Origin: Dipteris shenzhenensis
Lineage: Eukaryota
Reading direction: 5' to 3' (one strand)
DNA: 64,000 nucleotides
NCBI GenBank assembly: GCA_047967505.1
Contig: CM106538.1
The translations under genes were made by a program, and so were the position numbers. Shown in pieces: positions 1-64,000 of this stretch. The notes beneath the pieces were generated by a model, which was not told the origin of the DNA, did not search any database, and was given only the letters and a program-made list of their open reading frames with translations. Every line of letters begins with the position of its first letter. Position 1 is the first letter of the stretch.

Positions 1-3000
1 GTGGCCAAACCAAGCAGGTAAAGCCGGTTGAGGGACCAGTAAAAACAAGTACCACCGTTGGGGTGAAAAGGAAAATAACTCCAATCGCAGCTCGGGCTTG
101 GTCAAAGTCCTCGTTGACCCCTGAACAAAAAGAGAAAGCTAGAAAAGAAGAATTGTGCTTCGGCTGCCTTCAGCGACATCAGTGGAAGGATTGTCCACTG
201 AATAAAGACCGTCGCACGGCTAATATGATAATATCTGAATGCGACGTCGAAATGCAGGAGAGTCCCAATGCGGAACATATGCAGATGCAATTGGCGGGAG
301 GTTAGTACCTGTGTTGTTAAGTGTGTCTGTTACTAAGTTAGTAAGCGGTGCACCTGATAACATCCTATCTAAGCCCGTAGCAACGGGGTATACAGCCTTT
401 AATGATATGGAGTTAATTAAAATGAAAGGGCAAGTGGCCAATCATGATGTCATTGTGTTGTTTGACTCGGCGTCAACTCACAATGTGATTAACTCCAAGC
501 TCGTGAAGAGGCTGAAATTAAGACAAGTCCATCTGACTATGCGTATACAATCAGGATGGCAGATGGAAGTTCAACTGAAGTATGGGACCAAAGGGTTACC
601 CAGTTGGAGCTTCGGATTCAGGACTATGCTGAGAAGCTTGATTTTGAAATGACCAAGCTTGCTCATGCAGATATAGCCCTAGTTATGGCGTGGCATTCTA
701 GGAAGAATCCAGCCATTGATTGGAAAAAGCACGTATATCAATTCCGGATGAATGATGTGCTTTATGTCTTGCGAGGTGAGAAAGATATACCTCAGGGACC
801 GTTGGTTTCCGTGATGGAAATCCGAAAAGCTCAAGTAGAGTTTTTATTCCTTTGCACAGCATCGGTAGAGCCGGTTGATGATTCTTCGGCTAGCACTGAT
901 GTTACGCAAAGTGATGAGATGGCCAAGCTGGCTAATCTTATAACAGAGGAGTTCTCTGAATGTTTTAGAGATGAACTACCTTATGAGTTACCTCCAGAGC
1001 GGAAAGTTCAACATAAGATTAAATTGATCCCGGGGGCAGAACCTGTAAATAGGCCGCCCTATAGAATAAGTAGGTGCGCAGACAACTGGAAGAATATCTC
1101 AAGTTGGGGCAGATTCAACCAAGTTTCTCACCTTTTGCTTTGCCAGTGATATTAAAGAAGAAAAAGCATGATACGTTTCGCCTCTGTATAGATTACAGAG
1201 CATTGAATAATATCACTGTTAAGCACAGGTATCCGATGGCTCGGATTGATGGTTTGCTAGATGCATTACATGGAGCCGTGATTTTCAATAAGATTGATCT
1301 TAAGTGTGGCTACCATCAAATCCGGATTAGAGCCGAGGATGTGCATAAAACCGCTTTCAGAAGCAGGTTTGGTCATTATGAGTTTTTCGTAATACCCTTC
1401 GGACTTACCAATGCTCCAGCGACCTTCGTCATGCTTATGAATGATTTACTACATCCGTATATCGGAAAGTTCGTAGTACATTTTATTGACGATATCCTGA
1501 TATTCAGTAAGAGTATTACTGAGCATCGTGAACACTTAAGAGTAGTGTTCAGTACTTTGAGGAAAGCCAGTCTTGATGTAAATAAAAAGAAAACTATACT
1601 GTGTATGGTTAGGCTTGAATATTTAGGATTCATAATTACTCCACAGGGGGTAGAAATGGATCCGAAGAAAGTGGCTGCGATACTAACTTGGTCAATCCCT
1701 CAGAGTCTGACCGTGTTGCGATCATTCTTGGGATTTGTCCACTTTTATAGAAGGCATATCAAAGGATATTCCGAAATAGTATCGCCATTGACTGATCTGA
1801 CCTCAGATAAAGTACCTTTTATTTGGGGGTAGAATCAACAAGAAAGTTTTAACACCATAAAACAAGCTGTGGTCTTAGGACCGGTGTTAAAAATAGTTGA
1901 TCCCCAGAAACCGTTGTTCCTGAAAACCGATGCAAGTGGCATTGCGGTGGGAGCAGTCCTCCTTCAAGAGGGAAGGCCAGTAGCCTTTGAAAGCAAGAAG
2001 CTTTCTCCCTCTCAAAGGAATTGGCCAACTCATGAATTGGAGTTGTATGCTGTTATCCATGCTTTGAAAACATGGAGGCATTACTTGTATGGTTCAGAGT
2101 TTTATGTGGATGTGGATCATGATACTCTGAAACATTTTTGTAAACAGCCTGACTTGAGGGGCCGCCAAGCTAGGTGGGCAGAGCTCATGCAGGAGTTTAA
2201 TTTAACGATTCGGTACCAAAGAGGAAAAGATAATAAGGTTGCTGATGCGTTGTCTCGCATTACGCACAACCTGAGTTTCACGGTATTAGAGAGTGCTTTA
2301 ATGACCGAGATCAGAGAAACTCAAAAGGTGGACGAGTTTGTCCAGAGCTTATGGCCTAAAGCTCATGTGTTAAAACCCGGGGAAAATGAAAAGGATGACC
2401 TAGCATCCAGAAAAGGCCAAACTTATGCAAGATATACCATAAGGGATGGTATGCTAGAAAGAAATGGCAAGGTTGTAGTACCTAGTCAGAATGATCTCAG
2501 GCAGAGAGTCATTCGACAGTGCCATGATAGCCCGTGTGCGGGACATCCAGGAGTCGAGAAGACATATGATCTCGTGAAGCGAGATTTCTTTTGGCCAAAG
2601 ATGAAAAAGCATATTCATGAATATGTGACACGGTGTTTCTCGTGTCAGGTAAGTAAGGCCGAGCGGGTGAAACCACCCGAACTTTTACAGCCCTTGAAAA
2701 TACCACTGAGTAAGTGGGAAAGCATTTCCATGGACTTTATTGTAGGGCTGCCTACGACACAAGGAGGGTATGATTCTATCCTTGTGGTGGTTGATCGTCT
2801 AACCAAGATGGCTCACTTCATTCCGACCAAGGAGTCTGTTAGTGCCCCGCAAGTGGCGGATTTGTTCATTAGACATATATTTCGTCTGCATGGATTGCCT
2901 AGATCCATAGTGTCAGACAAAGATGTCAGATTTACCGGTCATTTTTGGACAGCGGTATTTGAGACACTAAGGACTGAGTTGGGAATGAGTAGTGGGGATC

Positions 3001-3779
3001 ATCCTGAGACGGATGGTCAGACGGAGAGAGTCAACCAGACTTTAGAGGATATGCTGAGAGCATATGTGTCATTGAGGCAACATATGTGGGACAAGTGATT
3101 GCCATTGTTAGAGTTTGCCTACAATGATAGAAAACATTCATCTACCGGGTTCAGTCCGTTTGAGCTGAACTATGGTTATAGACCAGCCAATCCAACTATA
3201 GTTGGAATACCTCAGAAAGTGCCTAGTGCCGTGAACTTTGTAGTTCAGATGCGGGAGATGCTAGCACTTGCGAGAGCTAATATCCGCCAGGCTATGGATA
3301 GAGCCAAGGTGTATGCGGATGAAAACCGGTCTATAAGAGTATTTAAGGAAGGAGAAAAAGTTTTTCTCAGAGTTCCTTCGCACTCGAAGTCGTTGACTTC
3401 AGGAGAGTGTGCTAAGTTATCACCTCGATACTGTGGGCCGTGGTTAATTCTGAAACGAATAGGCAAGGTAGCCTATAAATTAGAGTTGCCACCGGGGTGT
3501 AAGGTGCACCCAGTGTTTCATGTTTCTCATTTAAAGAAATTTTTGCATATTGGTGACTCACTAATCGAAGGTGTGGTTTTGTTTCAGGAGATAGAGGATA
3601 ATGCAAGACGCAAACCAATAAGAATCCTGGACTGAGAAACAATGCAAATACGGAATCCGAAGATACCCACGGTGTTGGTTGCATGGCATGGTCAGCCTCT
3701 ATCGGAAGCTACCTGGGAATCCGTATACCAGTTACGGAGAGTGTTCCCAGATTTCATCATCGAGGACGCTGATGCTTGA
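1..3779 (+). mobile_element. Ty3/gypsy LTR retrotransposon (chromovirus-type) internal region, degenerate gag-pol
   Basis: CCHC knuckle CFGCLQRHQWKDC (63-305); protease LFDSASTHN; RT with RLCIDYRALN, PFGLTNAPATF, FIDDILIFS (1074-1832); RNase H TDASGIAVGAVL; integrase HHCC plus SMDFIVGLP and ETDGQTERVNQ (1869-3098); C-terminal chromodomain-like PIRILD*...VLVAWHGQPLSEATWE. Order PR-RT-RH-IN with several stops and frameshifts. Confidence 0.96.
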
Positions 3780-4260
3780 AGAGGGAAGGAATGTTATGCT
3801 CTAGCCGAGATAGCATGACCTCGGAAAGATCGGTGGGCATTTTCTCTTAGATGACCAACTGTTGTAATAATTAATGTGTGTAAATGAAACGGTCAAGAGA
3901 AGTAACTGCCAAGGTCCTAGGTGAGGGTGAAATGGCATTGACTAGGTGGTTTTGAGTGCTAAGGCCTAGGTGCACCTAAATGTGCAATAATGCCAAGGGG
4001 CAAGTGGTTTTAAATGTGCCCCAAGAGAGGGGTAAATGGTGCACCAAGTGAAAAGGCTAAAATGATGACATTTGGCAAGGGGAACCATCTAGGGAGATGA
4101 GGGTCTCGTGGATATGCATGAGGAAGATAAAGGACGTATTAATTGGAAAACATGCGATCTACGAGAGTAGGCTGGGAGGAAATAATAGATGCCATCGCCC
4201 GTGATCTGAGTGTGTGTTAGAGAATAGAGAATTTATCAGAACATGATCCCAAACTAGCTC
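3778..4260 (+). repeat. Polypurine tract (3778-3791) and start of the gypsy 3' LTR (TG at 3792); right end unresolved
   Basis: GAAGAGGGAAGGAA immediately followed by TGTTATG right after the pol stop codon. Confidence 0.75.
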
Positions 4261-4269
4261 TTGGGCCAC

Positions 4270-4486
4270 AAGACTAGCTAGGGTCATCCTCTCCGTCTGA
4301 AAGAGCTAGCTGTAAAAACCGGTGGTCATGTCCAAAATCTCCTGCGCGTCGATGTGCATGATGGCCTGCGAGTCCCAGAGACGCTGTAGCTGTGTGCCTG
4401 CCGATTGGGACCCAGTGGTATGAAAGAACTGCTTCGTTATTTTGTCCCTCTGCTGCACCCATCGGGCCCAGAAGGAATGATAGGAG
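4270..4486 (-). pseudogene. L1-type LINE ORF2 remnant, distal part (split by copia insertion)
   Basis: Minus frame SYHSFWARWVQQRDKITKQFFH...DAQEILDMTTGFYS resembles the L1 RxxWxxEGDxNTKFFH linker and joins in frame with 10748+ once the copia and one TSD are removed. Confidence 0.8.
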
Positions 4487-4662
4487 TGAAAGGGAAGGTC
4501 AGAGGGAGAAGAGCAACAGAGAGAGAGTGAGAGTAAGAGACTCAAAATGCGGGTGTGAAGTGATGAGCCACACCACAAACTCATAGGTTTTATTAGGATT
4601 AGGTTTTTTCCCCCTATGACATATTTTTAATAAAGGGGTGGCAATGTGCCTTTACCCCAACA
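4487..4662 (-). repeat. 3' LTR (176 bp) of the intact copia; PPT AGGTGGGAGGT adjacent at 4663-4673
   Basis: Direct repeat of 10543-10747 with TG/CA termini. Confidence 0.95.
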
Positions 4663-4760
4663 ACCTCCCACCTAAAGGCCAATATGCCTAAGGGGAGAAA
4701 AGAATAAAAATTACAGCAATATACAGTTACTGTATACAAGACCATAAAATAAGAGTGGTC

Positions 4761-7700
4761 TCATCCTAATCCCATGATGTGGCGGCAATGTGCAAACCGC
4801 TCTGTAGGCAAGCTCTTAGTGAGCAAATCTGCAGGATTATCATCAGTATGCACCTTCACAAGCTCAAGTCGCTTGTCTTCCAGTACCTCCCTGATGAAAT
4901 GATATTTCACATCTATGTGCTTGGTCTTCTGATGAAAGACCGGATTCTTTGCCAACATGATAGCACTCTGACTATCACAATGCAAAACTGGCATATCTCC
5001 TGTAATGCCCAAGTCTCCCACCAGCCGAGTAAGCCATATCGCTTCCTTGCAAGCCTCAGTGGCTGCAACATATTCAGCTTCAGTAGTTGACAGTGCAACG
5101 CATTTCTGCAACCGAGACACCCATGATATAGCACCTCCTGCAAATGTGAAAATATAACCGGTAGTAGACTTCCGGTTATCTGCATTCCCTGCATAGTCTG
5201 AATCTGTAAAACCATGCACCAATGCATCCTGCTTACCATAGCATATGCACAAGTCTTTGGTACCCTTGAGATACCTCAAGACACCTTTCACTGCTTCCCA
5301 GTGCCGCTTGCCTGGATTTGCCATATACCTGCTGATGACTCCCACCGCAACAGCAATATCCGGACGAGTGGCAACCATGGCATACATCAAAGAACCAACT
5401 GCAGATGCATACGGAACCTTGGCCATTTCAGCCTTATCATCATCTGATCTGGGGCTGTCCTTACTGCTGAGTTTTAAATGTGGAGGCAACGGGGTACTAA
5501 TAGACTTCCCCCCCTCCATTTTAAACCTCTGCAGTACTTTGTCAATGTACTCCTTCTGTGACAGAAACAAAAGTCCCTTGGACCTGTCGCGGGTAATCCG
5601 CATGCCAAGAATATGGTTTGCATCACCCAAGTCTTTCATGTCAAAAGACTTATGCAGTTGTTTCTTCAAAGCACTAATCTCATGCTGAGATTTGCTGGCA
5701 ATCAGCATGTCATCCACATATAGAATGAGTAGCATCAAACTGCCATCCTTTGCCCGTTTGGTGTACAAGCAATGATCGGTCTCACACCTATGATACCCTT
5801 GGGACTGCATGAAAGCATCAAACTTCTTGTACCATTCTCTTGGTGCCTGCTTGAGTCCATACAAGCTCCTCTTGAGCTTACACACAAGCTGCTCTTTCCC
5901 TTTAACAGCATATCCCTCTGGCTGACTCATATAGATCTCATCATGTAGATCTCCGTGAAGAAAAGCAGTCTTCACATCCATCTGACATAAATCCATGTCC
6001 TCATGAGCAACAAGAGCTAACACTGCTCTCAAAGTAGTCATCTTGACTACAGGGGAAAAGATCTCATCAAAGTCAATGCCTTTCTCCTGCTTAAATCCCT
6101 TGGCAACCAATCTGGCTTTATACCTCGGTAAAGCATTTGAATCCACTTTGACTTTGTAAACCCACTTGCATGGCAAAACCTTTCTGCCTACAGGTAGCTG
6201 CACCAAGTCCCATGTATCATTTTGAAGTAGGGAGTCCATTTCAGATTGCATGGCTTTCTCCCACTTTCTTTTCTCTGTTCTTCCCATAGCTTCCTTGAAG
6301 CTAGAAGGCTCACCACAATCTGTCAGCATGATAAAATCAGCCACATTATTGGCTCCTGGAACAAACCTGTCAGGAGGCCGTTGTACACGGGTGCTCCTCC
6401 TAACAAAATGTTCCGGATTAGGCTGCTGTCCAGCCTGTTCGTCATGCATGACGGGTGGCTGTACCACCATATCTGGCTGTTCTACAGCCCCATTTGCTGG
6501 CATATTCAATGGTGCATCATTGGCAAAATTATCTGGCTGATTTTCAGCCTGTATACCCTCTTGAACAGGGTTATCTGCAGCAGCCTGCTGCTGCATATAA
6601 AAGGGCATTCTTTGCTGTCCATCATCATCATAAATAACCCTCCTGTATTCCACAGGTTGCACGGGTTCCTTGTGTACACTATCCTCTTTAAAGATGACAT
6701 CATTGCTGCGTATAATCTTCCGTTTAACGGGATCCCATAACCTGTACCCCATTTCACCTTCGTCACCATAACCCATGAAGATGCATCTGAGAGACTTTGG
6801 CTCCAGTTTGGTGCGCAGTTCTTTGCGTACATGAGCAAAGCACTCGCAGCCAAACACACGTAAGTGCTTATATGAGGGTGGCTTACCAGACCACACCTCC
6901 TCTGGCACTTTCAACTCCAAAGCCTTGTTTGGCGACCTGTTAATAATGTGAACTGCTGTTTGCACGGCTTCTGCCCAAAAGCCATGGGGCAATGCAGCAT
7001 AAGACAACATACATCGAACCTTCTCCTGAATAGTTCGATTCATCCGCTCACTTACACCATTTTGAGATGCATTATGAGGGGCTGTGAGTTCCTGTTTGAT
7101 GCCCTTAGCTTCGCAAAACTGCACAAAAGCATGTGACACATACTCACCCCCATTATCGGATCTGAGGCATTTCAGCCTGCGACCTGTCCAAATCTCAACC
7201 TGAGCGACAAACTTCTTGAAAGCATCTAAGGCATCGCTTTTATGCTTCAAGAAATAGACCCACACTTTGCGTGTGGCATCATCAATAAAAGTAATAAAAT
7301 ATTTTGCACCCCCTAGTGATAATTGTGGCATCTCACACAAATCAGTGTGCACTAGATCAAGCGGTGCTCTATTCTGGGGAGTTCTCCTCTTATGAGGAGT
7401 CACAGAATGCTTGCCAAATATGCAATGATCACAAGTAGGCAAATCTGAAAAAGAAAGAGACGGCAGATAACCCAAACGTGACAGTTCTTGCATTCTTTTA
7501 ACAGACATGTGTCCCAACCGGCGATGCCACAATGAAACCTTTGGCAGCTCGGTTATGGCAACAACATGATTACCCACACTGGAAACATAAAGAGGGTACA
7601 AGGTATCACTCTTATAACCCTCAGCCACTACAACCTGGCCATCAGTAATCACCCATTTGGAATCCCCAAATGTGGTGTGGTAACCACTGTCATCCAACAA

Positions 7701-8876
7701 GCCAGTGCTAATCAGATTTTTCTTGATTTGCGGCACATGGCGAACACCATCAAGCATAAATGACCTTCCATCAGGGAATACTATCTGTATACTGCCAATC
7801 CCTGCAATATGACATGCATAGTTGTTCCCAAGGTGAACAACTCCATGAGTCCCTGTGTAAGAAGTAAACCACTCCTTATGAGGAGTAACATGAAAAGAAG
7901 CACCTGAATCCAAGAGCCAGGTGTGCATGTCATGGCCATCAATAACCAATGTGTGTGCAATTACAGCAGAAGAACATAATACCTCATGTCTGTCACTGTC
8001 ACTGTCCTCTGCTGCAACATTCACTGCATCCAAGTCATCTACCTTGGCCTTGCCTTTGCCTTTGCCTTTGCTTCCACTGCCTGCATCCTTTGCTTCAGCC
8101 TTCTTGGCTTTCTGATCCCGTATAAACTTGAAGCACTTAGACTTCACATGTCCCTTCTTGCCACAATAAAAGCATTCAATATCCTTTTTACCACGGGACT
8201 GACTGCGGGATTTGGACTTACTAGCAGATCTCCCCTTCTGCTGAGTCCTGCCTCTTTCCTGTACCTGCAAAGCATTTGAAGACTTGCTGCCCGCATTATT
8301 TTTCCTGCTCATCTCCTCCATGAGGAGAGAGCTCTCTACATCAGCATATATAAGAGTGACATTCGAATTAGACAAGGTGGTCTTGAAAGTGTCCCAACTC
8401 TCAGGAAGGGTACACAACAAGAAAGTAGCCTTGAACTCCTCATCAAGGTTCAACCCCTGTGCAATCAGCTGTGTAAAGATGGCATTGAACTCACTCAAGT
8501 GTGAGGTCATAGCTGTACCTTCCTTCATGCGAAGATCAACCAGCTTCTTCAACCAATACACCTTACTGACTGAACTCTTTTGGACATACAACTCTGCTAG
8601 CCTCTGCCATACACCATAAGAGGTCTTTTCAGCCTGAACATTGTACACAAGAGAATCACTGAGAGTAAGCATGATAGCAGCCCTCGCGGACAGATCTAGC
8701 TCCTCCCACTCATCATCTGCCATCCCAGATGGCTTGACACCCTTCACCCTTATGGGCTTAGAAAACTTCTTAAGCAGAAGTACATTCAAACACTGTTCTG
8801 CCCATAATGCATAATTGTGTGCTCCTTCCAGTTTCTTTATGTTCAGAATTGAAGATTCACTTCCCCCTGATGCCAT
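4761..8876 (-). CDS. Copia gag-pol polyprotein, 1371 aa, intact
   Basis: CFYCGKKGHVKSKC knuckle; WLLDSGASFH protease; LWHRRLGH and CDHC; integrase HTDLC/RSDNGGEY/NGVSERMNRT; RT QMDVKTAFLHG and YVDDML; RNase H FTDSDYAG/TEAEY/CDSQSA/NPADLLTK. Confidence 0.98.
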   Translation of the reverse strand: MASGGSESSILNIKKLEGAHNYALWAEQCLNVLLLKKFSKPIRVKGVKPSGMADDEWEELDLSARAAIMLTLSDSLVYNVQAEKTSYGVWQRLAELYVQKSSVSKVYWLKKLVDLRMKEGTAMTSHLSEFNAIFTQLIAQGLNLDEEFKATFLLCTLPESWDTFKTTLSNSNVTLIYADVESSLLMEEMSRKNNAGSKSSNALQVQERGRTQQKGRSASKSKSRSQSRGKKDIECFYCGKKGHVKSKCFKFIRDQKAKKAEAKDAGSGSKGKGKGKAKVDDLDAVNVAAEDSDSDRHEVLCSSAVIAHTLVIDGHDMHTWLLDSGASFHVTPHKEWFTSYTGTHGVVHLGNNYACHIAGIGSIQIVFPDGRSFMLDGVRHVPQIKKNLISTGLLDDSGYHTTFGDSKWVITDGQVVVAEGYKSDTLYPLYVSSVGNHVVAITELPKVSLWHRRLGHMSVKRMQELSRLGYLPSLSFSDLPTCDHCIFGKHSVTPHKRRTPQNRAPLDLVHTDLCEMPQLSLGGAKYFITFIDDATRKVWVYFLKHKSDALDAFKKFVAQVEIWTGRRLKCLRSDNGGEYVSHAFVQFCEAKGIKQELTAPHNASQNGVSERMNRTIQEKVRCMLSYAALPHGFWAEAVQTAVHIINRSPNKALELKVPEEVWSGKPPSYKHLRVFGCECFAHVRKELRTKLEPKSLRCIFMGYGDEGEMGYRLWDPVKRKIIRSNDVIFKEDSVHKEPVQPVEYRRVIYDDDGQQRMPFYMQQQAAADNPVQEGIQAENQPDNFANDAPLNMPANGAVEQPDMVVQPPVMHDEQAGQQPNPEHFVRRSTRVQRPPDRFVPGANNVADFIMLTDCGEPSSFKEAMGRTEKRKWEKAMQSEMDSLLQNDTWDLVQLPVGRKVLPCKWVYKVKVDSNALPRYKARLVAKGFKQEKGIDFDEIFSPVVKMTTLRAVLALVAHEDMDLCQMDVKTAFLHGDLHDEIYMSQPEGYAVKGKEQLVCKLKRSLYGLKQAPREWYKKFDAFMQSQGYHRCETDHCLYTKRAKDGSLMLLILYVDDMLIASKSQHEISALKKQLHKSFDMKDLGDANHILGMRITRDRSKGLLFLSQKEYIDKVLQRFKMEGGKSISTPLPPHLKLSSKDSPRSDDDKAEMAKVPYASAVGSLMYAMVATRPDIAVAVGVISRYMANPGKRHWEAVKGVLRYLKGTKDLCICYGKQDALVHGFTDSDYAGNADNRKSTTGYIFTFAGGAISWVSRLQKCVALSTTEAEYVAATEACKEAIWLTRLVGDLGITGDMPVLHCDSQSAIMLAKNPVFHQKTKHIDVKYHFIREVLEDKRLELVKVHTDDNPADLLTKSLPTERFAHCRHIMGLG

Positions 8877-10527
8877 ATCAGATAAGGAAAGTATCTGATT
8901 CCCTGGAAGTAAAAAGACTGAATAAAAAATTCTGATTTCTCAGAAAAAAAAAACTGCTCTATCAAGAGCCAGGAGCACTCACAATAGTGCTGTTTTTTAC
9001 TGTCAGGAAATCTGCAGCAAAACAGAAAATTCTCCCAGTTACTGTACCTTCTGAAACACTGTACCGTGCTCAAATAGGCATAAAATAGTAATTTCAGAAT
9101 GCTGCAGCTGTTCCACAAGTGCTTTAACAGTGCATCATCAGCTGACAAAGCACAAAGCACTGCTGTCCTGATCACTTCTCCCACCTCAGATGAGGTATTG
9201 CACTGATTTTATATGCATAAACCACTTGTCATACACTGTTAAAGGTCCAGACTCTTCAGCCTGTCACAAACCTGCAACAGAAAATGGGACAAATCCCAAA
9301 CAATCACCCTTCTGCCAAAGGGATAAAAGGCATCTGAAGGTCTCTGACAGTAACCCAAGTGCTCTCAATCAAAATCTGGGCAAAAGCCCCTTGATTTGAC
9401 ACCTGTACCAAGTGAAGAACACCTCAACACTGAGGTAGCATACAAAATGTAGCGCTCTCCTGGCACTTTCACCTGACAATGCAATGCATAAACAGCCCTG
9501 TGTACACAATAGCAACACAGATCCCAACGTACAGACACTGAAGAGAAAATCTTTTGAGCACTGTCAACGATGGACAGTTAGGGACCGAGTAAACTCGATG
9601 TGCCCTGGCCAAGCGTGGCTCAACTGAGATTTTCAAAAGGTGTCATACACAAAATGTGACCTGCAAGAAATGTCACTGAGTACACTGCGGAAACAAGACT
9701 AATGTGGGCTCCCTGGGGCTCCACACTGCCTCAAGGCATACACTGCATAAGCTTCCAGGCAAAAGCCCTTTGAAAATGTCACCCAAAAGCTGAGATTTGC
9801 ACTCAGCAAAGGCATAAAAGTCCTCTGCAAAATCAAGGCATTACCTTCCCAAAACAAGATAACTGTGCAATCAACCACACACTGTGGTTCTGGTCACCTC
9901 AAGCACGAGGGAGACGAAGGTACTTGCTGTACTTTCAAAAAAACACAGTTTTGAGAACTGAAAAATAATCCTGAATGAAGAGCAGAGTGCTCTCTCTCCT
10001 TCTCTTTTTCTCCCAAAAAAAAAACTGATGTACCTGCTGTACTTTTGTACCTTTGTACTAGCAGCACTGTAGTACCTGCTATACCTGTGTACTTGTGCAG
10101 GGTACAAAAAAAAACTTTCGAAAAAACAAGCCTTCCTTGACGCAGATGCCTGACGCTGCTCCCAATCGAAAGAAGACACCTTACTGTCGCAGTCTGTACG
10201 ACGGTCCGTACAGTACGGTCGACATACGGCTGTACGGACGACCGTACGTCCGTACGCGACTGTACGGCGAATGGGCTCGAAGCCCAGCTCATGCCCGCGC
10301 GCTCCCTGCGCCCACGCACGCGACGCCTACACCCACGCGCTACTTGCGCCCACGCCCTGCCTGCACGCTACCCGTGATGCTGCCTGCGCGCTGCCCGCGA
10401 TGCTGCCTCGTCGCCCCGCGTAGCTGTGCCGCGCTGCAGCCCTAGCTGCTTGCTCTATGTCAAGGGGGCACAAGTCCCGAGGGAGGTAGAGGGTATGGTA
10501 GGCAGGGGTAGAGGGGGAAGAGAGGCT

Positions 10528-10540
10528 GGCTCTGATACCA
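10528..10540 (-). promoter_or_regulatory. Primer binding site (tRNA-iMet)
   Basis: TGGTATCAGAGCC on minus strand, 2 nt from the LTR end. Confidence 0.95.
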
Positions 10541-10542
10541 GT

Positions 10543-10747
10543 TGAAATGGAAGGTCTGAGGGAGAAGAGCAGAGAGAGAGTGAGAGAGTGAGAGTAAGAG
10601 ACTCAAAATGCGGGTGTGAAGTGATGAGCCACACCACAAACTCATAGGTTTTATTAGGATTAGGTTTTTTCCCCCTATGACTGTCTTAAGACAGTCATAG
10701 GTGTCATATTTTTAATAAAGGGGTGGCAATGTGCCTTTACCCCAACA
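10543..10747 (-). repeat. 5' LTR (205 bp) of the intact copia
   Basis: Direct repeat of 4487-4662 with an extra 24 bp completing a palindrome. Confidence 0.95.
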
Positions 10748-11740
10748 AGGAGAACTCAGCCTGCCACACCTCCGTGTCTTGGAGCTCGAGACGAGCGCTC
10801 TCGAATCTATCACTAAGCCACTAAGAAACTGGGTCCTACTCCTTGAGCCTCTCGATGGAGGTGAGGTCTCTTCTCAAAGCCCACTCACGCTCCTGAAGGG
10901 TACTCCTCCGCCTAAGGGCATGAGCCTACAGCTCCTCACTGCTCCTCTAAATCGCATCGGCAAACAACGCAGTCCAGCCCTCACACGGTGCCGTCTCTAA
11001 CTGCCCCAAATCCCTGCCATGACCTGCTGAATCTCCTCGTCCTACAAGAGGTCCTCTGGAATGCGGACCCCCTTCTGGGGAGACCTCAGAGGGGCTGATC
11101 CAAGTGAAGTACCACTGGAGAGTGGTCTGACATCCTGGTACCTGCCAGAATCCTAGTAGATCTAGTCTCTCTAGCAATCCATCGTGTCTCCTCTGTCCAA
11201 AGGAGAAGAGAAGGCTGCCAAGTGTCCTGCTAAAATCTGTCTCTCTCCACGAGTCTCTGCCACTGATCATGAAAATAAACTGCTCCCAAGTGCTATGCTC
11301 TGCTGCTGGCATCTCGGTTCAAGTTACCCTTCTCCATCTCCCGATTCCCGCTAATCTAGGCTTGGGGTTCAAAGAAGAATCCTAGAGTGTCCAGGGTTGG
11401 CTGAGGCAACGACGGATTATCCGTCCCCACGGAGCGTGCTCCGCCCTGCTTGTCTTCCCCAAACTCCAGGTCGTTGAGGTCACCTCCAACAATCCAAGAG
11501 TCTACATCCGGAAGACACTCTGACAGCCTCCTCCAAAAAGGCCGGGCGGTGCTGTCTACACGCTGGGGCATACACATTCAGGATCCTAATCCTGGACTCT
11601 CCCGTCCGAACTCCCATCTAAACTACCCGTCTTGGAATGAGCTCACCCTGATCGTAGACCTTTGGAGCCAAAGTCTGTGAGAATGAGATGCAGACCCCTC
11701 CACTCCATCCTACCGCACTGGGAGCAGCCAGGTGCAGGAG
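10748..11740 (-). pseudogene. L1-type LINE ORF2 remnant, AP-endonuclease/linker part
   Basis: RPFWRRLSECLPDVDSWIVGGDLNDLEFGEDKQGG matches the L1 endonuclease WxxxGDFN region; continuous with 4270-4486. Confidence 0.75.
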
Positions 11741-11744
11741 CTCA

Positions 11745-14590
11745 GTCAATTTGCAGACTTTTGCCACTTTTTGCAGATTTTATTTGCAGATTTTTGGGCA
11801 ATTAGCAAAGCATTGTGGTGCATTTTGACCCTTTGATAGGCTGTGAATTATAGTATTTGTCACTATGGGCAGATTTTACTTGTGCATTTCACATCCTAGG
11901 AAGGGATTTTACTTGTTCGGTTTGCTGTATTTTTTAGTTTATCTGGCAAAAATGGCTCAAAACAAACAACGCAGGGCTGACGAGCATGCCATGCTTTGTA
12001 AGTTCAAGCCCAAGGGAAAAGGGCAGCAAAAGCAACATGCCAATCAACCCGCACATTAGCACAAAGCTGACTCAGGAAAATCCTCTTATAAGACTAAGGG
12101 TGACACAGATAAGCCTAGAAAGAAGGGTATTTGTCACTACTACAAGAAGCCAGGTCATTATATTGGTGAATGTAAGAAGCGCATAGCTAAAGAAAAGAAA
12201 AGGGATTCAGGTATGGCTATGTCAGATGCATCAGCTCCTCATGCACATGATAAGGGAGATGTTACAGCCAACTTTGTAGAATTGTCTTGCATTTCAGATT
12301 TTTCAGTGGGTAGTTCAGATGCTACAGCCACTATTGAGGATGACCCTTATGCTTTCTTAACTTGCATTTATGATCCTTCAAAGGATGCATGCTCTCTCAG
12401 TGTCAATGAGACACTGAATACTTGGTATTTTGATAGTGGTGCTTCTAAGCACATCACTTCTAAGAAGAGCCTTTTTGCATCTCTGCATCCTCCACCTACT
12501 AAAAAGAAGGTAACTTGTGCAAATAATTCTTCTTATTTAGTGTCTGGAGTGGGGGACATCATTCTCACATCCACTGATAGCAAAGATTTCAGAATTTCAG
12601 ATGTTCTCTATGTGCCAAGTATAAAGAAGAATTTGCTTTCAATGTCCTCTCTTAATAGAGGAGGCTTTCAGAATGTATTCGATGATGCTAAGTGTGCAGT
12701 CAGGGACAAAGAGAATGACTATGCTTTGATGTTGTTTGGCACTTTGTATCGAGGCCTTTTTCAGCTTGATATATATGAGAAAAGATCCGATCTTGCACTT
12801 TCAGTGACCACTCCCACTGTTGCAATGCGAAATGCAGAGTTATGGCATGCTAGGTATGGACACATGAGCTATGGCAGCTTAATAACACTTCAGAAGCATG
12901 CTATGGTTGATGCATTGCCTCCTTTAGAGTCACCTCCTCCTCATGCATGTGAGGGTTGCATCCTTGGCAACATGCATAGATTTCCTTTCAAGAAGGATGG
13001 TGCAGTGAGAACTACACGCAAATTACAGCTCATTCAGTGATGTCTATGGTCCCATGAGGACACCTGCTTTTGGGGGCTCTATTATGTTACATTCATAGAT
13101 GACTTCACCAACTACACTTGGGTCTATGGTCTTAAGGCAAAATCAGAAGTGTAATGCATTTGAAACACTTTGTGGCTATGGTTGAGAATGAGACAGGACT
13201 CAAGGTGCAAACACTTTGCACAGATAGAGGGGGGGAGTATATGTCTCATTCTCAACCATAGCCTCACTGTATATGTCTCATTTTGTTGAGGTGTAAGCCT
13301 CACTGTAAGCTGATGCGTGATGCCTTTTTGAAGAAGAAAGACATCACGCATCAGCTTACAGTGAGGCTTACACCTCAACAAAATGGCAAAGTTGAGTGCA
13401 AGAATCGCACTCTTATAGAGATGGATAGATGCATGCTTACCAGTAAAAAGTTGCCTCATAGGTTTTGGCTCGAAGGCCTCATGTGTGTAAACTATGTTTT
13501 GAATCAGGCTCCCACAAAGGCTTTGAAGACAATCACTCCCTATAAGGCATGGCATGGGAGAAAGCCTTCAGTGGATCACTTCAGAGTTTTTGGTTGTGTT
13601 GCATATGCCCACGTGCCTATGGAGTTTCGACACAAGTTGTCAGATAAGGCACTTAAATGCATTTTTGTTGGGTATAGTGCACAAAGCAAAGGCCACCGTC
13701 TCTACAATCCTGCTTCTCGCAAGATTTTTGTTAGTAGAGATGTTATATTTTCAGAGAATTCAGCACATACACATGCTGAATTTAATATTCCAACTTCTTC
13801 AGATGATGTTTTTGAGGGGATGCTTCCTATAGCATTTGGTTCCCCAGCTAACGTTCATGCTGAAATCCATATTTACAACCTCCTCCTCCTGATCCACATG
13901 CCCCGATTCAGCCACAGGTTGATTTTGTACCTCCACAGGGTGTGGGTGAAGTTGTCAGGCAAGAGATTCAAGAGATACATGCAGCCAAAACAGTCCCGAA
14001 TTGGTTGCTACAAACTCTCAGGGAGAGTAGGCTTGAGGCCCCATTGCCTGGCAGGACTCGTAGTGCAGTAAGGCATGCAGGGGGGGCTCTTTCAGTTGAG
14101 ACAGATTATGCAGATACTCTTCTTGATGAAAAAGAACCTGACTCTTTTGAAGAAGCAAAGGATAATGTGCATTGGATGCATGCAATGCACAATGAATTGC
14201 AATCCATTGAGAAAAATTAGACTTGGGATGTTGTGGATTTGCCACCAAGTAAGCATGCCATTGGTACCAAGTGGGTTTTCAAGGTGAAAAGGAAGCCATA
14301 TGGGTCCATTGATAGGTACAAGGCAAGGCTGGTTGCCAAAGACTATGCACAGAAGAAGGGCATAGATTATGAGGAGACTTTTGCTCCTATATCCCGGATG
14401 ACCACCATACGGTCAGTTATTGCCATGGCTGCAAATTTTGTTTGGAATGTCCATCAGTTGGACATAGAAACAGCTTTCCTTAATGGGAACTTGCAGGAAG
14501 AGGTTTATGTTAAACAACCTCCTGGATTTGAACTTTCTGGCAATGCACTTCAGGTTTGCAAGCTAAACAAAGCTTTATATGGGCTGAAAC
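11745..14590 (+). mobile_element. Degenerate Ty1/copia internal region (partial gag, PR, IN, truncated RT)
   Basis: WYFDSGASKHIT, LWHARYGH/CEGC, TPQQNG, FRVFGCVAYAHVP, RYKARLVAK, HQLDIETAFLNG; related to the copia at 49.8-55 kb. Confidence 0.93.
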
Positions 14591-14819
14591 TGTGGCCAAT
14601 GTAATGTAATAAGTGGGTTAAGGGCACTTTTACTTCACAGAGGTTTTTCCCCCTGACCACAGTCTAATCCCTAACCACAGTTAGTGATTAGATAGGGTTT
14701 TGTCACTTAGACAAAACCCCTCATCTCTCTTTTGTAGCACTTCATTTCAGTCCACTATTGAGTGACCTACGTTCAGCTCACTCTCTTGCTCACTCTTGCT
14801 CTCCTTGTTTCTCACAACA
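14591..14819 (+). repeat. LTR-like segment (TG...CA, ~230 bp)
   Basis: Starts TGTGGCC where the RT breaks off and ends CTCACAACA after a CT-rich tract; layout like the intact copia LTR; hairpin GGGTTTTGTC-actta-GACAAAACCC. No TSD found. Confidence 0.5.
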
Positions 14820-16500
14820 ACAATAACCATCAAAGACCACTCTATAACCATTTGTAGCAATGGATGAAACAGAAATCAGATTTTGCTTGATTCTTAAAAC
14901 ACATAAAAATCTCCAATAAAGTGACTGCGTCACCTAAGACAGATGTGCCTCCATGCCTCTAACTAGATAAGAAGCATTGTTGTTGGCACATGTGACTATA
15001 CCCCCCTTAGGGGCATCATCCAAGGACAACAGTTTCTTGCAGGAGGTGATGTGCTTGGAATCAAAGTACCATTTGGACATAGAATCAGCCACAAATAAAG
15101 CTGCATCATGTTAAGAAGGATCGTAGTGGCATATAACAACAAATTCCCAGTCACAAAATGTGGTGGCCGTTTGCAGATGTAGCAATGGGATTAAGGTCGC
15201 AGGTGTCAGCCTGTTTGATTGTCTCAGGCAAAGTTTCTACAAGATAAATATGAGGAAGCACAATCTTCCCGATGATCATAACTCATGCGTCAGCATCTTT
15301 CTACATCCATTCTTTGACGTCATCTATATCTGCAACCCAGAGTACCTTTCCTAATGCATATTTGATGCTCTGGTTTCAATTTTCATCCTTTAATTATCTC
15401 CCACAATCCACGCACAACTTTGATCTTCCAGATCGGGTAGTTAGTCCCATCCACCATCCCCATCGCACCAAAGTTTGGAATTGGCATACACACGTGGGAC
15501 ACCATCTACAACTGTGAGATTTAATGCAAAGGAAATTCTCACTTGAAAACGTATTGACCTTCTTGTCACACCTCTATTGACTCAGAAGTTGCCTTCCTCT
15601 TTCAATTGTGGAAATCAATCTCTTATCGGATCCCTTCTTGACAAAGGCATACAGCTCCTGGCTTCATATCTCACCCTCTTGTCAAAAGCTAGTCTCTCAG
15701 CTCTCTTCCAATCACACCACCGTCTCACGGCTCTCCACATTCGCAGCTGGGCTCTGATACCATAATAGTAAAACCTAGACCCTTGGCTAGTTTCTTCATG
15801 CCGCAAAAATGGAAATGGATAACGTCTATGCAATGTAAGACTCTTGAAAAAAGAGAAGCGAATGCTTAATTCAAACTTTCTATGTCTAGAGGAGAGAACT
15901 CACAAGCACCAAATTCAAAAGAATAGACAACAGTAGAACAGTCCAAAATATCTGATAGTATCCTGCACAAAACTGAGCCAAACACTCCTTAAAGAAAGCT
16001 GCACCAAAGATCCCAACACATGTAGCAATCCACTGCCTTGGATGCTCTATGGTGAGCACAGGTACTGCTCCTACTTCTGTCCTTGCAACTCCTCAGGTTG
16101 CGTGCTCCTCGGTGAGCTTCAATTACCATCTATAGTATTGCTTCAAAGTGGGTGAGGGCTGCCTCCTATCTGAACTGATAACAGCCTCCACAATGAGGCC
16201 TAACTTTAGGCTCCAGACCCTCCACACTGACCAACCAGCGACCTGGTTTTGCCTACACTCGACTTGGATCAAGACTGCCAACCTGCAGTCCTTCCTGGCC
16301 CCTTATAGACCATGTAACTGCACAGCCTGCTGGCCCTTTATTGCACTCAAACAGCCCACCAATATGTCCATCTCCAGAGCCCGTGGCAGCACTGCGCAGT
16401 CCTGCACAGGAGCCCTGAATCTCTGCAACAGATCCGCGACCATTGTGGTTGCTCCAATACAGAGACACATCAGAGTCCAGAGCGTCCACTACCAGTAGTC
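14820..16500 (-). mobile_element. Internally deleted copia fragment: probable 5' LTR (~15766-16500), PBS 15749-15762, protease remnant
   Basis: TGGTATCAGAGCCC on minus strand; minus translation KWYFD..SKHITSCKK...VTCANN and IKQNLISVSSIATNGYRVVFDGY near 14830-15080. Confidence 0.7.
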
Positions 16501-16880
16501 AACGGGTATACATGGGAGTCTGCCTACAGAGATGAAACAAGAGATACAAGAGGGTTCCGAGGGTCAGGAGGAGTCGCAGTCCTTTACAGATCCACACTTT
16601 TGGGGGCCATCTCAGTAGAGCAGAGAGATGCATATTCCAGGTTTCTTTGGATATGGATTCGGCACATGGACAACCGGAATTTGTTTATTGCAGTTTGCTA
16701 CTTCCCCCCTAAGACCTCCCACTTTGCCAGAGATATTCGAGGTGAGGATGAGACATCTCCATTTGCTGCTCTTTATCAGTCCATTGTTGACTTCGGAGAA
16801 GTCCTCCTAGTTGGGGACTTTATCGCGAGGACAGGCGCTCGTCAGGCACATCATAGATCAATAGCCAAAAAGAAAACATA
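16500..16880 (+). pseudogene. LINE AP-endonuclease fragment (RTE/RTEX-like group)
   Basis: GGVAVLYR...FLWIWIR...LFIAVCYFPP...VLLVGDFIARTG endonuclease motifs. Confidence 0.75.
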
Positions 16881-17809
16881 AATTTCCAATCACAGTGATT
16901 TCCACAAGGGAATCGGGAGTCATTTGCATCATTTGAAAAAGCTTGCTTCGACCAAAGAGAACCTTGAATATTAGACTGCACCTTGCGAGTATGGCTCTCA
17001 ACTTCCATCAAAGACAAAGCCGCAGAACTACCCACTTTTTCCCTGTGCGCATGTTCCCTTCTGCAAGTCCAATCACCAACCTGCTCGCTAACTTTCTACA
17101 TACCCACTTGGTCTAGCAAGAGATTGGAATTATAAAAAATTTCCAGCTTGGGTCGATCAAGCTGTAAAGATGGCTTAGGGAGAACATAACCCATGACCTA
17201 TTGCATTGATTGGCCATTAGCCTATTGCCTTGATGGAGATACATCAATCATATATATGCGAGTGTACAATTAAGAGAGGCCATCGTCAAAGACTCTTCAT
17301 GCTCTTGCACTTTGAACAGGCTACATTGCTACCTCTCCCTAATAGGCTAGATCAACGCTATCATCCTAATCCTCCAACCATAGTCTTTGCAAAACCTTGT
17401 GATTTTAAGGCGGACGCACTAATTGAGACGGCTGATGATCCCAAACTTGAGATAGCCATTGCCTTGTCGACGACATTGTTCCTGTGAGTGAAATGGCTGG
17501 TGTTGGCAACTGCATCTACATAAAACACTTTTCGTGCGAAACGAGATGCTAAGACACAAGAACACCTGCATCGGCATATAGATTCTATTACATTTATGGT
17601 TTTATAGCGCTGTGAATGCCAAACTAAATAAATGTAAAGCATGCTTGGACTCTGCTAATGTTCCATACTCGCAATTTACCTGCTCATAACAAATGCATAT
17701 AATTCATCGTAGCAGAATAAGTTATTCCCGGTGGCTTGAACTACGGCGTCAGGGTTTGATTCGTTCCTCGTTAGAAAGAGGCAAAGGGACTTTGAAAGGA
17801 AATCGATTG

Positions 17810-18404
17810 CTTTTCATGAACATCAATTTCTTCGTGCATTCTTTCCATACTCGTGCATTTGCACACATACCCAAGTTTTAACAAGCAGTCTGTATTTAAA
17901 AAAAGGGAGCTTCAAGGAACTTTCGTAATTTCCTGCGCTGCTGTTTCGGTGTGACAAATGGATAAGGTTGATTACCCTCTCAAACTCCTGTGCACATAGT
18001 ATACAAGCCCCGCACCAAGTTGCATAGAAGTCAACAACAATGGGAGATTTTCTTTCAGTCAAGAGCTTGTGTAATTGAGCTCCAGTCACCTTATCCTGTT
18101 GACAGAAAAGCGAGCTAATAATGAGCGCGAATTCAAAATTGCAACCGGAGACCTCTCAAACCAAAGCGATTGCGCAGCGTCTTACCACTAAATAATGTCG
18201 GGCCACGGCTACCACCTGCCCTTTCCGTAAGCGGGTTCTCAAAGAAGGAGAACCTTTGAAAGAAATGCCGCTGAAAGGCGTAGGCGAATAATTCTTGCGC
18301 GTAGTTTGCCAGGAGGCGGCACGGGCCGGAATGCAGGAAATGGCATTGTTTTTGTTTTGAATAGAGATAGAGATAGAGATAGAGATAGAGATGGAGGCTG
18401 ACAT
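17810..18404 (-). pseudogene. TRXz: Plastid thioredoxin z (CITRX)-like gene or pseudogene: exon 1 18404-18186, exon 2 18095-17976, decayed exon 3 near 17860-17810
   Basis: Ser-rich transit-peptide-like exon 1 ending HYLV|GTAAG; CAG| acceptor then DKVTGAQLHKLLTERKSPIVVDFYATWCGACILCAQEFER|GTAAT, matching TRX z YLVKK..AQEL...PLIVDFYATWCGPCILMAQELE; EYGKNAR remnant downstream. Confidence 0.8.
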
Positions 18405-19415
18405 ATGGGCAGGACGCAGAGAGCGAACGTCAGTTCAACTTAGTTCACTTCACAAGAGAAGTAAGCTCAAGCTCTTGGATTCTGGAAGTGTTGTTCTAGA
18501 GAAAGAACAAGAGAAAAAGAAAGTAAGAAAAACTAGTTTATTTAGAGTCTCACCCTCGGCCACATGTACCATTTTTGGCGTACCCCTAGGGGTAGCCTTA
18601 GGGACGATTCAATTTCTGCAAAGCAGAATTGAATATTTGTTGTAATTGTTTAAAGTTCCATTGGCATTCTCACTATTCTCCTCCAGAATTCACTCTATAC
18701 AGCTGCAATATCTAACATGCAACATTAGGATGGAGCAAGACAACCAGTGCAAGGCGTGCGAAGGTAACTGAAGGGGGGAGAAGCACTGGAGGGGGGTGAG
18801 ACGGGCTTCCTTTGCAACCTGTGTATGATCTCGTCGTAATATTTAATGACTACTCTGTGATTATCATGAATTGCAAAGTGCAACGTCACAAGGATTCCGA
18901 GGGACCTTGCCTTCTTATGCCTCTGGTCTTAATAATTAATTGCTCTATAGTGATTATTATGGAATATATACACTGATTTCATCTATCTAGACTTCTACGC
19001 GTGGATTTGATCATTGATTGCGGCATATTCGACTTTGGCAGCTAATTCTCTACGTCTACCTCTTTTCATTACGATTGATTTCCGTCGTGATTAGTGTGTA
19101 GTAATGGTGGTGATTAAATAGGTTATTATCACCTCAACGACTTGCGGCTCTGTGCATCCTTCATGGAATATTTCTACAATATCTTCTGACGAATAACGTT
19201 TGTCGTCGTCTATGTTGCTGGACCTTACCTTTGCTCTATAAATTAGAGAGGCTAAGTCTAGTGTCTCTCAATTTGCATACAATCTCAGATAATGCGAATG
19301 GCAGGAGTAGAAGGTTCAACTGATTTCATGGAGACAGACAACGGGGCGTTTGCCAAGGGTGCTCAATGAATTCTACTTTCTCTTATTCGATCGTCCTTCC
19401 TTCTTTTTATTCTTT

Positions 19416-20132
19416 TTCTTTATTTCTTACAAAGTTTTACGTATTGTGCAGGACTTGCTAAGGTATGTCCTAAGATTCTGGAGTCACCTATTACTCCGTC
19501 TTCTTATTATTCTTCTTCTTTATTTCTTACAAAGTTTTACATATTGTGCAGGACTTGCTAAGGTATGTCCTAAGATTCTGGAGTCACCTATTACACCGTC
19601 TTCTGCAAAGGTTTTTGCTCGAAGCGACACCGATTTTGGAAAAGTCAACACTCTTAACAACGGTATTACCAATCGTTTGTAATTGTCTATCATTTTGTTA
19701 GTTCTATTGTTGATTTGTATTTTCGCTTCAACGAAATCGATTACCGTGAGTTTGCCTGTGTAGGTGATAGCTTAATCACATTTGCATCTAGCCTTACACC
19801 CAACTCTAGCCTTGCAACCGATGCTTCTCTCTGGTTGTTGCAATTTCGTAGTGGCGTTCCCTTTTTCCTTGTCTATGTTCCGCTCGAAGGGACGTCGATT
19901 TTGGAAAAGTCAACACTCTTAACGACGGTATTACCAATCGTTTGTAATTGTCTATCATTTTGTTAGTTTTATTGTTGATTTGTATTTTTGCTTCAATGGA
20001 ATCGATTACCGTGAGTTTGCCTGTGCAGGTGATAACTTAATCACATTTGCCTATGGCCTTATACCCAACTCTAGCCTTGCAGTCGATGCTTCTCTCTGGT
20101 TGCTACAATTCTGTAGTGGCATTTCCTTTTTC
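19416..20132 (+). repeat. Two local duplications: ~89 bp (19416-19504, 19516-19604) and ~237 bp (19631-19867, 19896-20132)
   Basis: Near-identical direct copies read from the sequence; periods 100 and 265 bp. Confidence 0.9.
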
Positions 20133-21618
20133 TTTATTTATGCTGCATACCTGTAAAGGCCTTCGCTATGCGAGAAATTTCATTGTGGCCTCCTACCCGC
20201 ACTCCTGTACTCTCCTCCCGTGCCTCTTTTTGTCTTCTGCAAGCCTTCGTGCTTCTCTCTACCTGCAGCGATTGCATAAGTCTTCTCTGCTTCTTTGTGT
20301 ATGCTGCCATCCCTTAGAGGCCTTTGCCTGGGCGTGTAATTTGGTTATGGCCTTGCATCCAATTTCATTCGTGGCTTGCCTGCTTCTCGCTTCCTCTGAA
20401 CTCCCGTATTTGCCTCCCGTGTGTCTTTGTCCTCCTGCAAGCTTTTAATGGCCTTTCTCTTTGTCTTCTGCAAGCTTTTCTTGGCACTACGCGACTTCAG
20501 TGTGTACTTCACCTTACCTACAGTCTATCTGCTGCTACAAGACCACTATTAAGCAGACTTTGTTAGTTGGGGAAGCCATCAGATGTTGCCTCGTCAGAAC
20601 CTCTCTGTTTTGTCTGTGCTCGAACCACTTGTTACTAGTTGCCTTGTGATAGACATGCTCTCAAAAGTGCAAAGAAACGAACCTACTTTGCTAAGAATCT
20701 GTTGGTCCTCAATTCATATATTGAGTAGCATCGACAAAGACTTTCATTAGCAGTATTCACAATAATTTCATACAATGTAATTGTGTTATTGCTTTTCAAT
20801 TCCAAATTATCTTTTTGAAAGTAGATTTTGCAAGGTTGGAGAAATTATTTTTCATGTTTTTTGGCTTAGGTCGTCTGGTATCTTTCGAATGCTCTTACAT
20901 GGATAAGAGTGCGTCTCCACCTACTCCAAAGTCAACGCCTTCATTTAATGCTTGTCCAAGCAAGCCCCCTAAGGAAATTTTGCTCAAGCATTCACCCATC
21001 AAGAAGAGTCCACGATGATCTCTCAAGCATTCATTTAAGGAAGTTCCTGAGGAAGCATATGCTCAAGGTAAACATTATGTTTGTTTTTGGTGCTTAACAT
21101 TTGAATTTAAATTGTTTTTTAATTAGTTTTTGTTTTCTTTTTTAACAGTGATACAACTAGTATGAGACTACCCGGAGTATGTTAGTTTTAGATCCACAAT
21201 CACCACTCATGTCCAACGGAAATCTAAAGTAAAATATGAGAGGCAATTGGAGGAGAAGGCACTTGAGCCTAAAATAAATCATAGCGATGTTATAAACATC
21301 GACTTTGATTGAGTCACGTTTGATTAATTTACTCATTTATTTTGCAAGTGTTGTTATATGTTTGGTCATAAAATTATGTTATATTATATACATGTTTTAT
21401 TTTCTATGGTATTGTGAACTTCTTTTTTGCTTTATATTGGCAATTGCAATTGTATTCTTATAATGAAAATTTACCAAAACAAGTAACAAAGTAGATATTT
21501 TTCGTTCATTGCGTTGTTATTTGGTTTCATTTTAAAAAAATAGCATTGAAGTGAAGTATTGTATCATAATTCTAAAATTTTCTTCAAAAACTCATTTTAT
21601 GCATACTTGTATTTTTAG

Positions 21619-22910
21619 CTAGCAAACAACTCATATGCAAAGAAGACAACGATGAAGTAAATTCTTACAAGCCATGTAATGAGACTACCAACTTCGTCCC
21701 CTCACCTCACAATCCTTCACTTACAAAAGCAATCATTCCGTCAAAAGAAAATTTCGTGGGTGGAGACAATTCCTTGATTTCTTTAAGCATCACTCAATTA
21801 TCTGATTGTGCTCCCCTTAGATTTGTTTTCGAAGAAAAGCTTTTATGCAAGTATGGGACCTACAAAGTCATTAATCCAAAGTATCCCACTTATTTGAAAG
21901 GAGATCTTACTGACAAATATTATAGCCACACAGTGACATTACTCATGCCAAATGCCTACATCCACCGATTTGTAAATATCTTGCAAGTTGGAGAATTTGT
22001 AGAATAGAGGGGGCAAGTGTTGTTCCCAGAGGAATAATTGAAGGTGGCACTTCTAAGTTCTCCTTGCTACTAGATGCTACTACATGCATCATTAGAGGTG
22101 ATCCTTTTCATGGCAAATATGTCCCATGGGCTTCTGATATGATCAACTTCAACAAGTATACTGTCTCAAATGTTATGGGCACAATTGCTATTGCTATAAT
22201 TAAAGTTGCAAGCGAGGAAGGCATGGGTTATCAAATTATCGTAGCACATAGACCTCGAGACGAGGATAGAGCTATGGTGAGTTAGACAAACAACTCATTT
22301 CACTTGCTTATTTGTTTATGATGTCAACATTGTCTTACTTTACTTTCTTTTACCTTGTGCATGTATATTGCAGTTATCCTTTGTAAATGAGAGGAAACCA
22401 ACTCTTACTCAACTCATCCAATAATTCAATGAAGAAGGTGTGGTTATGTATGCTCTCAAAAATGTGTCCTTCTTGAAGGCAAAAGGCACCATTTGTGTTT
22501 TTAACTTTACTATTCTAGAGCTCAAGTCCAACAAAGATGACTTGAAAGCAGCTTTCGTCAGCCAAGTTTCTCATTTAGGATACAAAACAAAGGTGAATAA
22601 CTTGGTCTTACCAACACAAACAATACACTCAAACTCAAAGCTCACAAGTTTGTGCTTTTGCAGGTGTTTGGCATTCTACACTTTACAAATGTGAACGCTG
22701 ACTTGATCGAGCACGTTTGTGGGGCTTGTGGAGGAGTGCGAGTTAGCAAAGATCCGCTTCGACCATTTTGCTATTCGTGCCAAGGCCCTTAAAACATTGA
22801 ACAAGTTCCTTCCCTCGTAGGCGACATCATATGACATGGAGGAAAGTAAGTTCTTGTTCACATAAGAGGGCAATATGTGGACATTGTCTAGTGGGAGCTT
22901 TACCATTAAT
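21619..22910 (+). pseudogene. Spliced RPA70-like (OB-fold plus C4 zinc ribbon) gene associated with the rolling-circle element; possible upstream exons from ATG 19298
   Basis: GT-AG introns 22277-22373 and 22593-22663 join frames; last exon encodes CGAC-X13-CYSC; beta-strand-like repeats (RFVNILQVGEFV, MYALKNVSF); in-frame stops present. Confidence 0.55.
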
Positions 22911-23379
22911 AGCTCTGGATTTGTAATTGCATTTGAACCAAATGCTTGACGTACTTTGCTTTCTATTGAAATATTACTTCCACTTTGCTATCTTTCTTAC
23001 AAATTTCCCTTGTATTTATCTACACTTACACTTGTAGTGAATTTAAAGGTCCTATATATTGAAGTCATTTTAAACATCTCAAAATGAATGTGACAAAATT
23101 GCTACAAGACAAACACTTTGCAATGAATCCAACATTCAATCTTTCTAATCCATTTAATACAAACATTCTCATGTGTGTCTTACATTTCCTCCCTAATTTT
23201 ACATATGAACAACTTCTTCAAACAATGTTTGAAAACATAATGTCGAAGAAGGAAACATCAAAATCTCTATGGATCATGTTTGCTTCAATCCAAAAAGATA
23301 TTAGATTGACAAATAAAAGCATAAAAAATGTATTACTCAATTCAGCATCAGCACGTGCATTGGTAGTGGACATTCTTCA

Positions 23380-26300
23380 ACGTTTTCACACAATGTTTGA
23401 GACTTCCTTTACAATATTCATCTACAATGGAGTAAAGCTCTCTAAAAAAATTAACTGAGAATTGTCCTGCGAAGGACAATATGGACTTCATGGAAGCATT
23501 GTCAACATTTTTGCTGATGTCGATAGAGCAGCACAACTCTTGCCAAGGTTCTTGAATCATCATGATACAGTTGCACTAGCTATAAAACGCAAGCTATCTT
23601 TTAAACATAATTATGTAAGTGGAATCATACAACCAACTTATACAATGGTTGCACTAAAAGAACTGTTGTCAAGTCCCTTGTACCAAGAAAACAACATTCG
23701 TATCAATGAGCTTTGGGAGAAACATGTTCAAACCGTACAAGCAAAATAGATATTAGAAGAAAAGAATGATGAGGCAGTTGAAGAAATACAAGAAGAAGAC
23801 TTTGTAACTGATACACTTGTGCCTGGAATATACACAAGTCAACAAGTTGTCGACTTCGAAGGTCAAACTATTGAAGTTGCATGCTTTGAAGGTTTTTCTC
23901 TACTAAGTATGTTCAAGGACAAATTTTGTGAAGAACTATCATTTCCTAAGCTTTTCTTTGGAAACCCTCGACAATACAACATTCCAAAACACATCTCCTA
24001 CCAAGATATTGCAAAATGGGAGTTAACCAATGTAGATCGCCGATTTGCACTATCCAGAGAGGACTTATTCTTCAAGACAATGAAAAGTTCTTTCTTCTTC
24101 TTTGGTTCATATGCGAAAAGTACAAATAAAAGGAATAGTAGCTAAGGATGCTTTGCTAGACACAAACATTGAAAAATTGCTTCATTCCAACATAGGCTAT
24201 TGCGACTTTAGTCAACTAAGAACTTTAGCTGATTATAAGCACTACCTCAAGAAAAATATTTTTGCAATGCTAGGAACACCAACCTTTTTTTTAACCTTGT
24301 CGGTAGCTGAAAAACTATGGGAACCATTGGTAGAAGCAATTTACAAACTCAACCGAAGGACTTCTGAAGAAAAGCATGCAAACCCACAAATGGAGACAAG
24401 TCATCTCCCACGTGCTGATCCAATCACAACAACACAATATTATGTTCATAAATTCCAAGCTCTGAAAACTATTATGAAAAAAGATGAAAAAAACCTTGGT
24501 AAAATAACAGATTTTTTTTCCATATAACTGAATTCCAAAATAGATGCAGCCAGCACGATCACGGTCTTCTATGGATTGAAAATGCTCCTATCTTTGGAAT
24601 ATCTCCAAATTGTGAAATTGAAGACTTTGCGGACAAATACATTTCAACAGACATCCTGCAACTCAATACATAACACATGCAAGTGCAAACAGATAAACAT
24701 CGAAAGACCTACTACAAACGTTTAAAAAAATACAGATTTGGTTACCCACGTGCCCCCATGTCTTCTACAAAGGTATTAGAACCTTTCACCATTCCTCCAA
24801 ATAACAACGTTGTAAAGAAACACATTAAATTGATTAGCGAGACTTTATCTATAGAAAACATGCACCTATTAAAGTACGATGAATTTTGGAATGCTATAAA
24901 ACTAACAGAAGACCAATACATATTAGCACTTCGAGGATCTATTTCACAACCAACTCTCTTCTTGAAAAGAGAACCTAAAGACATTTATACCAACAACTTC
25001 AATCCTCATCTATCGAACTTATGGGGAGCAAACACACATGTACAATTCAAACTAAATCCCCACAGGGCTACTACTTACTATACATCTTACATGACCATAA
25101 TTGACAAAGAGACAACTATAGTTGTCAAAGAAGCACTCTCACAAACCATAAATACTGGCCCCCCACCTAATGAAAGGATTAGGAAAGTGGGAAACACAAT
25201 CTTAAATACTCAGCACATAAGTCCACAATAAGTAGTATATTTAGCTCTATCATTGCCACTATTTACCTCAACAAGGCAATTTCAATATATTAACACAAAC
25301 CCTCCAAATAAACGCACATTACTACTAAAGCGATGCAAACAATTGCAAAAAATGAATCCTCAAAGTACAAAAATTTACTTTGACAACATCATTACAAAGT
25401 ACTTGAAACAAAATATAGGACTTCAACACATCTGCTTAGCAACTTTTGTTAGCACATACACAAACAATGGAAAAGCAACAAAAGAAAGAAAGAAACAAAA
25501 AATCATCTATTTCAACAACTACAATGAAATAAAGGACCCTGAGAACTACTATAGAGAGCAATGTCTTTTATTTCTTCCATTTCACAAAGTTGAACCAAGC
25601 CTTGATAACTACACTTTGACATGGCATGATAAATACAACAACAACAAAGACATTATTGACCCAAACAGAGATAAATTCAACAAGCTAATTCTCAAAATAG
25701 TGGAAAATTCAACAAGTAATTACACAATCACAAGCACCTCAAATATTAGCACAAACAATAACATTGACAACTATGACATTGCAATAGACATGCCCAATCA
25801 ACCCAAAGCAAAGCAACTTCCTAATTACACTTTCAAAAAATATACAATGGCACCTAATAATGATTACTACATTAACTTTAGAATCTTAAACACAAACCAA
25901 TTTTTAATTGTAGAGGATATAATGCCAAGAAAAAGGATTTTCCCATCACAAGCATTTCACCTCTTCTTGACAGGAAATGCAGGAACAGGAAAAACATTCA
26001 CACTTCTAACAATAGTACAAGCACTACTATGAAACTACTTGCACAAACAAACACATAACATTGACTCACCAAAGGTACTTCTCCTAGCATATACAGCAAC
26101 ATTGGTGGACCCACAATACACTCTGCACTACACCTGCCTCTAATGGCATCACACTACACAAGTCTTTCTAGTGAAAGATTACAAGAACTTTCACTGCTCT
26201 ACAAAGACCTTCAACTAGTTGTGTTTGATGAAGTGTCTTTGATAAGCTAGTCCCACTAAGGATTCATGGCTATTTATCAACCAATTATCACAATCAAATA

Positions 26301-27720
26301 TACAAACTTCTTTTTGGAAAGACAATGTCTTGCATTATGAATTAACAAAACCAATGTGCCAATAAAATTCCCAATACCTTGAGATACTGAATATAGTATG
26401 AATAGGGGAACATACGACAAGCGACATATCATACATTAACGAAAAATATCATAGGCAACCACCTCAAAAAGAAAGTATACCACACTTATTCTACACTAAT
26501 GCCTCCAAAGATGCTCATAATGAATAACTATTCCACTTACTCAAAGAAAGTCCTCATATTCTTAAAGCAATAGACAAACCACAAGACATGTAGCAAAACA
26601 ATAACAATACCTTCGAATCCAATAAACACAGGAGGACTACACCAAAAACTTCAACTAAAGCCAGGTATGATAGTGGAAATATGTTCAGGAAATCTCGACA
26701 TCCTTGATGGTTTAGTAAACGATGCAAACGGTATTTTCAAAACTTCAAACATAACACATGAACAAAAAGTTTTCTGGATCTTATTCATCACAAGAGAATT
26801 CTAGATTGGCAAGAACAACCTAAATTCAATTACATGTACATAATTTCCAATCCAACCTGCAACAGCTAGGATGATACACCGTTCTCAAGGACTAACAATG
26901 GATCAACTTGCATTTGACCCATCAAACATAAAATCACATGGATTAACATACACAGCACTATCACGTATAAGAAACCCCAAAAATCTTTACATCATCAAGC
27001 CATTGCAACACAAACACATCAAAGTTGAAAACAACGGCTTAAAAGAAATGGAGAGACTCAAAATAGAAAAACAATGGCATACCCTTCAAACAAACTTTTC
27101 TATGAAAGACTGACAAATCATGACATTGCAATTGCTAAATACACATGCCTTACTCTCACATCACATAAACTTAATCAACAAAAAAAGCTTGTTAAGCACT
27201 ACAATCCTCTGCCTCCAAGAATTACATAACAAAACAACAACAACAATAACCTTGCCATGGAGTAGGAATTGCAACATGTTACAAAAACAACCTTGAACTC
27301 ATTCAAGACAATTATATTCAAGAACAAGGATGTGAATGCTATCTTACAATCTTCAAAATAGAACCATAAAAAGAAATTGCAGTCATAAACGTATACAATT
27401 CCCCATTAACAAAAAAAGAAACACCACTTAAGTCTCTACAAATAACTCTACAAAAAATAAACAATGGCAATAAACAATGTCATTACAACAATAATCATAG
27501 GAGATTTCAACATCAACCTCAGTTTTTCAAACAAGAATAACAAACAACTATTCCATTTCATTAAACAACATAATTACACTCGATTAATTGATCAACCAAA
27601 TACTATTCCTGGATCACATATGGACAAACAATTACAATACAAACAATATATTTGGAACAAACTTCATGTATTGGTCTGACCACTCCTTGATATACACTAC
27701 CATAGATTACTAACAATGAA
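23380..27720 (+). mobile_element. Helentron/HLE2-type Rep-helicase-endonuclease coding region, degenerate
   Basis: GQYGLHGSIVN...LPR...IKRKL; PTFFLTLSVAE (Rep motif 1); TEFQNRCSQHDHGLLWIENAP (HUH); WGANTHVQF..YYTSYM (motif 3); PIF1 FLTGNAGTGKTF, VFDEVSLI, IHRSQGLTMD, YTALSRI; then endonuclease ILCLQE, INVYNSP, IIGDFNINL, WSDH. Confidence 0.9.
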
Positions 27721-28289
27721 AAAAAGTTCTCCTCGCGCCAGGCCTTATGAATGTAATTTAGTTGTTTGCAAGGTTCAGGCATGTAATGCGGCCGGATGGT
27801 TAGATGCCTGATGGAAGGCAAGTCGGTGCCACACGGGCACCTAAGGTCCAACAAGAGCTGTGTATAGCCCAATAAAAAACACATCTCAAACTTCAGCCTA
27901 ACATGTGCCCCTGAAACTCTGATAAGGTTTGACACCTTTAGGCAACCATGTGCCCCTGATTCCAATAACATCAAAGCTTACCGGATTTCAACCTCTATCA
28001 TGCATGTGCCCAAGCTATATGCTACTAAAGACCCATGGGTTTATGAGAGAAAGAGGATAGCACACCCCCAAAGGTGCCCATGTACACCTCAACTTTTGGG
28101 GTGCCCAGAAAGAGTCCTAGACACTCTCGAATAAAGTCTCGGAATCATTACATCATCGTACAAGGTGAATGTCACTCACTCAGCCTACCCTCAGTATTTT
28201 ATCTTTTAATGTATGACAGAGATAGTTGTGTAAATAAGGGAATGGTCAGTCGAGTAAACAAAGCTGGTCCCGCAAAGATCACTTTCTGA

Positions 28290-29480
28290 ATTGTTTGTTC
28301 AGACGTGGTCTAGCGTTGATCCATGTAATATGGTGGGTGATCAAATTAGTTGCTTCATGTCTTTTGTGACCATGAATTGTTGCAGTGTTTGTTTTTGGAA
28401 GTCAATGTTAAAGTCACCTAAGATGTATATTTATCAATTTCTTGTAAACGTCAAAGGCCAGAGTTAATATGGAAGGTTGTTGAAGTGTTTCAAAGACATG
28501 TTTTGCATTTTGTGCATGTCTTTACTCATCTTCATCATCATGGAGGGGTAGCAGAATTCTTATTTCCCTCATTGATGGTTTCAAGAAACCAAACCTACAC
28601 CATCTCTTCTTCTTTAGGCATGTTCTTCTAGGTCTATGGGTTTGTATGTCCTTCTTCGGTATGTTCAACAATGTAATGTCTATTGTCTATGGGTTTGTAT
28701 GTCCTCTAGTATATTCAACAACGTAATGTCTATTGTTATGTATTGGTCAATAAACTTAATAATTTCATCCATTGTACATTTGTCAACTGTGGGTGCATCT
28801 TTTATCCATAGTAAGCCATGGTCATGTTGACTTCCTCTGTTTTGGAATTCAGTGAGACGAAGAAATAGTCTTTAATGTCTCCAATAATTGATGCATCTTT
28901 ATGTATGAGACGCTTTAATGCTTGGAACCTGTGCACATAGTATTGCGCCATTGTCATTGGGTCTGAGCAAATTAAATCTTAGAGCTGTGAAGGGTTTATT
29001 GGTACTTGAATTGGATTACTGGGATTTTGCAAGTCTTGTAAGCATTGAAGAGTGACTCCCATAGTCATCATGTTGTCGAGAGTGTTATGAAGAATATGGG
29101 TACACCTAGTTGACGTAGCATTGTGAATAAGTTATTCTTTAGTTTGTTTTTATAGTCCATCGACATCCTAAGGCATGTGTAGTCTTTCTACCCGTCGCTT
29201 GATTGTAGTAGCTTTTCAATGTTTGTGTCAACTACATTGCCCTCCTTTGCACACAATGTATGGCGTCTAAGTTGCCCTTTACTCATTCAGACCCATGTTG
29301 ATGAAAGTACTCCTCGAACTATAATTTTCATTCTCTTAAAGAAAAGGTTTCTCCATTGATAGTGCAAATCTTCTCTCTTTGTTTGTCAATTCCCATTGTG
29401 CTATGCTTTGGTATGATGTGCAAGATGGGATTGCATACTCTCTAGCATGTCCATTAAAAATACTTGGAAATGCCAACTCC
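28290..29480 (-). mobile_element. Second, diverged Helentron Rep fragment in inverted orientation
   Basis: Minus strand SYQSIAQWELTNKERRFA, LFTMLRQLGVPIFFITLS and TEFQNRGSQHDHGLLWIKDAP, homologous to 23990-24600. Confidence 0.88.
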
Positions 29481-30387
29481 TCACAATGTAGCTCCCTGGA
29501 GCTCGTCAGTTGCCTCCCTCAGCTTGCTGCAGCCCATCAGATGCTTAGCTTCCCAAGGCCTACACTTGCATCCAATGGTCGATATAATTGTTGATGGTAG
29601 CACAACAATGAAGTGGATGTACATACCATCAACAATCAAATTTTGACCAAAGCTATCCCCTTCTTACTTGATGACTCGTTTACTGTGGGAAACCTTATAC
29701 AAATTCTTATGGTAACAAGTGTGGGAAAGTCTGCACTTACACAAACAATTTATTCATGGAAAGATGGAGAGCAGCAAAAGCAACGAAATAAATTACACTA
29801 TGTACAGACTTGTTTACCTGATTGAACTTGACTGCCACACAGTCACTGATAGCAAGCTAGGTGCTAGAGTTTGCACTCGTGGACACAACAAATCATGCAC
29901 CTGAACACACATAAGGAGCACGATCAAATCACAAAATGCCACGAAATGTACTTACCATTCAAAATGAAACTGTCATCAAGGGTATCTCCTTCAACCTTGA
30001 TTCTAGTTTTCAAAATGTGTAGATCCTATGCGGCATCGCACATATCTTCTATGTAGTAACCTGAGTTCTCTATCTCCTCCCTAATTTTGATGGAACATAC
30101 TTCAACTGCGAAGCCAAAAACATAAGCTCTAGTTTTGAAGCCTTAAGCATATCTTATAGCAAAATATTACATGCACCTACAAAAGTATCGTGAACTGCAT
30201 CGGCAAATCGATTTGATGCAGCTGATAAGCTACAAAACTATTGGGTCACTCACGACCCATCCATGCAATATGTGTTGCGTGCGTGCCACGTGTCATGGCA
30301 TGCATGCCAACACTTAGTTGGCAATCACAAATATAAGCTTAGTTAGCTATCACATGCACTACACTGTTCCATTAGCATCTTGCACAT

Positions 30388-32560
30388 TGTATGAGGTCTA
30401 TCCTCCTGTTGTTTTGGGATGTCCTCATGGAGAGCACGTATATCAAGAAGTGAATGATGCAATGGAGTACACTGTGTTTTCTACTTTGCACAATTCGTGC
30501 AAGTGTTATGTGCAAAATGTCATTGGTATCAGAGCAAGGCTCAAGTATGGCGATGCATTGGTCTAGCAGTTCAATGCATCGCTTTGTCCCAGTGTTCGAT
30601 GGGACTGGCTTTGAATCATGGAAGAGAATGATGACTCTTCATTTGAAGGGAGAAGGATACTTTCAAATTGTTGATGGCACCAAGAAGAAGCCAAATGTGA
30701 TAGCAGCAATGGTTTGTGGATATGGCACTTGTAAACAAATATGAAAAAAAGTCATAGATCGAGGTGTTGCATCTCTTGCACAAGCTTGACAATATGCAAT
30801 ACATTGAGGGTAAGGATTTGCGTGCTCATGTCAGAGAGATGAAAGAAATTTACAATCAACTTGCGTGTGCAAGAGAAGCTTACAAGATCCATGTGGGGTA
30901 GCAGAAATTGAGTTGTATTAATCACTTCTAAGTTCTTGGCATGCATTCACAAGTACATTGATGACCAACAAAGCATTGACATGGGAGCAAGTAGCAAATG
31001 CTCTTTATGAGGAAGAAACCATGCGAATTGACTTAGGAATGTTGACACTGAAAGTTGAGCATGCACTGATGTGAAGCACAGCAAGGAAAGATCAAGCTCT
31101 AGTGGCAAATGCAACACCAAAAGTCTCTACTTGTCCTCGATCCTCTAGACTAAAAGGCAAGTGTAGATATTGTGGAATAGAAGACCATTTTGAATTTGAG
31201 TGTAGATGAAAGCTTGCAGATCTGGAACAAGTGAAGGAGCTCAAGTTAAGATCACCGACATCGGCAGACTCTACAAATGATAAAGTGCGCATGCATGAAG
31301 CCTGTCACGTATCAAAGGCATGCATGGTGGATAGTCTCATCCTCGACTCTAGAGCAAATCACTACATGAGTTATGACAAAGATTGGTTCCTAGGCTACAA
31401 GCCATGCACTTCAATCATAACCATTCAAATGGGTGATACTTTTTGGCTCTCTAGAGTACTATATGTTCCGAACTTGAGACAAGATCTAATTTCAATAGCA
31501 TGGTTGACTGACATGGGACTAGTAGTTGAGTTCAATGCTAGCTCTAGTATCATTCTTCTTAAGGAGTCTAATCAGATAGTTTCCAAAGGTATTCGACATC
31601 AATGATTGGACATTGTAGAAATTAAAAACGTAGTGCTAGTGGCCACCAGTGATAGTAATATTGATTTTTGGCATGAGCGTGTTGCTCACACAAGTATCAA
31701 AAATATCAAACTTCTCCACTCTCAAGGTCTTGTGCTAGGTTTTCCATCCCAGATCACCCACGATTGGGAACTTTTGAGGCATGTGTACTTAAACACATTA
31801 GAAGCTCATTCTCATGTCAAGGTGAACGAGCCTTAGAGCTCCTTGCTTGATTGCACTCTGATCTCTACGGTCCTATTCCAGTTCCCTCAAAAGGAAAAAG
31901 CAAATACTACATGACGTTCGTGGATGATGCAAGTCGATGGACCAAAGCATATTTTCTCAAGCACAAATCACAAGCTTTTGAGTGCTTTCAACACTATCAA
32001 AAAATGGATGAGCTACAAATAGGAAAGAGACTCAAAGTGTTTCGATTAGGGAATGGGGAAAGGAAGCATCGGACAACAAGTGGTTCTCAGCTCACACTAT
32101 GCTCACTGAAAGTAATTTGGATCCATCATTCTAGCACAAAACAATCCATACTTCTATATATGTACAAAATTGGCTTCCCAGTTTTGCATTGGAGAATTCT
32201 ACACCCTACAAACAATGGAAAGGTACAAAGCCAGATGTCTCATATTTCAAGGTCTTTGGATGCCATGCTTTGCTAAGACTCCCGTAGTACATTGTGACAA
32301 ATTTGATCCAAGAAGTGTTCGGACTATCTTCATAGGATATCTTTTAGATCTATCTTTCAGTTCAATGTGGTTACAAGTTGTGGGATCCAATTCATGTTCA
32401 TATGCTTGTTAGCACCGATGTCATATTCCATGAAGATATTTTTTCGGGTGTAACTGATCATCGTGTGGATCTTTCAACTTTGGATTTCCTAGAGCAAGAT
32501 CCTACTGTGTGTGCTTTGCTTGCCACAAGTGAACTTGCAGACATTCAATTGTTTTTTGTT
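30388..32560 (+). mobile_element. Heavily decayed Ty1/copia 5' half (LTR end 30522, PBS 30524-30535, gag, PR, IN)
   Basis: CA-t-TGGTATCAGAGC; PVFDGTGFESWK gag start; CRYCGIEDHFEFEC; ILDSRANHYM; HSDLYGP...YYMTFVDDASR. Confidence 0.88.
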
Positions 32561-32639
32561 GCTTTTCTCCCCTCCCCCCCCTTCCTTGCCTATATAAACC
32601 CTCCTCCCCCCCCCTGGCATATTGGAAAGGACTCCAATT

Positions 32640-32849
32640 AAGTCTCTCTCTCTCTCTCCCCTAATTTGTATGTTTATTTTAATGATCTCCTACGAGAGAG
32701 AGAGAGAGAGTGTGTGTGAAGAGAAAGAAAGAGAGTGAAAAGAAATTGTTCTTCTTCTTCTTTTCACTCTCTTTCTCTCTCTTTAAAATTGTTCTTCTTC
32801 TTCTTTTCACTGTCTCTCTTTTCACTCTCTTTCTCTCTCTTCACACACA

Positions 32850-32901
<52 letters not shown>

Positions 32902-32999
32902 GGATCATTAAAATAACATACAAATTATGGGAGAGGGAGAGGGAGAGAGAGAGTCTCGTAGGGGATCATTAAAATAACATACAAATTAGGGGAGAGGGA

Positions 33000-33041
<42 letters not shown>

Positions 33042-33196
33042 CATGGAGAGGGAGAATAAATGTTGGTTAGAGAGAGAGAGTGAAGAGAGAGAAAGAGAGT
33101 GAAAAGGGAGGCAGTGAAAAGAAGAAGAACAATTTTAATGTATTGGAAAATACTACATAGACATCGTGTAGGGGATCATTAAAATAAACATACAAA

Positions 33197-33249
<53 letters not shown>

Positions 33250-33385
33250 AGGGAGGGAGGGAGGGAGGGAGGGAGGAAGGGAGGGATGTCATAAAGCGGG
33301 AGAATAATAATCTGTTGGTAAGAGATGTAGATAGATAGATAGATACAGATACAGATACAGATACAGATACAGATACAAATACAGA

Positions 33386-33417
<32 letters not shown>

Positions 33418-33429
33418 CATACATATATC

Positions 33430-33471
<42 letters not shown>

Positions 33472-33472
33472 G
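32640..33472. repeat. Compound microsatellite (GA/TC, GGGA, GATACA, CATA, TA) with interspersed direct and inverted ~30-bp units
   Basis: AGGGGATCATTAAAATAA(A)CATACAAATTA at ~32899, ~32960, ~33170 and inverted at ~32662-32692. Confidence 0.9.
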
Positions 33473-33833
33473 TGTCACAAGTGGAATTGGTGGAACAAAA
33501 AATGGCGGTTGCAAAAAAACTCGCTTCCCGCCCATCCCCTTATGTACAAATCTTTTTTATAATATAATACAAACTTCTTTTTGTTCAAAAACAAAAAAAA
33601 CTTAGTACTCTAAGAGGCACTTTGGTGTTAGTTTCACCATCCTATAAGTATTCCATAGTTTGGAGGAGTAATCACAAGTCTTTAGGTCTATTACAAGAAC
33701 CAATCATGAGTAGAGTGAGATCATAGTCATAGTGGTATTCATTGTGTGTACTTTCCTAGGAGACTTGATTTAAATATATTATCCCATAGCATTTATTTTA
33801 TACTGGACATGTAAGACCCACAATTTTCCTTCA
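33473..33833 (+). repeat. Possible LTR remnant
   Basis: TGTCACAAG...TTTTCCTTCA termini; no TSD or partner LTR found. Confidence 0.3.
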
Positions 33834-33859
33834 TCTTGCATTCGGTCCATTGATGGTGC

Positions 33860-36800
33860 AAGGTCCACGTACCTGCATGAGATAATTGGTGCACTTGTCC
33901 CAAAATCTAGCACAAAGATGCATACGGATTCTCCCACCAAAGTACGACGGTCTTGTTACAGCACTAAATACACAGAACAAAAATCTGCCCCTTAACTTTG
34001 AGGATTTCAGTGCAATGCTTCTAGAGGAGGAGATGCATCAAAAGATGAGGACTAGAGAAGATTCAACTTTCTACACTAGATCAAAGAAAGGTAAGGTAAG
34101 GACTCTAGTAACCCATCTTCTTCTAATGATAAAAAGAGAAAGAAGAAGATTAAGTGCTTCTATTGCAACAAGGCAAGGCACAAGCAGAATGAGTGCCGAA
34201 AGAAGATTGCAGATGAGAAGAACAGAGTAAAGAAAGAGTCTAGCAACAGCGCGCAGGCAGTACCAGTAGAGCTGTTCATAGCAATTGAGGAGATTTGCAT
34301 GGAGGCAATTCATGTACCTGTAGATGAACCTTGGATTATTGACACTGGTGCATCACACCACATGACCAGTCAGAAGGATTGGTATACTTCTCTACAACCG
34401 GTAGGGAATGACATCCTGGTAGCAATCGGCAATGATGCAAAATGTCCAGCAAAAGGAAAAGGTACAATTGCTCTCAAGTCAGATGGAGTTGTAAAACAAT
34501 TGTCCGATGTTCTTTATGTGCCAGATATCAAGAGGAACTTGTTGTCCATTTCTGCGATCACGGATCGGGACCTCAAAGCTCAATTCGATAAGAATGGTGC
34601 ATAGATTTTGGATCTTCAAGGAAGGTCATTGGTAAAGGTAGATGGCACAACAACATCTACGAACTCTTAGCTTTTAGTGCTCGAGCCGATGTGAAGAACA
34701 CTAAGCTATGGCATGAGAGGTTTGGTCATCTAAACCTTAGTTCTTTAAAGGAGATGCATGAAAGTGGAATGATTACAGACCTACCAGAAATTACAGATCT
34801 GCTCGATGTATGTGAAGCTTGCATGATGGGCAAGTAGCATCGGCAGCCCTTTCCTAAAGAGGCCAGTAGGGCAAAGGCTCCTCTAGAGCTCGTTCACATG
34901 GACCTCTACGGAAAGATGGAGATGGAAGCTTTGGGTGGTTCCTACTACTTCATGACGCTGATCGACGACTACAGTAGAAAGATATTGATATCCTTCCTGA
35001 AGACTAAAGATGAGGCTTTTAGTAAGTTCAAAGAATGGCATGTAATCGTCAAGAAAGAATCAGGGAGGAAGGTGAAGAAGTTGAGATCAAATAGAGGTGG
35101 AGAGTTCACATCAAGTGAATTCGAAAGTTACTGCAAAAGTCACGGGATCAAATTCCCATGTAGCATTTGCTTCCAAGGCATCCATTTCTTCATCCATGGC
35201 TTTCTCCCATTTTTCTTAGTAGAGACCCCCGCCACACACATCACAGCAAAATGGAGTAGCAGAATGCAAGATGCGCGTCATCTGCGAAATGGGCAGGAGT
35301 ATGATGAAAGAGAAAGATTTGCCAAAGGCTTTCTAGGCTAAAGCATGTAACACAGCAGTTTACATTCTCAATCATAGCTACACGAAGGCTGTAACGGGAT
35401 GACTCCAATGCATGCCTTTTTTGGTAAGAAACCTTCAGTTGCACATTTCAAAGTTTTTGGATGTGATTGTTTTGTGCATGTCCCTGATGCTAACGGGACC
35501 AAATGGGAACCGAAGAGCCAAAAGTGTATTTTCTTGGGCTACAATGAAGAGGCGAAGGGTTACCATCTCTATAACCCTATTATCAAGAAGGTAATAGTAA
35601 GTTGCGATGTGGTCTTCTCAGAACAGCCGCATCAATTGGAGGAGGATGCTTCCTTCCCAGACAACCAGGACCAGGATATCCATCCAGTACAACCACCAAT
35701 AGCAGACCAAACTCCCCCAATGGTGCTTGGGAGGATTCAAGATAAAGAAGAGGAAGAAGAGCCTACAGAACCACAATGGCAACGGCCATTCCCGAAGTGG
35801 GTAAAGCAGCTTTTGGACAGCAGAGAACCTCCAGCCATTAAGGAGGAACCATCCGAACACCGTCGGTCCAAGAGATTAGAGGAGCAAAGAAGGGCGCAGG
35901 AACACTTGGTCAACTATGCTTTGATGACAGAGGTGATCCATGCTGATGAACCCATGTGTCTTAAAGAGGCACAGGGTGATGATAGGTGGATGGAGGCTAT
36001 GCAGTCGGAGTATGGCTCCATAATGAAGAACAACACTTGGGACCTTGTGGATCGACCACCAAAATGATATGTAATCGGCACCAAGTGGGTGTACAAGACG
36101 AAATACAAGTCCGACGGCATGTTGGATAAGTACAAGGCTCGGCTCATGGCAAAAGGATTCGCACAAGTACATGGTTTTGATTATCAGGATACTTTTGCTC
36201 CCACAACTTGACTAACCACAATTCGCAGTGTTTTGGCGTTAGATGCCCAGGGAAGTTGGCCCCTGTTTCAAATGGATGTAAAATCTATATTTTTGAATGG
36301 AGATCTTAAGGAGGAGGTATAAGTGGAACAACCACTAGGTTTTAAGATCCTCGATTCAGAAGGTAAAGTCTATAAAGTGAAGAAGGCACTTTACGCGCTG
36401 AAACAGGCCCCAGAGCGTGGTACCAGTGGATTGATGCCTACTTTCTACAAAACAGGTTCAGGAGGAGCCCATCTGATGCAAATTTGTATATCTATAGAGA
36501 AGGAGACAGGTGTATGATCATGGTCCTTTATGTGGATGATCTTGTCATAACAGGGAACCATGAAGAGAAGATTTTGCAGACAAAGAAGTTGCTAGGAAGA
36601 GAGTTTGAAATGACAGACCTCGGACTGATGCATTTCTGTTTGGGGATTGAAGTTTGGCAAGAGCCAAAACAGATCTTCATTTCATAGTTGAAGTATGCTG
36701 GAGAGATACTGAAGGCATTTGGCATGGCTGAGTGCAAGACAATTGGCACCCCTATGGAGGTTAACGTGAAGCTCTCAAACAAGGATTCATCACCACTGGT

Positions 36801-37980
36801 GGATGAAGCGAAGTACAGAAGGCTTGTGGGCAGCTTGATTTACTTGTGCCACATGCGACCAGACATCAACTTTGCGACTGGTGTACTAAGCAGGTTTTCC
36901 AATAAGCCCCAGGAGAACCATTAGAGGGCAGGGATGCGGGTGCTCAAATACATCAAATGCACACTTGATTATGGCATCACGTATACCAAGGGCAACATCT
37001 TGACCAGATTTTGTGACTCGGATTGGGCAGGAGACGTGGACAGTAGCAGATCAGTGATAAGTTATTGCTTCTTACTTGGATCTGGAGCTGTGTCATGGGT
37101 CAGTAAGAAGCAACCCATAGTTGCTCTTTCTTCTACCGAGGCTGAGTACAAATCAACATGCTTTGCTTCTTGCGAGGCAGTATGGTTAAGGAGGATTTTA
37201 GGGGACATGGGTGCAATGTAGAACAAGCCAACACAGTTATCATGTGACAATCAGAGTTGCATGACGATTGTGAAGAACCTGTGTTCCACGCTCGCACAAA
37301 ACACATTGAGATTCAAGATCACTTTGTATGCGAGCTCATCATGGATGGAGAGGTCGACTTGGTGTACTGTCCGACTATAAAGAATGCTGCGGACATCTTC
37401 ACGAAGGCTCTTGGAAGAGACTTGCTAGAGAGGCATCTTCATTGACTTGGCATTGGGCCGAAAAAGTAAGTTCACTTGCGGGTGGACATTGAGGGGTGGT
37501 GTTAGATATCAATGCTCCACTCTCGTATAACTATGCGGGAACCAACTAACTCTACTTATAAGCCCCCCATATGAGGAGAAGGCATTTGAGTAGCTTGGTT
37601 ATCTGGTAGGTCCTGGTTTGGACATCAGATGGGGGCCATGTGTGGCCTGATGGCTGGATGGCTTCAGATAGAGTTGGCACACTGCCAACTAGGCTATATG
37701 CAAGTGTGGGAAGGCATCCCATGACTGACCGCACTGAGGGTAGACGGAACATTTCTCGGGACAACCCACTCTCGGGTTGCGGGGCCTGTTTGGAGCCCCA
37801 GATGATCCGGGATGGCTCTGGGCCGAACGGAAACCGTAGGTGAGTTGCTCTATTTTGTGCCACGATTCTATCGTGTGGTCGGTGGCCTATTTTGGGACCG
37901 ACCTCCAGTCACCCGTTTTGGGCGAACTGGGTCGGCGGATCGATAGCTCGTGCTCTACATGGTGAGCATGTCAGATCTAC
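33860..37980 (+). mobile_element. Degenerate Ty1/copia (gag end, PR, IN, RT, RH), PPT 37491-37499, 3' LTR starting TG at 37500
   Basis: WIIDTGASHHMT, LRSNRGGEF, KYKARL, LYVDDLVITG, FCDSDWAGD, SSTEAEY, ADIFTKAL; GAGGGGTGG-TGTTAGATATC. Confidence 0.93.
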
Positions 37981-40233
37981 TTTAGGACTTTTCCAGATGC
38001 CATAAGCAACTATAATCATGGCTTAAATTTTAGTCATACAATAGAAAAAGTGGGGAAGAAAGAACCACCTTTAGATAAAGCCACTTCATTCCATTGTAAT
38101 CTTGAAGTGATGGAGCAAGTAGATATACCGTTCTACAAAACTTGAAAATAGATAAAGTATAATACATTCCAAATTTCAAAAACTATCGAGATGTTAGATA
38201 TCTCAAAACCTTTAGTAGAAAAGAAATTACTCCTTGAGAAAATTATATTTATGGAAGCTAAAAGTAGATTCTATGTGCTTGACTAGGTGGTTGATGAGGT
38301 CAAGAAAGAGAACCATCCAATGGTTCCTACATGATAACACCAATCATGGTTTCAAGGATTTTGCATCCTAAGATACTAATGTACTTTGTAGGATGCTTAC
38401 TACATGAGTATATTGGGACTAAAGTCCATTCTAAAGTTTTAAACTCAAGGTTATCAAAATATTTTTGAATGACTTATATATACATTCTAATGTGAAATCA
38501 AAGAATTTCCTAGGGACTATCATGAATATATTGGGATTAAAGTCCATTCTAAAGTTCCAAACTCAAGATTATCAAAATAGTTTTCAAATGACTCATATGT
38601 ATACATCTCTAGATGTGAATTTTTTAGAAGCCTCATGTAAAGCCTTGCATAATCCATTGAATAATATCTGATAACTTTTTCTCCAAGCTTAAAATATATG
38701 TTATAGTTGTAAAAGTTTCATAAAAACTTGATGAATTACTTTAACCCAAAACAACAAAGCCTTGATGAATGATTGTAACAAATTATGACAAGAAGATTTA
38801 TTTATTTTTAAAGCAAAGGTGTAAAATATAATTACAACATCAATGACATTATCTTGAGGGGGTTGTGTGTAAGCAATTGCAGGGCAATTGCACATTTATT
38901 TGACAATATGGTACAAGATTATGTTTTGGGTCCTTTAAATTGTATACTAGATATTGTGCGAAATGCTAGACATAAACTTTTGCCTACGAGGATGCAAACA
39001 ATTCATTTATATGTTCATTCAAGAAATCGTGGTTTTTGGTAGAGGTAAGGGCACTTAGTTATTTTTATTTCCGTTGGTTGCCCCATCTCCTACCTCAAAA
39101 GGGGGACAAATGGTCCTCTCCCCTTCCCCTATGTAACCCACTCCTTTCCTTCACCTTGTAATGTCCTTGCAATTAACAATCTTCAACTATCTACCACTGC
39201 TATTAACTACTCATTGCTTCATTGTATAGTAGCTAAGCTCCTTACCATTAGCAAGCATTTCTTACTTGTGGCCTATATTACTCACAATAAAGCATCGCTA
39301 TGCTTTTAAAAAATTGTTTTATTAGCAATATTGTCATGACATTAGTTATTGAGCAACTTTTACAACTGTTGTCTTTGTAGCTCTTCGCGATAATTAAATT
39401 GGAGTAGTGAATATTTCAAACTCAAACTAGCTATCATTCAGTGCACAAAATATACTTGTGTGTTACATGTTCATGTATACATGTAAGTACATATGTATTC
39501 ATGCCTTCTTGTAGGGAGCCTGGCAGAGCAACAAAATATACATTTCAATCAACCTAACCCTTGTATCTTATATGTCTGACTAGGAAGAGCTAGTTGGTGG
39601 AAGAGTAGATTGGATGGGCTTGAGAGTAGGAGACTTACGGTAGATATCCCAAATGTGTACGCTCCTACTTGCAAACAATGGATAGGATCCTTATAGCATC
39701 ACCCTATTAATTGCTTGTCAGCTGTAATCTCCTAGGCTGCTAGAGGTAAGCACATCCTAGGCAATACCTCCTTCGCAAATATCCATGCAAATAGTGAGAA
39801 GAATCAAGGAGCAATTTAGCTTCTCCATCAAGGCAAAGATCTATGAAGGGATTCAAAGTTCACTGAATGGTAGGGTATCAAATGCTCTGTAATTCTAACA
39901 TAATTCCTTGCTGGAGAGGCTAGAACACTCCTCTACTAAAGGCTAGGTTATGCAACATCAAGATGCCCCAAACATCTTGACGGGCACAATGATGTCGAAT
40001 CCCTCTCTCAGTGTCATGCATTTGGAGCAATTTTGACCTAGACTAGCCTAGATAGGAGTGAGAATTCCAAACGGTCTCTACAACATGGAGGATGTGAGAC
40101 AAGACATTTTATAAATCTAGATCCTCAAGGACACTCCCCCTTGGGATGGATGCAACCACTAGATAGCAAAGGCCATCCAAAGGACCAATGCAACATTATA
40201 AGAGCACACGCTTTTAGCAAATGACTAGTCCAA

Positions 40234-40235
<2 letters not shown>

Positions 40236-40279
<44 letters not shown>

Positions 40280-41620
40280 ACACACACACACACACAAACA
40301 CACAGATGTATTACCGTCTTTGGGAGGCCTCATGGGCCTACGAGACAAAGTACAATAACTCATACAAACCACTGTGGGCTGAGGCAAAAGGGCTCATTTA
40401 GGCCCTTTGTAGAGTACTCTACTATAGTATCGTACTGTACTAAACCAAACAAAGCTCAAAATTCAAACCTCAAAGCTAGAAGCTAATAGCTAATACTCAA
40501 TCTTAGAATCAACACACATAGCCAGGTGCCATGGTGGCTCTCCCGTGAGCTATAAAAATATCTCGTATGTGTGTTTGTTGGGTCGTCTCACTGGTTATGG
40601 CGAGGGTCGTGTTCTCCATGATCTCTTTACCCAGTGGGCCATATCAAGATGACACCTCTGGTCGAACGGTCTCCTTCAAGTAGAGTGATGATGGGCTAGA
40701 CCTCCATCATAAGTGCTCTAAGTCGTTGCTACATCGTGTGTGGCTCCTGCATCTAGCTGCATCCCTCCTCCTCATGGTCTCATCTCACTAAACCCATGAT
40801 GCCCTCATGTCATGTATCTCCTCCTCCTGTACTCTGCCATGTCGAGGGGCACATACTCGAATGCGTAGAAATTTGTGGCGTGTCGATGTGCTCAGTCCAC
40901 CCCTGCCTCATGCGGGTACTATCCCCTCTGCTCTCTAATCTGATGCGATAAGGTCTATTTATGTCATTGTGTCTCCATCAGATAGGGCTAATGCAGACCT
41001 GGTCAGTGATCATGGAAGTGAATTAGCCAAGAGAGGCTTACCGTGTCCCTCCTAAAATAGATAGTGAGCTGTCCTCACAGCTCATAGTAAATTGGGCAAG
41101 TACATAGGAAATGCTCCTCTGTGTCTCTCTCTCCCCCAAAGTGCATAGTCTGCAAATCTATTGCTCTCAAGGTGTACATGTGGTTTTCCTTGTCTCAATC
41201 CTTAGTTGATGATGGGACAAGACCCACATTTGTCCAATGGCAATCCTGAGGGTGTGTGAGACTCACCTATCCTCTAGATACTAGGTTCTAATAATTGCGA
41301 CACTCTCAAGAAGTGGTCGCAGTAAAATTGGGTCTTGGTGGGGAACTCCTAGCCCCCCTCCAAGTTCATATAGAGCTGGAGTAGGTCCAACTGTAAATAT
41401 GTTTGATCTCATCTTGTGGGACCAAGGGATCAAGGAGACAGTCCATCTGAATAAACTGGCTGTCAAACAATTTGGAAATGTGTGCATACCAAGCCATGAG
41501 AACCTCACTCTCAGCTAACCGTATAGATGACTCCAATGCCACACTCATAGGAAGCACGACACCTACCACGACATACACTTTGATCATAGCCTCTCCCTTG
41601 CCTACTCTGAATGCCTAAAC
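40236..41620 (-). mobile_element. 3' part of an RTE/RTEX-like LINE (subfamily B), ending in a (TG)n(TC)n microsatellite
   Basis: Colinear nucleotide similarity with 61260-62500 (ATGTATTA..GTC..TGGGAGGCCTC; ATGRTGGCTCTC..GTGAGCT); decayed C-terminal zinc motif near 41090-41160. Confidence 0.75.
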
Positions 41621-44611
41621 AGACTCCTAACCTACATCGATCACATACCACTCATATAGGACCGTGCTGCCTTGATTAGTCACACACTCCACGAGGCTGC
41701 CTTCCAAATCTCTTCCCACACCACACAGTCCACTAGCCCACCACCTCTTGGTTTTGTACCCTGCAACAACTGGTACGATGCAGAATGCAAGGCTTACCGC
41801 TGACAAGTCCGACTTGAAACCAGATGTCACCTCCCGAACAGGACACAGTACGCAAGTACCGATGTCTCGTACGTCGAAAGAAGTAGGCATTTCTTCGTCG
41901 AAATGAGGAGCTGTTGAACATCTTGTACAGCAACAACTCTAAGGATTTTTGGAGGAGATTCCTTGAGCGTAGGTCTCCATCACCCCTCACCAACACGAGA
42001 GTTTGGCACACGTATGCACACCATCTTTATGATGTCCCACATTAGCCTACTTCAGATCTCATATGCACACCTCGCCCCACCACTTGCACGTTGTTCACCA
42101 GAGGGGGAGTCAAGGACGCGACATTGAAACTGCACAATGGCCGAGCTAAGGATCACGAGGGGCTATGCACTGAGTTTATCGCATATGGGATCGACACATT
42201 AGCCCCGATCCTAGCAAAGCTATTCAATGACGCTGTTTGCCTTGGCTTCCCCCGCACTTGGATACTCAACACCATCAACCCCATCCACAAGGCACGGGAT
42301 CCCATGGACCCGAGTAACTACAGGACTATCATGATTGGACATGTGATGTCCAAGATCTATGTAGCTGTATTGGATGCGTCGGTCAGCCTGTTTGCAGAGA
42401 TGAGAGGGCTTAGAGTAGAGGGTCAGGCCGGCTTCAAGCGAGAACATGGGACTATGGATCACATACTCACACTCAGGAGTGTCATTGAGGAGGCTAGATC
42501 ACGAAAGGAGAGGGTATACTGCTACTTTATGGATTCCCACAAAACCTTTGACACAGTACCTTGAGCTCGTCTCATCACACGCCTATAGACACTGGGATTT
42601 GATCAGGAGATCATCTGGGCAGTCATGGCACTTTATGAGAGTCTCAGGCCAAGTTCAGACATGCGCAGGTTGGACAGATGAGATCTTGAGTACCATAGGG
42701 GTCAAATAGGGTTGTCCCTTATCACCAACCCTATTTGGCCTCTACATTGATGAGCTTGAGACTTTCATGGGGACTTTCGGAGGGACCGGTTGCTCACTTG
42801 CTAGGATCACCATCAGGATTCTTCTTTATGCAGATGATGTGGCAGTCTTGTCGTCCACACCCGAGGGGCTCTACGACACTTAGATGCACTCACTTAGATG
42901 CACTGCAGGCTTTTTGTTTATCCCATGATTTGGAGGTCAACCTTGACAAGACCAAGGTCATCATCTTTAACACCTCTCGAGCAAACATGCAATGGAAGCA
43001 TTTCACTTTCGGTGGGTCACCAGTTGAGATTGTATCCTCATACACTTACTTGGGGGTCATCTTCTCCGGCCCGATCTTCATGATGAGACCAACGATGCAG
43101 GCTAGATTGAGTAGGGGATACACCTCACTGGTTCGGCTAGAGAGACAGTGCTTCCACTCTCACTTCCAGGACCCTCGGACAAAGGCTCTTCTCTTTGACT
43201 CCTTGGTCCGACCAGCTGGTATGTATGGCAGCCGTTGTTGGGGACCTGACATGTCAGAGATAGTGTGGAGCACCTGCAGATCCTCATGCTCTCACGGATG
43301 ATGCGGGGGAAACCATCTATACCACATCGCATCATTTAGGCCGAGTTTGGTGCTTCTCCACTTCAGCTAGATGCAACCTTTCAAACCATCACATATCTAC
43401 ACCGGGTTAGATCATATGGGGACTGCACATCAGGGAGACAGAGGTTGCCATGGTTAGCTCTCGATTCCTCCATGAGATTGGCAGCAGAGGGAGATGAGCG
43501 ATGGTGGTATGCACGGACTCACAGATGGTTTGTGAGACTAGGGTTTCACATCGATAGGATACCTCCTTTTCAGTACAGTTTAGATGCCCCTCCGGTACTC
43601 CCACCCACCATCTCGATCGGCAATCAGGTCATTCGAGAGGATCTCTTGTAGCTACACACCTGTAGCACATGGTTGGAGTCGAGGGAGCTTCCAGTGAAGC
43701 TGAGTTTCTATAGAGATTACTGTCTTTGTATTTCAGAGGAGGGATTCATCACACCACCGGGTTACACTGAGCTTCATATGCCTCACTCACTACGGATCTC
43801 CATCGGACAGTGTCGGGTATCATCACACCGCCTCCACATAGAGAGCAACAGAGCAGAGGGGATCCCTATGGAGCATCGCATATGCATATTGTGCGACTAT
43901 CAAGAGGTTGAGTCAGAGGAGCATTTTATTTTCAGGTGCCTAGTGTACTACGAGATCCAAGGTCGCTACCACTGTCACTTCCAAACTCCTTTTGAGATCC
44001 CTCGCCTACCCAGATTAGAGATGCCTCGCGACCTTCATTCACGAGGGGGTCCGACACAGAGAGTACTTACTCAGGCGACGGGACTTGGCCACACCATCAA
44101 ACACCTCTTAGAGTAGGATCACAGAGTTCTTCTGATCGAGTGACATTGATCGTCTAGTCTCTAGCCGCAGACGTGACAGAGACCCCGACCCGATGATCGT
44201 AGCACGACACACGAGACATTGAGGGGACATAGATCATTCTGGGAGACCTCCCGTGATTGTTTAAACCTCGAATACGTCCCACGGGAGTCACAGTGGCTCT
44301 GGTTTTGCGTTGAGCCTCGTCCAGGAGACCGATATGCACGGCACCCCTTGACGGGCGCCAACGTCCCATCACTAGCTATTCACCAGCCAGGGCGACATGA
44401 CATACAAAGGATTCCACTCCGCTCCAGTCTTTTTTCTTTTCATTGTCACAACTAGATGTATTTGATTATGTATGATCAAACTTAGGTTTCAACACGAGTG
44501 ATGATGCTCGTTGTAGTAGCTCCACCCTTGCTGTGATTTGTATCAGGTTTTCTTTCAGTCTCATACACCCATCAGTCTTCCAAAGACTCTAATAAAATTT
44601 CTTTCTTTCTT
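41620..44611 (+). mobile_element. 5'-truncated RTE/RTEX-like LINE (subfamily A), degenerate RT, (TTTC)n tail
   Basis: WFCTL/WYDAECK linker, NYRTIMIGH, QAGFK..HGTMDHILTLR, KTFDTVP, GCPLSPTLFGLYID, LYADDV, VNLDKTKVIIF, SSHRLHIE...RICILC...ESEEHFIFRC; ends AATAAAATTTCTTTCTTTCTT. Confidence 0.93.
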
Positions 44612-44664
44612 CCTCTAGCTAAGGCCCAAACCCTATGAAGCTAAGGGATTGTCAAGAAGGTGGC

Positions 44665-44666
<2 letters not shown>

Positions 44667-44732
<66 letters not shown>
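44667..44732. repeat. (GA)n microsatellite
   Basis: Direct reading; another (TC)n run lies at 49304-49352. Confidence 0.95.
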
Positions 44733-44735
<3 letters not shown>

Positions 44736-45049
44736 GGGGGTTCAAAAATCAACAACCAAACTTAATGTGGTTAGCTCACATGTATGAGTGCACCAAACTG
44801 GTGATGCTGGCTATGTAGGCTAGGCTTGCAAAGTACTCACACTTATCCTCATGGGCTCAAGAAGTATAACAAGCTAGCAAGCAAGCGACTTTAAGACCAC
44901 CAAGCCGAGTTTAGTACAAACACAATTCTAATGACCTGAGGGACAAGAGAGGTCAGACACATTCTTATCCTAAGAGACCTTGGAGATTTTTTTTTTCCTA
45001 CACTAGGCTCGTTCAACAAAGGCCACGTGAACAAGGCTTTGTCCAAAGT

Positions 45050-46700
45050 AATGGGCATTCAAGAGGAGGTTTCGGTCCAAATCTCCTCAATTATCACTCA
45101 ATCCATGATGAGGCAACTAGACACCCCTTTTATAATTGATAAGGTGGTTGAGCCTTTGATTCTCTCCCTTGTCTTCTTTGAGTAATATAAGGACTTGAAA
45201 AGTAGCTCTCACTCGTCTTCTTTAAGCTATCGAAGGACTTTAAAAAGCACCCCACTTCACCTAGCATATCAAGAGATCGTTCATTTTTCCCATGTCTGGA
45301 TAGGTCTGAGCCTAGCCAAGTTCTTAAGATGCATCCTATATTTCCCAACATCATATATGCAACTTAGCTTTATATAGAAGCTTAAAATCTTGCACAACAT
45401 ATCCTAGATACTAATTAGGTGTGCCACGGTTTGCAATCCCTTGCAATCCTTCTCATGGACGACTTCAAGAAGACGTATGGCAAATACCAAAATAAGTGGG
45501 GTCTTTGCACCATCTGCGACTATGATATTCTTTCATTGCATATCACAAGGGAGGCCACCTTTTTTGTGTAAGAAGGCTAGTAGGTGTTTTCTCCACTCTC
45601 ACATTAAGTATTGGTTGGGATGCGAATTCAAATTTGACAAGAGGAAATTATGGCCTCACACCCTACAAATGCCACGACCCTTTTTCGTAGAGGGTCTAGG
45701 TCATAGCCTAGAGACAACAAAACTCCTCTTGGATGTTTCTAGCCTCATTTTTAACAGTAGGATCAACTAGAACAAGTCGATTGGATTTCTTACAAAAAGA
45801 AAGGGATCACACAACTGGGGGGGGGGGAGACAATTGGTTTTAGTTGGATTCCCAAAGGTGTAACCACAATGTAATTCAATTCACCCTAGCCTTCATGGTT
45901 GTGCACCAATGCTTTGGTATTCAAGCTTTGCCAAGACTCTCCCTTGTAAATAGAATATTGGTGGCCAACTACGTCCTACTTGCCATAGTTTGTTGCTTTC
46001 GCAAAGGATGTAGAGGTCAACTTAGGTGAATGGTGCATAATGTTGGTTTGCATAGTGCACAAGATACTAGAGCTGGAGGACAGGCAATGATCCTACCTCA
46101 TTCTTAAGGGAGAATTAGAGATCATTAACCTAGCTCCTACAACAAATCCATCTTCAAAATAGCCTAAATATTGGAGGACAATAGCAACCTCGTAGATGGA
46201 GCTTTGCAAATCCCTTTTCAATGGGCACAATTCCCCCGTGATAAGTCTGAAGAGGGTTTAGTGGCACCTTGCGAAACAAATCTCCCTATGCCCAACCCAC
46301 CATACAAAGAAGAGATCAAATGCCATTAATTTAGCCCCAGGAAGCCTGTGATCCGCATTATATCATGTTAGAACAAAAGATACACACAATGGCCAAGCTC
46401 TATATGGAGCTTGGAGCTGCCTCTTGTATCAACAAACAAAGCATCTTTTTCCATTGGCAAATCGAGGAGCAAGGTGTCGAATCAGGACAATATCGCATTG
46501 TCTTTGCCAACATACTAGCCTGAGCATACGGCTTGACATTATTTTCACCTTGGGAGTAGGGTATAGAGAGTTCTAAAAGGCTCTTGAATGCCCTAAGCGT
46601 ATTTGCAAGGCCTAGCTTGGAAGTATTTTTTATGTATCTTACAAGTGGAGGAATCCACTAGTTGGATGGCCCACCATGCTGATTGTTGGCCCTTGCTCCG
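45050..46700. pseudogene. Very old, possibly rearranged L1-like RT remnant
   Basis: Only weak peptides: LDTPFIIDKVVE and LSLVNRILVANYVLLAIV (cf. plant L1 LSLAGRxxxxNxVL). Confidence 0.35.
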
Positions 46701-47537
46701 GAGTCCCAATGGGCACTGTCTTCAAAGTACTAGAGGTAGATCTTTCCGTTTTAAAAAGATCTTTCCGTTCTTTTTTAAAACAAATCTGAGATTTATTTTC
46801 CCCCTGAACATTCAGTTCTAATTATTGTTTTAAGCATTCCAAATTTTATTTCAAGTATTTACTAGACATCACCCAATATATGTTAAGAGAGATCTATTCT
46901 TTTTTTTCAGATTCCTTAATGAATTTAAAAGCCAAAGCATTACATTCAAAAAGATGAGATACAGATTACAAGTTGCTACAAAGACGTTGCAAGAGTATTA
47001 CAGCATGAATTTGCCATCACAAACCCTCACTACTCCTATAAATAACTTGGTTGCAACCAGTTAGCACTGTAGTGGTCCACAATTATATGATTCACACCAT
47101 ACTACCTCATCGAATTATTGAATGGAAGAGGAACAAATCCTTTTGGTTTGCACAGAAAGTAAATTTCATGCCAGGTTTCACATAAATGCCGATTGCCTTG
47201 AGAATCAACACACAGGGATAGCCGTCATCAGAACATCTTACAAAATCAAGAAAATTAACTTGCATGATTGGGCTTATTACACGCTTACAACATCCTCAAG
47301 CACAAAGATTCCATGCTATTCCCAAATCAAGCCATCCCGCACGCTAAGGCCCTCTGAACTTGAAGTCTGCATAGCTCTAGGCTGCAAAATATTGACATGA
47401 CATTACCATTCTGAAGAAAGGATCTTTTTCCTACAAATTGCATTCACAGTTCAATAGGAAACATCTGCAAAATACATCTTCTACGAAATGTTAAACATGC
47501 TTGAAAACGTCAGAGGAGCTTTGCAAATACCCATCTG

Positions 47538-47597
47538 TCAATCTTCTTCTGTATTGGGATTCCCTCTATACTTGTAGTTGTCGGCATACGCCTTGGG
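47538..47597 (-). CDS. Probable terminal coding exon of an unidentified host gene (PKAYADNYKYRGNPNTEED*)
   Basis: Strong acceptor CTCTTTTTGCAG| then 19 codons and TGA, followed by T-rich 3'UTR-like sequence; upstream exons not identified. Confidence 0.45.
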   Translation of the reverse strand, partial: PKAYADNYKYRGNPNTEED

Positions 47598-48378
47598 CTG
47601 CAAAAAGAGCATCATCATACTTCAGAGCGCACTTCTCATAATAGTCCATGCAGGATTGAGTATGAAAAAAAAATTGATATTAGAATGGAATTTTTTGGAC
47701 ATACCCGAACATTAGAAAAAGCTTACAGAGTCCAACAGACATGCACCTAACACAGCCAAGTAGGAGCACGCCATTAACAGGAAAACCAATTTAACTGCAC
47801 ACTTGAGGATCAAATGTGCAACATTCACAGAGATCGCACTTAAGTTCAGGCTGCTAGAAACTCAGTCCATCAGAGCTCCATTTCTTCCAACCCTAGGGAG
47901 TTCTCTCCCTGCAAACTCCCCCCCCCCAAAAAAAAACACACGGGGCACACCTTTCAGCTTGTTTTGGGAGCTAGGGAGCTCCTTGGATCAGAAGGGGGCT
48001 GCTGCCAGGAGCAGATAGGCCTGACTGGGCATCCAGGAGGACTGGCGCAAAGCAGCTTGGTGCAAATTTCATCAGATCGTCTGGCTTACTAGAGCCTCCC
48101 CCAACCTTTCAACCTCACCGCTCTTCCCTGCAGCTCCCCTGGCTCCCCTCACCCACTAGACCCCCATATCCTAGCCTATACTACCTCCTACCTCTGTAGA
48201 ACCTACTCCCATTCCTCCTTCACAAGCCTCTTCAAGAAGCTCTCAAAAACACACACAAAGAGAGGGGGTTCTGACAAGCAATCTCCACCAATGACGCAAA
48301 GGAAGCCACAGCTAAAATGATAAAAAAGAAAAAAAAATACAGGCATGATAGAATTTTGTCGACCAAAGGTGATGGAAC

Positions 48379-48876
48379 TTGACGGAGTTAAACCTTGATG
48401 CTTCTTTTGGTCAAAAAAATAAAAAGGTGACTTTTGATTTGATTAGCAAATTCACATCTTGGGAAGCTTCTTTTTTAATCTGCAGGATGACAAATTGGGT
48501 GGAACAGAAAAGGCATATGCCCAAGCCACATGCATCCAGCACTTCAGTAAGGTATTCCAGCACTAGGATGAATAGGTGCCGCATCATTTGCATGGATAAG
48601 ATGGCCAGGTTCATGGACAAGCAAGAGGCCGTCGCGAAAGAGAACGAAAATCTCAAGAAGACAGTAGAGGAACAAGCGTCCAGACTCAGAGCACTTGCGC
48701 TAGAAGTGCAAGATCTCAAGAAGAGATGGCTTGGAGGCTTGGACACCACTGCACTGGATACACTAAAAGCAGAAAATGCAGACTGTTTGGGAGAGCTGAA
48801 AACTAATCGTGGGCATGTCAAGGAGTTGTTACAGGAGATAAAAGCCAAGATAGAGGCCACATATATAAGAAGCTAA
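48379..48876 (+). other. Coiled-coil-like ORF of unknown origin (possibly TE ORF1-like)
   Basis: Heptad-like E/K/L-rich stretch VAKENENLKKTVEEQASRLRALALEVQDLKK; no recognisable domain. Confidence 0.3.
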
Positions 48877-49300
48877 ATCTTGATCCTAGTGGACACGAAC
48901 CACAAAAAGGTCATTCAAGAGACTTTAAAGCATTTTAATATATACCTTTGTAAGACTAGAATACATCCAATAGTACAAAATCAGATAAAGGTTGTTCTAA
49001 AGTCCAAATTTCTACAAAGAAAATAAAAGAGGAAATGTGAAGAAAAATGAGCTAACAAAAAAAATTTTGAAAAACAAAAGGTAGACATACCTAGCAAGCA
49101 AAGCAATGCTTATGTCGTCATCATTACCCAAGCATAAGCCGGTATACTAGAAAGACCCGCATTGTCTCTTGGGCAAACCCAATGCTTACTAAAATATGTC
49201 CATTAAACAAAAACGAAAGATGACAAGAAATAAAGAAGAAAGGAAGAAAGTGACTAAGCAAAAATAAACAAACAAATCAAGAAACAAAAAATAAAGGAAT

Positions 49301-49357
<57 letters not shown>

Positions 49358-51178
49358 CATGTATGAATAAAAGAAAGAATGACAAAATGAACGAATTATT
49401 TAAAGCATAAAAATTTAAAGAAACCACTTACCCTTATGTACCGCTTCTTACAATGGTGCAATATTAAATTCCGCTTATATTCAATCATTCTAAACATCCC
49501 TGAGGCCGATATATCTTAGATAAAAGACTTCATATCTAAGATTGTGCGTACTTTTTTGACTATTTTTCTTAGATTATACCTCGTGTATTAGCAAAGTGAT
49601 CAAATTACTACATTGAGCGATAAAAGATTCCTTAGTTGTACAAAGGCGAGGGAATTGGGAAGAAATGACTACATATTTTGCAGAAATCAGAAATATTTAA
49701 GTCGATATGAGACCTTTTTTTGATGCGTAAACTAACTACGTTTATTATATATACTTTGTATTTCAGGTCAACTCATAGAGTTGACTTCACTGGTCAACCA
49801 TATGGTTGACTTGGGGGCCATATAGGATTGGGGCCATATAGGCCACTCCTGTTCAATTGCTTCCTGCACCCAACAGTGGTATCAGAGCGGGTTCTTGCTC
49901 CTACCTGCCTCCCCATGGACATCGTTGTCATTACGTGAGGATTTGCTAGAGGACCATTGCTTCAGCTTGAACCATTGCGTGAAAGTTTGCAACTAGCAGC
50001 AACTTGTCTAGCGACGTTCACATTAGCGTGGAAGCGTGGTATCACCGTACAATCTGCGTCAATGTCAAAGCAACGCCATACAATCTGGTATAAGCGTACG
50101 TTTGAAGCAGAAGAACATCCGTACATTGCCCGTACGTCGTACGGTCATCCTCCATGTACGGCAGTTTTTCGTACATCGTACGGTAGTCGTCCATACACGT
50201 GCATGCAACGTCTGTACGACCTGCACTACAACTCATCTGTACGTTAAGTCGTTCTTGGTATCAGCTTGTCTAGCGACGCTCATGTTAGCCATTGAACTGC
50301 CCGTCGTCCGTTCGCATCGTTGTCAGCCATCTGGAAACCTGCGCCATCATCAGACTGAAGGTTATAGCCATTCGAGTTCTTAGACCAGCCTTTGTGCCAC
50401 CCACTTCGGATGAGGTGGTTTCATCTTTGATAAATTTGGGGCTTTTTGCTCTTAGCCTCAAATTTGCATTGGAGATGTATCTTTTTCAGGTTCTCAGGCA
50501 TTCCAATCACTCTATGAGTGATTACATCTTACATTTGTTGTTTTAGCTATCAAATTTGGGATATTTTTGCATTTGGCAGGCATATTGTGATTGTTGGCAG
50601 GACATTTCAATGGCATTGCAGGACACTGTCAACATTTGCTGTATTTCAGTAAAATTTGGGGCTTTTGGTCATTTGCCCCAAATTTGACAGTTTTACCCTC
50701 TCAAAAATTGGGGGTTTCGTCAATTTTGTTGAAATTTGCAGTGACATTGGCCTGGTACACCCAATTTTGGGCATTTGGTAGACATTGCATGTAGGAACAT
50801 TGACATTGGCTTGGAATTGCAGCACATTGAGTTACATTTGCAAGTTGCAGCACAATTTGGGGCTTTTCCTAATTTGCCCTCTTTTTGGGGCTTTTGCCAG
50901 ATTTTGTTGTTCATTGCAGTGACATTTACTTTATTCAGCTAAATTTGGGTATATTATGCATCTGCCCCTTGATTTGGGCTTGTTGTCCTGTCAGATTTGA
51001 GGCACACAGCCTCCATCCGGGATTACAGCTCAATTGATCATTGGATACATTTGCAGACATTTGCCCCTTGTTTTGGGCTGATATTTTTGCAAGACAGCTA
51101 TCTTTGGCAAGGGGGGTCCTTTGACCGGACAGCCATCTTTGGCAGGGGGTCCTTTGCAGGTCATATATTTGAGGACAA

Positions 51179-52002
51179 TGTTAGAGGTCAACATCTCCTG
51201 ATGTAACCTAGAGAGAGGGCCTTATCTATGGGTGCGCCCGCCCAGTGAGTAAGGCTAGGGTAGATGAGTGAGGGCCAATGTTGTGGGTGTGCCAGCCCCT
51301 CATGTGAGAGGCTTAGGTAGAGTAGGGTTGGCAGGCTACCCAGGCTGGAGAGGTTGTCGTCCACGTGTGGGGCTGCTCAGGGCTTTCTTGAGGCCTGCTA
51401 TGATGCCGTGTGGCAGCCCCTTTTGAGGCGCCTAGGGAGTCAGCTCCCTTGTGAGCAGGTCAGCTGGGGGGCAGAGGGCACAGCCCCTTCATATAGGCTG
51501 TGCAGATCTCGGTGGAGGGCTAGGAGGAGTCGGCTCTTAAGAGCCGACCAAACCCATGTGTTAGGGCCTTGTGCAGCCCTATATAGGGGCTGTTTGGGTC
51601 AGCCCCCTAGGGCTGTGGGTCGGCCTTGTAGGCAGGTGGTCAGCCCAGCCCCTTGCAGGCCGACTAGGGAGCTGGGGACTATTTATAGGCCTCCCCACTT
51701 GAGCATTTCATTCTCTCTCATCGTAGGGCCTGGCAGAGGTGCAGAGCCCAGCGAGCACTTGAGGAGCAGGTCAGTGAAGCACTTCATTCACTCCCTAGTG
51801 CTCCCTTCACTTAGTTGTTGAGCTGTGTGTTCTGAGATCTCGAGCAGCCCGTTGTTTCCGTGTTTTCCCCCCAATTGTAGCAGGGGTTTTCTTTAGAGAT
51901 CACTTGGAGTTCTCTTGTGCCTTTCTCTCTCCTTCTCAGTGTGCGTGTGTGAGGTGTGCTCTCTCTCTCTTTGTTCCATTCATTTCTGCTACACTTCTCA
52001 CA
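51179..52002 (+). mobile_element. Solo LTR (824 bp) inserted in the copia leader
   Basis: TGTTAGAGG...CTTCTCACA termini (7/9 inverted match), flanks GACAA/AACAA (4/5 TSD), TATTTATAG box followed by CT-rich tract; GC contrast with the flanks. Confidence 0.65.
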
Positions 52003-52579
52003 AACAACAGGTGCATTTAGCTCATTGTTTGAGCAGTCAATTTTTGGTTGGTCACTGCCTGACATTCGCTGTCATTTTTGGACAGCCAGCTCATTTTGCA
52101 GTGAAAGCCTTGAGACTACTCTTGAGCACGCATTTTTACTCCTCTTTTTTTTTCAATGGGAAGCAACGATTGGATGGGTATGTTCTCCGTTGAGGAAAAG
52201 CTCGATGGACCCAATTATCCATGTGGTCATACATGGTGAAACATTTGCTGGTTGCCAAAAAATTTTGGGGTATTGTCTCAGGATCGGACCTTCGACCTCC
52301 CTCTGTGGCTTCCACTCCCGCTATTGCTACAGCTAGTGCAGCTGTTACAGCCACCTCTGGATCTACTCACTGTTCTACTACTACTCCAGCCCCTCCTCCC
52401 ACACCCGACCAGGCCAGATGGGATAGTAGAGATGCCAAGCACATTCTATCATTGCTTTTTTAGTCAAGAGACATCATTCGATCTTCTAAGACATCAAAGG
52501 CTGCATGTGACATCTTGGCTAACCTTTACCAAGTTCGCAATGAGGCACGTGTTGCTTTCTTACGCAAGCAATTGGAGAA

Positions 52580-53152
52580 TGTCAAAATGGAAGAGGGGGA
52601 CAGCATGGCTGCATACATCACAAAAATCAAGGATTTTCAAGAGCAGCTCATCAATGTGGATGAAATTATTCCAGACGCTCAGGTAGCGTCCACGACACTC
52701 AATGGACTTCCTAAGTCCTACAACGGGTTTGCTACTACATTGAGGTTGGTTGCCATGGGCAATCCCAACACTTATACTTTCGACCAGCTTGTTTCCCTTC
52801 TCCTACAAGAGGAGCAGAGTCGCACAAATCGTGCTGCCTCTCAAATTGCAAATCAGCATGGATGCATACATGGATGTCAAAATGGAAGAGGGGGACAGCA
52901 TGGATGCATACATCACAAAAATCAAGGATTTTCAAGAGCAGCTCATCAATGTGGATGAAATTATTCCAAGACGCTCAGGTAGCGTCCACAACACTCAATG
53001 GACTTCCTAAGTCCTACAAGGGGTTTGCTACTACATTGAGGTTGGTTGCCATGGGCAATCCCAACACTTATACTTTCGACCAGCTTGTTTCCCTTCTCGT
53101 ACAAGAGGAGCAGAGTCACACAAATTGTGCTGCCTCTCAGTTTGCAAATCAG
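52580..53152 (+). repeat. Tandem duplication of 277 bp within gag
   Basis: 52580-52856 and 52875-53152 near-identical, separated by an 18-bp spacer. Confidence 0.95.
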
Positions 53153-55009
53153 GCTTTTGTCGCTAATCACAGAAACAAGGGAAAGAACGGGCAAAATTAC
53201 ATCAAACCAAAGCCTTCTGAAGGATCATCTACTGCTGGACACTCTTTTAATTCTGCCCCATCTGATACAAAGAAGAAAAACAGCAAATGCTATTGCAGGA
53301 ATTCCGGACATGATATTTCTGAATGTCGCAAGCACATTGCTTCTAAAAAGAAAAAACATCGAAAGGAACTTGTTGTCACTACTACTGCTGCTGCCCCAGA
53401 TTATAGTCATGAGGCTGCAAGCATTGCTCACGATGAGTGGGCTTTCAAGGTGACATGCCAATACCATCCAAAAGCATGCTACAGCCTTGTCTGTCTTAGA
53501 TTCTAAGTCAGATTGGTGCTTTGACAATGGTGCTTCCAAGCACATCACTTCTTGCAAATCACTCTTTCAGACATTGGGGACTACTCCACATGGTGGCACA
53601 GTGACATGTGCCAACAATGCATCATATCCCGTGAAAGGAATTGGTCAGATCGAGGTCGTTCAATTTCAAGTGATACGGTCACGCTCATGGACGTTTTGTT
53701 TGTCCCAGTTATCAAGAAGAACCTCATCTCCATTTCAGCCATATCCTTGAATGGATTTCGGGTTCTCTTTGATGGTTATCGATGTGCCGTGTATGACAAC
53801 TGGTACAATGAAAGCATAGTACTTACTAGATCCCCTTCTTCTGGGTTGTATCATCTTGATGTATATGACAAACAGCCTGCTATAGAGGCAAATTGGTGGC
53901 TGAATCTGTAATTTCAGATTCCCACTTATGGCACGCGAGGTTGGGTCACCTCAACTACAGAAGCTTGGTTTAAATGCATTCACAGGACATGGTGGCTGCT
54001 CTCCCACCCATGCATGCACTAGTTAAACATGTTTGTGAGGAATGCTTGTTGGGCAAAATGCACCGTCTCTCATTTCCAAAGGATGGGACAATTGGTGCAT
54101 CCAAGAAGCTTCACCTTGTGCATAGTGACGTGTGCGGGCCGATGCAGAGAGCATATCTTAGGGGCTACCTTTACTTTTGTACCCTTGTGGATGACTACAC
54201 CAGATTCACTTGGATATATGGCATGAAGGCCAAATCTGATGTGTTCTCATGCTTCAGACATTGGCTTGCCATGGCTGTAAATGAATCCGGGAACAAGCTT
54301 CTTACTCTATTCAATGACAGGGGGGGAGATACATGTCCCATGAATTCTATAATTTTTTGGCAGCTCGGGGTATTATTCATCAATGTATTGTTCCTTACAC
54401 TCTGCAGCAAAATGGGCTGGTAGAGAGGAAAAATGGGTCAAAAATGGAAGTGAGCCGGTGCATGCTCAAAGGGAAGTCTTTGCCAAATAAGTTTTGGTTA
54501 GATGCTGCCATGTGCTTCAACTATGTGCTCAATACCCACAAAGGCATTGAAGAATATCACACCTTACGAGGCATGGCACGGCCGCAAACCTGAAATTTCT
54601 CATATGTGTGTGTTTGGGTCATTGGCTTATGCTCATGTTCCATCTTAGCTGAGGCATAAGCTTGAAGACAAAGCTGTAAAATGCATATTCATTGGTTATA
54701 GCGTAGGGAGCAAGGGATACAGGTTATATCAGCCCAGCACGGGCAAGGTCATAGTCAGTAGGGATGTTATATTCACTAAAAATGTGCCTTTACCTTGGCT
54801 GGAATGCAAAAGACAGCCTACTGTTGATGCCTCAAATGTCTTTGATACATTGTTGCCTCTCTTTCAGTCACCCACAGATTCAGAGCAGCCAGTGCAGAGT
54901 GTTGTGCCATACACTTCTAGCACTGCACATCCTCCACCAGTAGTTCCTGCTCAGCCTGATCTGCCTTCAGTTGATGAGGCTCCTGCACCCAACAGAAAAC
55001 ACAAGTAAT

Positions 55010-55745
55010 CCTACGGCAGATTGAAGAGAATCTAAGATATAAGAAAACACAAGAATCTCCTCTTGAAGTGCAGTTAAGTTCACAAGAGTCACGAGGATAG
55101 ATTCCTTCTCCAAAAGCACAAGTATCTTTGTACTTAAAATCTTGAAAGGCAGAAACATCTTATACAAATAAGGCAGGAACTTGGCTAAGCTTATGTAAAA
55201 TAATAGGGCACGTATTGATAGATATAAGACAATTCATAAACTAAAATTCATAAGTGAAGAGATTCAAGTTTGCTAAAAAGACAGCACGATTAGTGCCTAT
55301 ACAAATTCCTATCACCTATTTTGATGTAAGGATTATCTAAAAGAAAATCTATCCAAGAGCAACATCTTCAACACTTATGACGTTTGTACATCTGTTCTTT
55401 TTAGATCAATGTCATGATATATATTATTTATTGTTTTCTCAACTTTTAGCACTTTGCATCTATCTTTGTCAAATCTCAGCTTAAAAACTTCAGCCATTAG
55501 CTTTTTAATTCTAAACTGAAGATCTTCCAGCTCAATCTTTGTATAAAGTGTAGAAAAATCATAGGTTTGAAAAAGAATAGGAGAGTCTTTTTCTTGAATG
55601 CTTTGAGAGGAATTATAAAATTTTACAATAAGAATCATTCCTATGGAGTCATTTAAAATCCGACTTGATTTGAAGGAACATCTGCCTCCTTTAACCTTAA
55701 GACAGAAGAAAAGAATATACAAGTAGATTCTAACATTGTGCAATG
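55010..55745 (-). mobile_element. Penelope-like element RT fragment (Naiad/Chlamys-like)
   Basis: ILNDS...QTYDFSTLYTKI...WIDFLLDNPYIKIG...IGICIGTNRA..LANLNLFTYE...FV*DV, across frameshifts. Confidence 0.75.
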
Positions 55746-55863
55746 GCTATAAACGCTTCATAGCCTCAAAACCTCTTTCCATGTGAAGGTCTTTCCCTTC
55801 CCCTTAAGCTGCCAAAGTGACGTACTTGGATGACTTCAATACTTTCTCAAATACTCTTTCAAT

Positions 55864-56118
55864 TGATGTTTAAACATATTAATATACTAGTCAAGCCGTA
55901 CAAAGGTAGCGTGAAGTATGACAAGACAAGTGAAGTACAAGCCTTATGTAGGCTACTCACTCACACTAGCATCTAGTGCATATGGGATAAGTCCCATGAT
56001 GACACATGGCACTCACACAAGACTCACTCACATAGACTAGTACTAGATCACCTAGAACTTCACACTAACACTTCACACCAACACACTCTTTGACTATGAT
56101 ATCTCAACACCCCCCTTC
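55864..56118 (-). repeat. PPT (56110-56118) plus 3' LTR of an LTR retrotransposon
   Basis: Minus strand GAAGGGGGG-TGTTGAGATATC; distal LTR end approximate. Confidence 0.6.
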
Positions 56119-56169
56119 ACAAGACCCAACACACAAGAGTAGACCGATCCCCCCTCCACTGCAATGCTG

Positions 56170-59150
56170 CAAAGAAAGAAAGAAAGAAAGAAAGAAAGTT
56201 TATTAAAGTCTTCGGAAGACCGATGGGTCTATGAGACTGTGAAAATCCTGATACAACGAGATGTGATAGTGGAGCTACTAAACGAGCGTCCATACCAATG
56301 CAAAATGCAAAATGCCAAAAATGCAGAATGGCGGTACTAAGTCCTAAGTACAACATAGTGATGTCGGTGGTCGACTATATATCAATCTCAGCATCATCAT
56401 CAATATCATCATCATCCCCAGCAACAGCAAGATATCACGATGGATGTGGCAGAGGAGGCATGAAGTCGGCAATAGAGTGTTATTAGCCACTCAGAGGTGC
56501 AATCCTGGCACGTCTCTTGGTCATAGCTCTACGTCTAACCAGGGCTACTGTGACCCCCGTCGGTCGGGCTCCAACTCTAAACAAGGAGGGGATGTCTCCA
56601 AGTGTGATCTGTGTGTCGACCCTCTGTCTGAGCTGTCGGGTCACGAGTTCAGAGTCACGGTCATGTCGAGGCCTCGTCTCGTTGGGATCCATGTGATCTA
56701 GCTGAAAGAACTCCATGATAGAGCTCTGAGAGGGATCAACCGAGGAAGAAGTCTGCTCCTATCTCCGTGCTCGGAGTATCCTCTCGCGGTGTCTAAGTGC
56801 CTCATGAATGAAACCTGCCAAACACCGCTGGTCTGGGTAGGAGAGGAAATGGGCTAAAATCCCATAACTATCTCTGAAGAGGCAGTGGAAACGTCCTTGG
56901 ATCTCATAGTACACAGGATACCTGAAGATGAAATGCTCCTCTGTCTCAATCTCCTGTATGTCCTGCCGCTCTCGATGCAAAGTCTGTGTGAAGAGACCCG
57001 GAACTGCCCAAGAGAGATCCTCATCGAGTGGGGTAGGTGAATCTATGTGTATCCTGGTGGGTCAATGAAACCCTCCGCTGTGATATGTAAGAAGTGATCT
57101 CTGTAGAAGCTAAGCTTCACCGGGAGTTCACTCGATTCCAACCAGGTCCGAAAAGTGTGTAGCTGTAGTAGATTCTCACGGATAACCTGGTTGACCTCGT
57201 GTGATAAGAGGGGAGAGAACGGAGCATCCATGCTATACTGGAAGGGAGGTAGTCTATCCATGTGGAGCCCCCGTCGCTCAAACCATCTCTCTGTACGTGC
57301 ATACCAGCACCTCTGATCTCCTCCTCCTGCAAGTGCCATAGAAGAGGATAAAGCTATCCATGGTAGCCTGCTACGCCCCGAGGTATAATCCCCATATTCC
57401 CTAACTCGGTACAGATATGTGATGACCTGAAATGCAGCATCTAGCTGTAAAGGGGGTGACCCAAACTCAGCCTGAATGATCTGGTGAGGAACGGATGACT
57501 TACCACGAATCATCCGTAATAGCATGAGAACCTGTAGCCACTCCACACGAGCCCACTCTGTATCCGATAAGTCTGGCCCCCAACAAGGACTGCCGTACAT
57601 CCCCGCTGGGTGAGCCAAGGAGTCAAAAAGCAACCCCTTAATGCGTGGATCCTGAAAGTGTGAGCGGAAGCACTGCCTCTCTAGCCTGGCCAATGAGGCA
57701 TACCCTCTACTCAAGCGTGCATGCATCGCGGGTCTCATAGTGAAGCTCGGTCCGGAGAAGATAACCCCAAGATAAGTGTATGATGAAACTATCTCAACAG
57801 ATGACCCTGCAAATGTGAACTGCTTCTGATGCATGATGGCTCGAGATGTATTGAAGATCATGACCTTGGTTTTACCCAAGTTGACCTTCAAATCATGAGA
57901 CTCACAAAAGGACTGTAGTGCGTCTAGGTGTCTCTGAAGCCTCTCTGCTGAGGAAGACAAGAGAGCCACGTCATCTGCATAGAGCAAAATTTGGATCAGC
58001 GTGCCTGCAAGAGAGCAACCTACACCCCCTGTGTCTGCATCACTGTCTCAAGCTCGTCAATGTAGAGGCCAAACAAGGTAGGCGACAAAGGACACCCTTG
58101 TTTGACCCCGATGGTACTCATGATCTCGTCTGTCCCCCGGATCCTACCCGAACTCTGCCAGAAACTCTCTCGTAAAGTGCCATGACAGCCCAAATGATCT
58201 CCTGGTCATAACCCAAGTCCTGTAGGCGCCGTATGAGGCGGGCTCTCGGGACTGTGTCAAATGCCTTGCGAAAATCCACAAAGCAACAATAAACCCTCTG
58301 CTTCCGTGATCTCGCCTCCTCGATGATACATCTGAGCGTCAGAATGTGGTCCATGGTTCCATGATCACGCCGGAATCCGGCCTGTCCTGCTACTCTGAGC
58401 CCTCGACACTCTGCAAGTCTGCTAACCTCGGAGTCAAGTACTGATGCATAAATCTTGGACATGACATGTCCAATCATAATGGTCCTATAGTTCTCCCGGC
58501 TCATGGGATCCCTCGCCTTGTGGATGGGTGAGATAGTGTTAATGGTCCAAGTGTGTGGAAATCCCAAACAAACCGCTTCATTAAAAAGCTTTGCTAAGAT
58601 CGGGGCTAGGAGGTTAATCCCATATGCAATGAACTCAGTACATAGTCCCTCATGATCCTTCGCTCGGCCATTATGAAGTTTCATTACAGCATCCTTTACC
58701 CCTCCTCTAATGAAGAGGGTGCAAGATGTGGGACGAGGCATGTGTGAGAGGCTAGGGACTGGCTGATTTGGGATGTCATAAAGTGTGCGTGCATAATCAA
58801 ACCAGATCTGGGTGTCAATGAGTGGCGGAGGGGACTGTCCTTCTAGAAATCTCCGCCAGAAGTCCTTAGAGTTGTTACTAAACAAAATGTTCAGTAGCTC
58901 CTCCTCGTTTCGACGAACGAAGTCTAGTTTCTTCCTTCATACCAGTCCACGGTATTCACGTAGCGTATCTGGTACGCTCGGAAGGCTGTTTTTGGTTTTG
59001 AATCTGAGTTGACAGCGTAAGGCCTTACACTCATCATCGTACCAACTATTACAGGGTACGGTTCCAGGGGGTGGTGGGCGGGTGGAGCGGGTGGTGTGGG
59101 GAAAGGCGTGAATGGCAGCCTCATGTAGTGAGCGGGTGACAAGAGCAAGT
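56170..59150 (-). mobile_element. 5'-truncated RTE/RTEX-like LINE (subfamily A), RT nearly complete, (TTTC)n tail
   Basis: ORFs 58118-58885 (CFVDFRKAFDTVPR) and 57043-57987 (LYADDVALL, VNLGKTKVMIF); ETEEHFIFR; AATAAAC(TTTC)n end; homologous to 41620-44611 in inverted orientation. Confidence 0.95.
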
Positions 59151-59659
59151 CCAACTATCCAACACCTCCCATGTGATAGTGACTTCTCAATCAGCTTGCG
59201 ACCAGCAAGGGTAAACCATCACTCGTCATCCCCCCTTACTCTGAACTGGGTGGTCGATGGTCATACCATCAACCGAAGTAAAACATAATACAATCATTTT
59301 TGGGGGACAACCCAAGGCAGAGGACCTCTTATTGACTCCAAAGACATTTAATTTAGAGGAACAACTCAAGGCTGAGAACCTTTATTTGACTCAACATAAA
59401 CACACGGCATCATTGAGCATCATTGATCATCATCTATCGCCTCAGAGAGGGATAGATCATGTAATATAGCAAATAGAGCTTGCTCCTCAAAGATGGTCTC
59501 AGTTTAGTAGAAGTAGAATTCTGAGTTATCTATAGTTAGATACAAGTTGTCTAGGTTCTAGGGTTAGTTGAGTCCTAGGCCTCTAGATTAATTAATCTTG
59601 GTGAATAATAATAATAACCATATTTAAAAAGTTATTGAAGTATTAAATTATTAAAAGTT

Positions 59660-60585
59660 TATGCTTTTCTAAAAAGCTAGTTTTGCTTTTCTAAAAAGCT
59701 AGTTTAGCTTTTCTACTTTCTGCTTTTCCAAAAAGCTAGTTTAGCTTTTCTACTTTTTTGCTTTTTTGCTTCTAGTTTTTTTTAGCTTTTCTGCTTTTAG
59801 CTTTCTTATTTTTGGGAAAGCTACTCTAGATTTAGCCTTAGCTCTCCTTTAAAATAGTGGCTTAGCTTGCCCTCTCAAATTCATTCAATGAATCCTCCCC
59901 AGCTAGGCCATCTCCTCTTTCTCTTGATGCGCAACAACTTCCACATTGCCTTCCAAGCTGCCGCTACGACTCCAGTTCGCTGCCATCTCCTCTCTCTCTT
60001 GCTGCGCACCTTATCCCAGCCTGCTACCAAGGCTCTTCCAGGTTGCTGCGTTGCTGAAAGTGTTGCCCTAGCGCTCTACCTTCAATGCCCTATGTCACCA
60101 AGTTGTAAATACTCAAAAGTGAAAGTTTCAATTGACCATTTATTTGATCATAATTAAAGAGTCTCTCATTTATTTAATTATGTTCAAAATTTTATCTTTT
60201 ACTGGTCAAAGTATTGCCTTCGTCAAAGATACTTAACCCTAGTTAAGTATACTTGACCACGGTTAGGAAGACTAGCATATGCCAAGAGGATTAACTGCGG
60301 TTAACCAAAGAACTTTTGACTATGGTTAGAAAGAGTTGACTTCGGTCAATAAGACTTCGCTTCAGCCAAAGCAAGTTGACTTCGGTCAGCCTAGATTATT
60401 ACCGACTTCGGTAGGAGAGTTATGATTATTACCGACTTCGGTAGGAGAGTTCTGACATTAATTAAGGCGCCTTGACCCTTGGTCAAAGTCCTTAATTACG
60501 GCTAGAGGGGTTGGCTTTGGTCAACCGCAAAGTTAGCTATTTATGTGCACATGTTTGCTTGGTGGGGACACCCACATTTGACTAG
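59660..60585. repeat. Degenerate short-repeat arrays, probably LTR/TE regulatory region
   Basis: GCTTTTCTAAAAAGCTAGTTT units at 59664, 59685, 59722; palindromic TTRAC-N4-GTYAR units 60233-60525; 28-bp duplication 60394-60421/60424-60451. Confidence 0.7.
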
Positions 60586-60869
60586 GATTAGGCCACAGAT
60601 TGTTATTTGAATGCAAAGTGCTGACCGTTAATGGGTGCCATGGTTGTGCGCTCTAGTTAATGGTTGCAGGTACCTAAGAGGGATTGAAGGCCCAAGCAAT
60701 ATGGAGTCTCGCAAGCGATCAGGAGTTGTTTGCATGACCCAGTGCTACAAAGACCCCAGAATTTGCCCTTTGAGGCATGTAATTAGAGTTAGTCTAGGAT
60801 TTGGACAAGTGGCATGTTGCCAAGAAAGAATGAGCTTGTGAGCTTTTTTGTTTAAAAAATGAATTCACA

Positions 60870-61093
60870 CTCTGTCACCAGAAAACGCGTTTCTAGCAGT
60901 AGAAACGTGAAGAAACGTTTCTGCCCGAAACGTTTCTAAGAAACGTGCGAAACGTGAAAGTTTTTTTGAATTTTTTTAAATAGAAAATACACTATTTTTA
61001 TTATTTATATAAAATACACTAACTTTACACGTTTCTTGACAAAACGTCTGTCAAAATCTAGAAACGTTTCTAGAAACATTTCTTGTGACTATG
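60870..61093. mobile_element. hAT-type MITE, 224 bp
   Basis: 8-bp TSD AATTCACA (60862-60869, 61094-61101); imperfect TIR CTCTGTCACCAGAAA / TTTCTTGTGACTATG; many subterminal GAAACG/CGTTTC motifs. Confidence 0.85.
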
Positions 61094-61233
61094 AATTCAC
61101 ATAATAATTATGGGAAGCAAGCAGCCCGTGTGCTGAATTGTACTCTTGTACTCAGATTTTCTGAAGGAATTAAAACATTCCGGGGGGGGTGTCAGCCCGA
61201 CTATTGTCATGGGCCCTAGTGCTCCATGTGAGA

Positions 61234-62820
61234 GAAAAGATAGAAAGAGAGAAAGAAAGATGTATTAAAGTCCGTGGGAGGCCTCGCGCGCTTATGGGAC
61301 AAAGTGCGCAAAAAAAGTAGACTCATACAAGCCTCAGTGGGGCTGGAGCAAAGGGCACGCTATGTCCCTTACTGAGTACTAATCTATGCTAGAAAAATCA
61401 TAATCAGTCAAACACCAATTAAATACAAGATGAATCAAGTCGACCTCGGAGCTGGGGCTCAGAAACCGAAGCTCGGCACAATGATGGCTCTCTGGTGAGC
61501 TGTGAAAATATCTTGTATCTACGTTTGTCGAGCCGTCTCGCGCTATGGTGGGGGCACAGTCTCCTTGATCTCTAAACTCTCTGGGCTATGTCTAGGGTGA
61601 CCCCTCGTCTTTGTCAGTTCCCCCTAAGGAGAGTTGTGATAGGTCGGACCTCAATAGAATGTGCTCTAGACACTCTCAATCTCATGCGTGATCTCTACGT
61701 CCCCCTCTCAGTGGTACTACGTCGGCTCTCTCTACTGATCCAGGCTGCCTCATATCAGCTAGCTCCTCCTCCTCTACTCCACTGTGTCCTGGAGCTGACT
61801 CATATGTATAGAAGTCTGCGACGCGTCACTGTGTCCGGTCAGCCTCCATGTCGTATGATCTAGCTACCTCCTGCTACTCTCTGATCCGTCGCAGTAGTGT
61901 CTCCTTGTGCCAACGCATCTCCATCAAATAGAGCCCAATACAGACCTGGTCATGGAAATGGATCAGTCGTGATAGTGGACCAAAGCCACTCCCCTCCAGG
62001 TAGAGACAGTGGTAGCCTCCCTGTATCTCATAAAAGGCTGGGCAAATACATAGAAAATGCTCCTCTGTCTCAACCGCCCCTAGCGTACATAGCATGCAAA
62101 TCCTCTGCTCTCTGGATATACCTGCAGCTCTCCTTGCCTCAATCCTCAACTGATGGGACGAAACTTGCATCTATCCAATTGCAATCCTCAATGCATGTGA
62201 GACCACTCGATCCTCGAGGTTCTGGGCTCCTCTGACACTCTCAAGAAGTGGTCACGATAGAACTAGATCTTGGTGGGAAACTCCTTGTCCCCTTCCCAAG
62301 TCCGACATGTGTGGAGCTAGAGGAGAACCGTATGATACCGTTGATCTCATCTCATGGGATCAATTCAAGAGGCACGTCCATGCTATGCTGAAAGGGAGGA
62401 ACTCTATCCATCTAGATACCATGCCTGGCAAACGAGGTGGATATACGTGCATACCATGTGTTTGCCCCGCCCTCTACTAGTCGTTTGAATGACTCTAGGG
62501 CCAGCCTCGGAAGTCTCCAATGAGGTAAGTCCCAAACTCTGTGGATGAAAGTCACTATCTAAGGCGTCGACCTGGAGAGGTGTCATGGCGAACTCTGCCT
62601 GTACTATCTCATGTTGGACTAAGGGCTTACACCGAATCATCCTGGATCCCATGATCACCTATAGCTGCTCAAATTTCCTCCACTCTGACTTCGTGAGATC
62701 GCATCCCCAAAAGGGTGCTGCATACATGGCAGTCGGCCGCACTAGCGTATCGAAAAGCCAGCCCTGCATCAATGGATCCTAGAAGTGTGCCTGAAAGCAT
62801 TGTCGCTCTAGTCAAGCCAA
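61234..62820 (-). mobile_element. 3' part of an RTE/RTEX-like LINE (subfamily B)
   Basis: QVSSHQLRIEARR...QRICMLCTLGAVETEEHFLCICPAFY; (TCTT)n-type tail at 61234-61260. Confidence 0.9.
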
Positions 62821-63922
62821 AGCACTCCGTCTCAATCCGATAGACCACCTAGGGCACGAACCATGCCTCTGACTGACTCATATAGGCTCATCACCCCCCA
62901 GATTAGCATCTCTAGAATCTACATCTCCCGTAGTCTCTTGATCATGCGGGAACGTGGAAGTGTGTGAAAGGTCTTTCGAGGTTGTAGAAGGATGACTATC
63001 TCCCAAGCCACCCAAGCTTTGGTATCTTGTCTATGATCCAAACTATCCAAAAAAGAAAACCAATCATTGAGGTATCCCTTGTGGGAACACTAGCAACAAG
63101 CAATTTGTTAGTCTTAGATTCTTGACTCATATAGATCCTCGTTATATTTCATTCCTTCTTGTAAAATAATCCAACAACAATAACAAAACATTTAACTACT
63201 GCAAGTCCCTTCAAACTAGACTACAAATATGTCTAGAGGTAAAATTCTAAATTTCCAATTACATTCGATCCCTATGGTATTGGACAAGAAAATTGAGTAA
63301 GAAATCATGGTTGTAAACCATAAAATGAAAAGTTATATGTCGACTTAAAGACCAAGCTTGGCAAACAGAATTTACCTTGATGATAGGATGATGTGGCTCT
63401 CTTACCTGTGAAGCAAAGACCACACAAAACAACACCATGTTATGCAATAAACAAGAGGAATTCTTCCAAGCACTACATTCAAAATTGAAGAGAACGAGAA
63501 TGACATTGTTGCCTTCCCCACGATTGGAAACAAGTAAAACACAAAACATGCCTCAAAAAAGAAGTGCAACCTTCAAACACAAATCCAAGTTTCTTACAAT
63601 AAGTATTTAGAAGTACCTTGTATCACGCATATTTTATGTTTTAATATCTATATTATATATATAGTACTTTGTATATATTTGACCTACCATAATTGCTAAA
63701 ATTTGCTAAGATTGCTTAAGCCTCAAAAAAAAAAAGCAATTATGAAGGACATTACAATGCAATGTTCACCTAGACTACTCTATCCTACAATAAGCCTTTA
63801 CAATTTCTTACTTCTACATTATGAGGTCAGTTACCTCAGCTAGCTGAGATATCAGATATGATATAGATGTGATATGATATGTCATATCAGGATTTCTCAC
63901 TTCTACATTACGAGGTCAATGT

Positions 63923-63958
63923 CACGGGCATTCACACACCCGTGGCCATGCTAGCTAG
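63923..63958 (+). mobile_element. Candidate canonical Helitron 3' terminus
   Basis: Hairpin CACGGG-N10-CCCGTG, 10 nt spacer, then CTAG followed by T. Confidence 0.4.
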
Positions 63959-64000
63959 TGCTAGTGCAAGCAGCCAGGTCAACGGCAACGCAAGCGTTCA

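Follow-up and report, generated by a model that had tools for sequence, protein, structure and literature searches.

Does a land-plant genome carry Helentrons whose transposase ends in an endonuclease, and does that endonuclease belong to the element? The question is raised by a 64,000-nucleotide stretch of Dipteris shenzhenensis DNA (GenBank assembly GCA_047967505.1, contig CM106538.1; hereafter the window), in which a preliminary description made from the sequence had proposed such an element. Our analysis indicates, with a probability that we put at roughly 0.9, that the window holds two old, inactive Helentron copies. Helentrons are Helitron-like rolling-circle DNA transposons of the HLE2 group with a transposase made as one polypeptide, in which an HUH Rep nuclease with two catalytic tyrosines is followed by a 5'-3' helicase of PIF1 type and, C-terminally, by an endonuclease of AP/LINE type. 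The two decayed copies lie tail to tail (copy 1 on the plus strand, copy 2 on the minus strand) in a transposon-rich stretch (table 1).

Table 1. Features assigned to the two putative Helentron copies in the window
Feature	Position	Strand	Basis
Copy 1, decayed Helentron RepHel-endonuclease gene	23459..27712	+	tblastn, colinear with P0001 residues 339-1834 and P0002 residues 332-1830
Segment with homology to DUF6570 of relatives	23459..23711	+	aligns with P0001 residues 339-423, inside the P0001 Pfam DUF6570 match (319-423)
HUH Rep domain, Helitron_like_N	24084..25100	+	Pfam PF14214, E 1.5e-6
Rep motif 2, EFQNRCSQHDH	24530-24562	+	
Two-tyrosine motif, TYYTSYMT	25073-25096	+	
PIF1-type helicase	25886..27000	+	Pfam PIF1 fragments and alignment to P0002
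Walker A, GNAGTGKT	25973-25996	+	
Walker B, FDEVSL	26224-26241	+	
Late helicase motif, HRSQGLT	26877-26897	+	
Late helicase motif, YTALSR	26949-26966	+	
AP-type (LINE-like) endonuclease, over three frames	27120..27709	+	alignment to the P0002 endonuclease domain and to Exo_endo_phos in P0001-P0003; Exo_endo_phos_2, E 0.006
Endonuclease motif, ILCLQE	27204-27221	+	
Endonuclease motif, VYNSP	27391-27405	+	
Endonuclease motif, IIGDFN	27494-27511	+	
Endonuclease motif, LDHIW	27609-27623	+	
Endonuclease motif, WSDH	27672-27683	+	
Copy 2, endonuclease C-terminal end (STDHSLIY)	28230..28421	-	tblastn, P0001 residues 1765-1834 and P0002 residues 1758-1830
Copy 2, Rep part	28459..29533	-	tblastn, P0001 residues 492-819 and P0004 residues 796-1064; tblastx to copy 1
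Copy 2, Rep motif 2, EFQNRGSQHDH	28818-28850	-	

A Decayed Rep-Helicase-Endonuclease Gene on the Plus Strand

When full-length relatives were used as tblastn queries, P0001 and P0002 aligned colinearly at 23459-27695, and the chained pieces reach E = 0.0. As sequence evidence this colinearity is decisive, and it lies far beyond chance. The relatives aligned to copy 1 are 1571-2174 amino acids long, with DUF6570, Helitron_like_N, PIF1 and Exo_endo_phos in a single ORF, and each of the four closest (P0001-P0004) shows the domain order of copy 1 within one ORF. The preliminary description had placed the element at 23380..27720; a gene does lie there, but its detectable homology begins at 23459 rather than at 23380 and terminates at the stop codon at 27710-27712.

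All motifs named in that description are present on the plus strand and in order. It is also evident that copy 1 keeps the catalytic residues that were checked: both His and both Tyr residues of the Rep, Walker A and B in the helicase, and N, E, D-N, D and H in the endonuclease. Its His and Tyr motifs align with H704/H706 and Y875/Y879, which do not vary among 15 relatives; the Lys that follows the tyrosines, also invariant (K882 in P0002), has become Ile, and the helicase is without a stretch of ~30 residues. The first segment of the gene also aligns with the DUF6570 regions found in P0001-P0004; the beginning of this domain was not recovered, and Pfam does not call DUF6570 on window ORFs.

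By themselves, the Pfam matches of the window fragments are weak. Fifteen separate ORF fragments were searched and five gave matches. Helitron_like_N alone reaches its cut-off, by 0.1 bit (29.0 against 28.9 bits), whereas a pair of PIF1 pieces (E = 4e-4 and 5e-3) and the Exo_endo_phos_2 piece fall below theirs; a Herpes_Helicase match has E = 8e-4, and the three copy 2 ORFs have no Pfam match. The profile of the relatives matches solved PIF1 helicases at E ~1e-70 and the LINE-1 endonuclease 1vyb at E = 3e-14.

The aligned chain of copy 1 contains 11 in-frame stops and 8 frame changes, and the copy is dead. Neither copy has the uninterrupted full-length ORF and both termini by which an autonomous element would be recognized. 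Strand-biased G-to-A hypermutation was considered as the cause of decay and set aside, the bias being modest (G>A 30 vs. C>T 12 among 144 inferable changes); because copy 2 is likewise A-rich, this composition probably characterizes the family.

Upstream of copy 1, neither tblastn nor a profile search recovered the ~330 residues with which the nearest relatives begin. With N-terminal segments (340-670 residues) of P0001, P0002 and P0004 as tblastn queries against 19000-23600, the matches were weak and scattered (the best, E = 0.003, being unrelated low-complexity sequence), and an N-terminal profile from 112 relatives found nothing better than E = 1 among all 3204 ORFs of the window. That the gene might resume beyond a 2.1-kb intron or insertion upstream (21308-21352) was considered, found unsupported and dropped.

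An Internally Deleted Second Copy

In copy 2 the endonuclease end directly adjoins the Rep part, with ~945 residues deleted between 28421 and 28459, and this endonuclease end matches copy 1 at 27630-27722 (tblastx). The two copies share 46% identity in protein (141 of 306 positions) and 66-73% in DNA. Copy 2 derives by internal deletion from a lineage related to, yet distinct from, that of copy 1, and both copies are long dead.

Rep Motif 2 and the Placement of the Two Copies

In canonical plant Helitrons (HLE1), Rep motif 2 is usually given as EFQKRGLPH. Both window copies have Ser in this motif, and in both of them Gln takes the place of Pro (EFQNRCSQHDH in copy 1 and EFQNRGSQHDH in copy 2), just as the preliminary description had read them. 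The replacement of Pro by Gln or Glu is supported as the signature of a small clade rather than as a random change, and the sole named member of this clade is P0005 from the conifer Cryptomeria japonica. In FastTree trees, which include no HLE1 references and are not rooted, copy 1 and copy 2 group with P0001 and P0002 (SH-like support 96) within a 9-row clade (99) to which P0005 also belongs, and they are each other's nearest kin (90). The named more distant relatives are animals (Culex, Malaya, Danio and Oculina), and a search of the Rep fragment against the Atlas led to eukaryotic clusters.

In its helicase part, the profile of the relatives matches Helraiser, the solved HLE1 transposase, at E = 1e-50, and P0002 matches Helraiser through the helicase only; for the Rep half in the window, a search at E up to 10 found no Helraiser match. 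Membership of the copies in HLE2 appears probable from their nearest relatives with HLE2 features, the DUF6570 homology and a Rep part that lacks a Helraiser match, rather than from a rooted tree.

We tentatively propose, at odds a little short of even, that the two copies belong to a clade of endonuclease-bearing Helentrons resident in plants, which would have its own signature (RGS-Gln/Glu-His-Asp/Glu-His instead of RGS-Pro-His) and a long diversification in non-flowering plants. The long diversification is suggested by two sister lineages as divergent as these lying side by side. In the available text of the literature that was searched, no explicit description of the Rep-PIF1-APE architecture in plants was found. 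A recent arrival of an animal Helentron by horizontal transfer, instead of long residence in plants, would be in line with the available text of the HELIANO study (Li et al. 2024, PMC11417382), where the hosts of HLE2 subgroup b are mixed (fishes, Mollusca and Cnidaria, together with land plants) and horizontal transfer is invoked; we nevertheless regard it as quite unlikely, given the divergence of the sister copies in both protein and DNA, the heavy decay of both, and the identity of only 24-28% between named animal Helentrons and copy 1.

The Endonuclease as Part of the Element

In copy 1 the C-terminal end of the helicase and the N-terminal end of the endonuclease lie in one reading frame (26574-27293), ~40 residues apart. 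Among 166 relatives retrieved, 81 are long enough to include the endonuclease domain, and 75 of these carry it. Moreover, all 46 matches to the endonuclease region of P0004 are proteins with a Rep domain, a PIF1 domain or both, and a reverse-transcriptase family is listed for none of them. The divergent copy 2 likewise retains a Rep part together with the C-terminal end of the endonuclease. The preliminary description had held that a lack of the endonuclease elsewhere would indicate an independent LINE insertion, and these counts speak to the contrary. From the shared frame, the relatives, the matches to P0004 and the end of copy 2, the endonuclease is judged to be part of the element, and the Rep-PIF1-APE order is supported as that of a single fused gene, not of a chimera.

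A canonical HLE1 Helitron with an unrelated LINE endonuclease fragment in its 3' end, accidentally colinear with the relatives, might be suggested by the LINE type of the relatives' endonuclease (the best solved matches are LINE endonucleases, E = 1e-14 to 1e-15) and by the LINE copies in the window, which include an endonuclease fragment of their own (16318-16878), but this is already contradicted and retains next to no probability in view of the single frame, the recurrence of the fusion, the RepHel or helicase nature of the P0004 matches, the same end in copy 2, and the absence of a reverse-transcriptase remnant downstream of 27712.

Comparison with Other Helitron-Like Elements

Animal Helentrons were reportedly described by Poulter and colleagues in 2003. 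According to the available text of Thomas et al. (2014, PMC4067079), those of fish, insects and mites have the same HUH Rep, PIF1 helicase and C-terminal AP-type endonuclease in one ORF, share Ser in Rep motif 2 with the window copies, and produce derivatives with internal deletions comparable to copy 2. They differ in that motif 2 reads RGSPHxH or RGSAHAH, in contrast to RGSQHDH here; no OTU protease domain was seen in the window element. Canonical plant Helitrons (HLE1) and Helraiser (PDB 7lcc) are likewise rolling-circle elements with an HUH Rep and a PIF1 helicase, but, unlike the window element, they are not known to carry an endonuclease.

In the available text of HELIANO (PMC11417382), subgroup b of HLE2 is enriched in Exo_endo_phos and DUF6570 is a marker of HLE2. 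This marker is found in the nearest relatives of the window element, and the likeness of the window copies to subgroup b is one of features only, not of a tree. HelenSM92 from Sphagnum magellanicum is also a land-plant HLE2, which inserts at TT sites and whose terminal inverted repeats are short, but it has a GIY-YIG domain where the window element has an AP-type endonuclease; the same text yielded no explicit description of a land-plant element with an endonuclease (PMC11417382).

Termini, Possible Mechanism and Surroundings

Animal Helentrons are described with subterminal inverted repeats, a 3' stem-loop and T-run ends in the available text of Thomas et al. (2014, PMC4067079), whereas for the window copies neither termini nor subterminal inverted repeats nor a TT target could be demonstrated; inverted-repeat scans, hairpin folds and flank alignment gave nothing above chance. 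A candidate 13-nt inverted pair (21619-21631 and 27760-27772) compares with ~0.3 such pairs expected by chance on a rough estimate. For the hairpin beside it (27775-27811) z is -2.0, and folding as good is seen in 6 of 200 shuffles. Copies 1 and 2 do not align in their 3' flanks (as high a score is reached by 32 of 300 shuffles), and the window contains no further copies or empty sites.

By analogy with Helitrons (Helraiser), as proposed for Helentrons, the Rep of an active ancestor would have nicked one strand at the element end and become Tyr-linked to the DNA, the helicase would then have stripped off the nicked strand, and the single strand would have passed through a circle to insertion at a T-rich target. 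The endonuclease may have made the target or initiating nick within a T run, as hypothesized in the available text of Thomas et al. (2014, PMC4067079).

The neighboring elements are plant-type copia, gypsy and LINE. An intact copia polyprotein has its best named matches among flowering-plant TNT1-type elements (43-52% identity), and some copia matches are fungal (31-32% identity). Given the TNT1-type matches, the conifer member of the clade and the HLE2 abundance that HELIANO reports in conifers, lycophytes and mosses, a Helentron on DNA from outside the land plants (an alga, a fungus, an animal or a contaminant contig) is unlikely, and a non-flowering land plant is the most probable host. The upstream ORFs at 21576-22800, presumably RPA-like in resemblance, were rejected as an RPA-like gene of the element, with no relevant Pfam family at E up to 10 and no usable Atlas match. 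Rfam gave no matches.

Implications

To our knowledge, reviews before 2024 held the HLE2/Helentron branch to be absent from land plants. HELIANO overturned this view: its available text reports HLE2 in 13 land-plant species, with abundance in conifers, lycophytes and mosses and up to 111,638 insertions in giant sequoia (PMC11417382). Because HLE2 in land plants had thus been reported in 2024, the window element is not a new kind; the preliminary description was fair in calling the plant lineage poorly described, but undescribed it is not. What the window adds is a concrete, readable endonuclease-bearing Helentron in a plant genome, with an adjoining deletion derivative and the Rep-motif signature of a small clade. 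This should be useful for transposon annotation, where such copies can be mislabeled as PIF1 helicase or "exonuclease III" genes, a risk indicated by the source names of the relatives, which already show such labels. If the clade is indeed resident in plants, endonuclease-assisted rolling-circle transposition would be old in plants, extending beyond animals and oomycete relatives.

Identity and decay of copy 1

Both Helentron copies in the window are dead; the element is of the endonuclease-bearing kind, belongs to a small clade that a distinctive Rep motif sets apart, and resides in a plant-like genome. The plus-strand stop-to-stop ORFs of 23459-27712 (copy 1) contain all the motifs listed in the preliminary description, in the order stated there (see the table). 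In an HMM search, Pfam matches are weak and confined to 5 of 15 separate fragments: Helitron_like_N lies just above its cut-off (E = 1.5e-6, 29.0 bits vs 28.9), and two PIF1 pieces and Exo_endo_phos_2 fall below theirs, so that the case from Pfam alone is thin. To find longer proteins, we searched with 24503-26029, reading stops as X, and obtained 17 proteins among 5068 candidates. Each of the four best relatives (1571-2174 aa, 36-43% identity, 99% query cover) bears DUF6570, Helitron_like_N, PIF1, and Exo_endo_phos or Exo_endo_phos_2 (Pfam) in one chain. In tblastn against the window, the two closest relatives (P0001, residues 339-1834; P0002, residues 332-1830) align colinearly with 23459-27695. 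It is these relatives, not Pfam on fragments, that settle the identity of copy 1.

Positions of motifs and neighboring elements in the window
Feature	Position	Strand	Located in
Gypsy element	1-3635
Intact copia polyprotein, 1392 aa	4764-8939	-
Rep motif 2 EFQNRCSQHDH	24530-24562	+	Copy 1 ORF
Two-tyrosine motif TYYTSYMT	25073-25096	+	Copy 1 ORF
Walker A GNAGTGKT	25973-25996	+	Copy 1 ORF
Walker B FDEVSL	26224-26241	+	Copy 1 ORF
Late helicase motifs	26877-26966	+	Copy 1 ORF
Endonuclease motif ILCLQE	27204-27221	+	Copy 1 ORF
Endonuclease motif VYNSP	27391-27405	+	Copy 1 ORF
Endonuclease motif IIGDFN	27494-27511	+	Copy 1 ORF
Endonuclease motif LDHIW	27609-27623	+	Copy 1 ORF
Endonuclease motif WSDH	27672-27683	+	Copy 1 ORF
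Rep motif 2 EFQNRGSQHDH	28818-28850	-	Copy 2

The copy 1 chain is interrupted by 11 in-frame stops and 8 frame changes, and its helicase lacks a stretch of ~30 residues in the alignment to relatives. At most of the catalytic positions that are invariant across 15 full-length relatives, copy 1 still has the expected residues: both His, both Tyr, the Walker A and B motifs and, in the endonuclease, Asn, Glu, Asp-x-Asn, Asp and His; Ile replaces the invariant Lys after the tyrosines. Upstream of copy 1, no counterpart was found of the N-terminal ~330 residues of P0001 and P0002, a region with a Cys-x-x-Cys pair; either copy 1 was truncated at its 5' end near 23450, or decay there has gone too far. 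Just upstream, a run of ORFs lies on the same strand (21576-22800); its pattern is reminiscent of RPA-like plant proteins, which have OB folds and a C-terminal Cys-x-x-Cys pair, but neither Pfam (E up to 10) nor the protein Atlas supports this likeness. The sense strand of both copies is strongly A-rich and G-poor: A and G make up 40% and 13% of copy 1 and 37% and 18% of copy 2 (28200-29550, minus strand), vs 30% and 21% in the window overall. A comparison over 646 sites of agreement between P0001 and P0002 yields 144 copy 1 changes assignable to a single base change, with G>A (30) exceeding C>T (12). This substitution bias is modest, and the A-rich composition is probably a family trait.

The endonuclease as part of the element

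Helicase end (YTALSRIRNPKNLYI) and endonuclease start (MTLQLLNTHALL...ILCLQE) share one frame (26574-27293), with ~40 residues between them, and the Rep-PIF1-APE order described earlier recurs in the single-ORF relatives. An exhaustive search of representative proteins gave 2700 relatives at E <= 0.001 (256 at E <= 1e-30); the best 150 of these and the 17 found earlier made up a pooled set of 166. With a profile built locally, the endonuclease is found in 77 of these 166, and in 75 of the 81 that extend far enough past Rep motif 2 to hold it; the six exceptions are P0005, P0013, P0016, P0017, P0122 and P0163. When the endonuclease region of the relative P0004 is used as a query, all 46 matching proteins have Rep and/or PIF1 families and none has a listed reverse transcriptase. 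Copy 2, moreover, keeps the endonuclease C-end. Because of the shared frame, the prevalence among relatives, these 46 matches and the copy 2 remnant, the endonuclease belongs to the Helentron. The domain itself is of LINE type: the relatives' profile matches the LINE endonuclease entries 2v0s (E = 1e-15) and 2v0r (E = 2e-14) and the LINE-1 endonuclease 1vyb (E = 3e-14).

Rep motif and classification

Rep motif 2 is visible in 156 of 211 relatives, all retrieved by likeness to the window element, so that the counts hold within that set. Ser occupies the position singled out earlier in 148 of the 156, followed by Pro in 132 relatives. As a mark that would set Helentrons apart from canonical Helitrons, with EFQKRGLPH as their presumed reading, this Ser is putative. 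Gln after Ser, previously noted in both window copies, is found among the retrieved relatives only in P0001 and P0002, and Glu in P0004, P0269, P0270 and P0005. Since Gln is confined to the nearest kin and Glu to other clade members, the Pro-to-Gln change reads as the signature of a small clade, not as a decay mutation.

Both trees (FastTree, local support values, midpoint drawing) were built without HLE1 sequences and do not resolve HLE1 vs HLE2. In the 73-row tree, which covers the query region, P0001 and P0002 join copy 1 (SH-like support 95), and P0003, P0004 and P0005 complete a 6-row clade (support 100). In the 137-row Rep-region tree, copies 1 and 2 are sisters (support 90) and join P0001 and P0002 (support 96), in a 9-row clade (support 99) that adds P0270, P0269, P0004, P0003 and P0005. 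The sole named member is P0005 ("uncharacterized protein LOC131860407", Cryptomeria japonica), which is a Helentron RepHel and is 54% identical to the endonuclease-bearing sister protein P0004 over 1274 aligned positions. The likeness weakens ahead of the final helicase motifs, and the last ~250 residues of P0005 are unaligned. P0005 is probably a transposon copy that is truncated and has been fused into a gene model; its missing endonuclease thus reflects a gene model that is truncated or chimeric.

Evidence for HLE2 membership of the window copies is indirect. Window 23459-23711 aligns to the DUF6570 region of the nearest relatives, a marker specific to HLE2 according to the HELIANO survey (PMC11417382). 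Compared with Helraiser, an HLE1 transposase of solved structure, P0002 is alike through the helicase only, and the Rep half of the window element gives no match (E up to 10). The single-ORF relatives, the endonuclease prevalence and the tree placement with P0001 and P0002 all favor the original Helentron reading.

Copy 2 and element termini

The Rep part of copy 2 (29533-28459, minus strand) aligns to P0001 residues 492-819, and within 38 bp the alignment jumps to residues 1765-1834 at 28421-28230 (STDHSLIY), so that copy 2 is an internal-deletion derivative missing ~945 residues. DNA identity between the copies is 66-73% in their sole alignable stretches, and protein identity is 46% (141 of 306 positions that can be compared). 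Their arrangement is tail to tail, with ~490 bp between stop codons; no further Helentron copy was found within the 64-kb window. The intervening 27712-28230 has a higher GC content than the copies; ATGTGCCC/GGGCACC words recur in it, and it holds two hairpins (27775-27811, z = -2.0; 28063-28103, z = -2.3) but no tandem array according to Tandem Repeats Finder. Terminal regions, a small inserted element and host DNA are candidates for it.

A check for subTIRs and a 3' hairpin established no termini in the window. A candidate 13-nt inverted pair (21619-21631, with TTTTTAG directly before, and 27760-27772; by a rough estimate ~0.3 expected by chance) is followed by the first of these hairpins, which 6 of 200 shuffles equal in folding, an arrangement in keeping with the Helentron layout as published. 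The 3' flanks of the copies do not align (32 of 300 shuffles score as high). The structural hallmarks applied here are those given by Thomas et al. 2014 (PMC4067079), where nicking of a T run by the endonuclease is put forward as a hypothesis.

Genomic surroundings and host

The window is a transposon mosaic that also holds further copia fragments and two LINE copies. These LINEs form one family in opposite orientation (42046-44113, plus; 57046-58936, minus), and their ORFs include near-identical peptide stretches. Apart from them lies an endonuclease fragment of LINE type (16318-16878, plus), which is unrelated to the Helentron endonuclease. The best named matches of the intact copia polyprotein are flowering-plant TNT1-type proteins (43-52% identity; other matches up to 61%). 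These matches and the Cryptomeria relative make a plant host likely, and angiosperm elements are distant enough to hint at a host outside the flowering plants. A 115-nt direct repeat flanks the copia (4506-4620 and 10567-10681, 96% identical, 6061 bp apart) and is probably part of its LTRs; this and the uninterrupted polyprotein suggest that the element is young and may be active. A minus-strand ORF (17826-18155) that partly matches thioredoxin (Pfam E = 2.6e-7 over 41 residues) alone hints at a host gene or gene fragment. Rfam gave no match in the window.

Helentrons in land plants

HELIANO (PMC11417382) states that earlier work suggested land plants to be without HLE2, and reports HLE2 in 13 species from 6 of 8 sampled land-plant classes, assigned to subgroups a and b. 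Counts reach 111,638 in Sequoiadendron giganteum, 3,367 in Taxus chinensis, 555 in Sphagnum magellanicum and 223 in Diphasiastrum complanatum, and several mosses are also included; a supplement legend places Helitron-5_SMo among earlier "Helitron2" sequences. Its worked plant example, HelenSM92, has a GIY-YIG domain and no AP-type endonuclease, whereas copy 1 has the AP type; the supplements may contain an explicit record of endonuclease-bearing plant elements. This kind of element has been known since 2024, and the window copies are added members.
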